Source of the DNA: Candidatus Nanopelagicales bacterium
Lineage (GTDB): Bacteria > Actinomycetota > Actinomycetes > S36-B12 > UBA5976
Reading direction: 5' to 3'
Length of the DNA: 36,184 nucleotides
Assembly (NCBI GenBank): GCA_023257525.1
Contig: JALRCB010000002.1
Span: 1-36,184 of the forward strand
Shown here: in pieces, positions 1 through 36,184 of the stretch
Layout of the letters: each line of letters starts with the position of its first letter
How positions within the stretch are numbered: the first letter of the stretch is position 1
Position numbers and translations under genes: made by a program
Notes under the pieces: model-generated
Database searches by the model: none
What the model saw: the letters and a program-made list of their open reading frames with translations, nothing else
What the model was told of the DNA's origin: nothing

Positions 1-26
1 ATGAGCGCCTAGCCTATGCAACAAGC

Positions 27-1115
27 TTGGCACTTTTAGGTGGCAATTTGGTCAAACGCGGGGTCGAGCAGGCCGATTTGAAACCTTCAGACCCGATGTG
101 GCTGAAGACCGAGCAAATCCTTGCCGATCACCACAGTAAATTCAGCAAGGCGCTCGCACACCACGGTGCTGTCCTCGAGACTATGCAGGCGAATTTACAA
201 GCTGGCTTTGTGAAAATTGGCGCTCTACTCTTAGCAGCGCTTATTGCGGGTATTGCAGCGCTTGCCTCAGCGCTTCAACTTAATAAGCACCTGAGCGAGC
301 AAGGCATCGGCGCAATGAGAGCGCAGTTTCAAGGCTTGCGTTCGCAAATGGATCAACTTGCCCATGCGCAGGCTGCCATGAGTGCTTCCGGGCGAGATCT
401 GTCTGCTGCCGGACGCGCAAGCGCGCGACAGGGTGCTGCCGTTTCGACGCGGTCAAGTGAGCCGGCGAGGGATGAGGGTCGAGAGACCGGGATTCGAGGA
501 TCCGTTATGAGTTCTGCAGTAGCGGCAGGCGTTGCCGCATCGGCTGGTTTGTCGCTTGCTGAGCTTGCAGCCCGCGTTGCGCTTTCGAGCGATTCAGAAG
601 ATGAAAAAGCCAACGAGAACGGATTCGAGGATCAGGATGCCTTGTTGGACGAGTCGAATTCCGATTCGAGGGTATCGGCACAATCGGAAGCAAATGGACA
701 TCAGTCTGGCGGATCAGAGGGACTGGCGCAAGAAATCGGTTCCGAAACAAGCGTTTCGGACGAGTCTGGGATACATACCGGGAGTTCTTTGCAGGAGTCA
801 GCTCAGCCTCACGCGAGTTCTGAATTGACTGCTGAAATTGATATATCCGCGACTGCGGATTCGCCCTTAGGGGGCCTCGCTGTTATGGCTCAGGGTACCA
901 CGGCGACTGAGGCGGAAATTCTTGTGCCCCGGCAGGGTGAGCAATTGGCGGCTGCAAGTAGTAGTGCTGACCCAACTGTTCAACGTGCCGACCTTGAAAC
1001 GTCGCAGGATGCTTCTGCGTCAAGTCCAGATAATCCTAACGGCCAAAATGCCGGTGCTTTACAACCATCAGAAAGCATAAATGCATCAAGGACTACGGAC
1101 GGTGCAAACGCCTGA
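27..1115 (+). CDS. Hypothetical membrane-anchored, acidic Ser/Ala-rich protein; possibly 5'-truncated by the window edge
   Basis: Long ORF with one hydrophobic helix (FVKIGALLLAALIAGIAALASAL), followed by a low-complexity acidic Ser/Glu/Asp-rich tail. The reading frame has no stop between nt 3 and the listed TTG start at 27, so the gene may begin upstream of the window. No recognisable family motif. Confidence 0.45.
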   Translation: MALLGGNLVKRGVEQADLKPSDPMWLKTEQILADHHSKFSKALAHHGAVLETMQANLQAGFVKIGALLLAALIAGIAALASALQLNKHLSEQGIGAMRAQFQGLRSQMDQLAHAQAAMSASGRDLSAAGRASARQGAAVSTRSSEPARDEGRETGIRGSVMSSAVAAGVAASAGLSLAELAARVALSSDSEDEKANENGFEDQDALLDESNSDSRVSAQSEANGHQSGGSEGLAQEIGSETSVSDESGIHTGSSLQESAQPHASSELTAEIDISATADSPLGGLAVMAQGTTATEAEILVPRQGEQLAAASSSADPTVQRADLETSQDASASSPDNPNGQNAGALQPSESINASRTTDGANA

Positions 1116-1476
1116 TACCAGTGATCGCTACATGCTTGTAAGCTTTGACGGAAGGCGCTACGCAATACCGCTAAAAATGTTGGAACGTGTGGTTGCTAAC
1201 ACACGGTGCGACCCCTGGATAGGCCGAGGCGATGTAAAAGGATACTCACACGTCGCAGGTTGGATGGTCTGGATACTCGATGCGAGCCAGGTTTTCGTCG
1301 ATTTTGAGGAGGTAAACGTTAATGGCAGTTGGCTTTTGGTTCTAAAGGAAGAACTTGGCCTTTCTAGGGTCGGCGTGCTTGCAGACGATATTAAAGGACC
1401 AGTTTCCCAGTCTAAATTGCAACATATCAAAAGACTTCAGCGCAGGAGTCTCGAAATGTCCCTAGACCAGCGGTAA
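1081..1476 (+). CDS. Small CheW-like domain protein
   Basis: YMLVSFDGRRYAIPLKMLERVV, VKGYSHVAGWMVWILDASQVF and WLLVLKEE..RVGVLADDIKGPV match the pattern of CheW-domain beta-strands (FLvF.lg.e.YaiPi..V.Ei / ikGvinlRG.ivPviDL / vivv....vGllVDeV). Alternative ATG at 1132 (MLVSF...) would avoid overlap with the previous ORF. The stop overlaps the next ATG (TAATG at 1474-1478). Confidence 0.55.
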   Translation: MHQGLRTVQTPDTSDRYMLVSFDGRRYAIPLKMLERVVANTRCDPWIGRGDVKGYSHVAGWMVWILDASQVFVDFEEVNVNGSWLLVLKEELGLSRVGVLADDIKGPVSQSKLQHIKRLQRRSLEMSLDQR

Positions 1477-3278
1477 TGATGCGCGCTCTTGAAAAGGGGC
1501 GGAGCCTTGTCAGCCCGCTTGGCCCGTTCTTTGTTCGTTACGGGCTGGTTTTAGTTCTTTCTATGGGTATGGTCGTTTGTATTTACCTTGGTGATCGCTT
1601 CGAACGTGAATTTACGGCCAATTTAGAGCAGGGATTTCAGCAACGCGTTGAACTCGGAGATTTAGCATCGTCTGTTCATCAGCTTCGGAAAATACTTGAA
1701 TCACCACGGGCCTTAGACCCAGGGTTTGTAGGTGGTCTCGTTGAAAGGATGAAGGAAGTTGAGGTTAAGGCTAAGGCTCAAGTAGATGCCGGTCGCATAG
1801 GCGAAATCTCGCTACCCACAAAAGAGCTTACTGTAATCGTCGGTATGCAACAAGGATTTGAGAGGTTGTCTGCGAGCGCAGGGCAGGTTGAGCGAGCGCA
1901 TAGCTTAAAACTAGCAATAAAGCCCCCCGAATCAGTCGATGGACCAGCGCTAAAGCGAGTGGGGGGGCTTCTTGATGACTATGTCAATGCTGCGGGTGCC
2001 TTGCGCAACTCACGTAGTGCTTCCTCGGGGTTAACATCCCTGCAGCAAGCTACCATGGCACTGGGAGAGAATCTGATCTCTGCTACAGTGGAATCGCGCC
2101 GAAAAACGACAGCTCAGGCATGGAGAGATGTCTTATTCCTTCTTCCTGCAGAGCGAGGCGATCTAGTCGATAGACTCCTTGCCGATGGACGCATGCTTGA
2201 AGATCTACAGAATCAGCGCCTCCGCGCCTTGTCGCGCCTTGAGCAAGTCGCAGCAAAGATCGATAGTGCGGAACGTCTGCTGCTCCAAAGTCGTTCGTCA
2301 GGCGGATTACTAGTTGTCTCGACCATTCTTACCTGGAGTGGGGTACTGTGTGGATTGCTGGGAATATTATCTAACGTTATTCAGCTTATTAGGTTGAACC
2401 GCATCACGGGTCGATCTTCGCATGAATCCCTCGAGTTGCTTGTTCCGCGGAGTGTACTAGCGACAGAACAGCACGATAACGGGTATGCTAAGACGACCGA
2501 TAACTCGTTGAATCCGACTGCCTCGGAAGAAGAGCAACTAATGGCCTCCCGAATTGCCAACGAGATCGTGCGGAAAGGAGCACGCGGTAGCGATAGTGAA
2601 GCTTTCATTGATGTAGCGTCCGAGGCACATACCGTCGTTGAATCAAAGGTTCAAGCGAAGCAAATTGTTTCCCTTGAATCGGAACCAGTAGAGAGTGTGA
2701 CCTCTGGCTATTGGATAGCCTCTGGTTCGATGGCAGAGCGCCGGGTTGCACTTCTCGATAGGCAGTCGCTTCAGCTTGAGCAGCATGTTCGAGCAGTCAT
2801 GGCCGCGGCTGAGACTTTGGCGGGTAGGATTGACGTTGTTGAGCAGTCACTGCAGCTGGCGGCAGAGGTTGATAGCGTTAATTCGGTTCAGGAATTGAGT
2901 GGGTTTCGACGTCGCATGGAAGAGCTGCAGTCAATTGCTATGAACCTATCGCTTGAAGTCGGAAATGGGGAGGCTCGTGAATCGACCCTCGACGAACTAG
3001 AGCGATTCAGCGACGAGCTTGAGGGTATGTCCGAAGAAGCAAAGCGTATCGTCGCTACCCAATCTGAGGGTGCATATGATCGACGTATTAGGTTGTCACT
3101 TGACGAGGCGCGTCGCATGGCTGCGGCAGCTGACACGTTGAGAGAACGAACTGAGCTTCTACTTGATGACGCACAGCGGTTTCGCAGGCACAGTGAGGCA
3201 TTGATTCGAGGTATCCAGGAGGGCGCTGTAGCTGAGTTGCCAGCTTCATATGTGCGACAACGAAGTATTGATGGCTAA
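1476..3278 (+). CDS. Two-TM membrane protein with MCP-like topology (helical periplasmic domain plus cytoplasmic coiled coil); function unknown
   Basis: TM1 is FFVRYGLVLVLSMGMVVCIYL and TM2 is LLVVSTILTWSGVLCGLLGILSNVIQLI, separated by about 240 aa of helical sequence. The C-terminal part is about 290 aa of heptad-like, E/R/L-rich sequence. Segment LQSIAMNLSLEVGNGEARES..FSDELEGMSEEAKRIV only weakly resembles the MCP hairpin tip (IA.QTNLLALNAAIEAARAGE.GRGFAVVA.EVR.LAerS). Translationally coupled to the preceding CheW-like gene. Confidence 0.5.
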   Translation: MMRALEKGRSLVSPLGPFFVRYGLVLVLSMGMVVCIYLGDRFEREFTANLEQGFQQRVELGDLASSVHQLRKILESPRALDPGFVGGLVERMKEVEVKAKAQVDAGRIGEISLPTKELTVIVGMQQGFERLSASAGQVERAHSLKLAIKPPESVDGPALKRVGGLLDDYVNAAGALRNSRSASSGLTSLQQATMALGENLISATVESRRKTTAQAWRDVLFLLPAERGDLVDRLLADGRMLEDLQNQRLRALSRLEQVAAKIDSAERLLLQSRSSGGLLVVSTILTWSGVLCGLLGILSNVIQLIRLNRITGRSSHESLELLVPRSVLATEQHDNGYAKTTDNSLNPTASEEEQLMASRIANEIVRKGARGSDSEAFIDVASEAHTVVESKVQAKQIVSLESEPVESVTSGYWIASGSMAERRVALLDRQSLQLEQHVRAVMAAAETLAGRIDVVEQSLQLAAEVDSVNSVQELSGFRRRMEELQSIAMNLSLEVGNGEARESTLDELERFSDELEGMSEEAKRIVATQSEGAYDRRIRLSLDEARRMAAAADTLRERTELLLDDAQRFRRHSEALIRGIQEGAVAELPASYVRQRSIDG

Positions 3279-3289
3279 GTGATTGGTAG

Positions 3290-4651
3290 GTGGTCGTGGA
3301 CGATCCAAACGATGATTTGTTCCTAATCGACGCAGAACAAGCCGTCCAGGAAATGTTGCAATATGGCAAGGGAGAAGGAGAGTTTTCTGTCGAAAGGGTA
3401 ATCGCAACCTCTGATTACCTAGCGTCGCTTCTCTGGTCAATTGGACTCGCAGATCATGGCGAAGCTGTTGATACCTTGTCACGTCATTTGAAAGAACTCG
3501 ATGCTGTATCTTCAAGGCGGTTGGCAAGAGACCTCTCAAGCTTGGTGATCGAGCAAATTCAAGCGATCAAGGCCGGGGATTCTATGAGAGATCAATCAAT
3601 AGCCCTGGGCCAACTTAAGGCGAGATTTCAGGACGCTTTTCCTGAAATCTCCAGAGCAGCAAATGGTGGCCAGAGTCAACAGGATGTTTCACAACCTACA
3701 AAAACAGCGTCAGGCCTTGATGAAGAACTCATTCGAGACGCTGCCGCAGCACTGCATGCCGTTGACCATTTAGCGAGTCTTCTAGGGAAGCAAACACCCC
3801 TGCACCAAGACAATCGCGATGGGATCAATGGCGATTCTCTGGATATCCCGAATTCACGTGTTAGCAATTCAGTTGTTTGCGAAGAGCTAGAACTAAATGA
3901 GGGGAAGGTGGTGAAACCACTGGAGAGCGAAGCTTACTCTCAGCCATGGTCTAACCCTTCAAAAGGGTCGAGTGCCTCGACCTTTGGGGACAACACATAC
4001 ACTGTTGACGAATCATTTCGCAAAGCCGTTGCGTTTCAAGGAATGGAGCCATGGCGTCAAGGGTTTTTAGGCGTATTAGAGTCGATTGATCAGATCGATC
4101 GGGTCGAATTAAGCCGTTGCCTGCCTAATTTCTTAATGCTTCGAGACGATACTGATATCGCTATGAGTGCGACATTAGGTAGAGCTTTGTTTGACCTTTT
4201 TTCGGTGGCCACGGGCAGTTCAGGTTTGGTTGAAGCTTCGTCTTCAGGAAACACAATTTCGTTAACGATTGAATTTAAGGTCCTTCCAGTCGTACCACAA
4301 CTCGGTTTACGAGTGCAGAGTCTTGGTGGGCGAGTACACATCGACTATAAGTTAAATCGCCTGAGTCTTACGCTGCCTACTTCCCTGCGATTGGTTAGAC
4401 TTGTTCAAGTCAAGATCGGCGAGAGACGATTTGCCTTTTCTTGGGCACAATTCATTAGTCATCGAGAATATGGAGAAGGGAAGACTATAGAGTTGCTAAT
4501 CGGGGATCACAGCGAATCGATTGTCGTTGATAGCATGGAAAGTCCTGCTATAGCGATCCGATATGAACTTCCTCGTGAATTTTGGAAACGTGATCAATAC
4601 AAGGGGATTGCGCTGACTGATCAGGGTCAATTTATCCCGATTTATGGGTGA
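3290..4651 (+). CDS. CheA-like protein lacking kinase motifs (P4 remnant plus CheW-like P5 domain); putative pseudokinase or scaffold
   Basis: GTG start preceded by GGTAGG. VQSLGGRVHIDYKLNRLSLTLPTSLRLVRLVQVKIGERRFAFSW aligns by eye with the CheA P4/P5 junction (MGG.v.i.S..G.GTt..i.LPLTLAIldgl.VrVgde.yaiPl). IELLIGDHSESIVVDSM and YKGIALTDQGQFIPIY resemble the end of P5 (lLvVDellGq.qvVvK / isGATILGDGrValIlD). G-box glycines (GxGT) and DDGxG are not present: LNR and IEFKV occupy those places. The stop overlaps the flgA start by 8 nt. Confidence 0.5.
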   Translation: MVVDDPNDDLFLIDAEQAVQEMLQYGKGEGEFSVERVIATSDYLASLLWSIGLADHGEAVDTLSRHLKELDAVSSRRLARDLSSLVIEQIQAIKAGDSMRDQSIALGQLKARFQDAFPEISRAANGGQSQQDVSQPTKTASGLDEELIRDAAAALHAVDHLASLLGKQTPLHQDNRDGINGDSLDIPNSRVSNSVVCEELELNEGKVVKPLESEAYSQPWSNPSKGSSASTFGDNTYTVDESFRKAVAFQGMEPWRQGFLGVLESIDQIDRVELSRCLPNFLMLRDDTDIAMSATLGRALFDLFSVATGSSGLVEASSSGNTISLTIEFKVLPVVPQLGLRVQSLGGRVHIDYKLNRLSLTLPTSLRLVRLVQVKIGERRFAFSWAQFISHREYGEGKTIELLIGDHSESIVVDSMESPAIAIRYELPREFWKRDQYKGIALTDQGQFIPIYG

Positions 4652-5357
4652 GATTTTTATCCGTGTTGGGGAGGCGAATGGACCAAAGCGTCTTTTCGCG
4701 GGGATCTTCGCAGTTTGCTTATTTTTCACTGAAGGTGTGCAAGCCAATGCTGAATGGAAGAATGCCATCGAGAAAGTTGTGAGAGACCAGGCTTTGCTTC
4801 AGTCCCAGACGCCATCGGTCGAATGGATTGATCCAAAGACTGATGCATTGCCGCAATGTTTGAATCCAAGAGTTTCTTTGCCTGCTACAACGCGTCCTGT
4901 GGGTCGACTGACTGTCAGTCTTCGTTGTGATTCGACCCGGTGGATTGGATCGCTCCAAATAAATATCAGTGCGCGAAGAAACTACTTGGCCTCATCAAGA
5001 GCGCTTCCTGCCGGTACTGTCATTGCCGAGGAGGACATGATTGCTTCAGAAGGGGATTGGTTCGGCCTTCCGGACGATGTGACAGCAGAGTCACGACTGG
5101 TTATTGGAAAGACGTTATCTAAGGGACTGATGAGCGGTGCACCCATAACCCTAAATTCGCTGCGTCAAACATCCGTTATTAAGAGTGGAGAACGGGTTCG
5201 AGTCGAGTTTGTAGGGGTCGGTTTCGCAGTTAGCGGAGAGGCTTTGGCGCTCGACTCAGGTTCTATCGAGGAGCAAATTAGAGTTCGGATGGCCAACGGG
5301 CAGGTTTTGTCTGTTAGGGTGGTAAAGCGTGGTGTTGTTGAGTTGCGGCGAGATTAA
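4644..5357 (+). CDS. flgA: Flagellar basal-body P-ring formation chaperone FlgA
   Basis: N-terminal signal-like hydrophobic segment. The C-terminal SAF/FlgA pattern is GERVRVEFVGVGFAVSGEALALDSGSIEEQIRVRMANGQVLSVRVVKRGVVEL. Position is immediately upstream of flgM-flgN. Confidence 0.85.
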   Translation: MGEIFIRVGEANGPKRLFAGIFAVCLFFTEGVQANAEWKNAIEKVVRDQALLQSQTPSVEWIDPKTDALPQCLNPRVSLPATTRPVGRLTVSLRCDSTRWIGSLQINISARRNYLASSRALPAGTVIAEEDMIASEGDWFGLPDDVTAESRLVIGKTLSKGLMSGAPITLNSLRQTSVIKSGERVRVEFVGVGFAVSGEALALDSGSIEEQIRVRMANGQVLSVRVVKRGVVELRRD

Positions 5358-5376
5358 TCGCCCGACAAGGGATTAG

Positions 5377-5766
5377 GTGAGCGATATGAACGTCCAATTT
5401 GGAAATGTAGGACAACTTGAGCAGCGTAGTTTGGATTCTTTAAAGGCATCGTCTCCCGGTGTTCAGGATCTGACAAAGCGGGTTGCCGTTGCACAAACAT
5501 CAGCGAAAGCTATTCAAGAGGTTATGGCAAAGTCAGCAGCTGCTGGTCAGTCTGCGACGCCTGCCCCTTCTGCTCAAGTAACTGTTGATGCGGCAAAACT
5601 GGGCAGAATCGCTGCTTCCGAAAAGACCACCGATCCCGATCAACTTGATACCGATAAGCTAGATGCGTTAAAGCAGCAAATTAAAGACGGTTCATTTGAG
5701 ATTGACTTTAGCTTGATAGCGACTCATCTGGCAGATCAAGCTCTGGGCGGCCGCAGTCGACGATAG
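5377..5766 (+). CDS. flgM: Anti-sigma-28 factor FlgM
   Basis: Small, unstructured-looking Ala/Ser/Gln-rich protein with the typical C-terminal motif (KLDALKQQIKDGSFEIDFSLIATHL). Sits between flgA and flgN. GTG at 5377; alternative ATG at 5386. Confidence 0.8.
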   Translation: MSDMNVQFGNVGQLEQRSLDSLKASSPGVQDLTKRVAVAQTSAKAIQEVMAKSAAAGQSATPAPSAQVTVDAAKLGRIAASEKTTDPDQLDTDKLDALKQQIKDGSFEIDFSLIATHLADQALGGRSRR

Positions 5767-5804
5767 TTCGATGACCATTTGGTGCTGAAAGTAATCAATC
5801 GTAA

Positions 5805-6209
5805 GTGACTAATCCGATCATGGGTTGGCAGACCCGGGAACTTATCGAGCAATTTGTGGCAGCGATGGCTCTTCAAAGACAGGCGTTGCTAGATAGTGAT
5901 TGGGATTCCCTCAAGAGAGCGATTGAATTGCTTACTGTCTCACTCACCAACATCAATTCATTTCCTGGCGGGTTGGAAGGTCTATCTGCATCATTAAACG
6001 AGCAGGATGACGAAAGTCGCTCCCAGTTGCGCTTACTATTGAGACAAGGCGACATCGACAGACAAGTCTCGAATACGATGTTGCGGATGAATCTGGCGAG
6101 GTTGAGTGCACTCAACGCGATCATGACATCTTCGCAAGATGTGAATACTTATCAATCAACCCAAGGTTTACCTGAAGATACGCCACAACGCATCTCCCAT
6201 CGCGTTTGA
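5805..6209 (+). CDS. flgN: Flagellar export chaperone FlgN-like
   Basis: 134-aa helical protein directly after flgM, which is the canonical flgMN order. Leu/Gln-rich helical sequence (LIEQFVAAMALQRQALLDSDWDSLKRAIE). GTG at 5805; alternative ATG at 5820. Confidence 0.7.
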   Translation: MTNPIMGWQTRELIEQFVAAMALQRQALLDSDWDSLKRAIELLTVSLTNINSFPGGLEGLSASLNEQDDESRSQLRLLLRQGDIDRQVSNTMLRMNLARLSALNAIMTSSQDVNTYQSTQGLPEDTPQRISHRV

Positions 6210-6217
6210 ATCAGATT

Positions 6218-6928
6218 CTAGTCGCTGCTTCTGGATTCTTCTTGTTCTTTGGCGAGCATCCCTCTCAGTCGAATCATCGCTTGCGTATGAAGCTGAGAAA
6301 TCCTACCTGGTGTTAGATCAAGAACGTAAGCGACTTCTCTAAAGCTTAAGTCTTGTTGATAGTGAAGAGCGAGAACCATGCGTTCGCGTTCAGGTAATTC
6401 TTTGAGTTTTTCCTCAATTCGCGCTGCTAACTGTTTGTGTTGTAGCGCTTTCATTTGATCTGCGTTCTCGTCTACGACATCCGGGAGTTCGTCGTCAACG
6501 ACAGTGATGCTCATGGCCGAGTCTAGAACGGCAAAATAATCATCAATACTCAACCCTAAGTGACTAGCGATCTCGTTATCTTCAGGCGGACGTCCTAAAG
6601 TTTGACGCAGCTCTTCAGCAGCCCGTTCGATCTGAGTGAGTCGGTCGCGGACATGCCGCGGGATAACATCATCTTCACGGAGCGAATCGTAGATTGATCC
6701 TCGAATACGGGCCTTCGCATAGGTTTCGAAGGATGCTCCAGGTTTAGGTTCGTAACGGTTGATCGCGTCGAGTAAACCCATCATACCTTCTTGGATTAAG
6801 TCGTCCAACTGCACATTTCTAGGTAATCGGGATGCAACTTGGACTGCGATGCGTCGAACCATCGGGGCGTATTGCTTTAGCTGTGCCTCAACGGTGTCGG
6901 TGTCGGAACCATACTTCCGCGGGCGCAT
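6218..6928 (-). CDS. fliA: Flagellar sigma factor FliA (sigma-28)
   Basis: Sigma-70 family region 2 (DLIQEGMMGLLDAINRYEPKPGASFETYAKARIRGSIYDSLR) and region 4 HTH (LSFREVAYVLDLTPGRISQLHTQAMIRLR). Length 236 aa. Lies downstream of flhF-flhG. Confidence 0.95.
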   Translation of the reverse strand: MRPRKYGSDTDTVEAQLKQYAPMVRRIAVQVASRLPRNVQLDDLIQEGMMGLLDAINRYEPKPGASFETYAKARIRGSIYDSLREDDVIPRHVRDRLTQIERAAEELRQTLGRPPEDNEIASHLGLSIDDYFAVLDSAMSITVVDDELPDVVDENADQMKALQHKQLAARIEEKLKELPERERMVLALHYQQDLSFREVAYVLDLTPGRISQLHTQAMIRLRGMLAKEQEESRSSD

Positions 6929-6963
6929 GTCGCAACTACTCTCTCGTCGAGATCAACAAAAGC

Positions 6964-7839
6964 TCAGGCAGATGCCTGCGAGTCGACGTCTTCCACCGAC
7001 TCAGACCTTGTTGAAACGCTAAGGGCGGAGTGATCTTTAATCACACCCTCGGGGAAGATTCTGCTCGCCATGAGTCTGTAAAGACTGGAAGGCATCATCG
7101 GCTCACTTTCGTCACCCTGCGCGGTTGCAAACTGCATTGCGCGGACCCATCCCAAGTAATCAAGAGGTTGATCAAGGAGTTCGTAGGCTTGACGTTGCAG
7201 TGACTCGAATGATTCATCGCCGATTTCTTGCGATCCACCGCCTACTGAAAGCACTGGAATCGGAGATCCACCAAAAAGCACGGCGAGCTCACTCACCATC
7301 TTCAAGCTTTTTTCGATTGCTGTGTCTCCAGTTCCAGATATCAGGATGTGTTCCATATCGTCTGCGAACAACTGGTGGGTGCTTCGATGGGGATCGGTGC
7401 TCGCGACAATCACAACATCCACGTCGATACCTGCTTGTTGTAAACGCTCCGCCAGGGTGGGGGGTTTTGCCTTCTTATCCTCTTTCGCTCGTCGGAGCTT
7501 TGTTGCAACGCAGTACCAAAGCCGGTCACCTACCGGTTTTACTACCTTTTCGATGCCAATCAGACCAGAAAACACTTGGCCAAGGTCATACCGAACCGGA
7601 AATGGCGTACCACCTAATAAGCTTCGATTAGACATGGGGACTTCGTCAACTAACAAAACCCTTTGGCCTGCTCGCCTTAGTGCATTTGCAGCACCAAGCG
7701 CAACCATCACAGTTGGGTCACCGTGTAGGGAACTAACAAGGCACCAAACCCGAGCATAACCTTCTCCGAAAAGCTGTCGGAGACCTGCTGCCTGATCTGA
7801 TTGGCCAAGACCTGAGCTAGGGCTTTGATTTTCCGTCAT
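6964..7839 (-). CDS. flhG: FlhG/FleN-like MinD/ParA-fold flagellar number regulator with a degenerate Walker A motif
   Basis: Canonical position between flhF and fliA. The N-terminal DQAAGLRQL matches the FlhF-activating DQAxxLR motif. MinD-like core is RVWCLVSSLHGDPTVMVALGAANALRRAGQRVLLVDE, but SSLHGDPTV replaces the deviant Walker A GKGGVGKT. Confidence 0.8.
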   Translation of the reverse strand: MTENQSPSSGLGQSDQAAGLRQLFGEGYARVWCLVSSLHGDPTVMVALGAANALRRAGQRVLLVDEVPMSNRSLLGGTPFPVRYDLGQVFSGLIGIEKVVKPVGDRLWYCVATKLRRAKEDKKAKPPTLAERLQQAGIDVDVVIVASTDPHRSTHQLFADDMEHILISGTGDTAIEKSLKMVSELAVLFGGSPIPVLSVGGGSQEIGDESFESLQRQAYELLDQPLDYLGWVRAMQFATAQGDESEPMMPSSLYRLMASRIFPEGVIKDHSALSVSTRSESVEDVDSQASA

Positions 7840-7860
7840 TGTCGTTATCTACAGGGTTGG

Positions 7861-9354
7861 TTATTTCTTTTTTGCCCAGGAGGAGATGGTATCAGCAATC
7901 ATCGCAGGGATCATATGGTCTTCAGGTTCGAGGGCAGCGGTCGTTAGCCTTGGTTGTAATGATCGATGGGCTAGGTAATTGGAGTCTGCAACATGCAAAT
8001 CTTCTGGGACTTGTTGTCCGTTACCTATGAACAATATGGGTAGGTTATGTCTTACCAAGCAATCAACAGAGGGGGCAAGGCTCATGGCCTCATCAATCTT
8101 TGTGACAACTGCTGCCTTGATCCCGTTGTTTTGACCCTGCGAATGAGCCTGAATAACGTCTTGCATCGTCTGCAAGCTTGTCGTGGCTGACATAACGAGC
8201 AGTCTCTGCGCCGCCTTATAACCGTCGGACAATACCCGCAACTGGTCAACCATCTTTACATCTCGTTGCCCCATACCCGCCGTGTCAATTAACACAACAT
8301 GGAAGCGCTCCAATTCCTGGATACGTGCCGCTAGATCGTCAGCATCACGAAGAGCGGTCACTGGGAGTCCTAGTATCTTTCCGAAAACCCTTAGCTGTTC
8401 AAGTGCGCCAATCCTGTATGTGTCTGTTGAAAGCAGGGAAACTGATTTCCGACCGAATCTCATCACACACCGGGCAGCAATTTTCGCCACTGTTGTTGTT
8501 TTTCCCACACCAGTGGGGCCGATGAAAGCGAATACACCCCCGCTATCAAAGAGCGATACGGGGTCTAGGGTCTTGATCCGCTTTGCAAGCGAGGGGCGAA
8601 TCGCTTTGATCAAAGAGGCGCCCTCCTGAACTTCACCAACCTCTTCCAGGAGGGATGTGGCTAAGCCTGGAGAAAAGCCGACCGCTAGCAATTTCTTCAG
8701 AAGCTCCGCACGGCCTGGTGAAACGCCCTTTAATTGACTCCAGGTATTACCGGCCAGATGAGATTGTAGAAGTTCCTTGACTTCGTTGACCTGTCCCATG
8801 AGCCTTTCGGCGAGCGCATTAAGATCCTCTGACTCTCGTGCTTGTGGCTGCGAAGTAACTGAGACTTGTGCATTCCTAGCGGTGGTTGCGCTTGAAGGCC
8901 CGTCTTTAGCAATCGACGATCCTGTCTCAGACCTGAAGTGTGCCGCAGCAACATCTGGGGCAAAAACTGGGGAACCGTCTAGGTTTCGCATCGGACTCTG
9001 GGCAACGTCCGCGATGATTAGTTTATGGTTTGCCGTTCTTATTGCCGTATCAGACTGCAGTCGAAGGCCCTCTGGTCGAGGCGCACGATCCGCCGTGGAT
9101 GACACAGCTGGAAAGTCATCAAAACGCTTTGGGGCGGTAAGCTTCCCAGTGAGGTTACTCCGCGCACTACTCGCTCTAGGCCCGAGCTCCTTGAACTGTT
9201 CTTGCGCCATAGCAATAATTTCGATGCCACCTTCTACTTCACGGTTTGAAAGCAATATCGCATCGGGTCCAATGGCCTGCTTGACCATCGACAATGCCTC
9301 TGTTGCAGTTGCAGCGACAAATCGCTTGGGACCTTGACTTGATGAGGTACTCAC
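7861..9354 (-). CDS. flhF: Flagellar SRP-type GTPase FlhF
   Basis: G-domain motifs are GPTGVGKTTT, LIDTAGMGQRD and VTKIDEA. N-terminal basic/B-domain-like region. The GTG start overlaps the flhA stop (GTGA). Confidence 0.95.
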   Translation of the reverse strand: MSTSSSQGPKRFVAATATEALSMVKQAIGPDAILLSNREVEGGIEIIAMAQEQFKELGPRASSARSNLTGKLTAPKRFDDFPAVSSTADRAPRPEGLRLQSDTAIRTANHKLIIADVAQSPMRNLDGSPVFAPDVAAAHFRSETGSSIAKDGPSSATTARNAQVSVTSQPQARESEDLNALAERLMGQVNEVKELLQSHLAGNTWSQLKGVSPGRAELLKKLLAVGFSPGLATSLLEEVGEVQEGASLIKAIRPSLAKRIKTLDPVSLFDSGGVFAFIGPTGVGKTTTVAKIAARCVMRFGRKSVSLLSTDTYRIGALEQLRVFGKILGLPVTALRDADDLAARIQELERFHVVLIDTAGMGQRDVKMVDQLRVLSDGYKAAQRLLVMSATTSLQTMQDVIQAHSQGQNNGIKAAVVTKIDEAMSLAPSVDCLVRHNLPILFIGNGQQVPEDLHVADSNYLAHRSLQPRLTTAALEPEDHMIPAMIADTISSWAKKK

Positions 9355-11444
9355 GATCCGGCCCCTTGTCTACCGCAAATAATTCGATGAAACGCCAAGT
9401 CTGACTCCGTAGGCATTTCGTTCATGCCAAGCATGATTGCTTGTGGGCGAACCTTTCGCGCAAGGCGTGAAAGTGTTAGTCGGTTCCTTGATGACGCAAC
9501 AATAACTGGTTGAAGCCCTATCGACTCCATGTCATCGACCACCGAGACGATTTCCTCCTCAAAGAATCGGATCAGACTTGGCTCAATACTCCCATCAGTT
9601 GCTGCAGGGAGGTTTCCAACGGCCTGCTCGATAATTCGTTCAAAATCCGGATGGATTGCTGCAACCCGAATCGACGATGACTCTCCAAATACCTCTTGGA
9701 TAATGGTACGCTTTAACGCATATCGTAATGGTGCGAGCAAAGGCAGCGCCTGCGGGTCTTTGCCACCATGCTCTGCAGCCGTCTCAAGAACAATCCGGAA
9801 GTCGCGAACAGGCACACCTTCCTCGAGCAGCAACTGGAGTAGCTTCTGTACAACCTGAAGGCTGACAACTTTAGGAACAGTATCTTCGACCAATTTGGGA
9901 AATCGGGTACGGAAGTGATCAACCAAATCCTGTACTTCTTGGCGACCCAGGAGTTCGTGTGCATGCATGCGCACGATTTGATCTAGATGGGTAGCAACGA
10001 CCACCGATGGTTCGACCACGGTGTAACCGCGAGCAATCGCCGATTCCCTTAGGGAAGAAAAAATCCAAACCGCAGGCATCTTAAACGTAGGGTCCAGTAC
10101 CTTAACGCCTTCGAGCGGTGATGGATCGTGAGATGGTTCGATGGCAAGAAAGCGATCAGGGAGAATCTGCCCGCGGGCGACCTCAGCACCGTAAATAAGC
10201 AGGCGATAATTCTCCGGTGGTAGTTGAAGATTATCCCTGACATGCACAGAAGGAATCAGGAATCCAACGTCAGCCACAAACTTTTTTCGGATCGCACGTA
10301 TGCGCTTGATAAGGTCTGCTTGCTCGCCAGAGTCAACAAGTCGAATGAGGCGGTAGCCTAATTCGAGCGACAGGGGTTCAACAACAGGAACATCCGCCCA
10401 ATTCACTTCTTCACTAGGCATAGCGGCCGCTGCCTCAGCCTTGGCCGCCGCCGCTCGCTCTTGCTGACTTCGGCGGTAGAGCATGTAACCAATCCCGGCA
10501 AAGACCGCTGCGAAAAGCAAAAATGCGAAATGAGGCATGCCTGGAATGACGCCAAGCACGGCAAGAATCATCGCCGCTAGGAAGAGGGGGTAAGACGATG
10601 TTCCAAGCTGCGTGGCGAGTTGTTGACCAAAATCTTCATCGGTAGACACTCTGGTAACCACAATGCCGGCAGCCGTTGAAACGATAAGCGCAGGTACCTG
10701 GGCTACAAGGCCATCTCCCACAGCAAGGGTTGCATAGGTCTTTAAGGCTTGCATAAAGGGCAGATCAAACTGAAGCATACCTACTGCAATGCCGCCCAGT
10801 AGATTGATGATCAGGATAATGATCCCCGCAATGGCATCCCCTCTGACAAACTTTGATGCGCCGTCCATTGAGCCATAAAAGTCGGCCTCCTGTGCTACCT
10901 CCGAACGACGTCGCCTTGCTTCATCTTCACGAATAATGCCTGCGTTGAGATCAGCGTCGATGGCCATTTGCTTACCTGGCATTGCATCCAGGGTGAAACG
11001 AGCAGAAACCTCTGCGACACGCCCAGCACCCTTGGTAATCACCACAAAATTGATAATGGTTACGACCACAAAGACAATGATGCCGACCACGTAGTTGCCA
11101 CCAACAAGCACCTGGGCAAAGGATTCAATAACTTTTCCTGCAGCTTCGGGTCCCGTATGGCCTTGCATGAGAACCACCCTTGTTGAAGCAACATTGAGCG
11201 AGAGTCGTAGCAAGGTTACAACGAGCAGTATCGTTGGGAAGGCAATCATGTCTTTGAATGATTTGAGCTGCATTGCCGTCAGCAAAATGATCATTGACAC
11301 GCCAATGTTGAATGTGAAAAACACATCCAGAGCAAGAGGGGGAAGCGGCAACAACATAAGCCCGAGCACAAATAGCACCAACAATGGCGCTGCCACCTGC
11401 GAGACAGGAATATGTGCTAGAGCGGACGAGACGAAGGCTCGCAT
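9351..11444 (-). CDS. flhA: Flagellar type III export gate protein FlhA
   Basis: 697 aa with 7-8 N-terminal TM helices, the FHIPEP signature region (GDGLVAQVPALIVSTAAGIVVTR, FVRGDAIAGIIILIINLLGGI) and a large cytoplasmic C-terminal domain. Confidence 0.97.
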   Translation of the reverse strand: MRAFVSSALAHIPVSQVAAPLLVLFVLGLMLLPLPPLALDVFFTFNIGVSMIILLTAMQLKSFKDMIAFPTILLVVTLLRLSLNVASTRVVLMQGHTGPEAAGKVIESFAQVLVGGNYVVGIIVFVVVTIINFVVITKGAGRVAEVSARFTLDAMPGKQMAIDADLNAGIIREDEARRRRSEVAQEADFYGSMDGASKFVRGDAIAGIIILIINLLGGIAVGMLQFDLPFMQALKTYATLAVGDGLVAQVPALIVSTAAGIVVTRVSTDEDFGQQLATQLGTSSYPLFLAAMILAVLGVIPGMPHFAFLLFAAVFAGIGYMLYRRSQQERAAAAKAEAAAAMPSEEVNWADVPVVEPLSLELGYRLIRLVDSGEQADLIKRIRAIRKKFVADVGFLIPSVHVRDNLQLPPENYRLLIYGAEVARGQILPDRFLAIEPSHDPSPLEGVKVLDPTFKMPAVWIFSSLRESAIARGYTVVEPSVVVATHLDQIVRMHAHELLGRQEVQDLVDHFRTRFPKLVEDTVPKVVSLQVVQKLLQLLLEEGVPVRDFRIVLETAAEHGGKDPQALPLLAPLRYALKRTIIQEVFGESSSIRVAAIHPDFERIIEQAVGNLPAATDGSIEPSLIRFFEEEIVSVVDDMESIGLQPVIVASSRNRLTLSRLARKVRPQAIMLGMNEMPTESDLAFHRIICGRQGAGS

Positions 11445-11549
11445 TGATCGATGACTGATCTGCTAAACAAAAATTAAAAGGGGCCCGTTAACCAAAGCAT
11501 GGAACATCTAGAGTCTAGGTTTGGGGTGAAAAGGGCGAGCCCTACTTTT

Positions 11550-11557
11550 GGGGGGGG
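11550..11557. repeat. Homopolymeric G8 (C8 on the minus strand) tract in the flhA upstream region
   Basis: Direct reading: acttttGGGGGGGGtaag. It lies 106-113 nt upstream of the flhA start codon at 11444. Confidence 0.9.
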
Positions 11558-11580
11558 TAAGTTCTGCTACGCAAATGCGC

Positions 11581-11617
11581 TTGAAAATTTTGGATACAGG
11601 TCTAATCAAATTTTCAA
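11581..11617. repeat. Perfect 10-bp inverted repeat with a 17-nt spacer, upstream of flhA
   Basis: TTGAAAATTT (11581-11590) and AAATTTTCAA (11608-11617) are exact reverse complements. The site lies in the 294-bp gap between the flaG stop and the flhA start. Confidence 0.85.
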
Positions 11618-11671
11618 TACTCGCCGTAATACTGATATGGACGCTAATTTCGATGCAATTGGCACTAATGC

Positions 11672-11708
11672 AAAACCCGCCGGACCCATGGATAGGTTGG
11701 CGGGTTTT
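11672..11708 (-). terminator. Rho-independent terminator after fliC-flaG (potentially bidirectional)
   Basis: AAAACCCGCC (11672-11681) pairs with GGCGGGTTTT (11699-11708). The GC-rich stem is flanked by an A-run on one side and a T-run on the other, about 30 nt downstream of the flaG stop. The 17-nt loop is rather large. Confidence 0.6.
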
Positions 11709-11738
11709 ACTTGGCGCTATGACTTGACAGGCGAGCTA

Positions 11739-12149
11739 TCAAGCTTTTTTGTTGACAAGCAAACTTGCGAGGTAGTCGATAGTGCGAGCGAGTTCAACGA
11801 CTTCAGGGGCAGGAATTTGGCGGACAACCTCATTGGATTGAGAGTCCCTAACTACCATCACCGTCGAGTGACTGACATTATCGAATCTGATATCCAGGTT
11901 CCGATTCATAGAACTAGCGAAAGAGCGGATTTTCTCACCGGCAACTTCAACCGACTCTTTCGTGATTCTGGCGGACTCATGAACCGAGGGGGCTTTAGAA
12001 CTTCTTGCCTCCGTGATTCGAGCAGAAACCTGCTCGACCGACGGACCCCTCGATTGATGATCGGTAGATTGCTTGGAAACTTCGGCTTTCGAAGCAGGCG
12101 GACCCTGGCTAGGAACCGCCGTGCTCAAACTTACGGACGTGGTCATCAT
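11739..12149 (-). CDS. flaG: Flagellar protein FlaG
   Basis: The C-terminal pattern LDIRFDNVSHSTVMVVRDSQSNEVVRQIPAPEVVELARTI is characteristic of the FlaG family (l.f..de..g..vVkv.D..tgEviRqIP.ee.l). Immediately downstream of a flagellin gene. Confidence 0.8.
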   Translation of the reverse strand: MMTTSVSLSTAVPSQGPPASKAEVSKQSTDHQSRGPSVEQVSARITEARSSKAPSVHESARITKESVEVAGEKIRSFASSMNRNLDIRFDNVSHSTVMVVRDSQSNEVVRQIPAPEVVELARTIDYLASLLVNKKA

Positions 12150-12185
12150 AGCCTCCTAGCTAAGAATAGACTTTTATTAGGCCCT

Positions 12186-13085
12186 TTACTTCAAGAGCGC
12201 CAAGACTACGTTAGGCTGCGCGTTTGCTTGAGACAGCATAGCAGTAGCAGCTTGTTGGAGAATTTGGGTCTTAGTCAAATTCGCGGTTTCAGCTGCGTAA
12301 TCAGTATCAACAACCCGACTGTTGGCCGCGCTGAGGTTCTCATGAAGGGCAGTAAGGTTGGCAATGTTGTGGTTCAAGCGGGTTACGGTAGTTCCGAATT
12401 TAGCCCTAAGCGTCGCAACTTCTGTAAGGGCGGCATCTGCATAAGCGGAGTACGACGAAAACTGAGAAGTTGCGTTTATCTTACCAGTGCCATCGTCGTT
12501 GAAATAAGTGTCGTTGATTTCGCCTTCAGCAAGAATATTGGTGTAAAGCTTCGTGAATTCTTCGCTTTCTCCGACGCTCTGGAGATTTACCTTATTGATT
12601 TCTACTATCCCGATACCGGTAGTTGTGTTGAGTTCTGGACCGGTTTGAAAGGTAAGTGCGCCAGTAGAGGAAAGCAACTTATTGTTGTTAAATGTTGTTC
12701 TGTCGGAAATAGCGACGATTTCTTTCGCCAAATTTCCCATCTCAACCGAAAGATAGGCTCTTTGGTCGCTCGAGAGAGCGCCGTTCATGCCTTGAGTGGC
12801 AAGTTCTTTAAAACGTTGCAACATGCTAGAGATTTCTGCAAGAGCACCTTCAGCGGTCTGAGCAATACCAATCGCATCATTTGCATTTCTAATGGCTACG
12901 GAAGTGGTATTGATGCTAGCAGTGAGTTTTTGCGAAATTCCCATACCCGCAGCATCGTCTTGGGCGCGATTGATTCTCGACCCGCTAGACAATTTCTCGA
13001 ACTGGCCGCCCAGTTTATTTTGAGCATTAGTAAGGTAGCGCTGAGCGGAAATCGACGCCATGTTAGTCATGAGTACGGATGCCAT
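12186..13085 (-). CDS. fliC: Flagellin, short 299-aa form
   Basis: Conserved flagellin N-terminus (NMASISAQRYLTNAQNKLGGQFEKLSSGSRINRAQDDAAGMGIS...AIRNANDAIGIAQTAEGAL) and C-terminus (SRVVDTDYAAETANLTKTQILQQAATAMLSQANAQPNVVLALLK). Confidence 0.95.
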   Translation of the reverse strand: MASVLMTNMASISAQRYLTNAQNKLGGQFEKLSSGSRINRAQDDAAGMGISQKLTASINTTSVAIRNANDAIGIAQTAEGALAEISSMLQRFKELATQGMNGALSSDQRAYLSVEMGNLAKEIVAISDRTTFNNNKLLSSTGALTFQTGPELNTTTGIGIVEINKVNLQSVGESEEFTKLYTNILAEGEINDTYFNDDGTGKINATSQFSSYSAYADAALTEVATLRAKFGTTVTRLNHNIANLTALHENLSAANSRVVDTDYAAETANLTKTQILQQAATAMLSQANAQPNVVLALLK

Positions 13086-13142
13086 GAATTTCTCCAGTGA
13101 GTTAAACGTTTTGACTGTTTGGGCGATTGCCCCCTGTACTGG

Positions 13143-13170
13143 ATAACGGTTAGACGGAGAGATATGTTTA
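13143..13170 (-). promoter_or_regulatory. Putative sigma-28 (FliA) promoter for fliC-flaG
   Basis: The minus strand reads TAAACATA-N12-ACCGTTAT, versus the consensus TAAAGTTT-N11-GCCGATAA. It is about 58 nt upstream of the fliC ATG and shares the CCGTTA core with the fliD candidate. Confidence 0.45.
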
Positions 13171-13266
13171 GTGTTGGTTGCGAATTTTTGTTTAACAAGT
13201 GTTGAATAGGCTCATTTGCGTGTCTTTCAAAGTTTTGTTTTTGTTTGAGAATTCAAGGAGTTAGAG

Positions 13267-14397
13267 ATGGCTATCCCCGCTTCAGTGCTAAATACAAATA
13301 TTGCTTCGCTCATCGCGCAGAGAAATTTGGCAGGCGCACAAACCCAGTTGTCCACCTCGGTAGAGCGTTTGTCGTCAGGTTTGCGCATCAACAGAGCTAA
13401 AGATGATGCTTCGGGTATGGCCGTAGCTAGCGTTATTGGGTCACAAATCAAGACCATGGGAACCGCGCACCGAGTTGTGAACGATGCAATCTCGATGATG
13501 CAAACCGCTGAAGGGGCCCTAATGGAAGGGTCCGGGATGTTGCAAAGGATGAAGGAACTCGTCACTCAGGGTTCAAACGACTCGATGTCCAAAGATCAGT
13601 ACTTCTTTCTTGTCCAGGAAATGCTGCAGCTAATGCAGGAACTAGGAAATGTGGCTGGTCGTACGACTTTCAACGGAAATAATTTACTTGGCACATTTCG
13701 GGTTGCTGAGCAGGAAGACGGCGTCGTAAAGGCAATTGAGGGAACGCCACTACCTGGAGCGGGGCAAAGTGGGCCTTGGGAATTTATGACTGGTCCTGGT
13801 AGTGACGATTTCATGACAATTGAACAGCCTGCCATGTGGGCCACATACACCGAAATGGTTGATAAAACTGGAAACGATCGCGGCTATGTTGGAGGAACGC
13901 TTGCGGTTGGCGCCCTCAATGCGCTTTATACGCGCATTGCATTTCTTGCGGATACCTCGGATCAAGGCGGCGCTGTTCTTACGGGCATGGGTTATGACGT
14001 TTTCTCAAAATCGGAATTTTCCCTCAAGTCTGGTGGTGACCCTCAATTTGCCGGTCGTCCCTCAGCCCCGAATCAGGAGGTTCTCGATAAAGCGGGCCAC
14101 AAGACGACCGCAGATAAGCTTTCACTCAACGATTTGATTGATTTGTCAATTAACCAGATCAACGCACACAGATCCTACTTTGGAGCGTTCTATAGCCGTT
14201 TAGAGGCTAACGTTAGGAACTTGTCTTCGCAAACGGAAAACCTGACAGCCGCTCTAAGTCGAGTTCAGGACACGGATTACGGGGTGGAAACGGCAAATCT
14301 CACGAGGGTCCAGATACTTCAGCAGGCGGCGACTGCGATGTTGGCGCAAGCGAATGCGATGCCTAATGTCGTTCTTGGACTGTTGCGGCAGCAGTAA
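13267..14397 (+). CDS. fliC: Flagellin, 376-aa paralogue
   Basis: Flagellin N-terminus (NTNIASLIAQRNLAGAQTQLSTSVERLSSGLRINRAKDDASGMAVAS...AISMMQTAEGAL) and C-terminus (SRVQDTDYGVETANLTRVQILQQAATAMLAQANAMPNVVLGLLRQQ). RBS AAGGAG lies 7 nt upstream of the ATG. Confidence 0.93.
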   Translation: MAIPASVLNTNIASLIAQRNLAGAQTQLSTSVERLSSGLRINRAKDDASGMAVASVIGSQIKTMGTAHRVVNDAISMMQTAEGALMEGSGMLQRMKELVTQGSNDSMSKDQYFFLVQEMLQLMQELGNVAGRTTFNGNNLLGTFRVAEQEDGVVKAIEGTPLPGAGQSGPWEFMTGPGSDDFMTIEQPAMWATYTEMVDKTGNDRGYVGGTLAVGALNALYTRIAFLADTSDQGGAVLTGMGYDVFSKSEFSLKSGGDPQFAGRPSAPNQEVLDKAGHKTTADKLSLNDLIDLSINQINAHRSYFGAFYSRLEANVRNLSSQTENLTAALSRVQDTDYGVETANLTRVQILQQAATAMLAQANAMPNVVLGLLRQQ

Positions 14398-14425
14398 GCT
14401 CCTTAATTGATAAAAGTCTCGGATG

Positions 14426-14463
14426 GGCCTTGGCCAGGTAAGACCAAGGCCTTCTTTCTTTTT
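14426..14463 (+). terminator. Rho-independent terminator after the second flagellin gene
   Basis: GGCCTTGG (14426-14433) pairs with CCAAGGCC (14444-14451). A T-rich run, TTCTTTCTTTTT, follows. Confidence 0.75.
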
Positions 14464-14471
14464 AAATGAGC

Positions 14472-14499
14472 TAATTTGTTTCCGAGTTCTAGCCGTTAC
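14472..14499 (+). promoter_or_regulatory. Putative sigma-28 (FliA) promoter for fliD-fliS
   Basis: TAATTTGT-N12-GCCGTTAC versus the consensus TAAAGTTT-N11-GCCGATAA (-10 element 6/8). About 34 nt upstream of the fliD ATG at 14533. Confidence 0.5.
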
Positions 14500-14532
14500 C
14501 CTTAACAAGCACGTGTGAAGTTTGGGAGAACT

Positions 14533-16083
14533 ATGGCAACGTCTTCGATTATGGGAAATGGCTCGATGATTGACGTTAAATCGATCGTGTCGCAGTTGAT
14601 GCAAATTGAACAGCGACCACTCCAGTCGCTGAACGCCAGAATCCAAGGCGTGAACGTTTCAATCTCGGCGTTCGGAGACATCAAGTCGAAGGTGGACTCG
14701 CTTTACGCTTCACTGAGTGCAATTCAAGACGCAAGCGTAATGCCTTCTAAGATGGTCAGGAGTTCTGATGAAACTGTTGTAAAAGCTTCAATTTCCTCTT
14801 CTGCAGACGCTTCAATTGGTAAGCTCGTAGTGAGGGCGCAGCAATTGGCGACTGCACAGAACACGACGTTTACCGGATTTCGCAGCAAGGACGATGGGGA
14901 AAAATTCACTGAAGACTTAATGGGATCGAAGGAGTTTAGGATCCAACTAACGGGAGATTGGGAAGGCGTTGATGAAGGAGACACCGCAGTCTCAATGAGG
15001 ACCTTCAAGCTCGGAGAGGAAGTTACGTCCCTCCAGCAACTAGCTGAGCAAATCAACGCGGATTCAGTTTTGCAGTCCCGGGTAAGGGCATCAATTGTCA
15101 ACACAAACGTAAGCTCAGCGCCATACGCTCTAGTCCTAACAGGCTCGGAGACGGGTGAAAGGAAGACCTTTTCAGCTAGCTTAACAAATGTTGACGGCGA
15201 AATTTGGGGAGGCGGTGCGGCACCTGTACCTGCCGACCCCTCCCAGCCAGACACACCGATTACACGCACTGGTTCTGGGTTATCTCTTGAGGAGACTATC
15301 CCCGGGGGTTTGTCAAGAATCGATATTCAAGCTCTTGATGCCAAAGCGACAGTCCAGGGCGTCACCGTGAAAAGCGATACAAATGTCTTCAAAGAGGCCA
15401 TATCCGGCGTAAGTTTTGAGTTGCTTGGAACTTCTTCAACAGCGTCCTACGCATTAACGGTAGCGCAGGACAATTCAGCCATGACGGCGAAAGTCAAGAG
15501 CTTTGCGACCTCCTTAACCGACCTGCTAAAAAAGGGGCAGGAAATGACCAAGCCAGCTACCGAAAACTCTGAAGCGGGGCCGCTTGCGGGTAACAACGGC
15601 ATGCTAAGTCTATTAGCAGCGGTTAGGTCCTCGTACAATGCTGGCATTGTTTTTAAGGATCCTTCGGCGATTGCAAGTCTTGAGACAACTGCTTATTCAG
15701 GCCGGGGTACAAGTACCAATCCGTTGTTTTGGTCCGCGATAGGGGTTGAAGTAGCGCGTGACGGTACGGTTTCAGTGAACGAGAGCACCTTAAGTCAGGC
15801 TTTATCTGGGTCTCTTGGAACGGTGCTGTATAAGGGATTTACCGCCTCAATGAGTTCAGTATTGCGGTCATTTCAGGGAACTAGTGGAAGCGTTTATTCA
15901 GTTATCGACTCGATGAGAACAAGCGTCAAGACACTGAATCAGCAAAAGACCGACATGAGCGAGAGGCTCGAAAGGAAGAGGGCATCGTTGACTCAGCAAT
16001 ATGCAACGCTTGATGCAAAATTAGTAGGTATGAATCAGCAAATGACGGGGGTAAGGTCTGCCCTTGCAGGTCTATCGGCGTAG
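14533..16083 (+). CDS. fliD: Flagellar filament cap protein FliD
   Basis: The N-terminus IDVKSIVSQLMQIEQRPLQSLNARIQGVNVSISAFGDIKSKV and the C-terminus LERKRASLTQQYATLDAKLVGMNQQMTGV are typical of FliD. ATG at 14533 is preceded by GGGAGA. The ORF track starts at an upstream GTG, 14515. Confidence 0.9.
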   Translation: MATSSIMGNGSMIDVKSIVSQLMQIEQRPLQSLNARIQGVNVSISAFGDIKSKVDSLYASLSAIQDASVMPSKMVRSSDETVVKASISSSADASIGKLVVRAQQLATAQNTTFTGFRSKDDGEKFTEDLMGSKEFRIQLTGDWEGVDEGDTAVSMRTFKLGEEVTSLQQLAEQINADSVLQSRVRASIVNTNVSSAPYALVLTGSETGERKTFSASLTNVDGEIWGGGAAPVPADPSQPDTPITRTGSGLSLEETIPGGLSRIDIQALDAKATVQGVTVKSDTNVFKEAISGVSFELLGTSSTASYALTVAQDNSAMTAKVKSFATSLTDLLKKGQEMTKPATENSEAGPLAGNNGMLSLLAAVRSSYNAGIVFKDPSAIASLETTAYSGRGTSTNPLFWSAIGVEVARDGTVSVNESTLSQALSGSLGTVLYKGFTASMSSVLRSFQGTSGSVYSVIDSMRTSVKTLNQQKTDMSERLERKRASLTQQYATLDAKLVGMNQQMTGVRSALAGLSA

Positions 16084-16130
16084 TTGGGTTCGTTACCCAC
16101 TTGGCCCTTAACCTAGGGAAAGACTCAATC

Positions 16131-16526
16131 ATGCGCGCAGCTAGGGCCTACCAGAGTGTCGATCAAAATACCGCCGTCTTAGCCGGCGATCCGATTGACT
16201 TGGTGCTGCTGCTCTATGACAAGCTAATTCAGCGTATTAACGAAGCGCTCAGAGCTATTGAACTTGCTGACGTGGCTGCCAGAGGTGAAGCGATTGGCAA
16301 GGCAATTGATCTTATAGAGAAAGGACTGGTTGCGTCACTTGACATGGCTCAGGGAGGTGAGGTCGCTAGGCAATGCAAACGTCAATATGCAACCTGGATG
16401 GCGCTATTGCTCAAGGCAAGCGCTGAATCAGACCCACGATTACTCAGCTTGGTCGCTTCTCAGGTTCGCGAGATTGCTGATAGTTGGAAGCAGGTCAAGG
16501 CAATGACCTCTAACCTTCGTACTTAG
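16131..16526 (+). CDS. fliS: Flagellin-specific export chaperone FliS
   Basis: AYQSVDQNTAVLAGDPIDLVLLLYDKLIQRINEA...IGKAIDLIEKGLVASLDMAQGGEVA fits the FliS four-helix pattern. Directly after fliD. ATG at 16131; the track lists an upstream alternative at 16101. Confidence 0.9.
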   Translation: MRAARAYQSVDQNTAVLAGDPIDLVLLLYDKLIQRINEALRAIELADVAARGEAIGKAIDLIEKGLVASLDMAQGGEVARQCKRQYATWMALLLKASAESDPRLLSLVASQVREIADSWKQVKAMTSNLRT

Positions 16527-16548
16527 GGTTTCATTCGATCAGCGTGCT

Positions 16549-17697
16549 ATGAATCAGATACCTTCGGTTGGTTCGGATGCAGCTATAGCACCTCGGACAG
16601 GCTCGGGAAGCCCACAATCGTCGCCGCAGCAACGAGCAGATGCAGTAGCAACGGTCGTTTCTGACAGTATTTCGGCCCGGGCTGACCCTGGGGTCATGCT
16701 CAAGGTTGTTCCGCCGCCTCAAACGAGAGAGGGGGGCGTCGCTGTACAGCGTGATGAGGCAACGAACAATGCACTGCTCGCGCTTTTGCAACTGCTGAGA
16801 GACCCCGGCCGAGTTGAAGGCGAATCGGTTGACTCCGCTACCGACGCGGACCAAGCGATTGCAGCGCGATTAGCGCGATTCTTAGCTAATTTACCTCCTG
16901 ATGTACAAAAGGCAATCGAGTCAGCGAAGACGCCTGAACTCGCTAAGCTCATTCGTCTCTCGGCGATGACCGCGCCTGGGATTAGGGAGGCACCTGCAGT
17001 CCTTGCAGGTCGATCGGACCCTCTCGCAACAGACCCAATGCTTGGCATGGAAGAGCTTCTTAGGGATATCGAATCATCACCCGTGTTTAAACTGACTGCA
17101 AAACTAAGAGACCTTGTAAGCACGGAAAGCGTGTCAACGCGCTTAGGTGAGTCACCTGCACGTTTCGAAGCGAATCAGACACCGAGGACCGAAGCTGGCG
17201 CCTATTCCCAAGCTGCAAACGGCACAACTCAGGGTTTTTTAAATTTGCTCAACGAGGCTGCGAATTCTGCTCAGCCTTCTTACCAGGATAATAGTCCTCG
17301 GCTCGCTGTGGGAGCTGAAATAGCCCAGAATTTTGACGCGGGTGATCTTCAGCAGGCCGTCAAGGACGGCCTTAGGCTCTTGATGGATGGCCGTCTTATT
17401 TGGCAAGGTGAAATTGTTCCCGGAAGCCCGCTGCGATTTGAACGAAGTGATGCTTGGGGAACATCTGCTGAATCCCCCGGGGGTATGGAGAAGGGCACGG
17501 TACTGAAAATTCAACTAGAACATCCGGAATTGGGTCGGATTGAGTTGAGAGCACTTGGACTCGGGGGGCAAGTAAACATTCGGCTTTTTGGCTCAGAGCC
17601 CGCAATTTCAATGATGCTCGGGGCGCTACCTAAGATGAATGACCGCTTGAAGCAGGTTGGTCTATCAGGCACCCAGATCTCTGTAGAATCCCACTGA
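16549..17697 (+). CDS. FliK-like hook-length-control domain protein (second copy in the window)
   Basis: The C-terminal segment VLKIQLEHPELGRIELRALGLGGQVNIRLFGSEPAISMMLGALPKMNDRLKQVGLSG matches the FliK C-terminal (Flg_hook) pattern l.L.P.eLG.v.v.l....g.v.v.f......r..l...l..Lr..L...Gl. The N-terminal part is low-complexity and Pro/Ala/Ser-rich. Confidence 0.7.
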   Translation: MNQIPSVGSDAAIAPRTGSGSPQSSPQQRADAVATVVSDSISARADPGVMLKVVPPPQTREGGVAVQRDEATNNALLALLQLLRDPGRVEGESVDSATDADQAIAARLARFLANLPPDVQKAIESAKTPELAKLIRLSAMTAPGIREAPAVLAGRSDPLATDPMLGMEELLRDIESSPVFKLTAKLRDLVSTESVSTRLGESPARFEANQTPRTEAGAYSQAANGTTQGFLNLLNEAANSAQPSYQDNSPRLAVGAEIAQNFDAGDLQQAVKDGLRLLMDGRLIWQGEIVPGSPLRFERSDAWGTSAESPGGMEKGTVLKIQLEHPELGRIELRALGLGGQVNIRLFGSEPAISMMLGALPKMNDRLKQVGLSGTQISVESH

Positions 17698-17698
17698 A

Positions 17699-17989
17699 AT
17701 GACTAAGTCTCATATCGGCGCGGGTGCTGCTGGAAAAAACCAAGCGGTTGCACTGCTTTACGAATCTAATTCAGTCGCACCGCGGGTACTCGCAAAAGGT
17801 GAAGGACTGCTGGCGGAAGCGATTCTTTCCAAGGCCCAACTTTCAGGTATTCCGCTTCGCGCAGAACCCGAATTGGTAGGACTGTTGATGCAAATCGAAC
17901 TCAACGACTACATACCTCCATCACTTTACATGGCGGTAGCCGAAGTTATTGCATGGGTTTATCAACTAAATGGCGAAAAAAAGATTTGA
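17699..17989 (+). CDS. Stand-alone FlhB C-terminal (CC) domain protein, YlqH/FhlB-like
   Basis: AVALLYESNSVAPRVLAKGEGLLAEAILSKAQLSGIPLRAEPELVGLLMQIELNDYIPPSLYMAVAEVIAWVY matches the FlhB/YscU segment that follows the NPTH autocleavage site (vAvAL.Y....aP.vvAKG....A..I...A....iPi.....LAr.L......IP..lY.aVAevLa.vy). There are no TM helices. The ATG is one nt after the upstream stop. Confidence 0.8.
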   Translation: MTKSHIGAGAAGKNQAVALLYESNSVAPRVLAKGEGLLAEAILSKAQLSGIPLRAEPELVGLLMQIELNDYIPPSLYMAVAEVIAWVYQLNGEKKI

Positions 17990-18016
17990 AGCCTTTTCCG
18001 AGTTAATAAAGGCCAG

Positions 18017-18415
18017 TTAGACCTGCATGTTCATTACTTCCCGGTACGCCTCGACCAAACGGTTTCTAACCTGAACCATACCCTGCATAGCGAGGCTTGC
18101 GCGTTGCATTGAAATCATAACTTCTTCCAAGGACACCTTGTCATCGCCGAGCTGATACGCTTGAGCCTTGCTTTGAGCCGTTGTTTGTGCGTCAGAAATT
18201 CCCCGTATTGCGTCTTTTAGCACGGATTGAAAGTCGAGTTTAGGCTGACTTGCGTATGCAGCACTATCGCTGATACCGCCGAGTCGACTTATTGAACTGA
18301 GCCCGTCTGGCGATGTGGTTGTGCCTTGAACACGGGCTTGAAGGGCGGCAGCTCGAGTAGTCAGGTCTCGCAATCGAGCCGCAATATCGTCAGAAGATAG
18401 GGCGTTAATTTCCAT
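18017..18415 (-). CDS. fliE: Flagellar hook-basal body complex protein FliE
   Basis: The C-terminal FQSVLKDAIRGISDAQTTAQSKAQAYQLGDDKVSLEEVMISMQRASLAMQGMVQVRNRLVEAYREVMNMQV is the conserved FliE pattern. Confidence 0.9.
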   Translation of the reverse strand: MEINALSSDDIAARLRDLTTRAAALQARVQGTTTSPDGLSSISRLGGISDSAAYASQPKLDFQSVLKDAIRGISDAQTTAQSKAQAYQLGDDKVSLEEVMISMQRASLAMQGMVQVRNRLVEAYREVMNMQV

Positions 18416-18462
18416 ACATTACTTATACGGCGAAATCGGTAAAAAAGTCAAATCCGCTGGCA

Positions 18463-19836
18463 TCAATCTGGTATCTCAAATCCCTGTTCTCTCCACTGCT
18501 TGAGCTTATAGCGCAATGTCCGTTCAGAGATACCTAAAATTTCAATAGCTCTTCGCCGACTGCCTCCAACTTGCTCTAGCACATGAAGAATGTGTTCACG
18601 CTCGAGCTTCCGAATGTCGCCCTGAGGTTCGTGCAACTTGACCGCCTGCGAATGTTGTCGAGTGGCGGGTAACAACTCGGCCGGACTGACAAACTCATGT
18701 ACGGGAATCTCTATCGCAAGGTCTGCCGGTTCGATCCAAATGCCATCACAAAGAAGCAAACCCCTTTGAATCGTATTTTCTAATTCACGTACGTTGCCAG
18801 GCCAAGCATGTGAGTAGAGTTGCTTCCTCGCGCGGTCTGACAGTCTGGACTCGGGTTGCCCCATACTCGCTCGATACCTCAATAAGAATCGTTCCGCTAG
18901 CGGCAGTATGTCATCGCGTCGCTCCCTAAGGGGTGGTATCTTCAGCGGGAAAACATTGATTCGATAAAACAAGTCTTCGCGAAATTCGCTCTTTGCAACC
19001 TTGCGTGAGAGATCTTGATTCGTTGCAGCAAGCACCCTTACGTCAAGCTGGATCGTCTGGTGAGACCCGACCCGTTCAACTTGTTTTTCCTGTAGAACTC
19101 GGAGGAGCTTTGCCTGCAAGTCGAGCGGCATCTCCCCAATTTCATCGAGAAGTATGGTGCCCCCCTGGGCAACTTCGAACTTTCCGGGTTGACTCTTGAT
19201 TGCGCCGGTAAATGCGCCTCGTTCATGTCCGAACAGTGTTGGCTCAAGCAAGGCACCTGGAATTGCCGCGCAGTTAATGGCTACAAATGGAAACTTCGAA
19301 CGATTAGATCGCTCATGAATAAACCTCGCCATCACCTCCTTGCCGCTGCCGGATTCTCCAGTCAAGAGGACGGTCGCATCAGTTTGAGCAACCCTGGCAA
19401 GCCGTTGAATGAGTTGTCTCGTGATGGCATCAACAGCGACTGGACCGTCTGCGCCGAGCGGCTGGCTTGAATCGTCGAGCGGTAGATACCTTCGAACTAC
19501 ATCAATAAACTGGTCAGGCTTAAACGGTTTCAGGAGGAAATCACGAGCTCCTCCCTTGAGAGCTTCAACAGCTGTCTTTGCATCAGCGTAGGCTGTCATT
19601 AAGACGACTGGGAGTTCTGGTCGACGACTGCGGGCTTCAAACAGCAGGTCAAGTCCCGATTTATGGGGTAGGCGGATGTCCGAAACCACAGCGCACCAGC
19701 TGGGATCATCGAGTTCACGAATCGCTTCCTCCGCTGATCCAAATGACTTAAATTCAATCGACTCGAGGGAAAGCGTTACCGCAAGCGCCTCGCGCAACGG
19801 TTCGTCATCTTCGATCAGCAGAATTCGATGTGGCAC
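18463..19836 (-). CDS. fleR: Sigma-54-dependent two-component response regulator (FleR/FlrC type)
   Basis: REC domain (ILLIEDD...[15 protein letters not shown]...KPF). AAA+ sigma-54 activator domain (GESGSGKE Walker A, GAFTGA loop, ILLDEIGEM Walker B). C-terminal Fis-type HTH ([20 protein letters not shown]). GTG start. Confidence 0.9.
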
Positions 19837-19973
19837 TTTACAATTTAGATAACATTTCTCGTGCAGTATAGCGACTAACCTTCAGAATCACTTTGTTTGG
19901 AGCGTTGGGACATAAGCGTATGCAAGAGCGTTTAGTGCGCGTAGGCATTATGAACAAACCTTGTTTTGTTGAG

Positions 19974-21218
19974 CTAGAGCGGGGCAAATACAGGTAAAAC
20001 GACCTGAAATTCGGCGCCTCTGCCCCGAAGGTTTCTCGCTTGAAGTTCACCGCGATGGGCTTCGATGGCTGCTTTCGCGATGGATAGGCCCAAGCCTGTA
20101 CCTCCAGGCGTTTGCGTGGAGAATGGTTCAAAGAGACGGTCAAGTATCGCTGCAGGGATACCTTTTCCTTCATCCCTGATGTAGATATAAAGTCGCGACA
20201 TCGATACGCTGGCTTCAAGTTCAACAGCGGCACCGGCGTTAGACACCTCAAGGCAGTTTTCTAGTAAAGATATTACACCGCCCTTCAACTGGTCGAGTTG
20301 CACGCTGAGTAAGTGTTCACCACCAGAAACTTGAATCTTCAGAACAACACTCTTTTCCGCAAAAAGCGGGCCTATGGCTTGGCGGCACTCTTCAATGAGC
20401 TCCCCAACCGAAATGACTTGTCGGTTTGTTTGTTGGTTCCGTAGAAAACTCATCATCCTTGAGACTAGACTCTCTAAGCCGACAAGTTGCCTACCCAGTT
20501 GCTTGGCAAAGATTAGTCGCTTGTCAGGGTCGAGCTGTTCTCGTGCTAGATGCCCTGCGTATAGTGTTGCGGTCGCAAGTGGCGTGCGAAGTTGATGGGC
20601 AATTTCGGCAGCCATACGACCCATCGCAGCCAGCTTAGCCTCGCGCTCAATCGACTCCCTAGCTCTGAAAGTTGCAGTAACATCGTGCAACAGTATTAGC
20701 TCTCTCGCCAGGGGGAGATCGCGAGACTCCGGACGTATAACTCGGGCATCTTGATCCTGCCCTGTTCTAAAATGTGTGTCATCTACTGCGGTCCACTGAC
20801 GAGGTAAATGCCAGGGCAAACCGACCCGAAGTTCATAAGCGAGTTGCGTGGAAATTTCATTGCACGCGTAAACGACACCATGCTGGACGATGATGACGCC
20901 GGTCGGCAAGGCGGCTAGTAGACCTGATAACTCCTCAGCAAGCCGACCCTTGGCTTCTATCTGTAGTTTGAGGTCCTTATTGCTTTTAGCTAGATCTTCG
21001 GTGAGGCGATAGATCTCGTCGGAGAGGCGCTTTTGGGAGGATTCCAGCTCTCGGGTTGCATCCACGAAATGCAAAAATGCGGCCTCAAGTTCCTCAGCGC
21101 TTTGTGGAGATAGCATTTGAGGAAGGCTCAGCGACCCCTCTTGTCCTGGTGCGCCCGTACTTGTATGGTGAGCGCTAGGTGCATCGATAGGGTTCTGGGC
21201 CACTTTTCGGGTTTGCAT
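19974..21218 (-). CDS. fleS: Soluble PAS-type sensor histidine kinase (FleS/FlrB type)
   Basis: H-box (MAAEIAHQLRTPLATATLY), N box (LLENCLEVS) and G boxes (IRDEGKGIP, GGTGLGLSIAK). No TM helix is evident. Lies upstream of fleR. Confidence 0.85.
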   Translation of the reverse strand: MQTRKVAQNPIDAPSAHHTSTGAPGQEGSLSLPQMLSPQSAEELEAAFLHFVDATRELESSQKRLSDEIYRLTEDLAKSNKDLKLQIEAKGRLAEELSGLLAALPTGVIIVQHGVVYACNEISTQLAYELRVGLPWHLPRQWTAVDDTHFRTGQDQDARVIRPESRDLPLARELILLHDVTATFRARESIEREAKLAAMGRMAAEIAHQLRTPLATATLYAGHLAREQLDPDKRLIFAKQLGRQLVGLESLVSRMMSFLRNQQTNRQVISVGELIEECRQAIGPLFAEKSVVLKIQVSGGEHLLSVQLDQLKGGVISLLENCLEVSNAGAAVELEASVSMSRLYIYIRDEGKGIPAAILDRLFEPFSTQTPGGTGLGLSIAKAAIEAHRGELQARNLRGRGAEFQVVLPVFAPL

Positions 21219-21252
21219 ATTTGGAAAACGGTTAGAAGGGACATCCTCATTT

Positions 21253-21289
21253 AGTCTGCCACCAAAGTTGCATTCATCAACGGCAGACT
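21253..21289 (+). promoter_or_regulatory. Possible imperfect sigma-54 promoter for fliF, embedded in an 8-bp inverted repeat
   Basis: TGCCAC-caaag-TTGCAT (21257-21273) has a perfect -12 element and correct spacing, but GC replaces the invariant GG at -24. It is flanked by AGTCTGCC (21253-21260) and GGCAGACT (21282-21289). About 116 nt upstream of the preferred fliF ATG. Confidence 0.3.
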
Positions 21290-21388
21290 CGACTTACATT
21301 CGTGCTGTACTTCGGGTCGGCAAAATTTGCCCCCCGGCAAAACCTGCTGAATAATTCGGTTGAACTTTACAACGAGACTTATAGAACT

Positions 21389-23308
21389 ATGGCCGATGTC
21401 AACCCCGGACTTGCGGCGCAAGCTGAAAATGGTGCGACTGTTATTGGTGTGAATCCAAATGCTATCGTGCAAGAGGAGGTTGCACCGCCCAAAGTCGAGC
21501 GAATGAATCGCCCAGGTGGGCCTAAGACGCTTGCTGATCGCTGGCAGGAGGTCGTTGGCCGCGTTAGTGAACTGCCTCCGCTTCGAAAGGTGCTTCTTGC
21601 CGTATCGATTTTGCTCGTTGCAGTGACGGTTGTTTTGGTAGCTGCCTCCGGGGATAGCAAGGATGACTACAAGGTACTTTTTTCGAATGTGAACGACAAA
21701 GACGGTGCTGCGATCGTGGCAGCATTGGAGCAAATGAAAGTTCCACACCGATTTACAGAGGGTGGTGGAGCTATCTTGGTCCCGGCTGACAAGGTTTACG
21801 ACGCAAGGTTGAAACTCGCAGGACAAGGTCTTCCCAAAGCGGGTAACGTCGGCTTCGAGCTTCTTGAGAATCAAAAGCTTGGGACGTCTCAGTTCGTTGA
21901 GCAGGTGAATTACCAACGAGCCCTTGAATCAGAGTTATCTGGTTCGATCAAGACACTGGCGCAAGTTCGAGATGCAAGAGTTCATCTCGCGATACCTAAA
22001 ACCTCAGCCTTCTTGCGAGATCAGCCCAAACCTACCGCATCTGTGGTGCTTACGCTACATCCGGGGCGAGTCGTTGATGATCAGCAGGTCACGGCGATTA
22101 CGCACCTTGTTTCCTCTTCGATACCTCAGCTAGCGCCATCCATGGTGACTGTTGTTGACAGCGATGGGGGGCTTCTTGCTCCAAATGCTTCGAGGGGTGC
22201 GGCAGCTGGAATGGACGCTGCTCAGATTAAGTATGTCGGTGAGGTTGAAAACCAAGTTTCAAGACGGATCGTTACAATTCTCGAGCCTGTAACTGGTCGG
22301 GACAACGTGCGGGCTCAAGTAGCTGTCGATGTCGATTTCACTCAAAGCGAGCGCGCCGAGGAAATCTTCAAGCCGAACTCAGGGCAAAACCCAGCAAGTA
22401 TTCGGTCACAACAAAATCTCGAAGCGAGCGGTCCGGTTACGAGCGCTGGGGGCATTCCAGGCGCGCTAAGCAATCAACCACCGCAAGGCGGACAGGCGCC
22501 TGTCGATGGCCAACCGGGTCAGGGTCAGGCGCAACCTCCTGGTACACAGAGCCCGGTATCGACGAATGCAAACAGAAAAGAGCAGACGGTTAACTACGAA
22601 GTTGACAGAGCGATTCAGACGGTTAGAGGACCGCGGGCATCTGTGAAGCGCGTTTCTAGTGCGGTTATTGTGAATTACAAAAAGACAGTTGACGCGGATG
22701 GAAACGTAAAGGAAACACCATATTCGCAGCAAGAGCTCCAGCAGATGACGGCGCTTGTTCGAGATGCGATGGGTTTTTCCCAGCAAAGGGGGGACTCGGT
22801 TTCGGTTGTGAGCATTCCGTTTTCTCCACCCGTTATTGATGAGCCGCCGTTTTGGAAACAGGCAACCTTTGCAAGCGTGATGAAGGAGTTTTTCAAGTTT
22901 TTGATTATTGCAACTGTGCTCGGCTTAGTAACCGTTTTCTTGGTACGACCAATTCTCTTTCCGCCTCCACCTAAGGTTGTTGAGGAAGAGCAGCGGATCG
23001 AGGAAGAATTTGATGAACGTGTTAAAGCAGAATTGCAGGCCATGTCGCCCGCCGCACGAGAGAAACGTCGACTTGAGCTTGAGCTGGAGCGTGAACGTAG
23101 GCGTTTGCAAGAAGAAGAAGAGCGCCAACGCCTCGAGGAAGAACGACGGATTCTCGAGGACAAACGCAAGCGTGAGGAGGAGGAAAAGGCGGCTGAATAC
23201 GAAGAGCTGCTAGCTTACGCCAAGGAGTTTGTCCAAAAAGATCCGCGTGTCGTCGCAGCGATATTCAAACAATGGTTACAAGAAGATGTGGAAAAAGGTT
23301 TGGCTTGA
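21389..23308 (+). CDS. fliF: Flagellar MS-ring protein FliF
   Basis: Matches seen: YKVLFSNVNDKDGAAIVAALEQMKVPHRF..GGGAILVPADKVYDARLKLAGQGLP, VQILEN-type LENQKLGTSQF, and AVIVNYK. Two TM helices. The C-terminal DPRVVAAIFKQWLQED is the usual FliG-binding tail. ATG at 21389 (MADVNPG) is preferred over the track start at 21302. Confidence 0.95.
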   Translation: MADVNPGLAAQAENGATVIGVNPNAIVQEEVAPPKVERMNRPGGPKTLADRWQEVVGRVSELPPLRKVLLAVSILLVAVTVVLVAASGDSKDDYKVLFSNVNDKDGAAIVAALEQMKVPHRFTEGGGAILVPADKVYDARLKLAGQGLPKAGNVGFELLENQKLGTSQFVEQVNYQRALESELSGSIKTLAQVRDARVHLAIPKTSAFLRDQPKPTASVVLTLHPGRVVDDQQVTAITHLVSSSIPQLAPSMVTVVDSDGGLLAPNASRGAAAGMDAAQIKYVGEVENQVSRRIVTILEPVTGRDNVRAQVAVDVDFTQSERAEEIFKPNSGQNPASIRSQQNLEASGPVTSAGGIPGALSNQPPQGGQAPVDGQPGQGQAQPPGTQSPVSTNANRKEQTVNYEVDRAIQTVRGPRASVKRVSSAVIVNYKKTVDADGNVKETPYSQQELQQMTALVRDAMGFSQQRGDSVSVVSIPFSPPVIDEPPFWKQATFASVMKEFFKFLIIATVLGLVTVFLVRPILFPPPPKVVEEEQRIEEEFDERVKAELQAMSPAAREKRRLELELERERRRLQEEEERQRLEEERRILEDKRKREEEEKAAEYEELLAYAKEFVQKDPRVVAAIFKQWLQEDVEKGLA

Positions 23309-23360
23309 CCTTAGGTAGGCCATTCAAGTTGAGCGCTTCATTCGATCCCGAGGCACATGC

Positions 23361-24053
23361 ATGACAAGGTTGGCTGCAGAGCGCTGGTTCCCTCCAAGTT
23401 TTGATCCTCCAATTCCGGAGCCAGAACCCGAAATTGTATGGCCGACGGTTGAGGAAATTGAAGCGATTCGTGAGGCTGCTCGTAGGGAGGGCTTTGATGC
23501 AGGTCGCCAAGAGGGGTACGAGCGAGGTGTTGCTGAGGGCTTGACTCAAGGTTTTGAGCAAGGGCTAAATGAGGGACGTGAACAGGCATACGTTGAGCAT
23601 GTGGCCAAGATCGCCGAGTTGACCAGTGCACTTGAGGCTTTCATTCATGAGTTAAAGGATCTGCCAGACGTGATCCTCGAGCCTATCACTGACTTAGCCT
23701 GGTCAATTGCGCAGCGACTTTCACTTTCAGATCATATCGATAGAGGCCCATTTTTAGGCGCGGTTGAAGAAGCTTTGATGCGTCTTCCGTCTCCAGGTGA
23801 AAATTTGTTACTCCGAGTTCCGCCTGCCATGAGAATTATTTGGGACGAGTTTCTGGAGCGCGCGGGATTACCATTCAAAGTCGACGTGTTGGCGGACGCT
23901 GAACAGCATAGTGGTGCATTTATAGAAGTTGGTGGAAGCCGGCTTGATGTTGGGCCCGAGGCGAGAAGAGCGCTTGTATTGATGGCAATGGGGCTATTGC
24001 CGCGAGAATCCGACGATACAAGTGGGGCGGTTGACCTTGAGCAGTCGAGCTGA
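23361..24053 (+). CDS. fliH: Flagellar export ATPase regulator FliH
   Basis: Repeat-like charged helix (EEIEAIREAARREGFDAGRQEGYERGVAEGLTQGFEQGLNEGREQA) followed by a C-terminal domain (LLLRVPPA...GAFIEVGGSRLDVGPEAR). Immediately upstream of fliI and overlapping it. Confidence 0.85.
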   Translation: MTRLAAERWFPPSFDPPIPEPEPEIVWPTVEEIEAIREAARREGFDAGRQEGYERGVAEGLTQGFEQGLNEGREQAYVEHVAKIAELTSALEAFIHELKDLPDVILEPITDLAWSIAQRLSLSDHIDRGPFLGAVEEALMRLPSPGENLLLRVPPAMRIIWDEFLERAGLPFKVDVLADAEQHSGAFIEVGGSRLDVGPEARRALVLMAMGLLPRESDDTSGAVDLEQSS

Positions 24054-25419
24054 GTCCGCCGCCAAGCGCTTATCGGGTTGGTCCTCCCGAATCAGAGCCG
24101 CTCCGCGAGGCGTACGTAGTGGACGTCTTGAGCGCGTATCTGGCCTGATGCTTGAAGTTGGCGGCTTGCCTATGACCATCGGAAACCGAGCGGCTATTGC
24201 TTCTAGACATGGGTGGGTTGAATGTGAGTGCGTAGGATTTTCAGGCGGTACAACATTTCTAATGCCTATCGACCCGGCGGTTAATGTTGCGCCCGGTGCT
24301 GTTGTCTACCCAGCAAATACACCTGCGCTGGCTGGCGGCCGATTTGTTCCTATCGAATCCGCGCCACCATTGCCGATTGGTGACACGCTCATGGGCCGGA
24401 TCGTTGACGGTTATGGGCGCGCTTTGGATGGTCATCCAGTTGGATCGGAAGCCCCCAACAATTACCGATCAACTCCGATCAATCCATTGCATCGACAACC
24501 CATCAACGAACCACTGGACTCTGGGGTTCGATCGATTAACGCTATGTTGACGGTCGGTCGCGGACAAAGGGTTGGGATCTTCGCAGGTTCTGGGGTTGGT
24601 AAGTCGGTCCTTCTTGGGATGCTCGCGAGGCGATGTGTCGCAGACGTTGTGGTGATCGGCCTCGTTGGGGAACGGGGTCGTGAGGTGCGTGAGTTCTGCG
24701 AGGATACGCTCGGTTTTGAGGCTCTCCGTCGTTCGGTCGTTGTCGCTGCACCTGCCGACGCAAGTCCCTTGGCGAGACTTCGGGGCGCACTGTTTGCCAC
24801 TGATGTCGCAACGTTCTTTCGGGATAAGGGACGTCATGTGGTTCTCATCATCGACTCGCTCACGCGATTTGCCATGGCACAGCGAGAAATAGCGCTGTCA
24901 CTCGGAGAACCCCCTGTTTCCCGGGGCTACCCACCTTCAGTATTCGCAAAAATGCCAGAGTTGGTCGAAAAGGTTGGTAATGGGTCTGTGCCTAATTCAT
25001 CCATTACCTCGTTCTACACCATCCTATTAGAGGGTGACGATATACACGATCCGGTCGCTGACACAGCCCGTGGCATCCTCGACGGTCACCTCTTTTTATC
25101 GCGAGAACTGGCAGATGCAGGGCACTATCCCGCTATTGATATTGAAAAGTCGATCTCGCGCGTGATGCCAAGGGTTACCGACAGTCGACATCAGCTGGCA
25201 GCTAGGAGGCTGAAACAGTTGATTTCTCGCTATATGCGTGGGCGTGATCTTGTTGCAATGGGTGCCTACGCTCCAGGCAGCGATCCTGGACTTGACGAGG
25301 CGCTACGACTTTGGCCAGAAATCCAAGCTTTTCTGCAGCAAAATATGGACGAAACCTTCGATATGGAGCATTCCATTGCTGGATTGTTGATGCTGACAGG
25401 TGCGGCGGATGCTCCGTAA
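24022..25419 (+). CDS. fliI: Flagellum-specific ATPase FliI
   Basis: Walker A (GIFAGSGVGKSVLLGM), Walker B (VVLIIDSLTRFA) and an F1/T3SS ATPase pattern (GSITSFYTILLEGDDIHDPVAD..RGILDGH). The GTG start at 24022 is uncertain; an in-frame TTG lies at 24031. Confidence 0.96.
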   Translation: MGRLTLSSRAESAAKRLSGWSSRIRAAPRGVRSGRLERVSGLMLEVGGLPMTIGNRAAIASRHGWVECECVGFSGGTTFLMPIDPAVNVAPGAVVYPANTPALAGGRFVPIESAPPLPIGDTLMGRIVDGYGRALDGHPVGSEAPNNYRSTPINPLHRQPINEPLDSGVRSINAMLTVGRGQRVGIFAGSGVGKSVLLGMLARRCVADVVVIGLVGERGREVREFCEDTLGFEALRRSVVVAAPADASPLARLRGALFATDVATFFRDKGRHVVLIIDSLTRFAMAQREIALSLGEPPVSRGYPPSVFAKMPELVEKVGNGSVPNSSITSFYTILLEGDDIHDPVADTARGILDGHLFLSRELADAGHYPAIDIEKSISRVMPRVTDSRHQLAARRLKQLISRYMRGRDLVAMGAYAPGSDPGLDEALRLWPEIQAFLQQNMDETFDMEHSIAGLLMLTGAADAP

Positions 25420-25846
25420 GCAAGCGCTTGATGCGGTACTTCGAGTTGCGCGCTTAAGGGAGCAACAGGCCGCGGCCGTGGCACAACGTGAGAGGCAGCA
25501 GCTGAACGATGCCATTGCGGCTGCGAACCAGTTAGACCAATTTGCTAACGAATATCGGAAAGATCTTTCGCAGGCGCTTGAGAGCGACCGTGGTAGAGCA
25601 CCTGACTTGGTTAGACTTCTTGAATTCGCTAGAAAGCTAGAGTCGACTGCCCAAGATCAGCGTCAGGCAAGTCAACCGCTCAAGCTTCGAGCAGCCGAGA
25701 GCATGGAAAAGTATTACGCTCTACGCCTTAAGCTCGATGGGCTGGAAAAGCTCGAGCTTCAAATGAAATCAAGGCTTCGGCAAGAGCTAAGTCTTCGTGA
25801 GTCGCGTGAAACGGAAGACGCGATTGCATCTCGTCTTGGACACTGA
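25400..25846 (+). CDS. fliJ: Flagellar export protein FliJ
   Basis: 148-aa coiled-coil protein (LDAVLRVARLREQQAAAVAQRERQQLNDAIAAANQLDQFANEYRKDL) directly after fliI and overlapping its stop. GTG at 25400 or ATG at 25409. Confidence 0.8.
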   Translation: MRRMLRKQALDAVLRVARLREQQAAAVAQRERQQLNDAIAAANQLDQFANEYRKDLSQALESDRGRAPDLVRLLEFARKLESTAQDQRQASQPLKLRAAESMEKYYALRLKLDGLEKLELQMKSRLRQELSLRESRETEDAIASRLGH

Positions 25847-25874
25847 ACATGCCAACTCGGATCAAAACCCCAGT

Positions 25875-25890
25875 TGGCACGAATTATGCT
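25875..25890 (+). promoter_or_regulatory. Sigma-54 promoter upstream of fliK
   Basis: TGGCACG-aatt-ATGCT versus the consensus TGGCACG-N4-TTGCW. GG at 25876-25877 and GC at 25888-25889 give the exact GG-N10-GC spacing. 68 nt upstream of the fliK ATG. The -24 element overlaps the right arm of a 7-bp inverted repeat, GCCAACT (25851-25857) / AGTTGGC (25872-25878). Confidence 0.65.
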
Positions 25891-25957
25891 GGATAGTGGC
25901 TTGTCGAAGGTTCTAGAGCTCTTCGGTACTTCTATCAATTACTAAATTGTTGACCTT

Positions 25958-27226
25958 ATGATTGCCATCAAGTCTTCACCAACGCAGTCGATGAAGCAGG
26001 AAAACCCCGCCGTTGGTACAGAAAAATCTGCCGAACAGCGGAATGATCTAGCCTTTGAATTGCTTCTTGGCCTGATGGGGGGGCGTTTTCAGGGAGATTG
26101 TGATGGCGCCCAGCTACCCTCAGATGAATTGGTTGCCGACGGCAAACGGGTAACCGATGTTGGCTTGGTAACGGCAAGTATTGCCGGCCCGCAGTCGTTT
26201 CAGGTTTCGACGCCAACTGCGGTGGGGCATGACCTAACCGATTCAGAGGCTCTCGGCGGTGTTAGTGCGCTACTTGATGCCTCCGTAGCCGCGCTTAGAC
26301 GGCAGGGGGATGATCCTATGGTAGGAGCACAGCTCGGGTTGGAAGCTGCGCGAAAGGCGTTTGCAGCGCTGAATGCTCAGGCGGACCAAAATCTTCTAAC
26401 TGCTAGGCTTGCTGCAGCAGTTAGGGGTGACCGTGCCGCGCTTCAAGAGTTGATTTCAGATGGGTTTCTTGCCAAGCTCAATCCCGTGGCAGTCGTTCCT
26501 CGAGATTTTGCGATTGAACAGCATCTTCAGGAATCAATCCAGGGAGCGCTTTCTGGGCGGATAGTCGACGGGCAGATACTGCAAGCACAAGTGCTTGAAA
26601 TTGATGGCAGTACTGCCCCTCTTCAGGCTGATGAAATGAAAACTCAGGGTTCCTACAATCTGTACTCGGGGGCTGACTTATCGCCTCTCAATGACGGCGA
26701 TGCTGATGCTTCTAAGTCGCTTGATATATTTCAGCGAGAAGGCGATCTACCACTACTCTATGTGCAGGACTCTCGAGCCCCCTCAAATAGTCAAAGCCAG
26801 GGTGTAGCAGGCATTGTCAGCTCGCAGCCAATGATTGAGCCAACCGTAAATTGGTTGTTGTCTCAACAAGGTGGAGGGGCTACGATTGACCTCACGCCAC
26901 CGGATTTAGGTCACGTGCGCGTTGAATTGAAGCTTGATTCAGCGGGTCAGCATGCAACGCTTGTGGTGCATCCTTCCTCTGATGCTGCGAAAGCTTCAAT
27001 CGAGCAATCACTTTCCCGTTTGGTTGACGTTTTTGCTGCATCGGGTATGCAGTTATCAGTATCGGTTGAAAGTGGGCAATCCGGACTTGGGTTTGCAAGA
27101 GAGCGTGAAAGGCCTCCGAGAGACTTGGGATTGGATCGGGTAAGCTCCTTAGAGCAGTCGAGGGATTTTGGTCTTGCGATGCGGCGTTCTACGCTGAGCG
27201 AGTCAGGGCTAAGCTTATACGTATAG
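25958..27226 (+). CDS. fliK: Flagellar hook-length control protein FliK
   Basis: The C-terminal IDLTPPDLGHVRVELKLDSAGQHATLVVHPSSDAAKASIEQSLSRLVDVFAASGMQLSVSVESGQ matches the FliK C-terminal domain pattern. Canonical position after fliJ. Confidence 0.82.
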   Translation: MIAIKSSPTQSMKQENPAVGTEKSAEQRNDLAFELLLGLMGGRFQGDCDGAQLPSDELVADGKRVTDVGLVTASIAGPQSFQVSTPTAVGHDLTDSEALGGVSALLDASVAALRRQGDDPMVGAQLGLEAARKAFAALNAQADQNLLTARLAAAVRGDRAALQELISDGFLAKLNPVAVVPRDFAIEQHLQESIQGALSGRIVDGQILQAQVLEIDGSTAPLQADEMKTQGSYNLYSGADLSPLNDGDADASKSLDIFQREGDLPLLYVQDSRAPSNSQSQGVAGIVSSQPMIEPTVNWLLSQQGGGATIDLTPPDLGHVRVELKLDSAGQHATLVVHPSSDAAKASIEQSLSRLVDVFAASGMQLSVSVESGQSGLGFARERERPPRDLGLDRVSSLEQSRDFGLAMRRSTLSESGLSLYV

Positions 27227-27355
27227 GACGTTATAATTATTGGGCATTAGTTTTTTGGTTTTACTAGGAGTGCTTGGCGTAGACTCGGGTCGGGTCATAA
27301 GCTGAGTTAATTTCGGTGGTTGAATTTCGTAAGTGAATTTTTATCGAGACTGAAA

Positions 27356-28087
27356 ATGGCTGAAGCAGAACTTAATCCAGCAGCAACAGCAAATGCAGCC
27401 ACGGCTGCAGCCGTAACCGCGGCCACAGAGGGGGAAGAAGCCCCCGTAAAAAAGAGCAAATTGCCTTTAATTATAGCTATCGTGGTTGTACTCGTGTTGA
27501 TTGGTGGGGGCGTTGGCGGTTGGATGTGGTACTCCGCCAAGAAAAAGAAAGAAGCCGAAGAAGCGGAACAAACGCTTGAGAGTCGGCTAAAAGCCCAAAT
27601 GCAGTTTAAAAAAGAGAACAAGGCACCTACCTTTGTGAAGATGGACCCCTTCACTGTGAACCTGCCGTCTAAAGGTGGCGAACATTATCTTCAGGTTGAA
27701 ATGTTCCTGCGAGTATCAGAAGGCAAGGTCGAGGGAAAGATCAAAGAGTTTTTGCCTGTCGTCCAGGATCGAATCATTACTGTGCTTTCCTCGCGCTCCA
27801 TGGAGCAGCTCGCGACGGTAGAAGGCAAGGAGATTCTTGGTAAAGAGATTGCATTGGTCGTTAACTCGATTATTGAACCCCAATTGACCGCGATCTACGT
27901 GCTTCAGCAACAACCATCAACAGCTGACCTTAGGAACCTTGAGCGCATAGGCGCAATGCCTAAAGATGCTTCAGCAACCGCCCAAATGACTCAAGTCGCT
28001 CGAGAAGCTGCAGCACAGTTCTGGCGAATCAGCGAGATGGATTTACCGGTTCAGGGAGTGCTCTTCAAGCAATTCATCATGCAGTGA
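27356..28087 (+). CDS. fliL: Flagellar basal body-associated protein FliL
   Basis: Single TM (LPLIIAIVVVLVLIGGGVGGWMWY), then FVKMDPFTVNLPSKGGEHYLQVEMFLRV...VVQDRIITVLSSRSMEQLATVEGKEILGKEI, and a C-terminal VLFKQFIMQ. ATG at 27356 is preferred over the upstream TTG at 27320. Confidence 0.85.
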   Translation: MAEAELNPAATANAATAAAVTAATEGEEAPVKKSKLPLIIAIVVVLVLIGGGVGGWMWYSAKKKKEAEEAEQTLESRLKAQMQFKKENKAPTFVKMDPFTVNLPSKGGEHYLQVEMFLRVSEGKVEGKIKEFLPVVQDRIITVLSSRSMEQLATVEGKEILGKEIALVVNSIIEPQLTAIYVLQQQPSTADLRNLERIGAMPKDASATAQMTQVAREAAAQFWRISEMDLPVQGVLFKQFIMQ

Positions 28088-28132
28088 TGGGACATGACCA
28101 AATCTAGTGTTCTATTAATGGCAACTTCTTGA

Positions 28133-29182
28133 TTGAGCGAGAGTCCAGTGAGTGAAGCTGTAAAGGCGACGGCAGACGATCAACCAGACGATGACTTGGG
28201 TAACGACGTTCTCAAGACAAATCGCGAGGCCAAAGCCTCAGTCTTTGACAAGATGCATCGCATTCTTAGCAGGAGAATGCCGACCCTTGAGCTGATTCAT
28301 GAGCGATTTGCTCGAACCATGAGGCTGCAGTTATTTAACATGATTCGCTGCCGTTGCGAAGTTGATCTCCATCCCCCGAAAATAAAACCATATTCCGATT
28401 TTCTCTCGAGCTTTCCCGAGCGTACAAATATCAACATTGTTAACATCAAATCGCTCCGCGGGGTCGCGTGCTGGATTGTTGACCCAGCTGTTATATACCT
28501 CACAATCGATAATATGTTTGGTGGCGAGGGGCACCTCGAACCCAAAATCGTTCCAAAGGAATACACAGCGACAGAGTTAAGAATAGTTAGACGTTTTGTC
28601 GATATGGTTCTCGCAGAATACGAAAAGGCGTGGAAACAAGTTTATGAGTTGAAGTTTGATTTTGTAAGATCCGAAGGTAATTTTCAGTTTGCAAAAATTA
28701 CTGGTAACGATGAGATGGTCTTGCACTGTAAGTTCACGATTGATATCAATGGACGCGCAGGCGATGTGGACTTTTGCGTGCCTTTTTGGGTGTTTGAACC
28801 TCTAAAAGCAACATTGTTTGCGCAGTCCGTAGGCTTCCAGATGGAAGCAGATACGAAATGGACAGGAGCACTAGAAAGCGAAATGCAGACAGCAGAAGTA
28901 GAGATTGCTGCAATTCTCGCTGAAAGAAAAATGTTGCTTGGAGATATTCTGTCATTGAATGTTGGTGAAATAATACCCATCGAAGTTCAGGATCCAATCA
29001 CGGCCTTTGTAAATCGAGTGCCAATGATCCGAGGTAAGTATGGTGTTAAGAACGGTCGGTATGCCCTACGAGTCGAAGAGATTCGTAACCCTACTGACTT
29101 TGTAAGTCTTGGACTCAAAAATAAGCAGTTGCTTGGGCCTCAAAAGTATGATGATGAATTCAAGTTTGGTATGGAGAAATAA
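28133..29182 (+). CDS. fliM: Flagellar motor switch protein FliM
   Basis: MPTLELIHERFARTMRLQLFNMIRCRCEV, and a C-terminal SpoA-like domain (LSLNVGEIIPIEVQDPITAFVNRVPMIRGKYGVKNGRYALRVEEI). TTG start at 28133; alternative GTG at 28148. Confidence 0.93.
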   Translation: MSESPVSEAVKATADDQPDDDLGNDVLKTNREAKASVFDKMHRILSRRMPTLELIHERFARTMRLQLFNMIRCRCEVDLHPPKIKPYSDFLSSFPERTNINIVNIKSLRGVACWIVDPAVIYLTIDNMFGGEGHLEPKIVPKEYTATELRIVRRFVDMVLAEYEKAWKQVYELKFDFVRSEGNFQFAKITGNDEMVLHCKFTIDINGRAGDVDFCVPFWVFEPLKATLFAQSVGFQMEADTKWTGALESEMQTAEVEIAAILAERKMLLGDILSLNVGEIIPIEVQDPITAFVNRVPMIRGKYGVKNGRYALRVEEIRNPTDFVSLGLKNKQLLGPQKYDDEFKFGMEK

Positions 29183-29533
29183 ATGAGTAATGAGTCATCT
29201 GGTGGATTGTCCGGTGATGCACAGTCGGTTAACTTTGATAATTTTGATATTGGCGGTGCAGATGGCGGTGTAAACGATATCGACCTGGTTTTAGATATTC
29301 CGGTCAATGTGACAGTTGAGTTAGGTCGAGCAAAAATGCAGATTAGAAATCTGCTAGCACTGTCTTATGGTTCAGTGGTGGAGTTAGATGTACTTGCTGG
29401 TGAACCTCTCGACGTTATGGTGAATGGCTGTTTGATTGCACAGGGAGAGGTGGTTATTGTTAACGATCGATATGGTATTCGCTTAACCGATATCGTTACC
29501 CCTACTGAGCGACTCCGTAAGCTCAATCGCTAG
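29183..29533 (+). CDS. fliN: Flagellar motor switch protein FliN
   Basis: The SpoA domain IPVNVTVELGRAKMQIRNLLALSYGSVVELDVLAGEPLDVMVNGCLIAQGEVVIVNDRYGIRLTDIV is near-canonical. The ATG directly abuts the fliM stop (TAAATG). Confidence 0.96.
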   Translation: MSNESSGGLSGDAQSVNFDNFDIGGADGGVNDIDLVLDIPVNVTVELGRAKMQIRNLLALSYGSVVELDVLAGEPLDVMVNGCLIAQGEVVIVNDRYGIRLTDIVTPTERLRKLNR

Positions 29534-29563
29534 TAGATTTCTCTCAAAGCTTGTGCAAATTCA

Positions 29564-30610
29564 ATGGAAATTTCGAGCTCGAGCTTGATATTCTTATTTA
29601 TTGTCACTTTGATTGCGTTAGCTATAGGTTTTGTTGCGCGGCTTTGGAGACGTTCAACCCAGCAGAGCCCATCTCTTCGATTGATCAGTTCCCTTCAGGT
29701 TGGCCAAAAAGAGCGTTTGGTCGAGGTCCTCAATGGGGATGAGGTTTTATTGCTTGGTATTACATCACAGCAAATTACAGTTATTGATCGTCGTAAGGCC
29801 AGTGAGTTAGAGCGAACTCTCAAAGCTGAACGATTGCGTTCCCAACCATTCAACGTCAGCGCTCTATCAGCAACCGTAGTTGTCCTAGTAGCGTTTGCCT
29901 GTCTGTTCCCGTCTGACATCCTTGCGCAAAGCTTGCCGCTTTTTGAGTCGGTACCAGGCAAGGGCGGGGTAACAAGTTATTCGGTCCCTGTTCAAACGGT
30001 TTTGTTGCTGACTGCGCTATCTTTTTTGCCCTCGATGCTGATGCTCATGACGAGCTTCACAAGAATTCTTATTGTACTTTCGCTGCTGAGACAGGCAATG
30101 GGATTAGTTACCACGCCGCCGAACGCGGTATTGGTAGGGTTAGCCTTATTTGTTACTGCTGCAGTGATGGCTCCAGTCGCCGACAAGGTCTACGGAGATG
30201 CTTGGCAGCCCTATAGTGCAGGGAGAATTGGTTTCCAGGAAGCCGTTGATAAGGGTATCGAGCCGGTTAAAGCGTTTATGCTTCGACAAACCCGCGCGGA
30301 CGATTTGAATCTTTTTATTCGATTGTCTGGCAAAACTTATGCTAAACCCGAGGATGTTCCTCTAACCACGGTGATACCAGCCTTCGCAATTAGTGAAATT
30401 AGAACAGCATTTTTGATAGGTTTTGTAATTTATCTGCCTTTCCTTGCAATAGATTTTGCTGTTGCGAGCATACTCACAGCTCTCGGCATGGTTATGGTTT
30501 CACCGATCACTTTCTCGTTGCCATTAAAGCTCATAGTTTTTGTACTTGCTGATGGATGGGCGATGCTGATCGGTGGGTTGGTAGAGAGTTTCCGGATGGT
30601 GGCCACTTAA
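29564..30610 (+). CDS. fliP: FliO-FliP encoded as one continuous ORF (export-gate protein FliP with an N-terminal FliO-like module)
   Basis: Residues 1 to about 95 are FliO-like: a single TM (LIFLFIVTLIALAIGFVARLW), then LRLISSLQVGQKERLVEVLNGDEVLLLGITSQQITVI. The following signal-peptide-like stretch is ATVVVLVAFACLFPSDILA-QS. Canonical FliP follows (VQTVLLLTALSFLPSMLMLMTSFTRILIVLSLLRQAMG..PPN.VLVGLALFVT..VMAPV). There is no in-frame stop between the two parts. An in-frame TTG lies at 29834. Confidence 0.9.
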   Translation: MEISSSSLIFLFIVTLIALAIGFVARLWRRSTQQSPSLRLISSLQVGQKERLVEVLNGDEVLLLGITSQQITVIDRRKASELERTLKAERLRSQPFNVSALSATVVVLVAFACLFPSDILAQSLPLFESVPGKGGVTSYSVPVQTVLLLTALSFLPSMLMLMTSFTRILIVLSLLRQAMGLVTTPPNAVLVGLALFVTAAVMAPVADKVYGDAWQPYSAGRIGFQEAVDKGIEPVKAFMLRQTRADDLNLFIRLSGKTYAKPEDVPLTTVIPAFAISEIRTAFLIGFVIYLPFLAIDFAVASILTALGMVMVSPITFSLPLKLIVFVLADGWAMLIGGLVESFRMVAT

Positions 30611-30643
30611 TCGACTTTCCTTACTTGATAGGTGTTTTCAAAG

Positions 30644-30913
30644 ATGGATAGTGGTGAAATTATTGGACATGTTCTAAGAGCTATTCTCATGATGGGGCTT
30701 CTGGCTGGTCCGATTTTGTTAGCCATTCTCGCTCTCGGACTGCTTCTAGGGGTGTTGCAGGCAGCGACTTCAGTTAATGAGCAGACATTGACATTTGTGC
30801 CAAAGCTTTTGATTACTGCGCTAGTCATAGGGGTTGGCGGATCGACTATATTGAGTTTATATGTTGATTATTTGCGCGATGTGTTAGCCCGCATCCCTGC
30901 AATAACGCAGTGA
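30644..30913 (+). CDS. fliQ: Flagellar export-gate protein FliQ
   Basis: 89 aa from the ATG at 30644. GPILLAILALGLLLGVLQAATSVNEQTLTFVPKLLITALVI matches the conserved FliQ motif (QA.TqiqEqTLsFvPKl). Confidence 0.95.
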   Translation: MDSGEIIGHVLRAILMMGLLAGPILLAILALGLLLGVLQAATSVNEQTLTFVPKLLITALVIGVGGSTILSLYVDYLRDVLARIPAITQ

Positions 30914-30945
30914 TATAGCTGTAAGCTCGTTTTTGATTCACTCTG

Positions 30946-31737
30946 ATGATTTCGATTCCGCAATCTCTGATAGAAACCGCTTTGCTTCCAGGTTTGTTAG
31001 CTGCAACCAGGATCGTAGGGCTTTTGCTGGCCGCGCCGTTCTTCGCACTGCAAACGATTCCTCAGCGATTTAGAATTGGATTGGCTCTTATTATTGCTTT
31101 TGGCATTCCTCTCGAAATCGGTGCTCTAACGGCAATTTCAATAGCAGGATCCAGTGCAGGCTTTTTTTTACTCTCAGCAACTGAGCTGCTTATCGGTCTA
31201 GCGATGGGCTGGTTAGTGAGAGTCGGTATGATTGTCTTTGATGTCGCTGCTGAAATAATCAGTATTCAAACAGGGCTCTCATTCGCGTCCCAGTACAATC
31301 CAGATCAAGCATTACCCTCCGGCGTTGTAGGCAGTTTGTTCGGTTTGATCGGACTGGCACTCATGTTTGTATTGAATCTTCATTTGGTGATAATTGAGAT
31401 AATATTTGATTCGTTTAGAAGTTTGCCTCCAGGCCGATGGCCGACTATGTTTAATATTTCATCTGTTTTAAGTGTCTTTGCTGGTTCGTTTGGGATTGGT
31501 TTGCTTTTGGCACTTCCTTTTATTGCCATTAATCTCGTTGTAATGGCTGCTCAAGGGTTTTTGGGCAGAACAAGTCCTCAAATGAATTTGTTTTCGATCG
31601 GCTTTGCTCTTACGATTCCTATCGGAGTTTTTTTGATCTATGTTTTGTTGCCGGTTTTTCCAGAAGCTCTCCAGCGTTCACAAGAAGGCGTTTATGGATT
31701 ATTGCGTCAGGCCTTGAGCTTAACCCGAGGAAATTAA
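30946..31737 (+). CDS. fliR: Flagellar export-gate protein FliR
   Basis: 263-aa polytopic membrane protein with the pattern LLAATRIVGLLLAAPFF...ELLIGLAMGWLVRVGMIVFDVAAEIISIQTGLSFA. Canonical position after fliQ. Confidence 0.93.
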   Translation: MISIPQSLIETALLPGLLAATRIVGLLLAAPFFALQTIPQRFRIGLALIIAFGIPLEIGALTAISIAGSSAGFFLLSATELLIGLAMGWLVRVGMIVFDVAAEIISIQTGLSFASQYNPDQALPSGVVGSLFGLIGLALMFVLNLHLVIIEIIFDSFRSLPPGRWPTMFNISSVLSVFAGSFGIGLLLALPFIAINLVVMAAQGFLGRTSPQMNLFSIGFALTIPIGVFLIYVLLPVFPEALQRSQEGVYGLLRQALSLTRGN

Positions 31738-31738
31738 T

Positions 31739-32629
31739 ATGAAGATTTTTCGACTTACCCTCCTCATGGCCGTCTTCATTTCTCTTGCAGGATGTTTAGA
31801 AAGCTTACCCAAGACTGTGTCTTCTGGAGATTTTCCCTCTTTGCCATTATCTCCAACGCTTAAGGATAGGAATGCAGCACTTGCGCGTGCTTGGGATCAG
31901 GCTAGTCTCACATGTAGGAGTCAATATAGTTCTCGCGGTAGTTACTGTGAGCAGCTGAAAGTGGAAGGTGAGTTTCTGAGTTGTACTGCGACTCGACTAA
32001 CCGACGCTGCCGAAAGGTTGAAATATCCTTCGCCTGATTTGATTCGAGTTTGGCATAATTGTGTAATGACAACTGCAGGTCTCCTGAAGGACGGTTATTA
32101 TTTAACGAAGCTGGACCTAGAGCGTCGGGTTGCTAGTTGCCAGTCTCGCTTAGATCCGGAGCCAGAGTTTCCGATAAGGCAGACTGGATGGTTGGGTCCT
32201 CTGCTGAGTATGATTTCCAATGACGACAAAGAGCCCTTAAGAGCTGTTATGCCAGGTGACTTTGGCGTTGCGAACTCCAGAATAGCTCTACCAACATGTG
32301 AAGCGAGGTTTAAGGCAGCCGCTGCGACAGCTAGCCCGTTGGCTGTTGGGCAAATTCCGAAGGAACAAGCGAATATCGTGTCACCACCCCAGCAAGCTCC
32401 TGTGTCGCCTAATGTGGCGATTGAGGACGAAGGTTCAAAGAAATCTAGTCAGAGGAAAGTCGTTAATACCCGGGATACAAAGGCAGTTTCAGCCAGACCA
32501 GCGTCAGCAGCACAGAGCATTCCGCATAACTTGGATCCACGTAATCAACAGGGAGTGGGCGCCAAGTACTGTCCTATACCAGGTGCTTGTGGTCCTTCGG
32601 TGCCAGTTGATGCAGTAAAGAGGCCGTAA
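31739..32629 (+). CDS. Cys-rich lipoprotein of unknown function, translationally coupled to fliR
   Basis: Lipobox signal peptide MKIFRLTLLMAVFISLAG-C. Eight further Cys residues are spread through the mature part. C-terminal Pro/Ser/Ala/Gln-rich tail. The ATG is one nt after the fliR stop (TAATATG). Confidence 0.7.
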   Translation: MKIFRLTLLMAVFISLAGCLESLPKTVSSGDFPSLPLSPTLKDRNAALARAWDQASLTCRSQYSSRGSYCEQLKVEGEFLSCTATRLTDAAERLKYPSPDLIRVWHNCVMTTAGLLKDGYYLTKLDLERRVASCQSRLDPEPEFPIRQTGWLGPLLSMISNDDKEPLRAVMPGDFGVANSRIALPTCEARFKAAAATASPLAVGQIPKEQANIVSPPQQAPVSPNVAIEDEGSKKSSQRKVVNTRDTKAVSARPASAAQSIPHNLDPRNQQGVGAKYCPIPGACGPSVPVDAVKRP

Positions 32630-32641
32630 GGGGATATCGAC

Positions 32642-34021
32642 ATGACTTTAAAGGGGCTTTTATTGCCACTGAATTGTTTTTTTTGGGCTCTGACATCGCC
32701 CGTGTTTTTTTCTTTATTTGTTGCACTTGGACTTCAATTTGAAGTTCTCGCTGCCGATGCGGACAAGGCCGCTCCAACGTCTGGTGCGCCAATCGTTAAG
32801 CAGCAGATGACCGATATTAAGTCATCGATAGCTCTTCCTGTTGACAAGAAGCCAACAAATGCCGAATCTCTGAAGCTTAACGCTGCTTCAACCAACGTCC
32901 GCAAGGATGTTGATTTGACTTCTGCAAAGCCTGTTAATCCTTCAACGCCAATCCCTCCTGATTCAAAGGTCGAACCGTCAATTACGAGCTTAGAGCTTCG
33001 TGTAAGGGCTCTTTTGGAGGGCAAGTTAGGCACGGATGGGGAGCTTATCCTGCGTGCCGACGGTGATTTGACGGGGGTGTCAACGAGTAAGCCTTCCGGC
33101 GCCTTTGCGGGGCAGGGTGGGTCGATCTCTTCCATTGAATCGGCGGATCAAGGAAAGCGTTCTAAGGCGATACAAGGAGTAGTGATTCAATCGACTGTTG
33201 GAGAACCTCGCGCGAGGACGGCTGGCGCGGCGGACCCGGCAGTCTCGTCTATGAAGTCAAATCACCCTAGGCAGGCTGTATCTTCTAGAGAGGATCGCAA
33301 GAGCGATAAAACATCGTTATTAAACGGAGGGGCCAGATGGACTTGGAGTGGGCCAAGTGGCCCTCAGAACTGGGGTAGGATCGACCCAGATTTTGCCCAG
33401 TGTTCGAGTGGGAAATTCCAATCACCGATAGTGATTAGGTCCTCAGATGTATTGGACAGTTCGATGTTGTTACCCGAGTTTCAATGGGAACCGGCTAGCT
33501 TTCGAGCGGAAAAGGATCGCGGCGTATTGAAGTTCAATTTGCTCACCAATTCGCGCTTAAAGTTTCGTGGACTAGAATGGAGATTACATCATCTTGAATT
33601 CCGAGTTCCTGGGGAACACTTCTTAGATGATCAGGGGTACGACGCATCAGTCATCCTGCACTACCAATCGAATCAACGTCTTTTGAATCTGTCGGTACCG
33701 ATTGTTGGCAAGAATGATTCGGCTGCGAATGCAGCATTTCGGGTCCTGATGCAGAGAATGCCTCTTGGAGAAGACGATTTAGTGTCTACGAATGACCGTT
33801 TCGTCAATCTTGCCGATTTCATACCCAATCCAAGTGGTTCTGCCTTTCTTTACCATGGATCGTTAACACTCCCGCCTTGTACTGAAGGTGTGTTGCATGT
33901 TGTTCTGAGGAATCCCTTGGTAATTTCTCTCGGACAGTTTCTGGAATTGAAGTCGTTTGCTCCACTGGGAGTGAGACCACCTCAAAATATTGAAAAGCGA
34001 CCGGTGATGAAGCTTAGCTAG
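32642..34021 (+). CDS. Secreted protein with a C-terminal alpha-carbonic-anhydrase-like domain lacking two zinc-ligand histidines (probable pseudoenzyme)
   Basis: Signal peptide (...FSLFVALGLQFEVLA-AD), then a linker of about 190 aa rich in Ser/Pro/Lys. The alpha-CA hallmarks are WSGPSGPQNWG, C..GKFQSPIVI, VPGEH and YHGSLTLPPCTEGV. LHHLEFRVPGEH occupies the place of L.QFHFH.PSEH, so E319 and R321 replace the zinc ligands. Starts 12 nt after the lipoprotein gene. Confidence 0.8.
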   Translation: MTLKGLLLPLNCFFWALTSPVFFSLFVALGLQFEVLAADADKAAPTSGAPIVKQQMTDIKSSIALPVDKKPTNAESLKLNAASTNVRKDVDLTSAKPVNPSTPIPPDSKVEPSITSLELRVRALLEGKLGTDGELILRADGDLTGVSTSKPSGAFAGQGGSISSIESADQGKRSKAIQGVVIQSTVGEPRARTAGAADPAVSSMKSNHPRQAVSSREDRKSDKTSLLNGGARWTWSGPSGPQNWGRIDPDFAQCSSGKFQSPIVIRSSDVLDSSMLLPEFQWEPASFRAEKDRGVLKFNLLTNSRLKFRGLEWRLHHLEFRVPGEHFLDDQGYDASVILHYQSNQRLLNLSVPIVGKNDSAANAAFRVLMQRMPLGEDDLVSTNDRFVNLADFIPNPSGSAFLYHGSLTLPPCTEGVLHVVLRNPLVISLGQFLELKSFAPLGVRPPQNIEKRPVMKLS

Positions 34022-34144
34022 ACCCGGCATAAATTGCCGGAAGTGACGGCAATCGTCGTCGGGAAATGGGCGGGTCGGATAATGACGATAGTTGGTTTAA
34101 CAAAAACTGACCGTTTGTCAATCTAAATCAACCACCGGTCTTTT

Positions 34145-34160
34145 TGGTACAGTGCTTGCT
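34145..34160 (+). promoter_or_regulatory. Sigma-54 promoter for flgBCDE
   Basis: TGGTAC-agtgc-TTGCT versus the consensus TGGYAC-N5-TTGCW. GG at 34146-34147 and GC at 34158-34159 give exact GG-N10-GC spacing. RBS AGGAGG at 34172-34177 and flgB ATG at 34183. Confidence 0.75.
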
Positions 34161-34182
34161 TTACAGTGCTCAGGAGGTGTTC

Positions 34183-34602
34183 ATGGACAGAGTTCCAGAG
34201 TTCGATCCGTTATATTTCTCTGAAGCTGCACTTCGGATGCGTTCTTATCGCCAGCAAATACTCTCGTCGAATATGGCGAACGTGGATACGCCTGGATACA
34301 AAGCACGGGATGTTTTGTTTAGTCAGGCTTTGCGGGAGCAACTTGAGGGGGTGAGTTACTCAAATGCACTCCCGATGTCAGCGACAAGTGAACGTCACTA
34401 CCGCGTCGGTGGGTCTTTGCCAGGCGCTCCTGCCCTTCTTTATCGGATTCCGATGCAGCCTACCCTCGATGGGAATACTGTCGACGTTGAAACGGAGAGG
34501 GCGCATTTTGCAGATAACGCTGTTAGAACAGAGGCGGCAATGACATTGTTGAATGGCGTGCTCGCATCACGGAGAATGGCGCTTTCAGGGAATAACTCAT
34601 GA
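34183..34602 (+). CDS. flgB: Flagellar proximal rod protein FlgB
   Basis: LRMRSYRQQILSSNMANVDTPGYKARDV and DGNTVDVETERAHFADNAVRTEAAMTLLNG are canonical FlgB motifs. ATG at 34183 with a strong RBS. The track start at 34144 would overlap the promoter. Confidence 0.93.
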   Translation: MDRVPEFDPLYFSEAALRMRSYRQQILSSNMANVDTPGYKARDVLFSQALREQLEGVSYSNALPMSATSERHYRVGGSLPGAPALLYRIPMQPTLDGNTVDVETERAHFADNAVRTEAAMTLLNGVLASRRMALSGNNS

Positions 34603-35006
34603 GCTTGATGCGAAGCTTCCAGGTTGCATCAACGGCGCTTTCCTCGCAATCTCTTAGACTTAATGCGCTCGCTTCTAATTTAGCAAATGCTGAATCGGTT
34701 TCTGGGCCTGATGGAAAGCCTTACAAGCCTCGGCAAGTCGTGTTCAGGCCCGCGCCTATTCTCGGTGAGGTTGCCGCTGGAGTTGAGGTCGCGAATGTTT
34801 TAGAGGATGAACGACCTGGTCCGTTAGTTTATAAGCCTGGACATCCAAGCGCTGATTCGAGTGGTTATATCCGCATGCCGAATGTTAATCCTGTTGAGGT
34901 TATGGTTGATATGATCTCAGCATCTCGATCTTATCAGATGAATATAGAGGTTATGAACACAAGCAAGCAGTTAATGCTCAAGATGCTTGATCTTGGTAGG
35001 GGTTAA
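34599..35006 (+). CDS. flgC: Flagellar proximal rod protein FlgC
   Basis: FQVASTALSSQSLRLNALASNLANAESV...YKPGHPSADSSGYIRMPNVNPVEVMVDMISASRSYQMNIEVMNTSKQLMLKMLDL. The ATGA overlaps the flgB stop. Confidence 0.96.
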   Translation: MSLMRSFQVASTALSSQSLRLNALASNLANAESVSGPDGKPYKPRQVVFRPAPILGEVAAGVEVANVLEDERPGPLVYKPGHPSADSSGYIRMPNVNPVEVMVDMISASRSYQMNIEVMNTSKQLMLKMLDLGRG

Positions 35007-35011
35007 ATGGG

Positions 35012-35704
35012 ATGACGACGCAGAATAACTTAAGTTCCATTGGTGTGTATGATCCAATTACTGCTAATTCTCCAAAGGTTGCTTCGAATTCGATTGGAAC
35101 AAGCTCCAAAGAGATTCAAGATAACTTTATGCGGATGTTGATCACGCAATTACAGAACCAAAATCCGCTCAATCCCATGGATAACGCGCAGTTCGCCTCG
35201 CAGCTGGCTCAAATGAGTCAGCTTCAAGGTATTGAGTCCATGCGCAGCTCCATTGATAACTTCGTTAAGCAGGTGCAGAACGGGCGCTTGCTCGACCAGT
35301 CTGCCCTCATTGGTCGATCTGTCATGGCTGTTTCTGATTCATTGGTTTGGAATGGATCGAATTCTGTCGAGTTTGGGGTTAATTCCGCAGCTGGCATGAA
35401 TGATGCGGTTGTACGGATCAAGTCATACGACGGGCGGATTATCGATGAAATCCAGGTGGGAGCTTTGTCAGCAGATATTAAAACCCTGAGTTGGGATGGG
35501 GTGGGTAAGGATGGTTCCCGGTTTTTGGCGGGGCGTTACATGGTTTCAGTAGAGGGCTTCGCCTTGGATGGAAAATTGAGCACTGGTAACATGCTTACGG
35601 GTGCTACGGTATTAGGTGCGCAGCGGCAAGGGGCTGGTGTCACCTTGCAATTGAGTGACGGGCGGACTGTTAGTGATGAACAAATCATCCATATCGGTTC
35701 TTAA
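35012..35704 (+). CDS. flgD: Flagellar hook capping/assembly protein FlgD
   Basis: FMRMLITQLQNQNPLNPMDNAQFASQLAQMSQLQGIESM is the conserved FlgD N-terminal motif. The C-terminal part is an Ig-like/FlgD-Tudor region (LSWDGVGKDGSRFLAGRY). Confidence 0.94.
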   Translation: MTTQNNLSSIGVYDPITANSPKVASNSIGTSSKEIQDNFMRMLITQLQNQNPLNPMDNAQFASQLAQMSQLQGIESMRSSIDNFVKQVQNGRLLDQSALIGRSVMAVSDSLVWNGSNSVEFGVNSAAGMNDAVVRIKSYDGRIIDEIQVGALSADIKTLSWDGVGKDGSRFLAGRYMVSVEGFALDGKLSTGNMLTGATVLGAQRQGAGVTLQLSDGRTVSDEQIIHIGS

Positions 35705-35739
35705 TTGTTTTGACTTTGATTCTTTGTTGAGAGCAAACC

Positions 35740-36184
35740 ATGTCTAGTGGATTTTCAATTGGATTAGCAGGGCTTCGGGCAAATTCGACGGCGATAGAGA
35801 TCGCCAGTAAAAATATTGCCTCAAGTAGTGTAGTTGGCTTCAAAAGCACGGAGTACCTATTTGCAGAAGCATTATCGAGCTCAATTGGTCCAAGCCAAGG
35901 GGGTCGTTTTACATCAGGCGGAGCCTCGGGATTGACAAAGCGTTCTTACGCTGCGGGGTCCACGCGGTACTCTGCTTCGCCGCTCGACATGTCAATTAAT
36001 GGTGATGGCATGTTTTCGATCGGAATGTTTAAAGATTATCAACCTGGTCGAACCTTCTACACACGGAACGGACAATTTTTAGCTGATCGCGAAGGCTATA
36101 TTGTTAATGCGAATGGCCTTTATTTGATGGGATACCAACCTAATAGTGATTACACATCGGTGACGAATGTGATTGCACCGATGA
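35740..36184 (+). CDS. flgE: Flagellar hook protein FlgE (3'-truncated by the window end)
   Basis: My own translation from ATG 35740 has no stop up to the window end: MSSGFSIGLAGLRANSTAIEIASKNIASSSVVGFKSTEYLFAE...DMSINGDGMFSI...FYTRNGQFLADREGYIVNANGLYLMGY. This is the conserved flagellar rod/hook N-terminal pattern. Not in the ORF track because it lacks a stop. Confidence 0.9.
   Translation, partial: MSSGFSIGLAGLRANSTAIEIASKNIASSSVVGFKSTEYLFAEALSSSIGPSQGGRFTSGGASGLTKRSYAAGSTRYSASPLDMSINGDGMFSIGMFKDYQPGRTFYTRNGQFLADREGYIVNANGLYLMGYQPNSDYTSVTNVIAPM

Follow-up and report, generated by a model that had tools for sequence, protein, structure and literature searches.

CheA is treated as the invariant catalytic center of every chemosensory system, and in Pil-Chp systems, the core genes are ordered pilI-pilJ-chpA (adaptor, receptor, and CheA-like protein). 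A survey found a kinase domain in every CheA and the CheW domain only in chemosensory systems, with ChpA of the Tfp class carrying Hpt domains that lack the phospho-histidine (PMC10542144). CheA3 of Cereibacter (Rhodobacter) sphaeroides is a CheA homolog without a kinase domain that is found in the receptor cluster via P5 and works with CheA4 (PMC10542144 and PMC6829392); its Hpt domain remains phosphorylatable and is served by CheA4, a kinase encoded in the same operon. FrzB of Myxococcus xanthus resembles CheW but is shortened or altered and no longer has the whole canonical interaction surface (PMC6952110); it works within the active Frz phosphorelay. In the ParP/ParC/HubP (FimV) systems of Vibrio and Pseudomonas, ParP is a non-catalytic CheW-like protein that binds MCPs and CheA, thereby joining the arrays, and connects these arrays to an anchor at the pole (PMC5706961). 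HubP/FimV is a membrane landmark that combines an acidic cytoplasmic region and a TM segment with a periplasmic domain (PMC12918733); it carries LysM and a C-terminal FimV/TPR region.

The locus described here combines features of all these systems and differs from each. In the window (the whole 36-kb stretch of DNA analyzed), four consecutive ORFs on the + strand, at positions 27 to 1115 (ORF1, with the frame open from base 3), 1081 to 1476 (ORF2), 1476 to 3278 (ORF3), and 3290 to 4651 (ORF4), are followed on the same strand by flgA, flgM, and flgN. We consider it more likely than not that this block derives from a chemosensory core, has lost all catalytic function, and is now a permanent member of the flgA-flgM-flgN transcription unit. 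The P-ring chaperone gene flgA (4644 to 5357) was identified by Pfam matches to ChapFlgA (E = 3.7e-20) and SAF (E = 3.7e-8), and the gene for the anti-sigma-28 factor FlgM (5377 to 5766) by a match to Pfam FlgM (E = 1.9e-7). The flgN-like export chaperone gene (5805 to 6209) was assigned by its position, directly after flgM in all loci compared, together with a sub-threshold match to Pfam FlgN (E = 0.13).

The arrangement of four same-strand genes upstream of flgA-flgM-flgN had been proposed in a sequence-only reading of this DNA, and both the coordinates and the tight junctions noted there were recovered. The stop codon of ORF2 overlaps the start of ORF3 as TAATG (1474 to 1478), ORF3 and ORF4 are separated by 11 nt, and the flgA ATG (4644) is overlapped over 8 nt by the end of ORF4 (TGA, 4649 to 4651). 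The start of ORF4 is probably the GTG at 3296 (MDDPNDDLF...), which matches the homologs; for ORF2, an alternative start at ATG 1132 yields a protein of 114 aa, and a gene call of that size is present in some contigs. Terminator-like sites are not enriched across positions 1 to 7000 (8 compared with 6.4 +/- 2.7 in shuffled sequences). The extent of the block was, in contrast, underestimated: the four ORFs are present, but the conserved block consists of six genes rather than four because two additional genes of no known family, encoding proteins of about 224 and 281 aa, precede ORF1.

ORF2 (131 aa) is a small basic protein (pI 8.85) that matches Pfam CheW (PF01584) with 25.5 bits (E = 1.1e-5), above the gathering score of 23.5. 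Among its orthologs in related loci, the one from L009 scores 32.6 bits, whereas that from L020, at 19.6 bits, falls below the threshold. Judged by these profile matches, ORF2 is a short CheW-like protein, as initially suggested. It covers positions 2 to 92 of the 138 positions of the CheW profile, that is, only two-thirds, which invites comparison with FrzB, although FrzB is part of a live phosphorelay; its C-terminal 20 to 25 residues form a basic tail that is probably helical.

ORF4 (453 aa) found no match in Pfam (HATPase_c and Hpt included), NCBIfam, or PDB sequence searches, but its AF2 model (pLDDT 80, with 272 residues at ≥90) is recognizably that of CheA. The top eight Foldseek matches in the PDB are all CheA P3-P4-P5 structures (E = 2.5e-9 to 1.6e-7), followed by histidine kinase catalytic domains, CheA P1, and CheW. 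The model comprises a P1-like helical bundle (residues 6 to 125) that matches the CheA P1 entry 2lp4 (E = 4.5e-3), a variable disordered linker, P3-like helices (142 to 167 and 234 to 250), a shortened P4-like alpha/beta domain (259 to 363), and a P5/CheW-like beta-barrel (368 to 452). The P3-like helices are conserved, flank a disordered insert, and lie inside the CheA P3-P4-P5 alignments of 340 to 385 columns. The beta-barrel is contained in the CheA P4-P5 matches (4jpb_A, E = 1.6e-3, TMt 0.54) and also matches CheW (2qdl_B, E = 3.4e-2); this P5 is recognized at the fold level only, and the Pfam CheW model misses it in all 21 members of the ORF4 family. On the strength of the model, ORF4 is folded like CheA and has its domains in the same order (P1-like, linker, P3-like, P4-like, and P5).

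The catalytic elements, in contrast, are gone. The P4 domain of CheA comprises about 185 residues, compared with about 105 to 130 for the P4-like part across the 21 family members, in none of which was DxGxG or GxGxG found in this domain. No column of conserved Asn or His exists in the family, and His56 of the window protein is common to only a few members. Thus, the P4-like domain of ORF4 lacks the ATP lid and the N, G1, and G2 motifs, and the P1-like domain lacks a conserved histidine; the earlier description of a CheA-like protein without kinase motifs was accurate. The absence of an ATP-binding motif and of a phospho-acceptor histidine, along with the shortened P4, sets ORF4 apart from the CheA of canonical chemosensory cores and from Pil-Chp. 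CheA3 offers a parallel, but ORF4 retains a degenerate P4 fold and lacks a conserved histidine, and the block supplies no kinase to serve it.

ORF3 (600 aa) is a receptor-like membrane protein. Hydropathy and the AF2 model (pLDDT 75.5) delineate TM1 (residues ~15 to 42), a periplasmic helical bundle (~43 to 275), TM2 (~276 to 308), a variable linker predicted to be disordered (313 to 414), and, in the cytoplasm, a helical hairpin whose arms are 78 and 82 residues long (419 to 496 and 502 to 583). The two best PDB matches of the periplasmic bundle in the Foldseek search are the PilJ periplasmic domain (7zjr, E = 2.3e-3; 8wdf, E = 5e-3), a weak match within an all-helical fold (TM-score 0.35 to 0.48), and the TorS sensor is found at rank 18. 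As modeled, the topology of ORF3 is that of a transmembrane chemoreceptor, with a cytoplasmic hairpin and a periplasmic helical domain that may be a sensor of the PilJ/TorS type. The proposed MCP topology of this protein therefore stands in its TM/periplasmic bundle/TM/hairpin layout, but similarity to the MCP signaling domain is missing at the sequence level. Pfam MCPsignal (PF00015) did not match at E up to 1 in three orthologs, the window protein included, nor did the HAMP and PilJ domains of Pfam match ORF3, and a profile search of PDB sequences gave no match. Comparison with Tsr gave E = 0.21 in hhalign and, with an ORF3 HMM, a score not above that of shuffled sequences (the best rank was 38 among about 2157 scored). 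The 74 homologs of ORF3 all come from Betaproteobacteria or unlabeled metagenome sources. The hairpin tip (481 to 520) is conserved (0.62 to 0.70) amid variable flanks (0.40); the hairpin base, however, is very conserved (0.8 to 0.9), more so than the tip, which is the reverse of the pattern in canonical receptors.

ORF1 is cut at the window edge such that only its C-terminal ~371 aa are encoded here (3 to 1115). In the relatives' loci L003, L008, and L009, the full-length protein of 588 to 646 aa consists of a basic N-terminus, TM1, a periplasmic PDZ domain (PDZ_6 and PDZ_2 matches, E = 6e-9 to 9e-11), TM2, and an acidic low-complexity cytoplasmic tail. The tail has a pI of 4.28, with 40 D+E against 16 K+R; the L020 ortholog (385 aa) does not have it. 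The characterization of ORF1 as an acidic TM protein was correct for the TM segment and tail; the full-length protein also has the PDZ domain. In combining a TM segment and an acidic cytoplasmic region with a domain in the periplasm, ORF1 is laid out like HubP/FimV, but its periplasmic domain is a PDZ, and LysM, FimV, and TPR were not found in the protein. The closest PDB relatives of this PDZ are those of DegQ, DegP, and RseP. PDZ domains of this type work in envelope-stress and anti-sigma cascades.

The features of ORF1 and ORF3 also fit a different reading, in which the chemosensory resemblance is partial. ORF2 and ORF4 would be CheW-fold adaptors reused in another membrane complex with ORF1, ORF3, and the upstream proteins, for example, a flagellar accessory structure that spans the periplasm or a sensor of envelope stress that acts on FlgM/FliA; ORF3 would be an unrelated coiled-coil membrane protein, and there would be no receptor-like lattice. 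The failure of ORF3 to show MCP signaling-domain similarity in all four tests, the conservation of its hairpin base above the tip, and the presence of a DegP/DegQ/RseP-type PDZ in one unit with flgM are all compatible with this possibility, as is the fact that, among the proteins of the block, conservation is highest for the 281-aa protein of no known family (81 to 90% identity where ORF4 has 28 to 41%). However, no protease domain was found in ORF1, and the succession in three consecutive genes of a CheW domain, a protein with two TM segments, an apparent chemoreceptor-type sensor, and an equal-armed hairpin, and a full CheA-order fold would be difficult to account for unless these genes share an origin in a chemosensory operon. 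We consider this alternative improbable.

Under the favored interpretation of a derived chemosensory core, the nearest relative among known systems is Pil-Chp. The block shares with the Tfp-class core (PilI-PilJ-ChpA) the order of genes for the adaptor, the receptor, and the CheA-like protein; the CheW domain in ORF2 and the P1-P3-P4-P5-like fold order in ORF4; and the combination, in ORF3, of a putative PilJ-like periplasmic sensor with receptor topology and a helical hairpin. The CheW-receptor-CheA gene order together with this putative PilJ-like sensor suggests descent from an operon of the Pil-Chp (Tfp-class) type. The differences are also substantial: ORF3 has no detectable MCPsignal or HAMP similarity, unlike the receptors of chemosensory cores; the block encodes three further membrane proteins beyond the core (A, B, and the PDZ protein); it is embedded with flgAMN and not in a pilus or che cluster; and no CheY/PilG/PilH, CheR, or CheB was found within the 36-kb window. 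In agreement with the initial claim, Pfam scans of all plausible ORFs in the window detected no CheY, CheR, CheB, or CheZ; the sole receiver domain belongs to a sigma-54 activator (18463 to 19836).

The flagellar neighborhood bears on how the block might act. On the - strand, at 6964 to 7839, a gene in the FlhG/FleN position encodes a protein that aligns with FleN along its whole length, but has SSLHGDPTV in place of GKGGVGKT in all five lineages compared, and so is a pseudo-ATPase without the Walker A P-loop; it has no match in Pfam or NCBIfam. This gene is conserved along with the block, to which it is linked by position only. In FliM, we did not find the CheY-binding motif LSQxEIDALL. The lack of the canonical N-terminal motif argues against ordinary CheY control of the motor.

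Alternatively, the block might assist a normal chemotaxis system encoded elsewhere, with ORF2 and ORF4 inserting into arrays that contain a real CheA and tethering them near the flagellar pole, in the manner of ParP/ParC/HubP in Vibrio or of CheA3 with CheA4 in C. sphaeroides. The FlhG-like protein and ParC belong to one ATPase family, and a ParA/MinD-family protein adjoins flagellar genes here as in the ParP/ParC/HubP systems; the FlhG-like protein of this locus, however, lacks the P-loop. The precedents of ParP as an array-entering adaptor (PMC5706961) and of the kinase-less CheA3 (PMC10542144), the HubP/FimV-like TM and acidic layout of ORF1 (PMC12918733), and the fact that the window spans only 36 kb of the genome are all in keeping with an auxiliary role. 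However, ParP has an active CheA partner, whereas the CheA-like protein of the block appears from its motifs to be inactive itself, and the block has its own receptor-like protein and a complete CheA-shaped protein rather than a single adaptor. Unlike CheA3, ORF4 offers no conserved histidine in its P1-like domain for the phosphate of another kinase, FliM lacks the canonical CheY-binding motif, and no che gene was found at any of the approximately 20 loci examined. An auxiliary role is accordingly unlikely in our estimate, if still worth weighing.

Conservation of the locus was assessed in relatives, all of them uncultured freshwater Burkholderiales represented by metagenome assemblies, from which all the evidence reported here derives. 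The gene-neighborhood survey bore out the proposed linkage to flgAMN: every relative that we found carries the block in linkage with these genes and with its reading frames overlapping, and the six genes are syntenic with flgAMN, fliA, the FlhG-like gene, and flhF in every locus compared. Synteny holds in L016, where FliA is 83% identical, and in L020, where FliA is 58% and FlhF 44% identical and the gene overlaps are kept. ORF4 evolves fast, with 28 to 47% identity where FliA has 83 to 92%. The loss of every catalytic motif and this rapid divergence are what would be expected if the block were a chemotaxis operon in decay that no longer has a function. In a remnant, however, one would not expect ORFs that are intact, overlapping, and syntenic in every lineage, even at 58% FliA identity, domain cores that are conserved while linkers vary, or confident models for ORF3 and ORF4. 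Synonymous sites are saturated, dN is well below the saturated dS, and dN/dS, where computable, is 0.1 to 0.4, similar to that of flgA. Decay is therefore very unlikely.

Returning to the derived core, a structural mode of action can be envisaged. In ORF3 dimers, the conserved hairpin tip would serve as the docking site for ORF2 and for the P5 of ORF4, by analogy with the binding of CheW and CheA to receptors, giving a membrane assembly that might resemble a core unit or an array. ORF4 would dimerize via its P3-like helices. Because no phosphate would be made or passed on, the output would have to be conformational or by sequestration. Its likeliest route may be the conserved P1-like bundle, which is attached through a long flexible linker, like the P1 of CheA, and could bind a partner instead of carrying a phosphoryl group; the neighboring FlhF, the P-loop-less FlhG-like protein, and FliA/FlgM are candidate partners. 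ORF1, with its PDZ-TM-acidic arrangement, and the two upstream membrane proteins could serve as accessory or anchor subunits, comparable to HubP/FimV. We infer a function in flagellar assembly or placement, as an envelope sensor or an array-like scaffold, by which an envelope or periplasmic cue, or cell position, would be coupled to the assembly, number, or placement of flagella and not to swimming direction.

The overall resemblance claimed at the outset is upheld for CheW by Pfam, for CheA by structure, and for MCP by topology and a weak PilJ-like match of the periplasmic domain; so is the novelty of the composition, given that we found no description of such a module in the literature and that, in family and structure database searches, no characterized family claims the proteins of the block. 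This is probably a chemotaxis-type core without catalytic parts, of a kind that has not been described before. Tentatively, it may represent the first "pseudo-chemosensory" system, in which a lattice of receptor, CheW-like, and CheA-like proteins without phosphorylation would span the membrane as a structural sensor or scaffold and, together with the inactivated FlhG-like protein, determine how flagella are assembled, how many there are, or where they sit, in bacteria whose motor, with its FliM lacking the CheY-binding motif, may no longer be steered by CheY. In practical terms, the carriers are all known from metagenomes only. If the interpretation is correct, the receptor/CheW/CheA architecture has been retained for a purely structural or conformational job, like that of eukaryotic pseudokinases. 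The fixed fusion to flgA-flgM-flgN, near FlhF and the P-loop-less FlhG, points to flagellar biogenesis or placement, and the module would then provide a new handle on polar flagellum positioning outside the gammaproteobacterial models.

Bases 1-6209 of the window are occupied by seven co-directional ORFs on the + strand: ORF1 (partial, open from base 3, listed from 27, to 1115), ORF2 (1081-1476, 131 aa), ORF3 (1476-3278, 600 aa), ORF4 (3290-4651, 453 aa), flgA (4644-5357; ChapFlgA, 3.7e-20), flgM (5377-5766; FlgM, 1.9e-7), and a flgN-like gene (5805-6209) for which the FlgN match was weak. Reading of the junctions bore out both overlaps described in the sequence-only reading, namely, the TAATG shared by ORF2 and ORF3 and the 8-nt overlap of the ORF4 stop with the flgA ATG; ORF3 and ORF4 are separated by 11 nt. 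Terminator-like sites around the block showed no excess over shuffled sequence, and scans for sigma-54 and sigma-70 promoter patterns performed no better than shuffles, so that it is only the overlaps and the spacing that suggest co-transcription of the block with flgA-flgM-flgN (flgAMN).

Sequence searches tied ORF4 to neither CheA nor CheW: Pfam, NCBIfam, and PDB sequence (phmmer) searches, run also with a 21-sequence profile, yielded no match; only two clusters came up among 5.8 billion proteins in a word-indexed search, and 27 clusters, all of a single family, when 1.84 billion representatives were searched exhaustively with a profile. The link to CheA came from structure comparison only. 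The AlphaFold model built from the 21-sequence alignment (mean pLDDT 80, 272 residues at 90 or above) begins with a helical bundle (6-125) and a disordered linker of variable length. Two helices (142-167 and 234-250), both conserved, come next, and the chain ends in an alpha/beta domain (259-363) followed by a beta-barrel (368-452). The top eight Foldseek matches in the PDB were all CheA P3-P4-P5 chains [8c5v_A (2.5e-9), then 6s1k_A, 1b3q, 3ja6_C, 2ch4, and 3ur1 among them], with histidine kinase catalytic domains, CheA P1 (2lp4, 4.5e-3), and CheW coming next. The domain order of the predicted structure is therefore that of CheA without P2, and the assignment of ORF4 as CheA-like holds at the fold level. 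The claim that it lacks kinase motifs also holds: DxGxG/GxGxG is absent from the P4-like part in every family member, the family has no conserved Asn or His column, and the P4-like part is far shorter than CheA P4. Few family members share His56 of the window protein. Conserved positions are found in and around the P5-like barrel (GGRxE, P[AS]SxRLLR, WAQ, and RRRDRYRG) and in the N-terminal bundle.

ORF2, noted previously as CheW-like, matched Pfam CheW at 25.5 bits, over the gathering score of 23.5, and its orthologues scored 32.6 and 19.6 bits; in all three, the profile aligned only at positions 2-92 of 138. ORF2 is a short, basic CheW-like protein. Comparison of ORF2 and the ORF4 P5-like domain by hhalign with Escherichia coli CheW and with each other gave nothing significant; the ORF2-CheW alignment was in the correct register but does not by itself count as evidence.

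ORF3 had been described as a protein with the topology of a methyl-accepting chemotaxis protein (MCP), and here the receptor architecture stood, whereas the signaling-domain homology did not. A conserved helical bundle forms the periplasmic domain (about 43-275); its best two PDB matches were both to the corresponding domain of the chemoreceptor PilJ (E = 2.3e-3 and 5e-3), and the sensor of TorS ranked lower. Past TM2, a variable, disordered stretch leads into a helical hairpin whose two arms span 78 and 82 residues in the predicted model, with the turn at 497-501; conservation is highest at the hairpin base, and the tip segment (481-520) is conserved with a variable flank on either side. Four separate tests for similarity to the MCP signaling domain found none. 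Therefore, ORF3 is receptor-like by architecture but is not classifiable as an MCP, and homology to MCPs is architectural only. A by-eye resemblance between the ORF3 tip (LAMNLSLQVxSGE) and the MCP tip motif LALNAAIEAARAGE was without statistical support, failed the shuffle control, and was rejected.

The failure of ORF3 in every MCP sequence test is compatible with a reading in which CheW-fold adaptors were reused in an unrelated envelope complex and ORF3 is not receptor-derived; we consider this unlikely. Descent from a chemosensory operon best explains why a CheW domain, a fold with the complete CheA order, and a protein shaped like a receptor lie next to one another. The genes pilI-pilJ-chpA are arranged in the order adaptor, receptor, and CheA; ORF2, ORF3, and ORF4 encode, in this order, an adaptor, a receptor-like protein, and a CheA-like protein. 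Because of the PilJ-like sensor and because ChpA bears Hpt (phosphotransfer) domains lacking the histidine (PMC10542144), a Tfp-class system is a plausible ancestor of the block.

The block, initially taken to comprise four genes, contains six: genes for proteins A and B always precede and accompany ORF1 (2479-3153 and 3144-3989 in L003, a contig of the window's own population, upstream of the window; 6183-7696 in L009 and 3365-4953 in L020, two related loci). The neighborhood 5' of gene A differs by lineage (fliB in one, ftsH-folP-glmM in another, metabolic genes in a third), which indicates that the unit begins at A. In the window's own population, a gene for a FliB_C protein (flagellin lysine methyltransferase-like; L003, 1124-2470, - strand) lies divergently, directly 5' of gene A; housekeeping or metabolic genes take its place in other lineages. 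Proteins A (~224 aa) and B (~281 aa) have no assigned function; B has an N-terminal TM segment followed by a coiled coil. For ORF1, read as an acidic TM protein, the acidic tail (pI 4.28) was confirmed, but the window copy is cut by the edge and the full form is larger, 588-646 aa in L003 and L008 (contigs of the same population) and in relatives. It comprises a basic N-terminus, TM1, a periplasmic PDZ domain (PDZ_6, E = 6e-9 to 9e-11; closest PDB sequences, the PDZs of DegQ/DegP/RseP), TM2, and the acidic tail. L020 is the most divergent lineage; its PDZ protein (4950-6107) has just 385 aa and no long acidic tail, and the tail is therefore not constant in the module. The PDZ protein and proteins A and B are likely membrane partners.

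Homologues of ORF3 numbered 74, all named ones coming from betaproteobacterial metagenome-assembled genomes (MAGs), and the gene was found in 4 of 185,579 species genomes, all four being freshwater Burkholderiales or Betaproteobacteria MAGs. The 21 homologues of protein B are of the same source kind, with no match beyond the same clade when it was used as a query; a genome scan with ORF4 patterns gave no match. In every related locus, the block is kept beside flgAMN in the constant order A, B, ORF1, ORF2, ORF3, ORF4, flgA, flgM, flgN, followed on the opposite strand by fliA, the FlhG-like gene, and flhF. This order extends to L016 (FliA 83% identical) and to L020 (FliA 58%, FlhF 44%), where the block genes still overlap one another. 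The block genes change at strongly unequal rates: between-lineage identity is 81-90% for protein B, the best-conserved protein of the whole block, versus 28-47% for ORF4 (28-41% where protein B has 81-90%), with 53-63% for ORF3 and 35-56% for ORF2 (FliA, 83-92%). Because every available pair is saturated at synonymous sites, dN/dS, 0.1-0.4 where computable and similar to that of flgA, is qualitative only; these values indicate that selection maintains the genes. Conserved synteny and intact ORFs make decay without function very unlikely.

A flagellar cluster of polar type fills the remainder of the window: fliA, the FlhG-position gene, flhF, and flhA; flaG, two flagellin genes, fliD, and fliS; fliE and a sigma-54 activator with its kinase; fliF, fliH, fliI, fliJ, fliK, fliL, fliM, fliN, fliOP, and fliR; and flgB, flgC, and flgD. 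As originally stated, CheY, CheR, CheB, and CheZ are missing from the window, the domains being absent from every plausible ORF; the sole receiver domain is in the sigma-54 activator. The FlhG/FleN-position gene (6964-7839, -), flanked by flhF and fliA, matched nothing in Pfam or NCBIfam; its product aligns to FleN over the full length, with SSLHGDPTV replacing the deviant Walker A motif GKGGVGKT. None of the five lineages compared retains the motif (identity is 74-85% among the close ones and 40% for L020), and the protein looks like a conserved pseudo-ATPase. In FliM (28133-29182, +), the FliM and FliMN_C domains are normal. The canonical CheY-binding motif LSQxEIDALL is absent from the N-terminus, which reads LSESPVSEAVKATADDQPDDDLGNDVLK..., and the ORF is not extendable 5' because fliL ends at 28087. 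This single observation is consistent with a motor outside ordinary CheY control.

There is no fliG between fliF (21302-23308, +), which has a C-terminal stretch of ~160 aa without assignment, and the fliH-like gene (23361-24053, +), and the FlhB (Bac_export_2) domain is absent throughout the window. A 296-aa ORF after fliR (31739-32629, +) has no family match; the 459-aa product of 32642-34021 (+) contains a carbonic anhydrase domain of the eukaryotic (alpha) type (residues 240-439, E = 3.3e-14), and its gene is part of the flagellar cluster, with the fliR region on one side and flgB on the other. FliK-type Flg_hook domains occur in two proteins, one after fliS (16549-17697, +; 382 aa, 28.3 bits, slightly under threshold) and one in the usual fliK position (25958-27226, +; 422 aa). 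A 533-aa + strand ORF (11499-13100), considered as a new gene, is spurious: it has no family match and is antisense to flaG (11739-12149, -) and a flagellin gene (12186-13085, -), the latter being divergent from the second flagellin gene (13267-14397, +).

Pil-Chp, ParP/ParC/HubP, CheA3/CheA4, and FrzB each share one feature with the block, but each works with an active kinase. The block could be an array-tethering accessory, like ParP/ParC/HubP or CheA3/CheA4, to a normal chemotaxis system encoded elsewhere in the genome, which appears rather unlikely. We infer that ORF3, ORF2, and the P5-like domain of ORF4 would still assemble in core-signaling-unit fashion. Such a complex would neither generate nor carry phosphate and so would act through conformation, localization, or sequestration, the best-placed output element being the P1-like bundle, which is conserved and hangs on a long, flexible tether. 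Because of the fixed fusion to flgAMN and the adjoining flhF and Walker-A-less FlhG-like protein, we hypothesize a role in flagellar biogenesis or placement rather than steering.

Literature searches turned up no account of a CheA-fold protein that is kinase-dead, nor of a block of chemosensory type within flgAMN. In a genome-wide survey, all CheA had a HMMER-detectable kinase domain and the CheW domain was exclusive to chemosensory systems (PMC10542144); ORF4 is invisible to such surveys by construction. The host range of the block is narrow and its carriers are uncultured; a pseudo-CheA with its own putative partners runs counter to the stated generalization that every CheA has a kinase domain.

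Follow-up and report, generated by a model that had tools for sequence, protein, structure and literature searches.

A CheA-derived pseudokinase, most likely a non-enzymatic scaffold, encoded in a flagellar gene cluster of freshwater Betaproteobacteria

The ORF just upstream of flgA in the window (the whole stretch of 36,184 nucleotides analyzed here) is best explained as encoding a CheA-derived pseudokinase. Its most likely role is that of a non-enzymatic adaptor or scaffold, within a membrane complex linked to the flagellum. The non-catalytic and CheA-derived nature of the protein is well supported by the Foldseek comparison of the predicted fold, by the register of a profile-profile alignment, and by the family-wide loss of sequence motifs. 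A preliminary description of this DNA had called the protein a non-catalytic CheA-derived scaffold. The first two attributes are well supported by the fold, the register of the junction between the P4 and P5 domains, and the loss of the ATP boxes, the ATP lid, and the phospho-acceptor histidine throughout the family. The third is what I infer as the most likely role from the retained P5-like and CheW-like parts and from the conserved, translationally coupled neighborhood with a CheW-like protein and a two-TM protein. Signaling in bacteria has one of its central paradigms in CheA, and to my knowledge a CheA homologue that is wholly non-catalytic has not been described before. A literature search on CheA pseudokinases and degenerate CheA-like flagellar proteins found no description of this family.

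The CheA-like ORF has 453 amino acids if it starts at GTG 3290, as the preliminary description had it. The true start is probably GTG 3296, giving 451 amino acids, because the gene calls on near-identical contigs begin there, two codons later, an SD-like GGTAGG lies ahead of it at 3285-3290, and the homologues start with M-D-[DE]-R. The peptides quoted earlier were located at residues 341-385 (RVQSLGGRVHIDYKLNRLSLTLPTSLRLVRLVQVKIGERRFAFSW) and at residues 410-452 (IVVDSMESPAIAI...YKGIALTDQGQFIPIY) of this ORF. The stop codon overlaps with the ATG of flgA in the sequence ATGGGTGA (4644/4651). The ORF, its predicted domains, and its neighbors are listed in Table 1.

Table 1. Coordinates of the CheA-like ORF, its predicted domains, and neighboring genes in the window
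Feature	Position	Strand	Basis
C-terminal part of a ~644-aa PDZ-domain membrane protein, cut by the window edge	27..1115	+	ORF, relatives on longer contigs
Short CheW-like protein, 131 aa (124 aa from 1102)	1081..1476	+	Pfam CheW, hhalign
TM600, 600-aa membrane protein	1476..3278	+	Two TM segments, conserved in relatives
CheA-like pseudokinase ORF	3290..4651	+	AF2 fold, Foldseek, family alignment, gene calls
P1-like five-helix bundle, residues 6-125	3305..3664	+	AF2 pLDDT >90, weak Foldseek match 2lp4
Putative P3-like helices 146-167 and 234-250, residues 146-250	3725..4039	+	AF2, family alignment, Foldseek 8c5v_A
P4-like (GHKL/HATPase_c-like) alpha/beta core without ATP lid, residues 251-363	4040..4378	+	AF2, Foldseek, hhalign, motif scan
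Shortened P5/CheW-like beta domain, residues 364-453	4379..4648	+	AF2, Foldseek 4jpb_A and 2qdl_B, family alignment
flgA	4644-5357	+	Translationally coupled to CheA-like gene
flgM	5377-5766	+	Co-oriented with flgA
flgN-position gene	5805-6209	+	By position only, no Pfam match

Neither Pfam nor NCBIfam gave a match to the CheA-like protein even at E<=1, a phmmer search of the PDB gave nothing at E<=10, and an hmmsearch of the family profile against PDB sequences gave nothing meaningful. A word-indexed protein search returned only the protein itself and one relative at 41% identity. By an exhaustive HMMER scan, 27 proteins, each standing for a cluster at 50% identity, were found among 1.84 billion cluster representatives, and 23 of them make up the family alignment (A2). 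When any relevant Pfam family, including HATPase_c, Hpt, HisKA, and CheW, was compared with the 23 members, there were zero matches at E<=5. A profile word-index search with A2 retrieved 4 close members only and no intermediates towards real CheA. The family is abundant in lake metagenomes, is not recognized by Pfam or NCBIfam, and all the named cluster members that were checked are annotated as 'hypothetical protein'. Since the Pfam, NCBIfam, and PDB libraries are silent, the homology to CheA rests on the predicted structure and one weak profile-profile match.

The structure was predicted with AlphaFold (AF2). With two sequences the model was uninformative (pLDDT 44), and the alignment of 23 sequences was used instead. 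The mean pLDDT of the resulting model is 80.9, with values above 90 over residues 10-120 and most of 230-453, while residues 127-143 and 168-227 are disordered. In a Foldseek search of the PDB with this model, ranks 1 to 8 are all CheA P3-P4-P5 structures with a probability of 1.00: 8c5v_A (E 1.9e-9), 6s1k_A, 3ja6_C, 1b3q_A/B, 2ch4_A/B, and 3ur1_A (E 2.3e-7). This agrees with the CheA P4-P5 architecture anticipated in the preliminary description. The alignment to 8c5v_A spans 385 columns on a P3-P5 chain of 391 residues. The whole-chain TM-scores are low (0.2-0.36) because the inter-domain geometry differs from that of CheA. After the CheA chains come P5 alone (4jpb_A, E 1.3e-3, TMt 0.54), many CA and DHp-CA structures of histidine kinases at E about 1e-2, a CheA P1-CheY complex (2lp4, E 1.3e-2), and CheW (2qdl_B, E 1.5e-2).

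The N-terminal bundle consists of helices 6-27, 34-51, 54-69, 72-95, and 103-125 in a predicted topology like that of CheA P1 (HPt). Y43 on helix 2 is kept in 15 of the 18 full-length members and R76/R77 in 17. The assignment to P1 is weak; the model finds 2lp4 at the E-value given above, and hhalign gave no signal between the bundle and CheA P1. A disordered linker follows, and there is no P2. Helices 146-167 and 234-250 may form a P3-like hairpin in the model, an assignment that is also weak, with a pLDDT of 60-75 for the former helix and above 90 for the latter. Between them lies a hypervariable disordered insert (168-233), which varies from 46 to 224 amino acids across the family. The last elements of the P4-like core are helix 294-305, strands 312-319 and 322-329, a loop of 8 residues, helix 338-344, and strands 348-352 and 357-363. 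This is the order of a GHKL core, in which the N-box helix and two strands leading to G1 are followed by the lid, the G2 helix, and two strands ending in LPLT. The P5-like domain has eight short strands. As the preliminary description noted, it is shortened (~90 amino acids, compared with ~140 in CheA); its first strands align with CheA by hhalign, and Pfam CheW is silent on it.

The profile-profile comparison was performed by hhalign between A2 and a 10-sequence CheA alignment (A4), which contains E. coli cheA together with nine CheA genes carried on plasmids. A single local match was obtained, between residues 330-394 of the query and positions 470-537 of E. coli CheA. The matched CheA segment contains GRGVGMDVVK (the G2 box), the GTGT block, LPLTLAI, and the first P5 strands. 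With the full alignments the pairwise E-value is 5e-4 (probability 32%), and with the C-terminal halves it is 1e-4 (probability 58%). Weak as it is when taken alone, the match is concordant with the fold result and lies in the same register as the line-up with the CheA P4/P5 junction that had been drawn by eye.

The motifs D.G.G, G.G.G, G.GT, [FY].PGF, and N..[DE]H were scanned over the last 240 amino acids of the 23 members and of the 10 CheA sequences as controls. None of the ATP-box motifs (N, G1, F, G2, and GxGT) was found in any member, whereas G1 and G2 are present in all ten controls and the N box in nine. In the place of the F box and the ATP lid, only ~8 residues separate strand 322-329 from helix 338-344, compared with ~50 in CheA (D420 to G470 in E. 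coli). The loss of the ATP-binding boxes that had been read from the single sequence thus extends to the whole alignment, with two corrections. The preliminary description had reported the G2 box as a lost GxGT; the absence is real, but GxGT is the GT block, located after GRGVG, which is the true G2 box; both are absent. It had also placed the G1 position at IEFKV, while the register of secondary structure puts it at about KVLPV, directly following the strand ISLTIEF. Its failure to find a confident HPt histidine is borne out by the alignment, in which no His column is conserved among helices 6-125, 146-167, and 234-250 (H56 is present in 7 of 18 members), and no member has a Pfam Hpt match. 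The most frequent His column in the alignment is occupied in 15 of 23 members, and the protein of the window has Arg271 there. Canonical ATP binding and autophosphorylation are not possible for such a protein, although the P4-like core may hold a non-canonical nucleotide or ligand site.

Is the protein nevertheless functional? Among 18 full-length members, the mean pairwise identity is 32% for the P1-like, 29% for the P4-like, and 40% for the P5-like part, but only 11-13% for the linkers. This contrast indicates a functional, folded, non-enzymatic protein and not a pseudogene. Seven residues are invariant and many more are nearly so. In addition to Y43 and R76/R77, the conserved positions are A157/D159, D240/F243/A246, D267/D270, and T322, and a dense block comes next (G347 R348 .. 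P363 S365 R367 L368 R370 .. W385 .. G405 .. R434 .. G439 .. P450). S365, R370, W385, G405, and G439, all in the P5-like domain, are invariant. The P4-P5 junction and the P5-like domain are the best-kept regions of the family, and it is P5 that docks to CheW and receptor tips in real CheA; a non-enzymatic adaptor or scaffold is therefore the most likely kind of protein. The window and one further locus of its population (L030) are essentially identical and the other orthologues are too diverged, so that dN/dS is uninformative here.

The other readings were weighed against these data. An active CheA-type kinase whose ATP-binding residues had been mis-registered by eye would share the CheA-like fold, but this reading is effectively refuted by the motif scan and its CheA controls, by the short lid segment, and by the silence of Pfam HATPase_c on every member even at E<=5. 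A phosphotransfer role of the ChpT/Spo0B type, in which a protein with a histidine-kinase-like fold and a dead CA domain shuttles phosphate between other proteins via a residue of the bundle, is unlikely. ChpT (4fmt) and DivL (4q20), a pseudokinase with Tyr in the place of His, do appear among the weaker Foldseek matches (E about 4e-2), the P4-like domain has no lid, as in ChpT, Y43 is conserved on the bundle, and a FleS/FleR two-component pair is encoded within the cluster. However, the P1-like and P3-like helices have no conserved His, and no member gave an Hpt or HisKA signal.

The silence of all sequence-profile libraries and the low whole-chain TM-scores, which stem from the different arrangement of domains, could also mean that the likeness to CheA is spurious, a model artefact or convergence in an unrelated, lineage-specific flagellar accessory protein. 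This is quite unlikely, since the top eight Foldseek matches are exclusively CheA, an independent sequence-profile alignment finds the same junction in the same order, and a bona fide, if short, CheW-domain protein is encoded nearby, which a locus of che origin would lead one to expect. A gene decaying without function after the loss of a chemotaxis operon would agree with the loss of all catalytic features and with a FliM that lacks the CheY-binding peptide, consistent with a lineage that has abandoned CheY control. But the ORFs are intact in 27 clusters that have diverged to 24-41% identity, and neutral decay would have destroyed the reading frame long ago. With seven invariant residues, domain-specific conservation, and strictly retained gene order and translational coupling as well, such a relic is very improbable. 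The best explanation is the CheA-derived, non-enzymatic scaffold.

The window is one large flagellar cluster. After flgN, the minus strand carries fliA, a fleN-position gene, flhF, flhA, flaG, and one flagellin gene, and then the plus strand carries a second flagellin gene, fliD, fliS, and a FliK-like gene. Next on the minus strand come fliE and fleR/fleS. The rest of the window is made up of fliF, fliH, fliI, fliJ, fliK, fliL, fliM, fliN, fliOP, fliR, flgB, flgC, and flgD, all of them on the plus strand. No cheY, cheB, or cheR gene was found in the 36 kb. In scans upstream of the module, sigma-54 and sigma-28 consensus sequences were no more frequent than expected by chance. Start and stop codons overlap between the PDZ and CheW-like genes (1081/1115), between the CheW-like gene and TM600 (1476), and between the CheA-like gene and flgA, and TM600 ends 11 bp upstream of the CheA-like ORF.

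On longer contigs, two more unannotated genes (209 and 281 amino acids) precede the PDZ gene. The order 209, 281, PDZ, CheW-like, TM600, CheA-like, flgA, flgM, and flgN is the same in every sufficiently long locus recovered, and the convergent fliA, fleN, flhF, and flhA come next in loci that are long enough. Near-full contexts with an identical order from PDZ to flgN come from the window population (L003-L006; L030-L031 belong to it too), from the 41% relative (L001/L002), and from three Burkholderiales MAGs (L017-L019, checked as far as flgN only). In the locus of the most divergent member (P0027, L028), the order is unchanged, as judged from gene calls and Pfam. A betaproteobacterial MAG from Lake Tanganyika (L020) has the upstream module up to the CheA-like gene, which is itself cut by the contig end, and a short fragment (L029, P0019) carries the CheA-like gene, flgA, and flgM. 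The module occurs in uncultured freshwater Betaproteobacteria. Identity to the window declines along the operon; it is 80-90% for the 281-aa protein, 63-78% for the 209-aa protein, 65-77% for the PDZ protein, and 53-62% for TM600, with the CheW-like (36-53%) and CheA-like (28-41%) proteins at the lower end. Since the gene is coupled to flgA-flgM-flgN and fliA-fleN-flhF-flhA are adjacent in the relatives whose loci were followed that far, a flagellum-related role is suggested.

In all the near-full contexts examined, the CheW-like gene comes two genes ahead of the CheA-like gene; in L028, an unannotated gene of 135 amino acids occupies this position. The CheW-like protein passes Pfam PF01584 (E 1.1e-5, 25.5 bits against a cut-off of 23.5), covering model positions 2-92 of 138, the first two thirds only. 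By hhalign it matches CheA P5 with a probability of 54%, and the JGI label of a relative is 'chemotaxis signal transduction protein'. The PDZ protein has a TM segment and a disordered tail rich in Ser, Ala, and Glu. TM600 has TM segments at 15-33 and 276-294, a periplasmic domain of ~240 amino acids, and a conserved C-terminal helical domain (410-600).

The topology of TM600 (TM, periplasmic domain, TM, and cytoplasmic helical domain) recalls that of a chemoreceptor. No match was found in Pfam, NCBIfam, or PDB, and hhalign against an alignment of 8 MCP sequences gave a probability below 1%. The expanded family of TM600 has 74 members, all of them close and none with a Pfam domain (no MCPsignal, PF00015). 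A tip-like motif seen by eye (LAMNLSLEVGNGE) had suggested a chemoreceptor, but received no backing from hhalign, the PDB searches, or the family expansion. A likeness of 22 residues to the AS2 region of the Tar HAMP domain was dismissed (probability 1.6%). Conserved Gly/Pro residues at 450, 528, and 545 interrupt the putative arms, and the Gly/Pro and heptad analysis gave no clean two-arm hairpin. At the sequence level, TM600 is thus not detectably related to chemoreceptors and lends no support to an 'array-like' complex.

Rings of P5 and CheW keep receptors and kinase together in real arrays. This makes the CheW-like protein and the membrane protein the obvious candidates for partners of the CheA-like protein. 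The latter is best explained as derived from CheA by losing the chemistry and keeping the parts for assembly (the P4-P5 junction, P5, and probably the dimerization helices). It would then sit in a membrane-anchored complex, probably with the co-translated short CheW-like protein and TM600 and possibly with the PDZ membrane protein. Such a complex would have to do with the polar flagellum, its assembly, placement, or regulation, and not with phosphorelay chemotaxis.

A comparison with known systems brings out what is shared and what is not. In CheA (T. maritima 1B3Q/2CH4; E. coli core unit 8C5V/6S1K), P3-P4-P5 resemble the predicted fold of the C-terminal half of the protein, with P3 and P5 as putative equivalents; the P4-P5 junction aligns in register, the N-terminal five-helix bundle has a P1-like topology, and a CheW-domain gene is in the neighborhood. 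Unlike CheA, it has no phospho-acceptor His, no P2, and none of the N, G1, F, G2, and GT boxes; the lid is deleted, P5 is cut down, a long disordered insert lies in the putative P3 hairpin, and no Pfam domain is recognized. In addition, its gene lies in a flagellar structural and regulatory operon and not in a che operon. In Rhodobacter sphaeroides, CheA is split, CheA3 having P1 and P5 only and CheA4 having P3-P5 only. These are a precedent for a CheA that lacks part of the catalytic machinery and enters the complex by P5. However, they jointly make up an active pair of kinase and substrate, in which CheA3 supplies an intact His and CheA4 an intact P4, whereas the CheA-like protein has neither the His nor the ATP site. 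ChpT, Spo0B, and DivL resemble it in having a GHKL-like domain without lid or catalytic residues, which serves them in protein-protein contacts, but they derive from DHp-CA kinases and have no CheW-like P5, and ChpT and Spo0B keep a phosphorylatable His. Vibrio ParP is a CheW-domain adaptor without kinase function.

Myxococcus FrzB is described as a divergent CheW without the CheA-binding region (bioRxiv 10.1101/239202 / PMC6952110). On that description, its shortened CheW fold resembles both the short CheW-like neighbor and the short P5. ParP and FrzB use a fold of the CheW/P5 type as a purely structural adaptor, as proposed for the CheA-like protein. In contrast to the latter, which is CheA-derived and multi-domain, they are single-domain adaptors in otherwise functional arrays.

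A wider reading can be offered tentatively, and it is less probable than the scaffold role of the single protein. The whole module of six genes (209, 281, PDZ, CheW-like, TM600, and CheA-like) might be an exapted, entirely non-enzymatic descendant of the chemosensory core complex, wired into the flagellar regulon of freshwater Burkholderiales as a membrane scaffold. Array architecture would then have been reused outside phosphorelay signaling, for example, for placement at the pole or of the flagellum or for an assembly checkpoint. A FliM without the CheY-binding peptide and an FlhG-position protein without the Walker A motif would fit into this picture of the lineage. If the module is indeed a repurposed, enzyme-free, array-like scaffold, the interest of the finding is higher. 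Even without it, the CheA-like family offers an experiment of nature that can tell the parts of CheA required for assembly from those required for catalysis, and it may reveal a new flagellum-associated membrane complex. For annotation, the alignment can serve as a seed for a new family of CheA-like pseudokinases.

Some features of the flagellar genes themselves were also observed. FliM has no CheY-binding peptide, and the protein in the FlhG position has no Walker A motif. Several motor and placement components seem to have been remodeled in this clade: the N-terminus of FliM, FlhG, and the places where fliG and flhB are located.

The FliM protein of the flagellar gene cluster was found to lack the canonical N-terminal CheY-P-binding peptide, LSQxEIDALL. 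Its N-terminal sequence is LSESPVSEAVKATADDQPDDDLGNDVLK, and the TIGR01397 match begins only at model position 26. Judging from these sequence features, it is suggested that the motor may not be under CheY control. Neither FliG nor FlhB was detected within the 36-kb cluster. The fliF product is 668 residues in length and is matched over its full length by TIGR00206, and fliH begins 52 bp after fliF with no fliG in between. The interval from fliR to flgB, in which one might look for flhB, holds two other genes. The N-terminus of one, a 296-residue ORF that matches no family, is lipoprotein-like; the other encodes a 459-residue protein that contains a carbonic anhydrase domain of the eukaryotic type (PF00194, E 3e-14).

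The gene at the fleN/flhG position, assigned by position, has no match in Pfam or NCBIfam, and Pfam likewise matches none of the equivalent genes of the relatives. SSLHGDPTV occupies its deviant Walker A site, where KGGxGKT is expected. The product is possibly a second degenerate ATPase of the cluster.

The conserved module that includes the CheA-like gene starts with two overlapping genes. Their 209- and 281-residue products, the latter with an N-terminal transmembrane segment, are its best conserved members (63-90% identity to those of related metagenome-assembled genomes) and have no match in Pfam, NCBIfam or PDB. In TM600, the 600-residue membrane protein encoded directly upstream of the CheA-like ORF, the motif RVELGDLASSV is invariant (residues 54-75, window 1635-1700). 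It is similar to EMGDLAQSV, the HAMP AS2 motif of Tar. The hhalign probability is only 1.6%, however, and the topology would make the segment periplasmic; the likeness is probably due to chance.

The Flg_hook domain of FliK was found in two separate ORFs. A 533-residue ORF rich in Arg, Ser and Cys is almost certainly a spurious shadow ORF.

Positions of the features discussed
Feature	Location	Strand	Remark
209- and 281-aa genes, overlapping	L003 (same population, longer contig) 2524-3989		upstream, beyond the left end of the window
fleN/flhG-position gene, 291 aa	window 6964-7839	-
533-aa ORF	window 11499-13100	+	antisense to flaG and one flagellin gene
Flg_hook ORF, 382 aa	window 16549-17697	+	after fliS
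fliF to fliH	window 21302-24053	+
Flg_hook ORF, 422 aa	window 25958-27226	+	after fliJ
fliM	window 28133-29182	+
Two genes between fliR and flgB	window 31739-34021	+

Follow-up and report, generated by a model that had tools for sequence, protein, structure and literature searches.

A carbonic anhydrase-fold protein lacking the zinc ligands is encoded in a flagellar operon and may act as a periplasmic accessory

Introduction

Animal carbonic anhydrases (CA) VIII, X and XI (CARPs) as well as the CA-like domains of RPTP gamma and zeta have one to three of their zinc-ligand histidines replaced; they are non-catalytic and serve as protein-binding modules. In CA VIII, an Arg residue occupies the place of H94. 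Lineage-specific periplasmic accessories of the flagellum include MotX, MotY, FlgT, FlgO and FlgP in Vibrio and PflA and PflB in Campylobacter. These accessories are Sec-exported or lipoproteins and are encoded in or near flagellar clusters. Direct binding of CA10 to neurexin has been reported (PMC8024894). In Campylobacter jejuni, the HtrA homologue PflC, whose catalytic residues are atrophied, was co-opted into the flagellar motor, where in situ cryo-EM showed its position as a lineage-specific medial-disk protein (PMC12222027).

Here we describe a gene for a protein of the alpha-CA family that lies among flagellar genes in a window of 36,184 nucleotides (contig JALRCB010000002.1; the window is the whole stretch of DNA analysed). 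Literature searches for a bacterial alpha-class pseudo-CA and for any protein of CA fold linked with a flagellar operon found no description of either.

Results

Domain organisation of the window protein

The gene, its export signal and its folded domain were assigned as follows.

32642..34021, forward strand: pseudo-carbonic-anhydrase (pseudo-CA) gene, an open reading frame of 459 aa plus stop codon
32642..32752, forward strand: Sec signal peptide predicted from hydropathy and sequence, aa 1-37, with probable cleavage behind VLA
33335..34018, forward strand: alpha-CA-fold domain, aa 232-459 (Pfam PF00194, PDB sequence matches, AlphaFold2, Foldseek)
33401..33403, forward strand: C254, at human CA II (hCA II) position 23; with C413 the sole cysteines of the mature protein
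33878-33880, forward strand: C413, at hCA II position 203

Pfam PF00194 matched the window protein with 53.6 bits (cutoff 27, E 3.3e-14), and 66 PDB sequences matched it as well, 4xz5 being the top one (E 4.6e-22). The AlphaFold2 model reached a pLDDT of 80-95 over residues ~250-459, and its comparison with bacterial alpha-CAs by Foldseek gave TM scores of 0.82-0.86 (normalised to the target). These results demonstrated that the window protein is a member of the alpha-CA family by fold and homology (PF00194). They bear out the C-terminal alpha-CA domain that an earlier note, made from the letters of this DNA, had proposed, and the landmark motifs on which the note relied are all in place: GPQNWG at aa 240-245, GKFQSPIVI at aa 257-265, VPGEH at aa 322-326 and YHGSLTLPPCTEGV at aa 404-417.

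The signal peptide claimed ahead of this domain is likewise predicted, with a hydrophobic stretch at aa 5-35 and the sequence VLA-AD at residues 35-39. The signal peptides of orthologues are canonical, ending in ...SAEA-AQ in P0003 and in ...GFA-AD in P0024. The columns of C254 and C413 are invariant across the pseudo-CA family. They correspond to hCA II positions 23 and 203, which we take to be the alpha-CA disulfide, and the disulfide predicted between them is consistent with periplasmic folding. Exactly the same protein is present in 260 blocks of the assembly collection.

Loss of the zinc ligands and of the proton shuttle

Residues were mapped by three methods, namely pairwise phmmer, MAFFT with human CA II and active relatives, and hmmalign. 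Three sites of the catalytic centre are altered.

33521..33523, forward strand: G294, aligned with the proton shuttle H64 (MAFFT, hmmalign)
33596..33604, forward strand: E319-F320-R321 in place of the zinc ligands H94 and H96 (phmmer, MAFFT, hmmalign)
33653..33655, forward strand: I338, aligned with the third zinc ligand H119 (phmmer, MAFFT, hmmalign)

The replacement of H94 by E319, of H96 by R321 and of H119 by I338 was the same in phmmer, MAFFT and hmmalign; E319 and R321 belong to the motif HLEFR (aa 317-321), in which E319 is encoded by GAA at 33596-33598. E117 is replaced by S336 and H64 by G294, the latter within KDRG (aa 291-294), which stands for the NNGH of the proton-shuttle region. 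The earlier note had read the two zinc ligands, the shuttle region and the Ser in place of the conserved Glu before the third ligand in just this way. Its suggestion that the third histidine could be recovered by a one-residue shift (ILHY, aa 338-341) failed: all methods placed H340 at 121 or 122, never at 119, and the column that does correspond to 119 is occupied by H, Q, A, I or L in relatives. The profile alignment that the note had proposed as a check left the triad unrestored. The window protein has neither the zinc-binding triad H94, H96 and H119 that marks EC 4.2.1.1 nor the proton-shuttle His64. It retains the gatekeeper pair E106 (E325) and T199 (T409); in the family, E106 is kept and position 199 is mostly Ser. 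With E, R and I in the places of H94, H96 and H119 and no H64 shuttle, the window protein is, as judged from its residues, an alpha-CA-fold pseudoenzyme predicted to be unable to hold a catalytic zinc.

The pseudo-CA family

The family comprises 26 non-redundant sequences from freshwater metagenome-assembled genomes (MAGs) named "Betaproteobacteria bacterium", and cluster names gave nothing finer on host taxonomy. A neighbour-joining tree built from 245 CA domains shows the family as monophyletic. H94 and H96 are absent from all 26 members as well as from 24/24 further open reading frames recovered with a probe for gene X, the neighbouring gene described below. Across the 26 members, position 94 is Q or E, position 96 R or Y, position 117 S, A or T, and position 64 P, G or W, whereas H119 is kept in 19/26, the window protein being among those without it. 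The pattern of a CA-related pseudoenzyme, which the note had recognised in one protein, holds family-wide, each member having lost the proton shuttle and two or three of the zinc ligands. Conservation is higher at the former cavity positions (column entropy 1.05) than in the domain on average (1.57). The pocket varies within the family, as the window protein has L at position 200 and has lost H119.

The nearest zinc-intact relative, P0044, is the one whose gene context was examined; its neighbours are the housekeeping genes miaA, mutL, amiC, tsaE and queG, none of them flagellar. P0079 is another zinc-less CA-like protein, on a contig too short to show its context, and the contig of P0018 is too short as well. 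Plasmids and chromids scanned for pseudo-CA held generic CAs only, at 30% identity or less. The species-representative genomes were scanned with patterns particular to one subclade; the two species-representative MAG contigs were binned to incompatible taxa, Nanopelagicales and Steroidobacteraceae, and at least one of the two is therefore mis-binned. In databases, members are labelled "carbonic anhydrase" by JGI and "hypothetical protein" by NCBI.

Position in the flagellar operon

The genes and the promoter element surrounding pseudo-CA are as follows.

30946..31737, forward strand: fliR, export gate (PF01311, 177.6 bits)
31739..32629, forward strand: gene X, a novel lipoprotein of 296 aa with lipobox LAGC, directly upstream of pseudo-CA
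34145..34160, forward strand: sigma-54-type -24/-12 element TGGTAC-N5-TTGCT, TGGTACAGTGCTTGCT, upstream of flgB
34183..34602, forward strand: flgB (proximal rod), which opens the next operon (PF00460; gene call in L005)

The gap between fliR and X measures 1 nt and that between X and pseudo-CA 12 nt, and a search for promoter or terminator signals inside these two gaps found none. The gaps imply co-transcription, probably with coupled translation, with the export-gate genes. Pseudo-CA was found to be the last gene of the export-gate operon, in agreement with the note. Behind it, the search for a terminator gave a weak hairpin only (z = -1.7); no tandem repeats or Rfam families were found in the region. 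The promoter element at 34145-34160 is the only exact sigma-54-type match in the window, with 0.14 expected by chance, and such an element lies at most 70 nt from flgB in 19/25 distinct related loci. This upholds the placement of pseudo-CA directly upstream of a sigma-54 flgB promoter.

The order fliR-X-pseudoCA-flgB-flgC-flgD is common to the window and eight other loci (L001, L003, L008, L010, L011, L012, L013 and L016). L016 belongs to a more distant, higher-GC lineage with the same slot, its FlgB being ~60% identical by eye. In the scan with the X probe, where only loci extending far enough are informative, the CA domain followed in 24/24 loci reaching so far and flgB came next in 20/20 reaching further. 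Conservation beside flagellar genes, which the note had made a touchstone of its proposal, thus extends to every checkable relative, down to 29-37% identity and including the more distant lineage. Pseudo-CA is a member of a flagellar operon that is conserved across relatives.

Pseudo-CA has the GC content of its neighbouring genes; recent horizontal transfer was considered and ruled out, there being no compositional anomaly. The carrier clade is narrow: FlhA identity is 81-86% among its members but does not exceed 66% beyond it. With such a clade, conserved gene order could partly reflect common descent and not selection for linkage.

The neighbouring lipoprotein X

X is ~295 aa long across the family and adjoins pseudo-CA in every locus examined. 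It appears to be an obligate, co-conserved partner gene, which the note had not recognised, and no carrier of X was found among plasmids and chromids. The protein has six invariant Cys residues and an invariant C-terminal peptide, CPIPGACGP(S/T)VPxDAVKRP. Because there is no Asp at position +2, X is probably anchored in the outer membrane, as predicted from its lipobox region. Searches of Pfam, NCBIfam and PDB sequences with X gave no match. AlphaFold2 modelled it, from a shallow alignment of 9 sequences, as a 4-helix bundle with a disordered tail, and Foldseek with this model found no match (best E-value 0.28). No relative by fold was recognised that could connect X with the motor. A mirror-tree comparison of X and pseudo-CA gave a partial r of 0.57, reached by 0/2000 permutations; control gene pairs gave 0.35-0.65.

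Selection and rate of evolution

The dN/dS of pseudo-CA is 0.06-0.26 overall; over the full gene, close pairs gave 0.10 and 0.23, and the CA domain taken by itself gave 0.06-0.16. The reading frames are intact in all lineages (360-510 aa) despite ~65% amino-acid divergence. Pseudo-CA is under purifying selection, and the low dN/dS together with the intact frames rules out a decaying pseudogene. With an alpha-CA fold, lost zinc ligands and purifying selection, the protein falls into the CARP-like functional class.

No gene of the cluster evolves faster than pseudo-CA, a feature that the note does not mention: its identity is 30-37% versus 86-99% for FliM, FliN and FlgC, and its mean pairwise distance is 0.53 versus 0.08-0.10 for FlgC and FlgB. 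Synonymous sites between lineages are saturated (pS ~0.8). Such a rate fits a loosely constrained accessory as well as a gene of marginal importance.

The N-terminal region

Two conserved motifs were located between the signal peptide and the CA domain.

32828..32851, forward strand: motif IALPVDKK, aa 63-70, in the disordered region, conserved in orthologues
32990..33052, forward strand: helix-strand motif LELRVRALLEGKLGTDGELIL, aa 117-137, an invariant block in A1 and A3

The ~190 N-terminal residues are mostly disordered in the AlphaFold2 model, the sole ordered element of the N-terminal half being a helix at 116-129. Residues 38-231 contain S 13%, A 12%, K 8%, G 8% and P 7%. The region had been described as a linker rich in Ser, Pro and Lys; the richness in Ser stands, but Ala (12%) exceeds Pro (7%). 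Nor is it a plain linker, as it contains conserved short motifs, the main one also in zinc-intact relatives. IALPVDKK has the counterparts IALPVEKK, IPLPVEKK or IQLPVESK in P0003, P0009 and P0017. The main motif follows the pattern LExxVRxLLExKLGxDGEhhL, which in its strict form was matched in 22/24 of the further family reading frames. Motifs resembling it occur in active, non-flagellar relatives, and it is therefore no flagellum-specific adaptation.

Discussion

Gene context is the one line of evidence that points to a flagellar role of pseudo-CA. We consider it somewhat probable that the protein is a periplasmic, non-catalytic flagellar accessory acting with X. Pseudo-CA would be made alongside the lipoprotein X as the last product of the fliL...fliR-X operon and, as predicted, be exported by Sec to the periplasm. 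There, the conserved Arg 96 probably takes the place of the metal, paired with E106 and E/Q94, and the pocket so remodelled would be stable. The CA head would sit at the end of a ~190-aa disordered tether bearing two or three conserved short motifs, and X would consist of a 4-helix bundle followed by a disordered tail ending in the invariant Cys-containing peptide. Together, the two proteins may form an accessory peculiar to this lineage that serves the flagellar basal body as a scaffold or spacer or as an assembly factor. The CA fold would then bind proteins or ligands, and the short motifs of the tether would offer docking sites. We infer the Arg-filled metal site, the partnership with X and the mode of action. 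A bolder and tentative idea, which we hold to be possible but rather doubtful, is that the zinc-less CA-fold protein and X jointly make up a periplasmic motor structure (ring, cage or tether) not seen before, in abundant uncultured freshwater betaproteobacteria. In that case pseudo-CA would be the first CA-fold protein known in a flagellum and, after PflC/HtrA, a second independent instance of a periplasmic enzyme that became part of the motor's architecture.

A number of the observations would also be expected of a passenger, that is, a non-catalytic periplasmic protein unrelated to motility that was inserted once together with X at the fliR/flgB site and kept by descent. The clade is narrow, with FlhA identity dropping from 81-86% to at most 66%; the rate is very high (mean pairwise distance 0.53 versus 0.08-0.10 for FlgC and FlgB); the mirror-tree r of X and pseudo-CA (0.57) lies within the control range (0.35-0.65) and carries no specific co-evolution signal; and the ancestral architecture is found in non-flagellar active CAs as well. 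However, the gene is intact and in the same slot at every checkable locus, including the more distant L016 lineage, its 1-nt and 12-nt gaps imply co-transcription with the export-gate genes, and a pS of ~0.8 means ample time for loss or relocation, neither of which was seen. We regard a passenger as unlikely. A decaying, functionless remnant of an enzyme gene, suggested by the lost catalytic site in the fastest-evolving gene of the cluster, is scarcely credible given a dN/dS of 0.06-0.26, intact reading frames of 360-510 aa in all lineages, an invariant Cys pair and motifs, and the recurrence of the exact protein in the 260 assembly blocks.

The remaining alternatives concern the pocket. The note had raised CO2 or bicarbonate sensing, and a pocket remodelled to Q/E94, R96, E106, S117, H119 and S/T199 might bind bicarbonate, CO2 or another anion without turnover and so modulate the motor or its assembly. 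Cavity positions more conserved than the rest of the domain and a conserved Arg where the metal used to be would fit such a sensor, but a fold-stabilising R96-E106 salt bridge explains the conservation equally well. Moreover, the protein has no signalling or output domain, no metal site is left in the pocket, and the pocket varies in the family, the window protein having lost H119 and carrying L at 200; a sensor thus seems quite improbable. Nor does the site resemble that of a still-active carbonic anhydrase with alternative metal ligands, for example E319 and H340. Although E106 and T199, which orient the zinc-bound hydroxide, are kept in the window protein, other residues stand in place of the three His ligands and the H64 shuttle, R321 brings a positive charge into the metal site, and position 119 differs by subclade (H, Q, A, I, L), unlike a conserved metal centre. 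We give this possibility next to no weight.

If the flagellar role of the accessory proposed here is true, pseudo-CA would add a new fold to the lineage-specific motor accessories. It would also be a clean co-option of an enzyme as a scaffold, as active proteins of the ancestral type, sharing its N-terminal module, survive in related bacteria, and X and pseudo-CA would form a two-gene module to look for in an environmentally abundant group. For annotation, counting members as carbonic anhydrases would lead to overestimates of the carbon-concentrating capacity seen in freshwater metagenomes.

Pseudo-CA resembles the animal CARPs and RPTP domains in having an alpha-CA fold with the zinc-ligand histidines replaced, and PDB chains of RPTP gamma, RPTP zeta and a CARP gave weak partial sequence matches to the window protein. 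Its origin is nevertheless independent: the best neighbours in sequence and structure are bacterial alpha-CAs, and in the neighbour-joining tree the family nests among bacterial sequences and does not share descent with the animal CARP/RPTP clade. Unlike the animal proteins, it is bacterial and predicted to be periplasmic; its CA domain follows a long disordered tether that bears short motifs, its gene lies beside that of a lipoprotein in a flagellar operon, and its substitutions are Q/E94 and R96. With PflC it would share the state of a periplasmic enzyme-family member that has lost its catalytic residues, but PflC consists of serine protease and PDZ domains and not of an alpha-CA, and for pseudo-CA the place in the flagellum is suggested by gene context. 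The accessories of Vibrio and Campylobacter have no sequence or fold relationship to pseudo-CA, and none has a CA fold.

The active periplasmic alpha-CAs of Thiomicrospira (4xz5), Sulfurihydrogenibium (4g7a/4x5s), Neisseria (1kop) and Helicobacter (4ygf) share the fold of pseudo-CA (TM 0.82-0.86), and P0044, P0049, P0087 and P0093 are active relatives of betaproteobacterial type. Whereas active bacterial alpha-CAs keep QFHFH, H119 and NNGH, which the window protein is without, both have a signal peptide, and Cys at hCA II positions 23 and 203 is found in the window protein and in all aligned active bacterial relatives. Finally, the active relatives P0044 to P0128 have, as pseudo-CA does, an N-terminal extension with a similar helix-strand motif.

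The alpha-carbonic anhydrase domain and its catalytic site

The product of the 459-aa ORF at 32642-34021 on the forward strand (pseudo-CA) was compared with known carbonic anhydrases (CAs). Its C-terminal ~230 aa are beyond reasonable doubt an alpha-CA domain, which scored 53.6 bits against Pfam PF00194 (curated cutoff 27). PDB sequence matches numbered 66, with the Thiomicrospira alpha-CA 4xz5 at the top (E 4.6e-22). The AlphaFold2 model, for which a family alignment of 11 sequences was the input, reached pLDDT 80-95 across residues ~250-459 and gave in Foldseek TM values of 0.82-0.86 (normalised to target) to bacterial alpha-CAs. The mature protein contains only two cysteines, C254 and C413, which are invariant across the family and correspond to positions 23 and 203 of human CA II (hCA II), presumably the alpha-CA disulfide; this pair would fit periplasmic folding.

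The catalytic site was aligned independently by pairwise phmmer with solved enzymes, by MAFFT with human CA II and zinc-intact relatives, and by hmmalign within a set of 252 CA domains, and all three methods returned the same residues. The zinc ligands H94, H96 and H119 (hCA II numbering) correspond to E319, R321 and I338 in the window protein, the proton shuttle H64 to G294, and E117 and T200 to S336 and L410, respectively. E106 and T199 are kept (E325 and T409). The residue H340 aligns to position 121 or 122, and at 119 in no method. An earlier note, made from the sequence, had quoted motifs that were all found at their positions (E319 is GAA, 33596-33598) and had claimed loss of the His triad, to be refuted if a rigorous alignment restored it; such alignment does not bring the triad back, and the loss stands.

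A family of zinc-less relatives

A word-indexed protein search revealed only two near relatives. When 1.84 billion representatives were searched exhaustively with HMMER and a three-sequence profile, nine more were gained that matched over the full length including the N-terminal region, and a metagenome scan probed with gene X, the lipoprotein gene between fliR and pseudo-CA, yielded 24 further CA-like ORFs. After removal of >90%-identical sequences the family comprised 26 members. Position 94 is occupied by Q (24/26) or E (2/26), position 96 by R (24/26) or Y (2/26), position 117 by S, A or T and position 64 by P, G or W, and H119 is present in 19 members and absent in seven, the window protein among them. 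The neighbour-joining tree built from 245 CA domains is rough and possibly affected by long-branch attraction among degenerate sequences; in it the family formed one clade of 16 tips with the homologue P0110, carrying E, R and Y at its three ligand positions, as sister. Column entropy was 1.05 at the ex-cavity positions vs 1.57 as domain average, so the cavity is more conserved. Judged from these alignments, the pocket is remodelled and then maintained, not drifting; R96 in the metal site, paired with E106, is a plausible reason for its conservation.

Other zinc-less alpha-CA-like domains are plentiful in metagenomes (P0013, P0016, P0029, P0031, P0042, P0088, P0155, P0079, P0119, P0143). They include giant proteins (P0013, 3007 aa), several of whose CA repeats have no zinc-ligand histidines, and also small lipoproteins whose ligand positions read E/Q-R-Q.

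The N-terminal half of pseudo-CA (residues 1-240) is predicted by AlphaFold2 to be disordered except for one helix, 116-129, which opens the block LELRVRALLEGKLGTDGELIL (aa 117-137). This block shows no variation among close relatives, and its strict pattern was found in 22 of the 24 further ORFs. A second short motif, IALPV(D/E)KK (aa 63-70), lies C-terminal of the signal peptide in one subclade and is replaced in the other by KPxIxKPxDxL and GRPINDV. The overall layout of signal peptide, low-complexity region, similar helix-strand motif, low-complexity region and CA domain is also found in zinc-intact relatives (P0044, P0049, P0051, P0062, P0087, P0093 and others), and therefore the tethered architecture is older than the catalytic loss.

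The only names of carriers in source records are of the form 'MAG: ... [Betaproteobacteria bacterium]'. NCBI labels both pseudo-CA and X as hypothetical protein, and JGI labels some family members as 'carbonic anhydrase'. The FlhA relatives form a tight group of 81-86% identity (next <=66%). The host is abundant, since 260 blocks of the assembly collection contain a pseudo-CA protein identical to that of the window. Two contigs of species-representative MAGs with the P0003 variant, the near-identical flagellar contigs L003 (JBILLS010000074.1) and L004 (JBILWC010000044.1), were binned one into a 'Nanopelagicales' (actinobacterial) and one into a 'Steroidobacteraceae' MAG. At least one of the two bins must be wrong, the contig being mis-binned. 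None of the 260 blocks lies on a contig >50 kb, contigs with identical neighbouring proteins reach ~52 kb at most, and one contig with a related FlhA measures 552 kb; the flagellar cluster may be located in a hard-to-assemble or variable region.

The flagellar locus

The window in full is a flagellar regulon island. It carries a cheW-like gene, flgA, flgM, fliA, flhF, flhA, fliC, fliD, fliS, fliE and an flrBC-like two-component pair, followed by fliF, H, I, J, K, L, M, N, a fliO-fliP fusion, fliQ and fliR, and 3' of fliR by X, pseudo-CA, flgB, flgC and flgD. Longer contigs with the identical pseudo-CA protein run on through flgE to flgL and motA.

Features of the window
27-1115 (+), unmatched ORF, 362 aa
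1476-3278 (+), unmatched ORF, 600 aa
3290-4651 (+), unmatched ORF, 453 aa
11499-13100 (+), unmatched ORF, 533 aa
16549-17697 (+), extra FliK-like ORF, 382 aa
21302-24053, fliF with fliH directly after
25958-27226, fliK
29564-30610 (+), fused fliO-fliP ORF, 348 aa (PF04347 and PF00813)
31739-32629 (+), lipoprotein gene X
32734-33135 (-), antisense ORF, 133 aa
34108-34118, CCGTTTGTCG box
34145-34160, sigma-54-type element TGGTAC-N5-TTGCT

The gaps are 1 nt between fliR and X and 12 nt between X and pseudo-CA, whose ribosome-binding site is AAGGGG. No promoter-like site and no convincing terminator-like site was seen in the fliR-X-pseudo-CA stretch. The sigma-54-type element, located downstream of pseudo-CA and before flgB, is the only exact match in the window (0.14 expected by chance). 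Of 25 distinct related loci, 19 have an equivalent element <=70 nt from flgB, the distant L016 being one of them. Because of the short gaps, the lack of an internal promoter or terminator and the downstream sigma-54-type element, we infer that pseudo-CA is probably the last gene of the export-gate operon, upstream of a sigma-54-type flgB promoter, in agreement with the earlier note. The CCGTTTGTCG box (variants CCRTTYGTCG) just upstream of this promoter is conserved at the equivalent position in most lineages (L001, L012, L021-L040) and might serve as a regulator site or be related to an enhancer.

The fliO-fliP fusion is present in all related loci, and FliF (668 aa) carries ~95 extra N-terminal residues. 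The FliK-like ORF additional to fliK scored 28.3 bits for Flg_hook, just below the 29.8 cutoff. None of the four large unmatched ORFs passed the threshold of a Pfam or NCBIfam family; they may be more lineage-specific flagellar genes. Unusually, neither fliG nor flhB was seen among the ORFs scanned in the window together with L005, which cover an otherwise near-complete ~50-kb flagellar cluster. The antisense ORF is most likely spurious; it overlaps the part of the pseudo-CA gene that codes for the low-complexity N-terminal region.

The order fliR, X, pseudo-CA, flgB, flgC, flgD is constant in every contig long enough to check, so the adjacency to flagellar genes noted earlier holds in relatives.

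Loci with the fliR-X-pseudo-CA-flgB-flgC-flgD order
P0003 lineage: L001, L003
P0009: L011, NCBI MAG GCA_002342145.1
P0024, P0156: L008, L010
P0017, P0021 (most degenerate subclades): L012, L013
P0110 (higher-GC lineage): L016, FlgB only ~60% identical by eye

In the X-probe scan, a CA domain directly follows X in 24/24 loci that reach it, L035 shows the N-terminal part of pseudo-CA after X, and the other seven loci stop at or shortly after X. The next gene is flgB in all 20 loci extending past pseudo-CA, followed by flgC and flgD on contigs that are long enough. P0044, the zinc-intact relative with the best score, has the non-flagellar neighbours miaA, mutL, amiC, tsaE and queG, whereas the zinc-less loci are flagellar; with this one intact relative compared, the flagellar linkage therefore tracks the zinc-less clade.

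Gene X

The lipobox of X is LAGC with Leu at +2, which by the E. coli rule suggests sorting to the outer membrane. Six invariant cysteines mark a conserved domain of ~170 aa, which is followed by a variable Pro/Ala/Ser/Lys-rich linker, and the invariant peptide CPIPGACGP(S/T)VPxDAVKRP ends the variable disordered tail. Relatives of X were found neither in Pfam and NCBIfam nor in the PDB. AlphaFold2, with a shallow alignment, predicted a four-helix bundle (residues 41-138, pLDDT 73-92) and then a disordered tail; Foldseek gave no significant match to this model. X adjoins pseudo-CA in all loci examined, always between fliR and pseudo-CA. A mirror-tree test of X vs pseudo-CA gave a co-evolution signal indistinguishable from control gene pairs.

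Evolutionary rate and selection

Synonymous sites are saturated between lineages and therefore the compared loci are not very close strains.

Identity to the window protein, mean pairwise distance (17 non-redundant loci) and dN/dS
FliN: 98-99%
FliM: 95-96%
FlgC: 86-96%; 0.08; about 0-0.01
FlgB: 78-89%; 0.10; about 0-0.01
FliR: 75-83%; 0.21
X: 51-62%; 0.40; 0.15
FliK: 31-43%; dN/dS 0.21
Pseudo-CA: 30-37%; 0.53 (CA domain only); dN/dS 0.06-0.16 (CA domain), 0.16-0.26 (N-terminal half)
FlgD: distance 0.30; dN/dS 0.08

The core flagellar proteins are far more constrained. For whole pseudo-CA, dN/dS was 0.10 and 0.23 in the only two pairs close enough to measure. The gene is functional yet loosely constrained and resembles in this respect FliK, the secreted hook-length ruler.

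Proposed role and comparison with known systems

The function of pseudo-CA is read entirely from genomic context. As spacing and promoter motif suggest, pseudo-CA would be transcribed together with the export-gate genes; it is predicted to be exported by Sec and to form its disulfide in the periplasm. The alignments strongly imply that it folds without zinc and would have no CO2-hydration activity. Pseudo-CA and lipoprotein X may jointly form an accessory of the basal body that is periplasmic and non-catalytic, in which the CA head would be the binding module and the tether, through its short motifs, would provide docking sites. This four-step reading as a whole is slightly favoured; that the pair is a physical part of the motor is proposed only tentatively.

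The main alternative, rather unlikely but of some weight, is a passenger gene held in place by descent. A small-anion sensor, for which the conserved pocket might be considered, is improbable. A residual enzyme with other metal ligands has very little likelihood, given E, R and I at the ligand positions of the window protein. Equally little can be given to a decaying relic, as which the degenerate site might be read; the dN/dS values contradict it.

Full-text searches found no paper joining carbonic anhydrase, flagella and pseudoenzymes, and a review of bacterial CAs makes no mention of alpha-class pseudoenzymes. In its proposed mode of action pseudo-CA resembles the CA-related proteins of animals and the CA-like domains in RPTP gamma/zeta, in which the alpha-CA fold has lost zinc ligands and is used for binding; CA10, for example, binds neurexin (PMC8024894). 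Since bacterial alpha-CAs are the nearest relatives of pseudo-CA, these proteins are not its orthologues. PflC of Campylobacter jejuni, an HtrA homologue without catalytic triad, makes up the medial disk of the flagellar motor (PMC12222027) and offers a parallel in evolutionary logic to pseudo-CA, for which gene context suggests a flagellar role.
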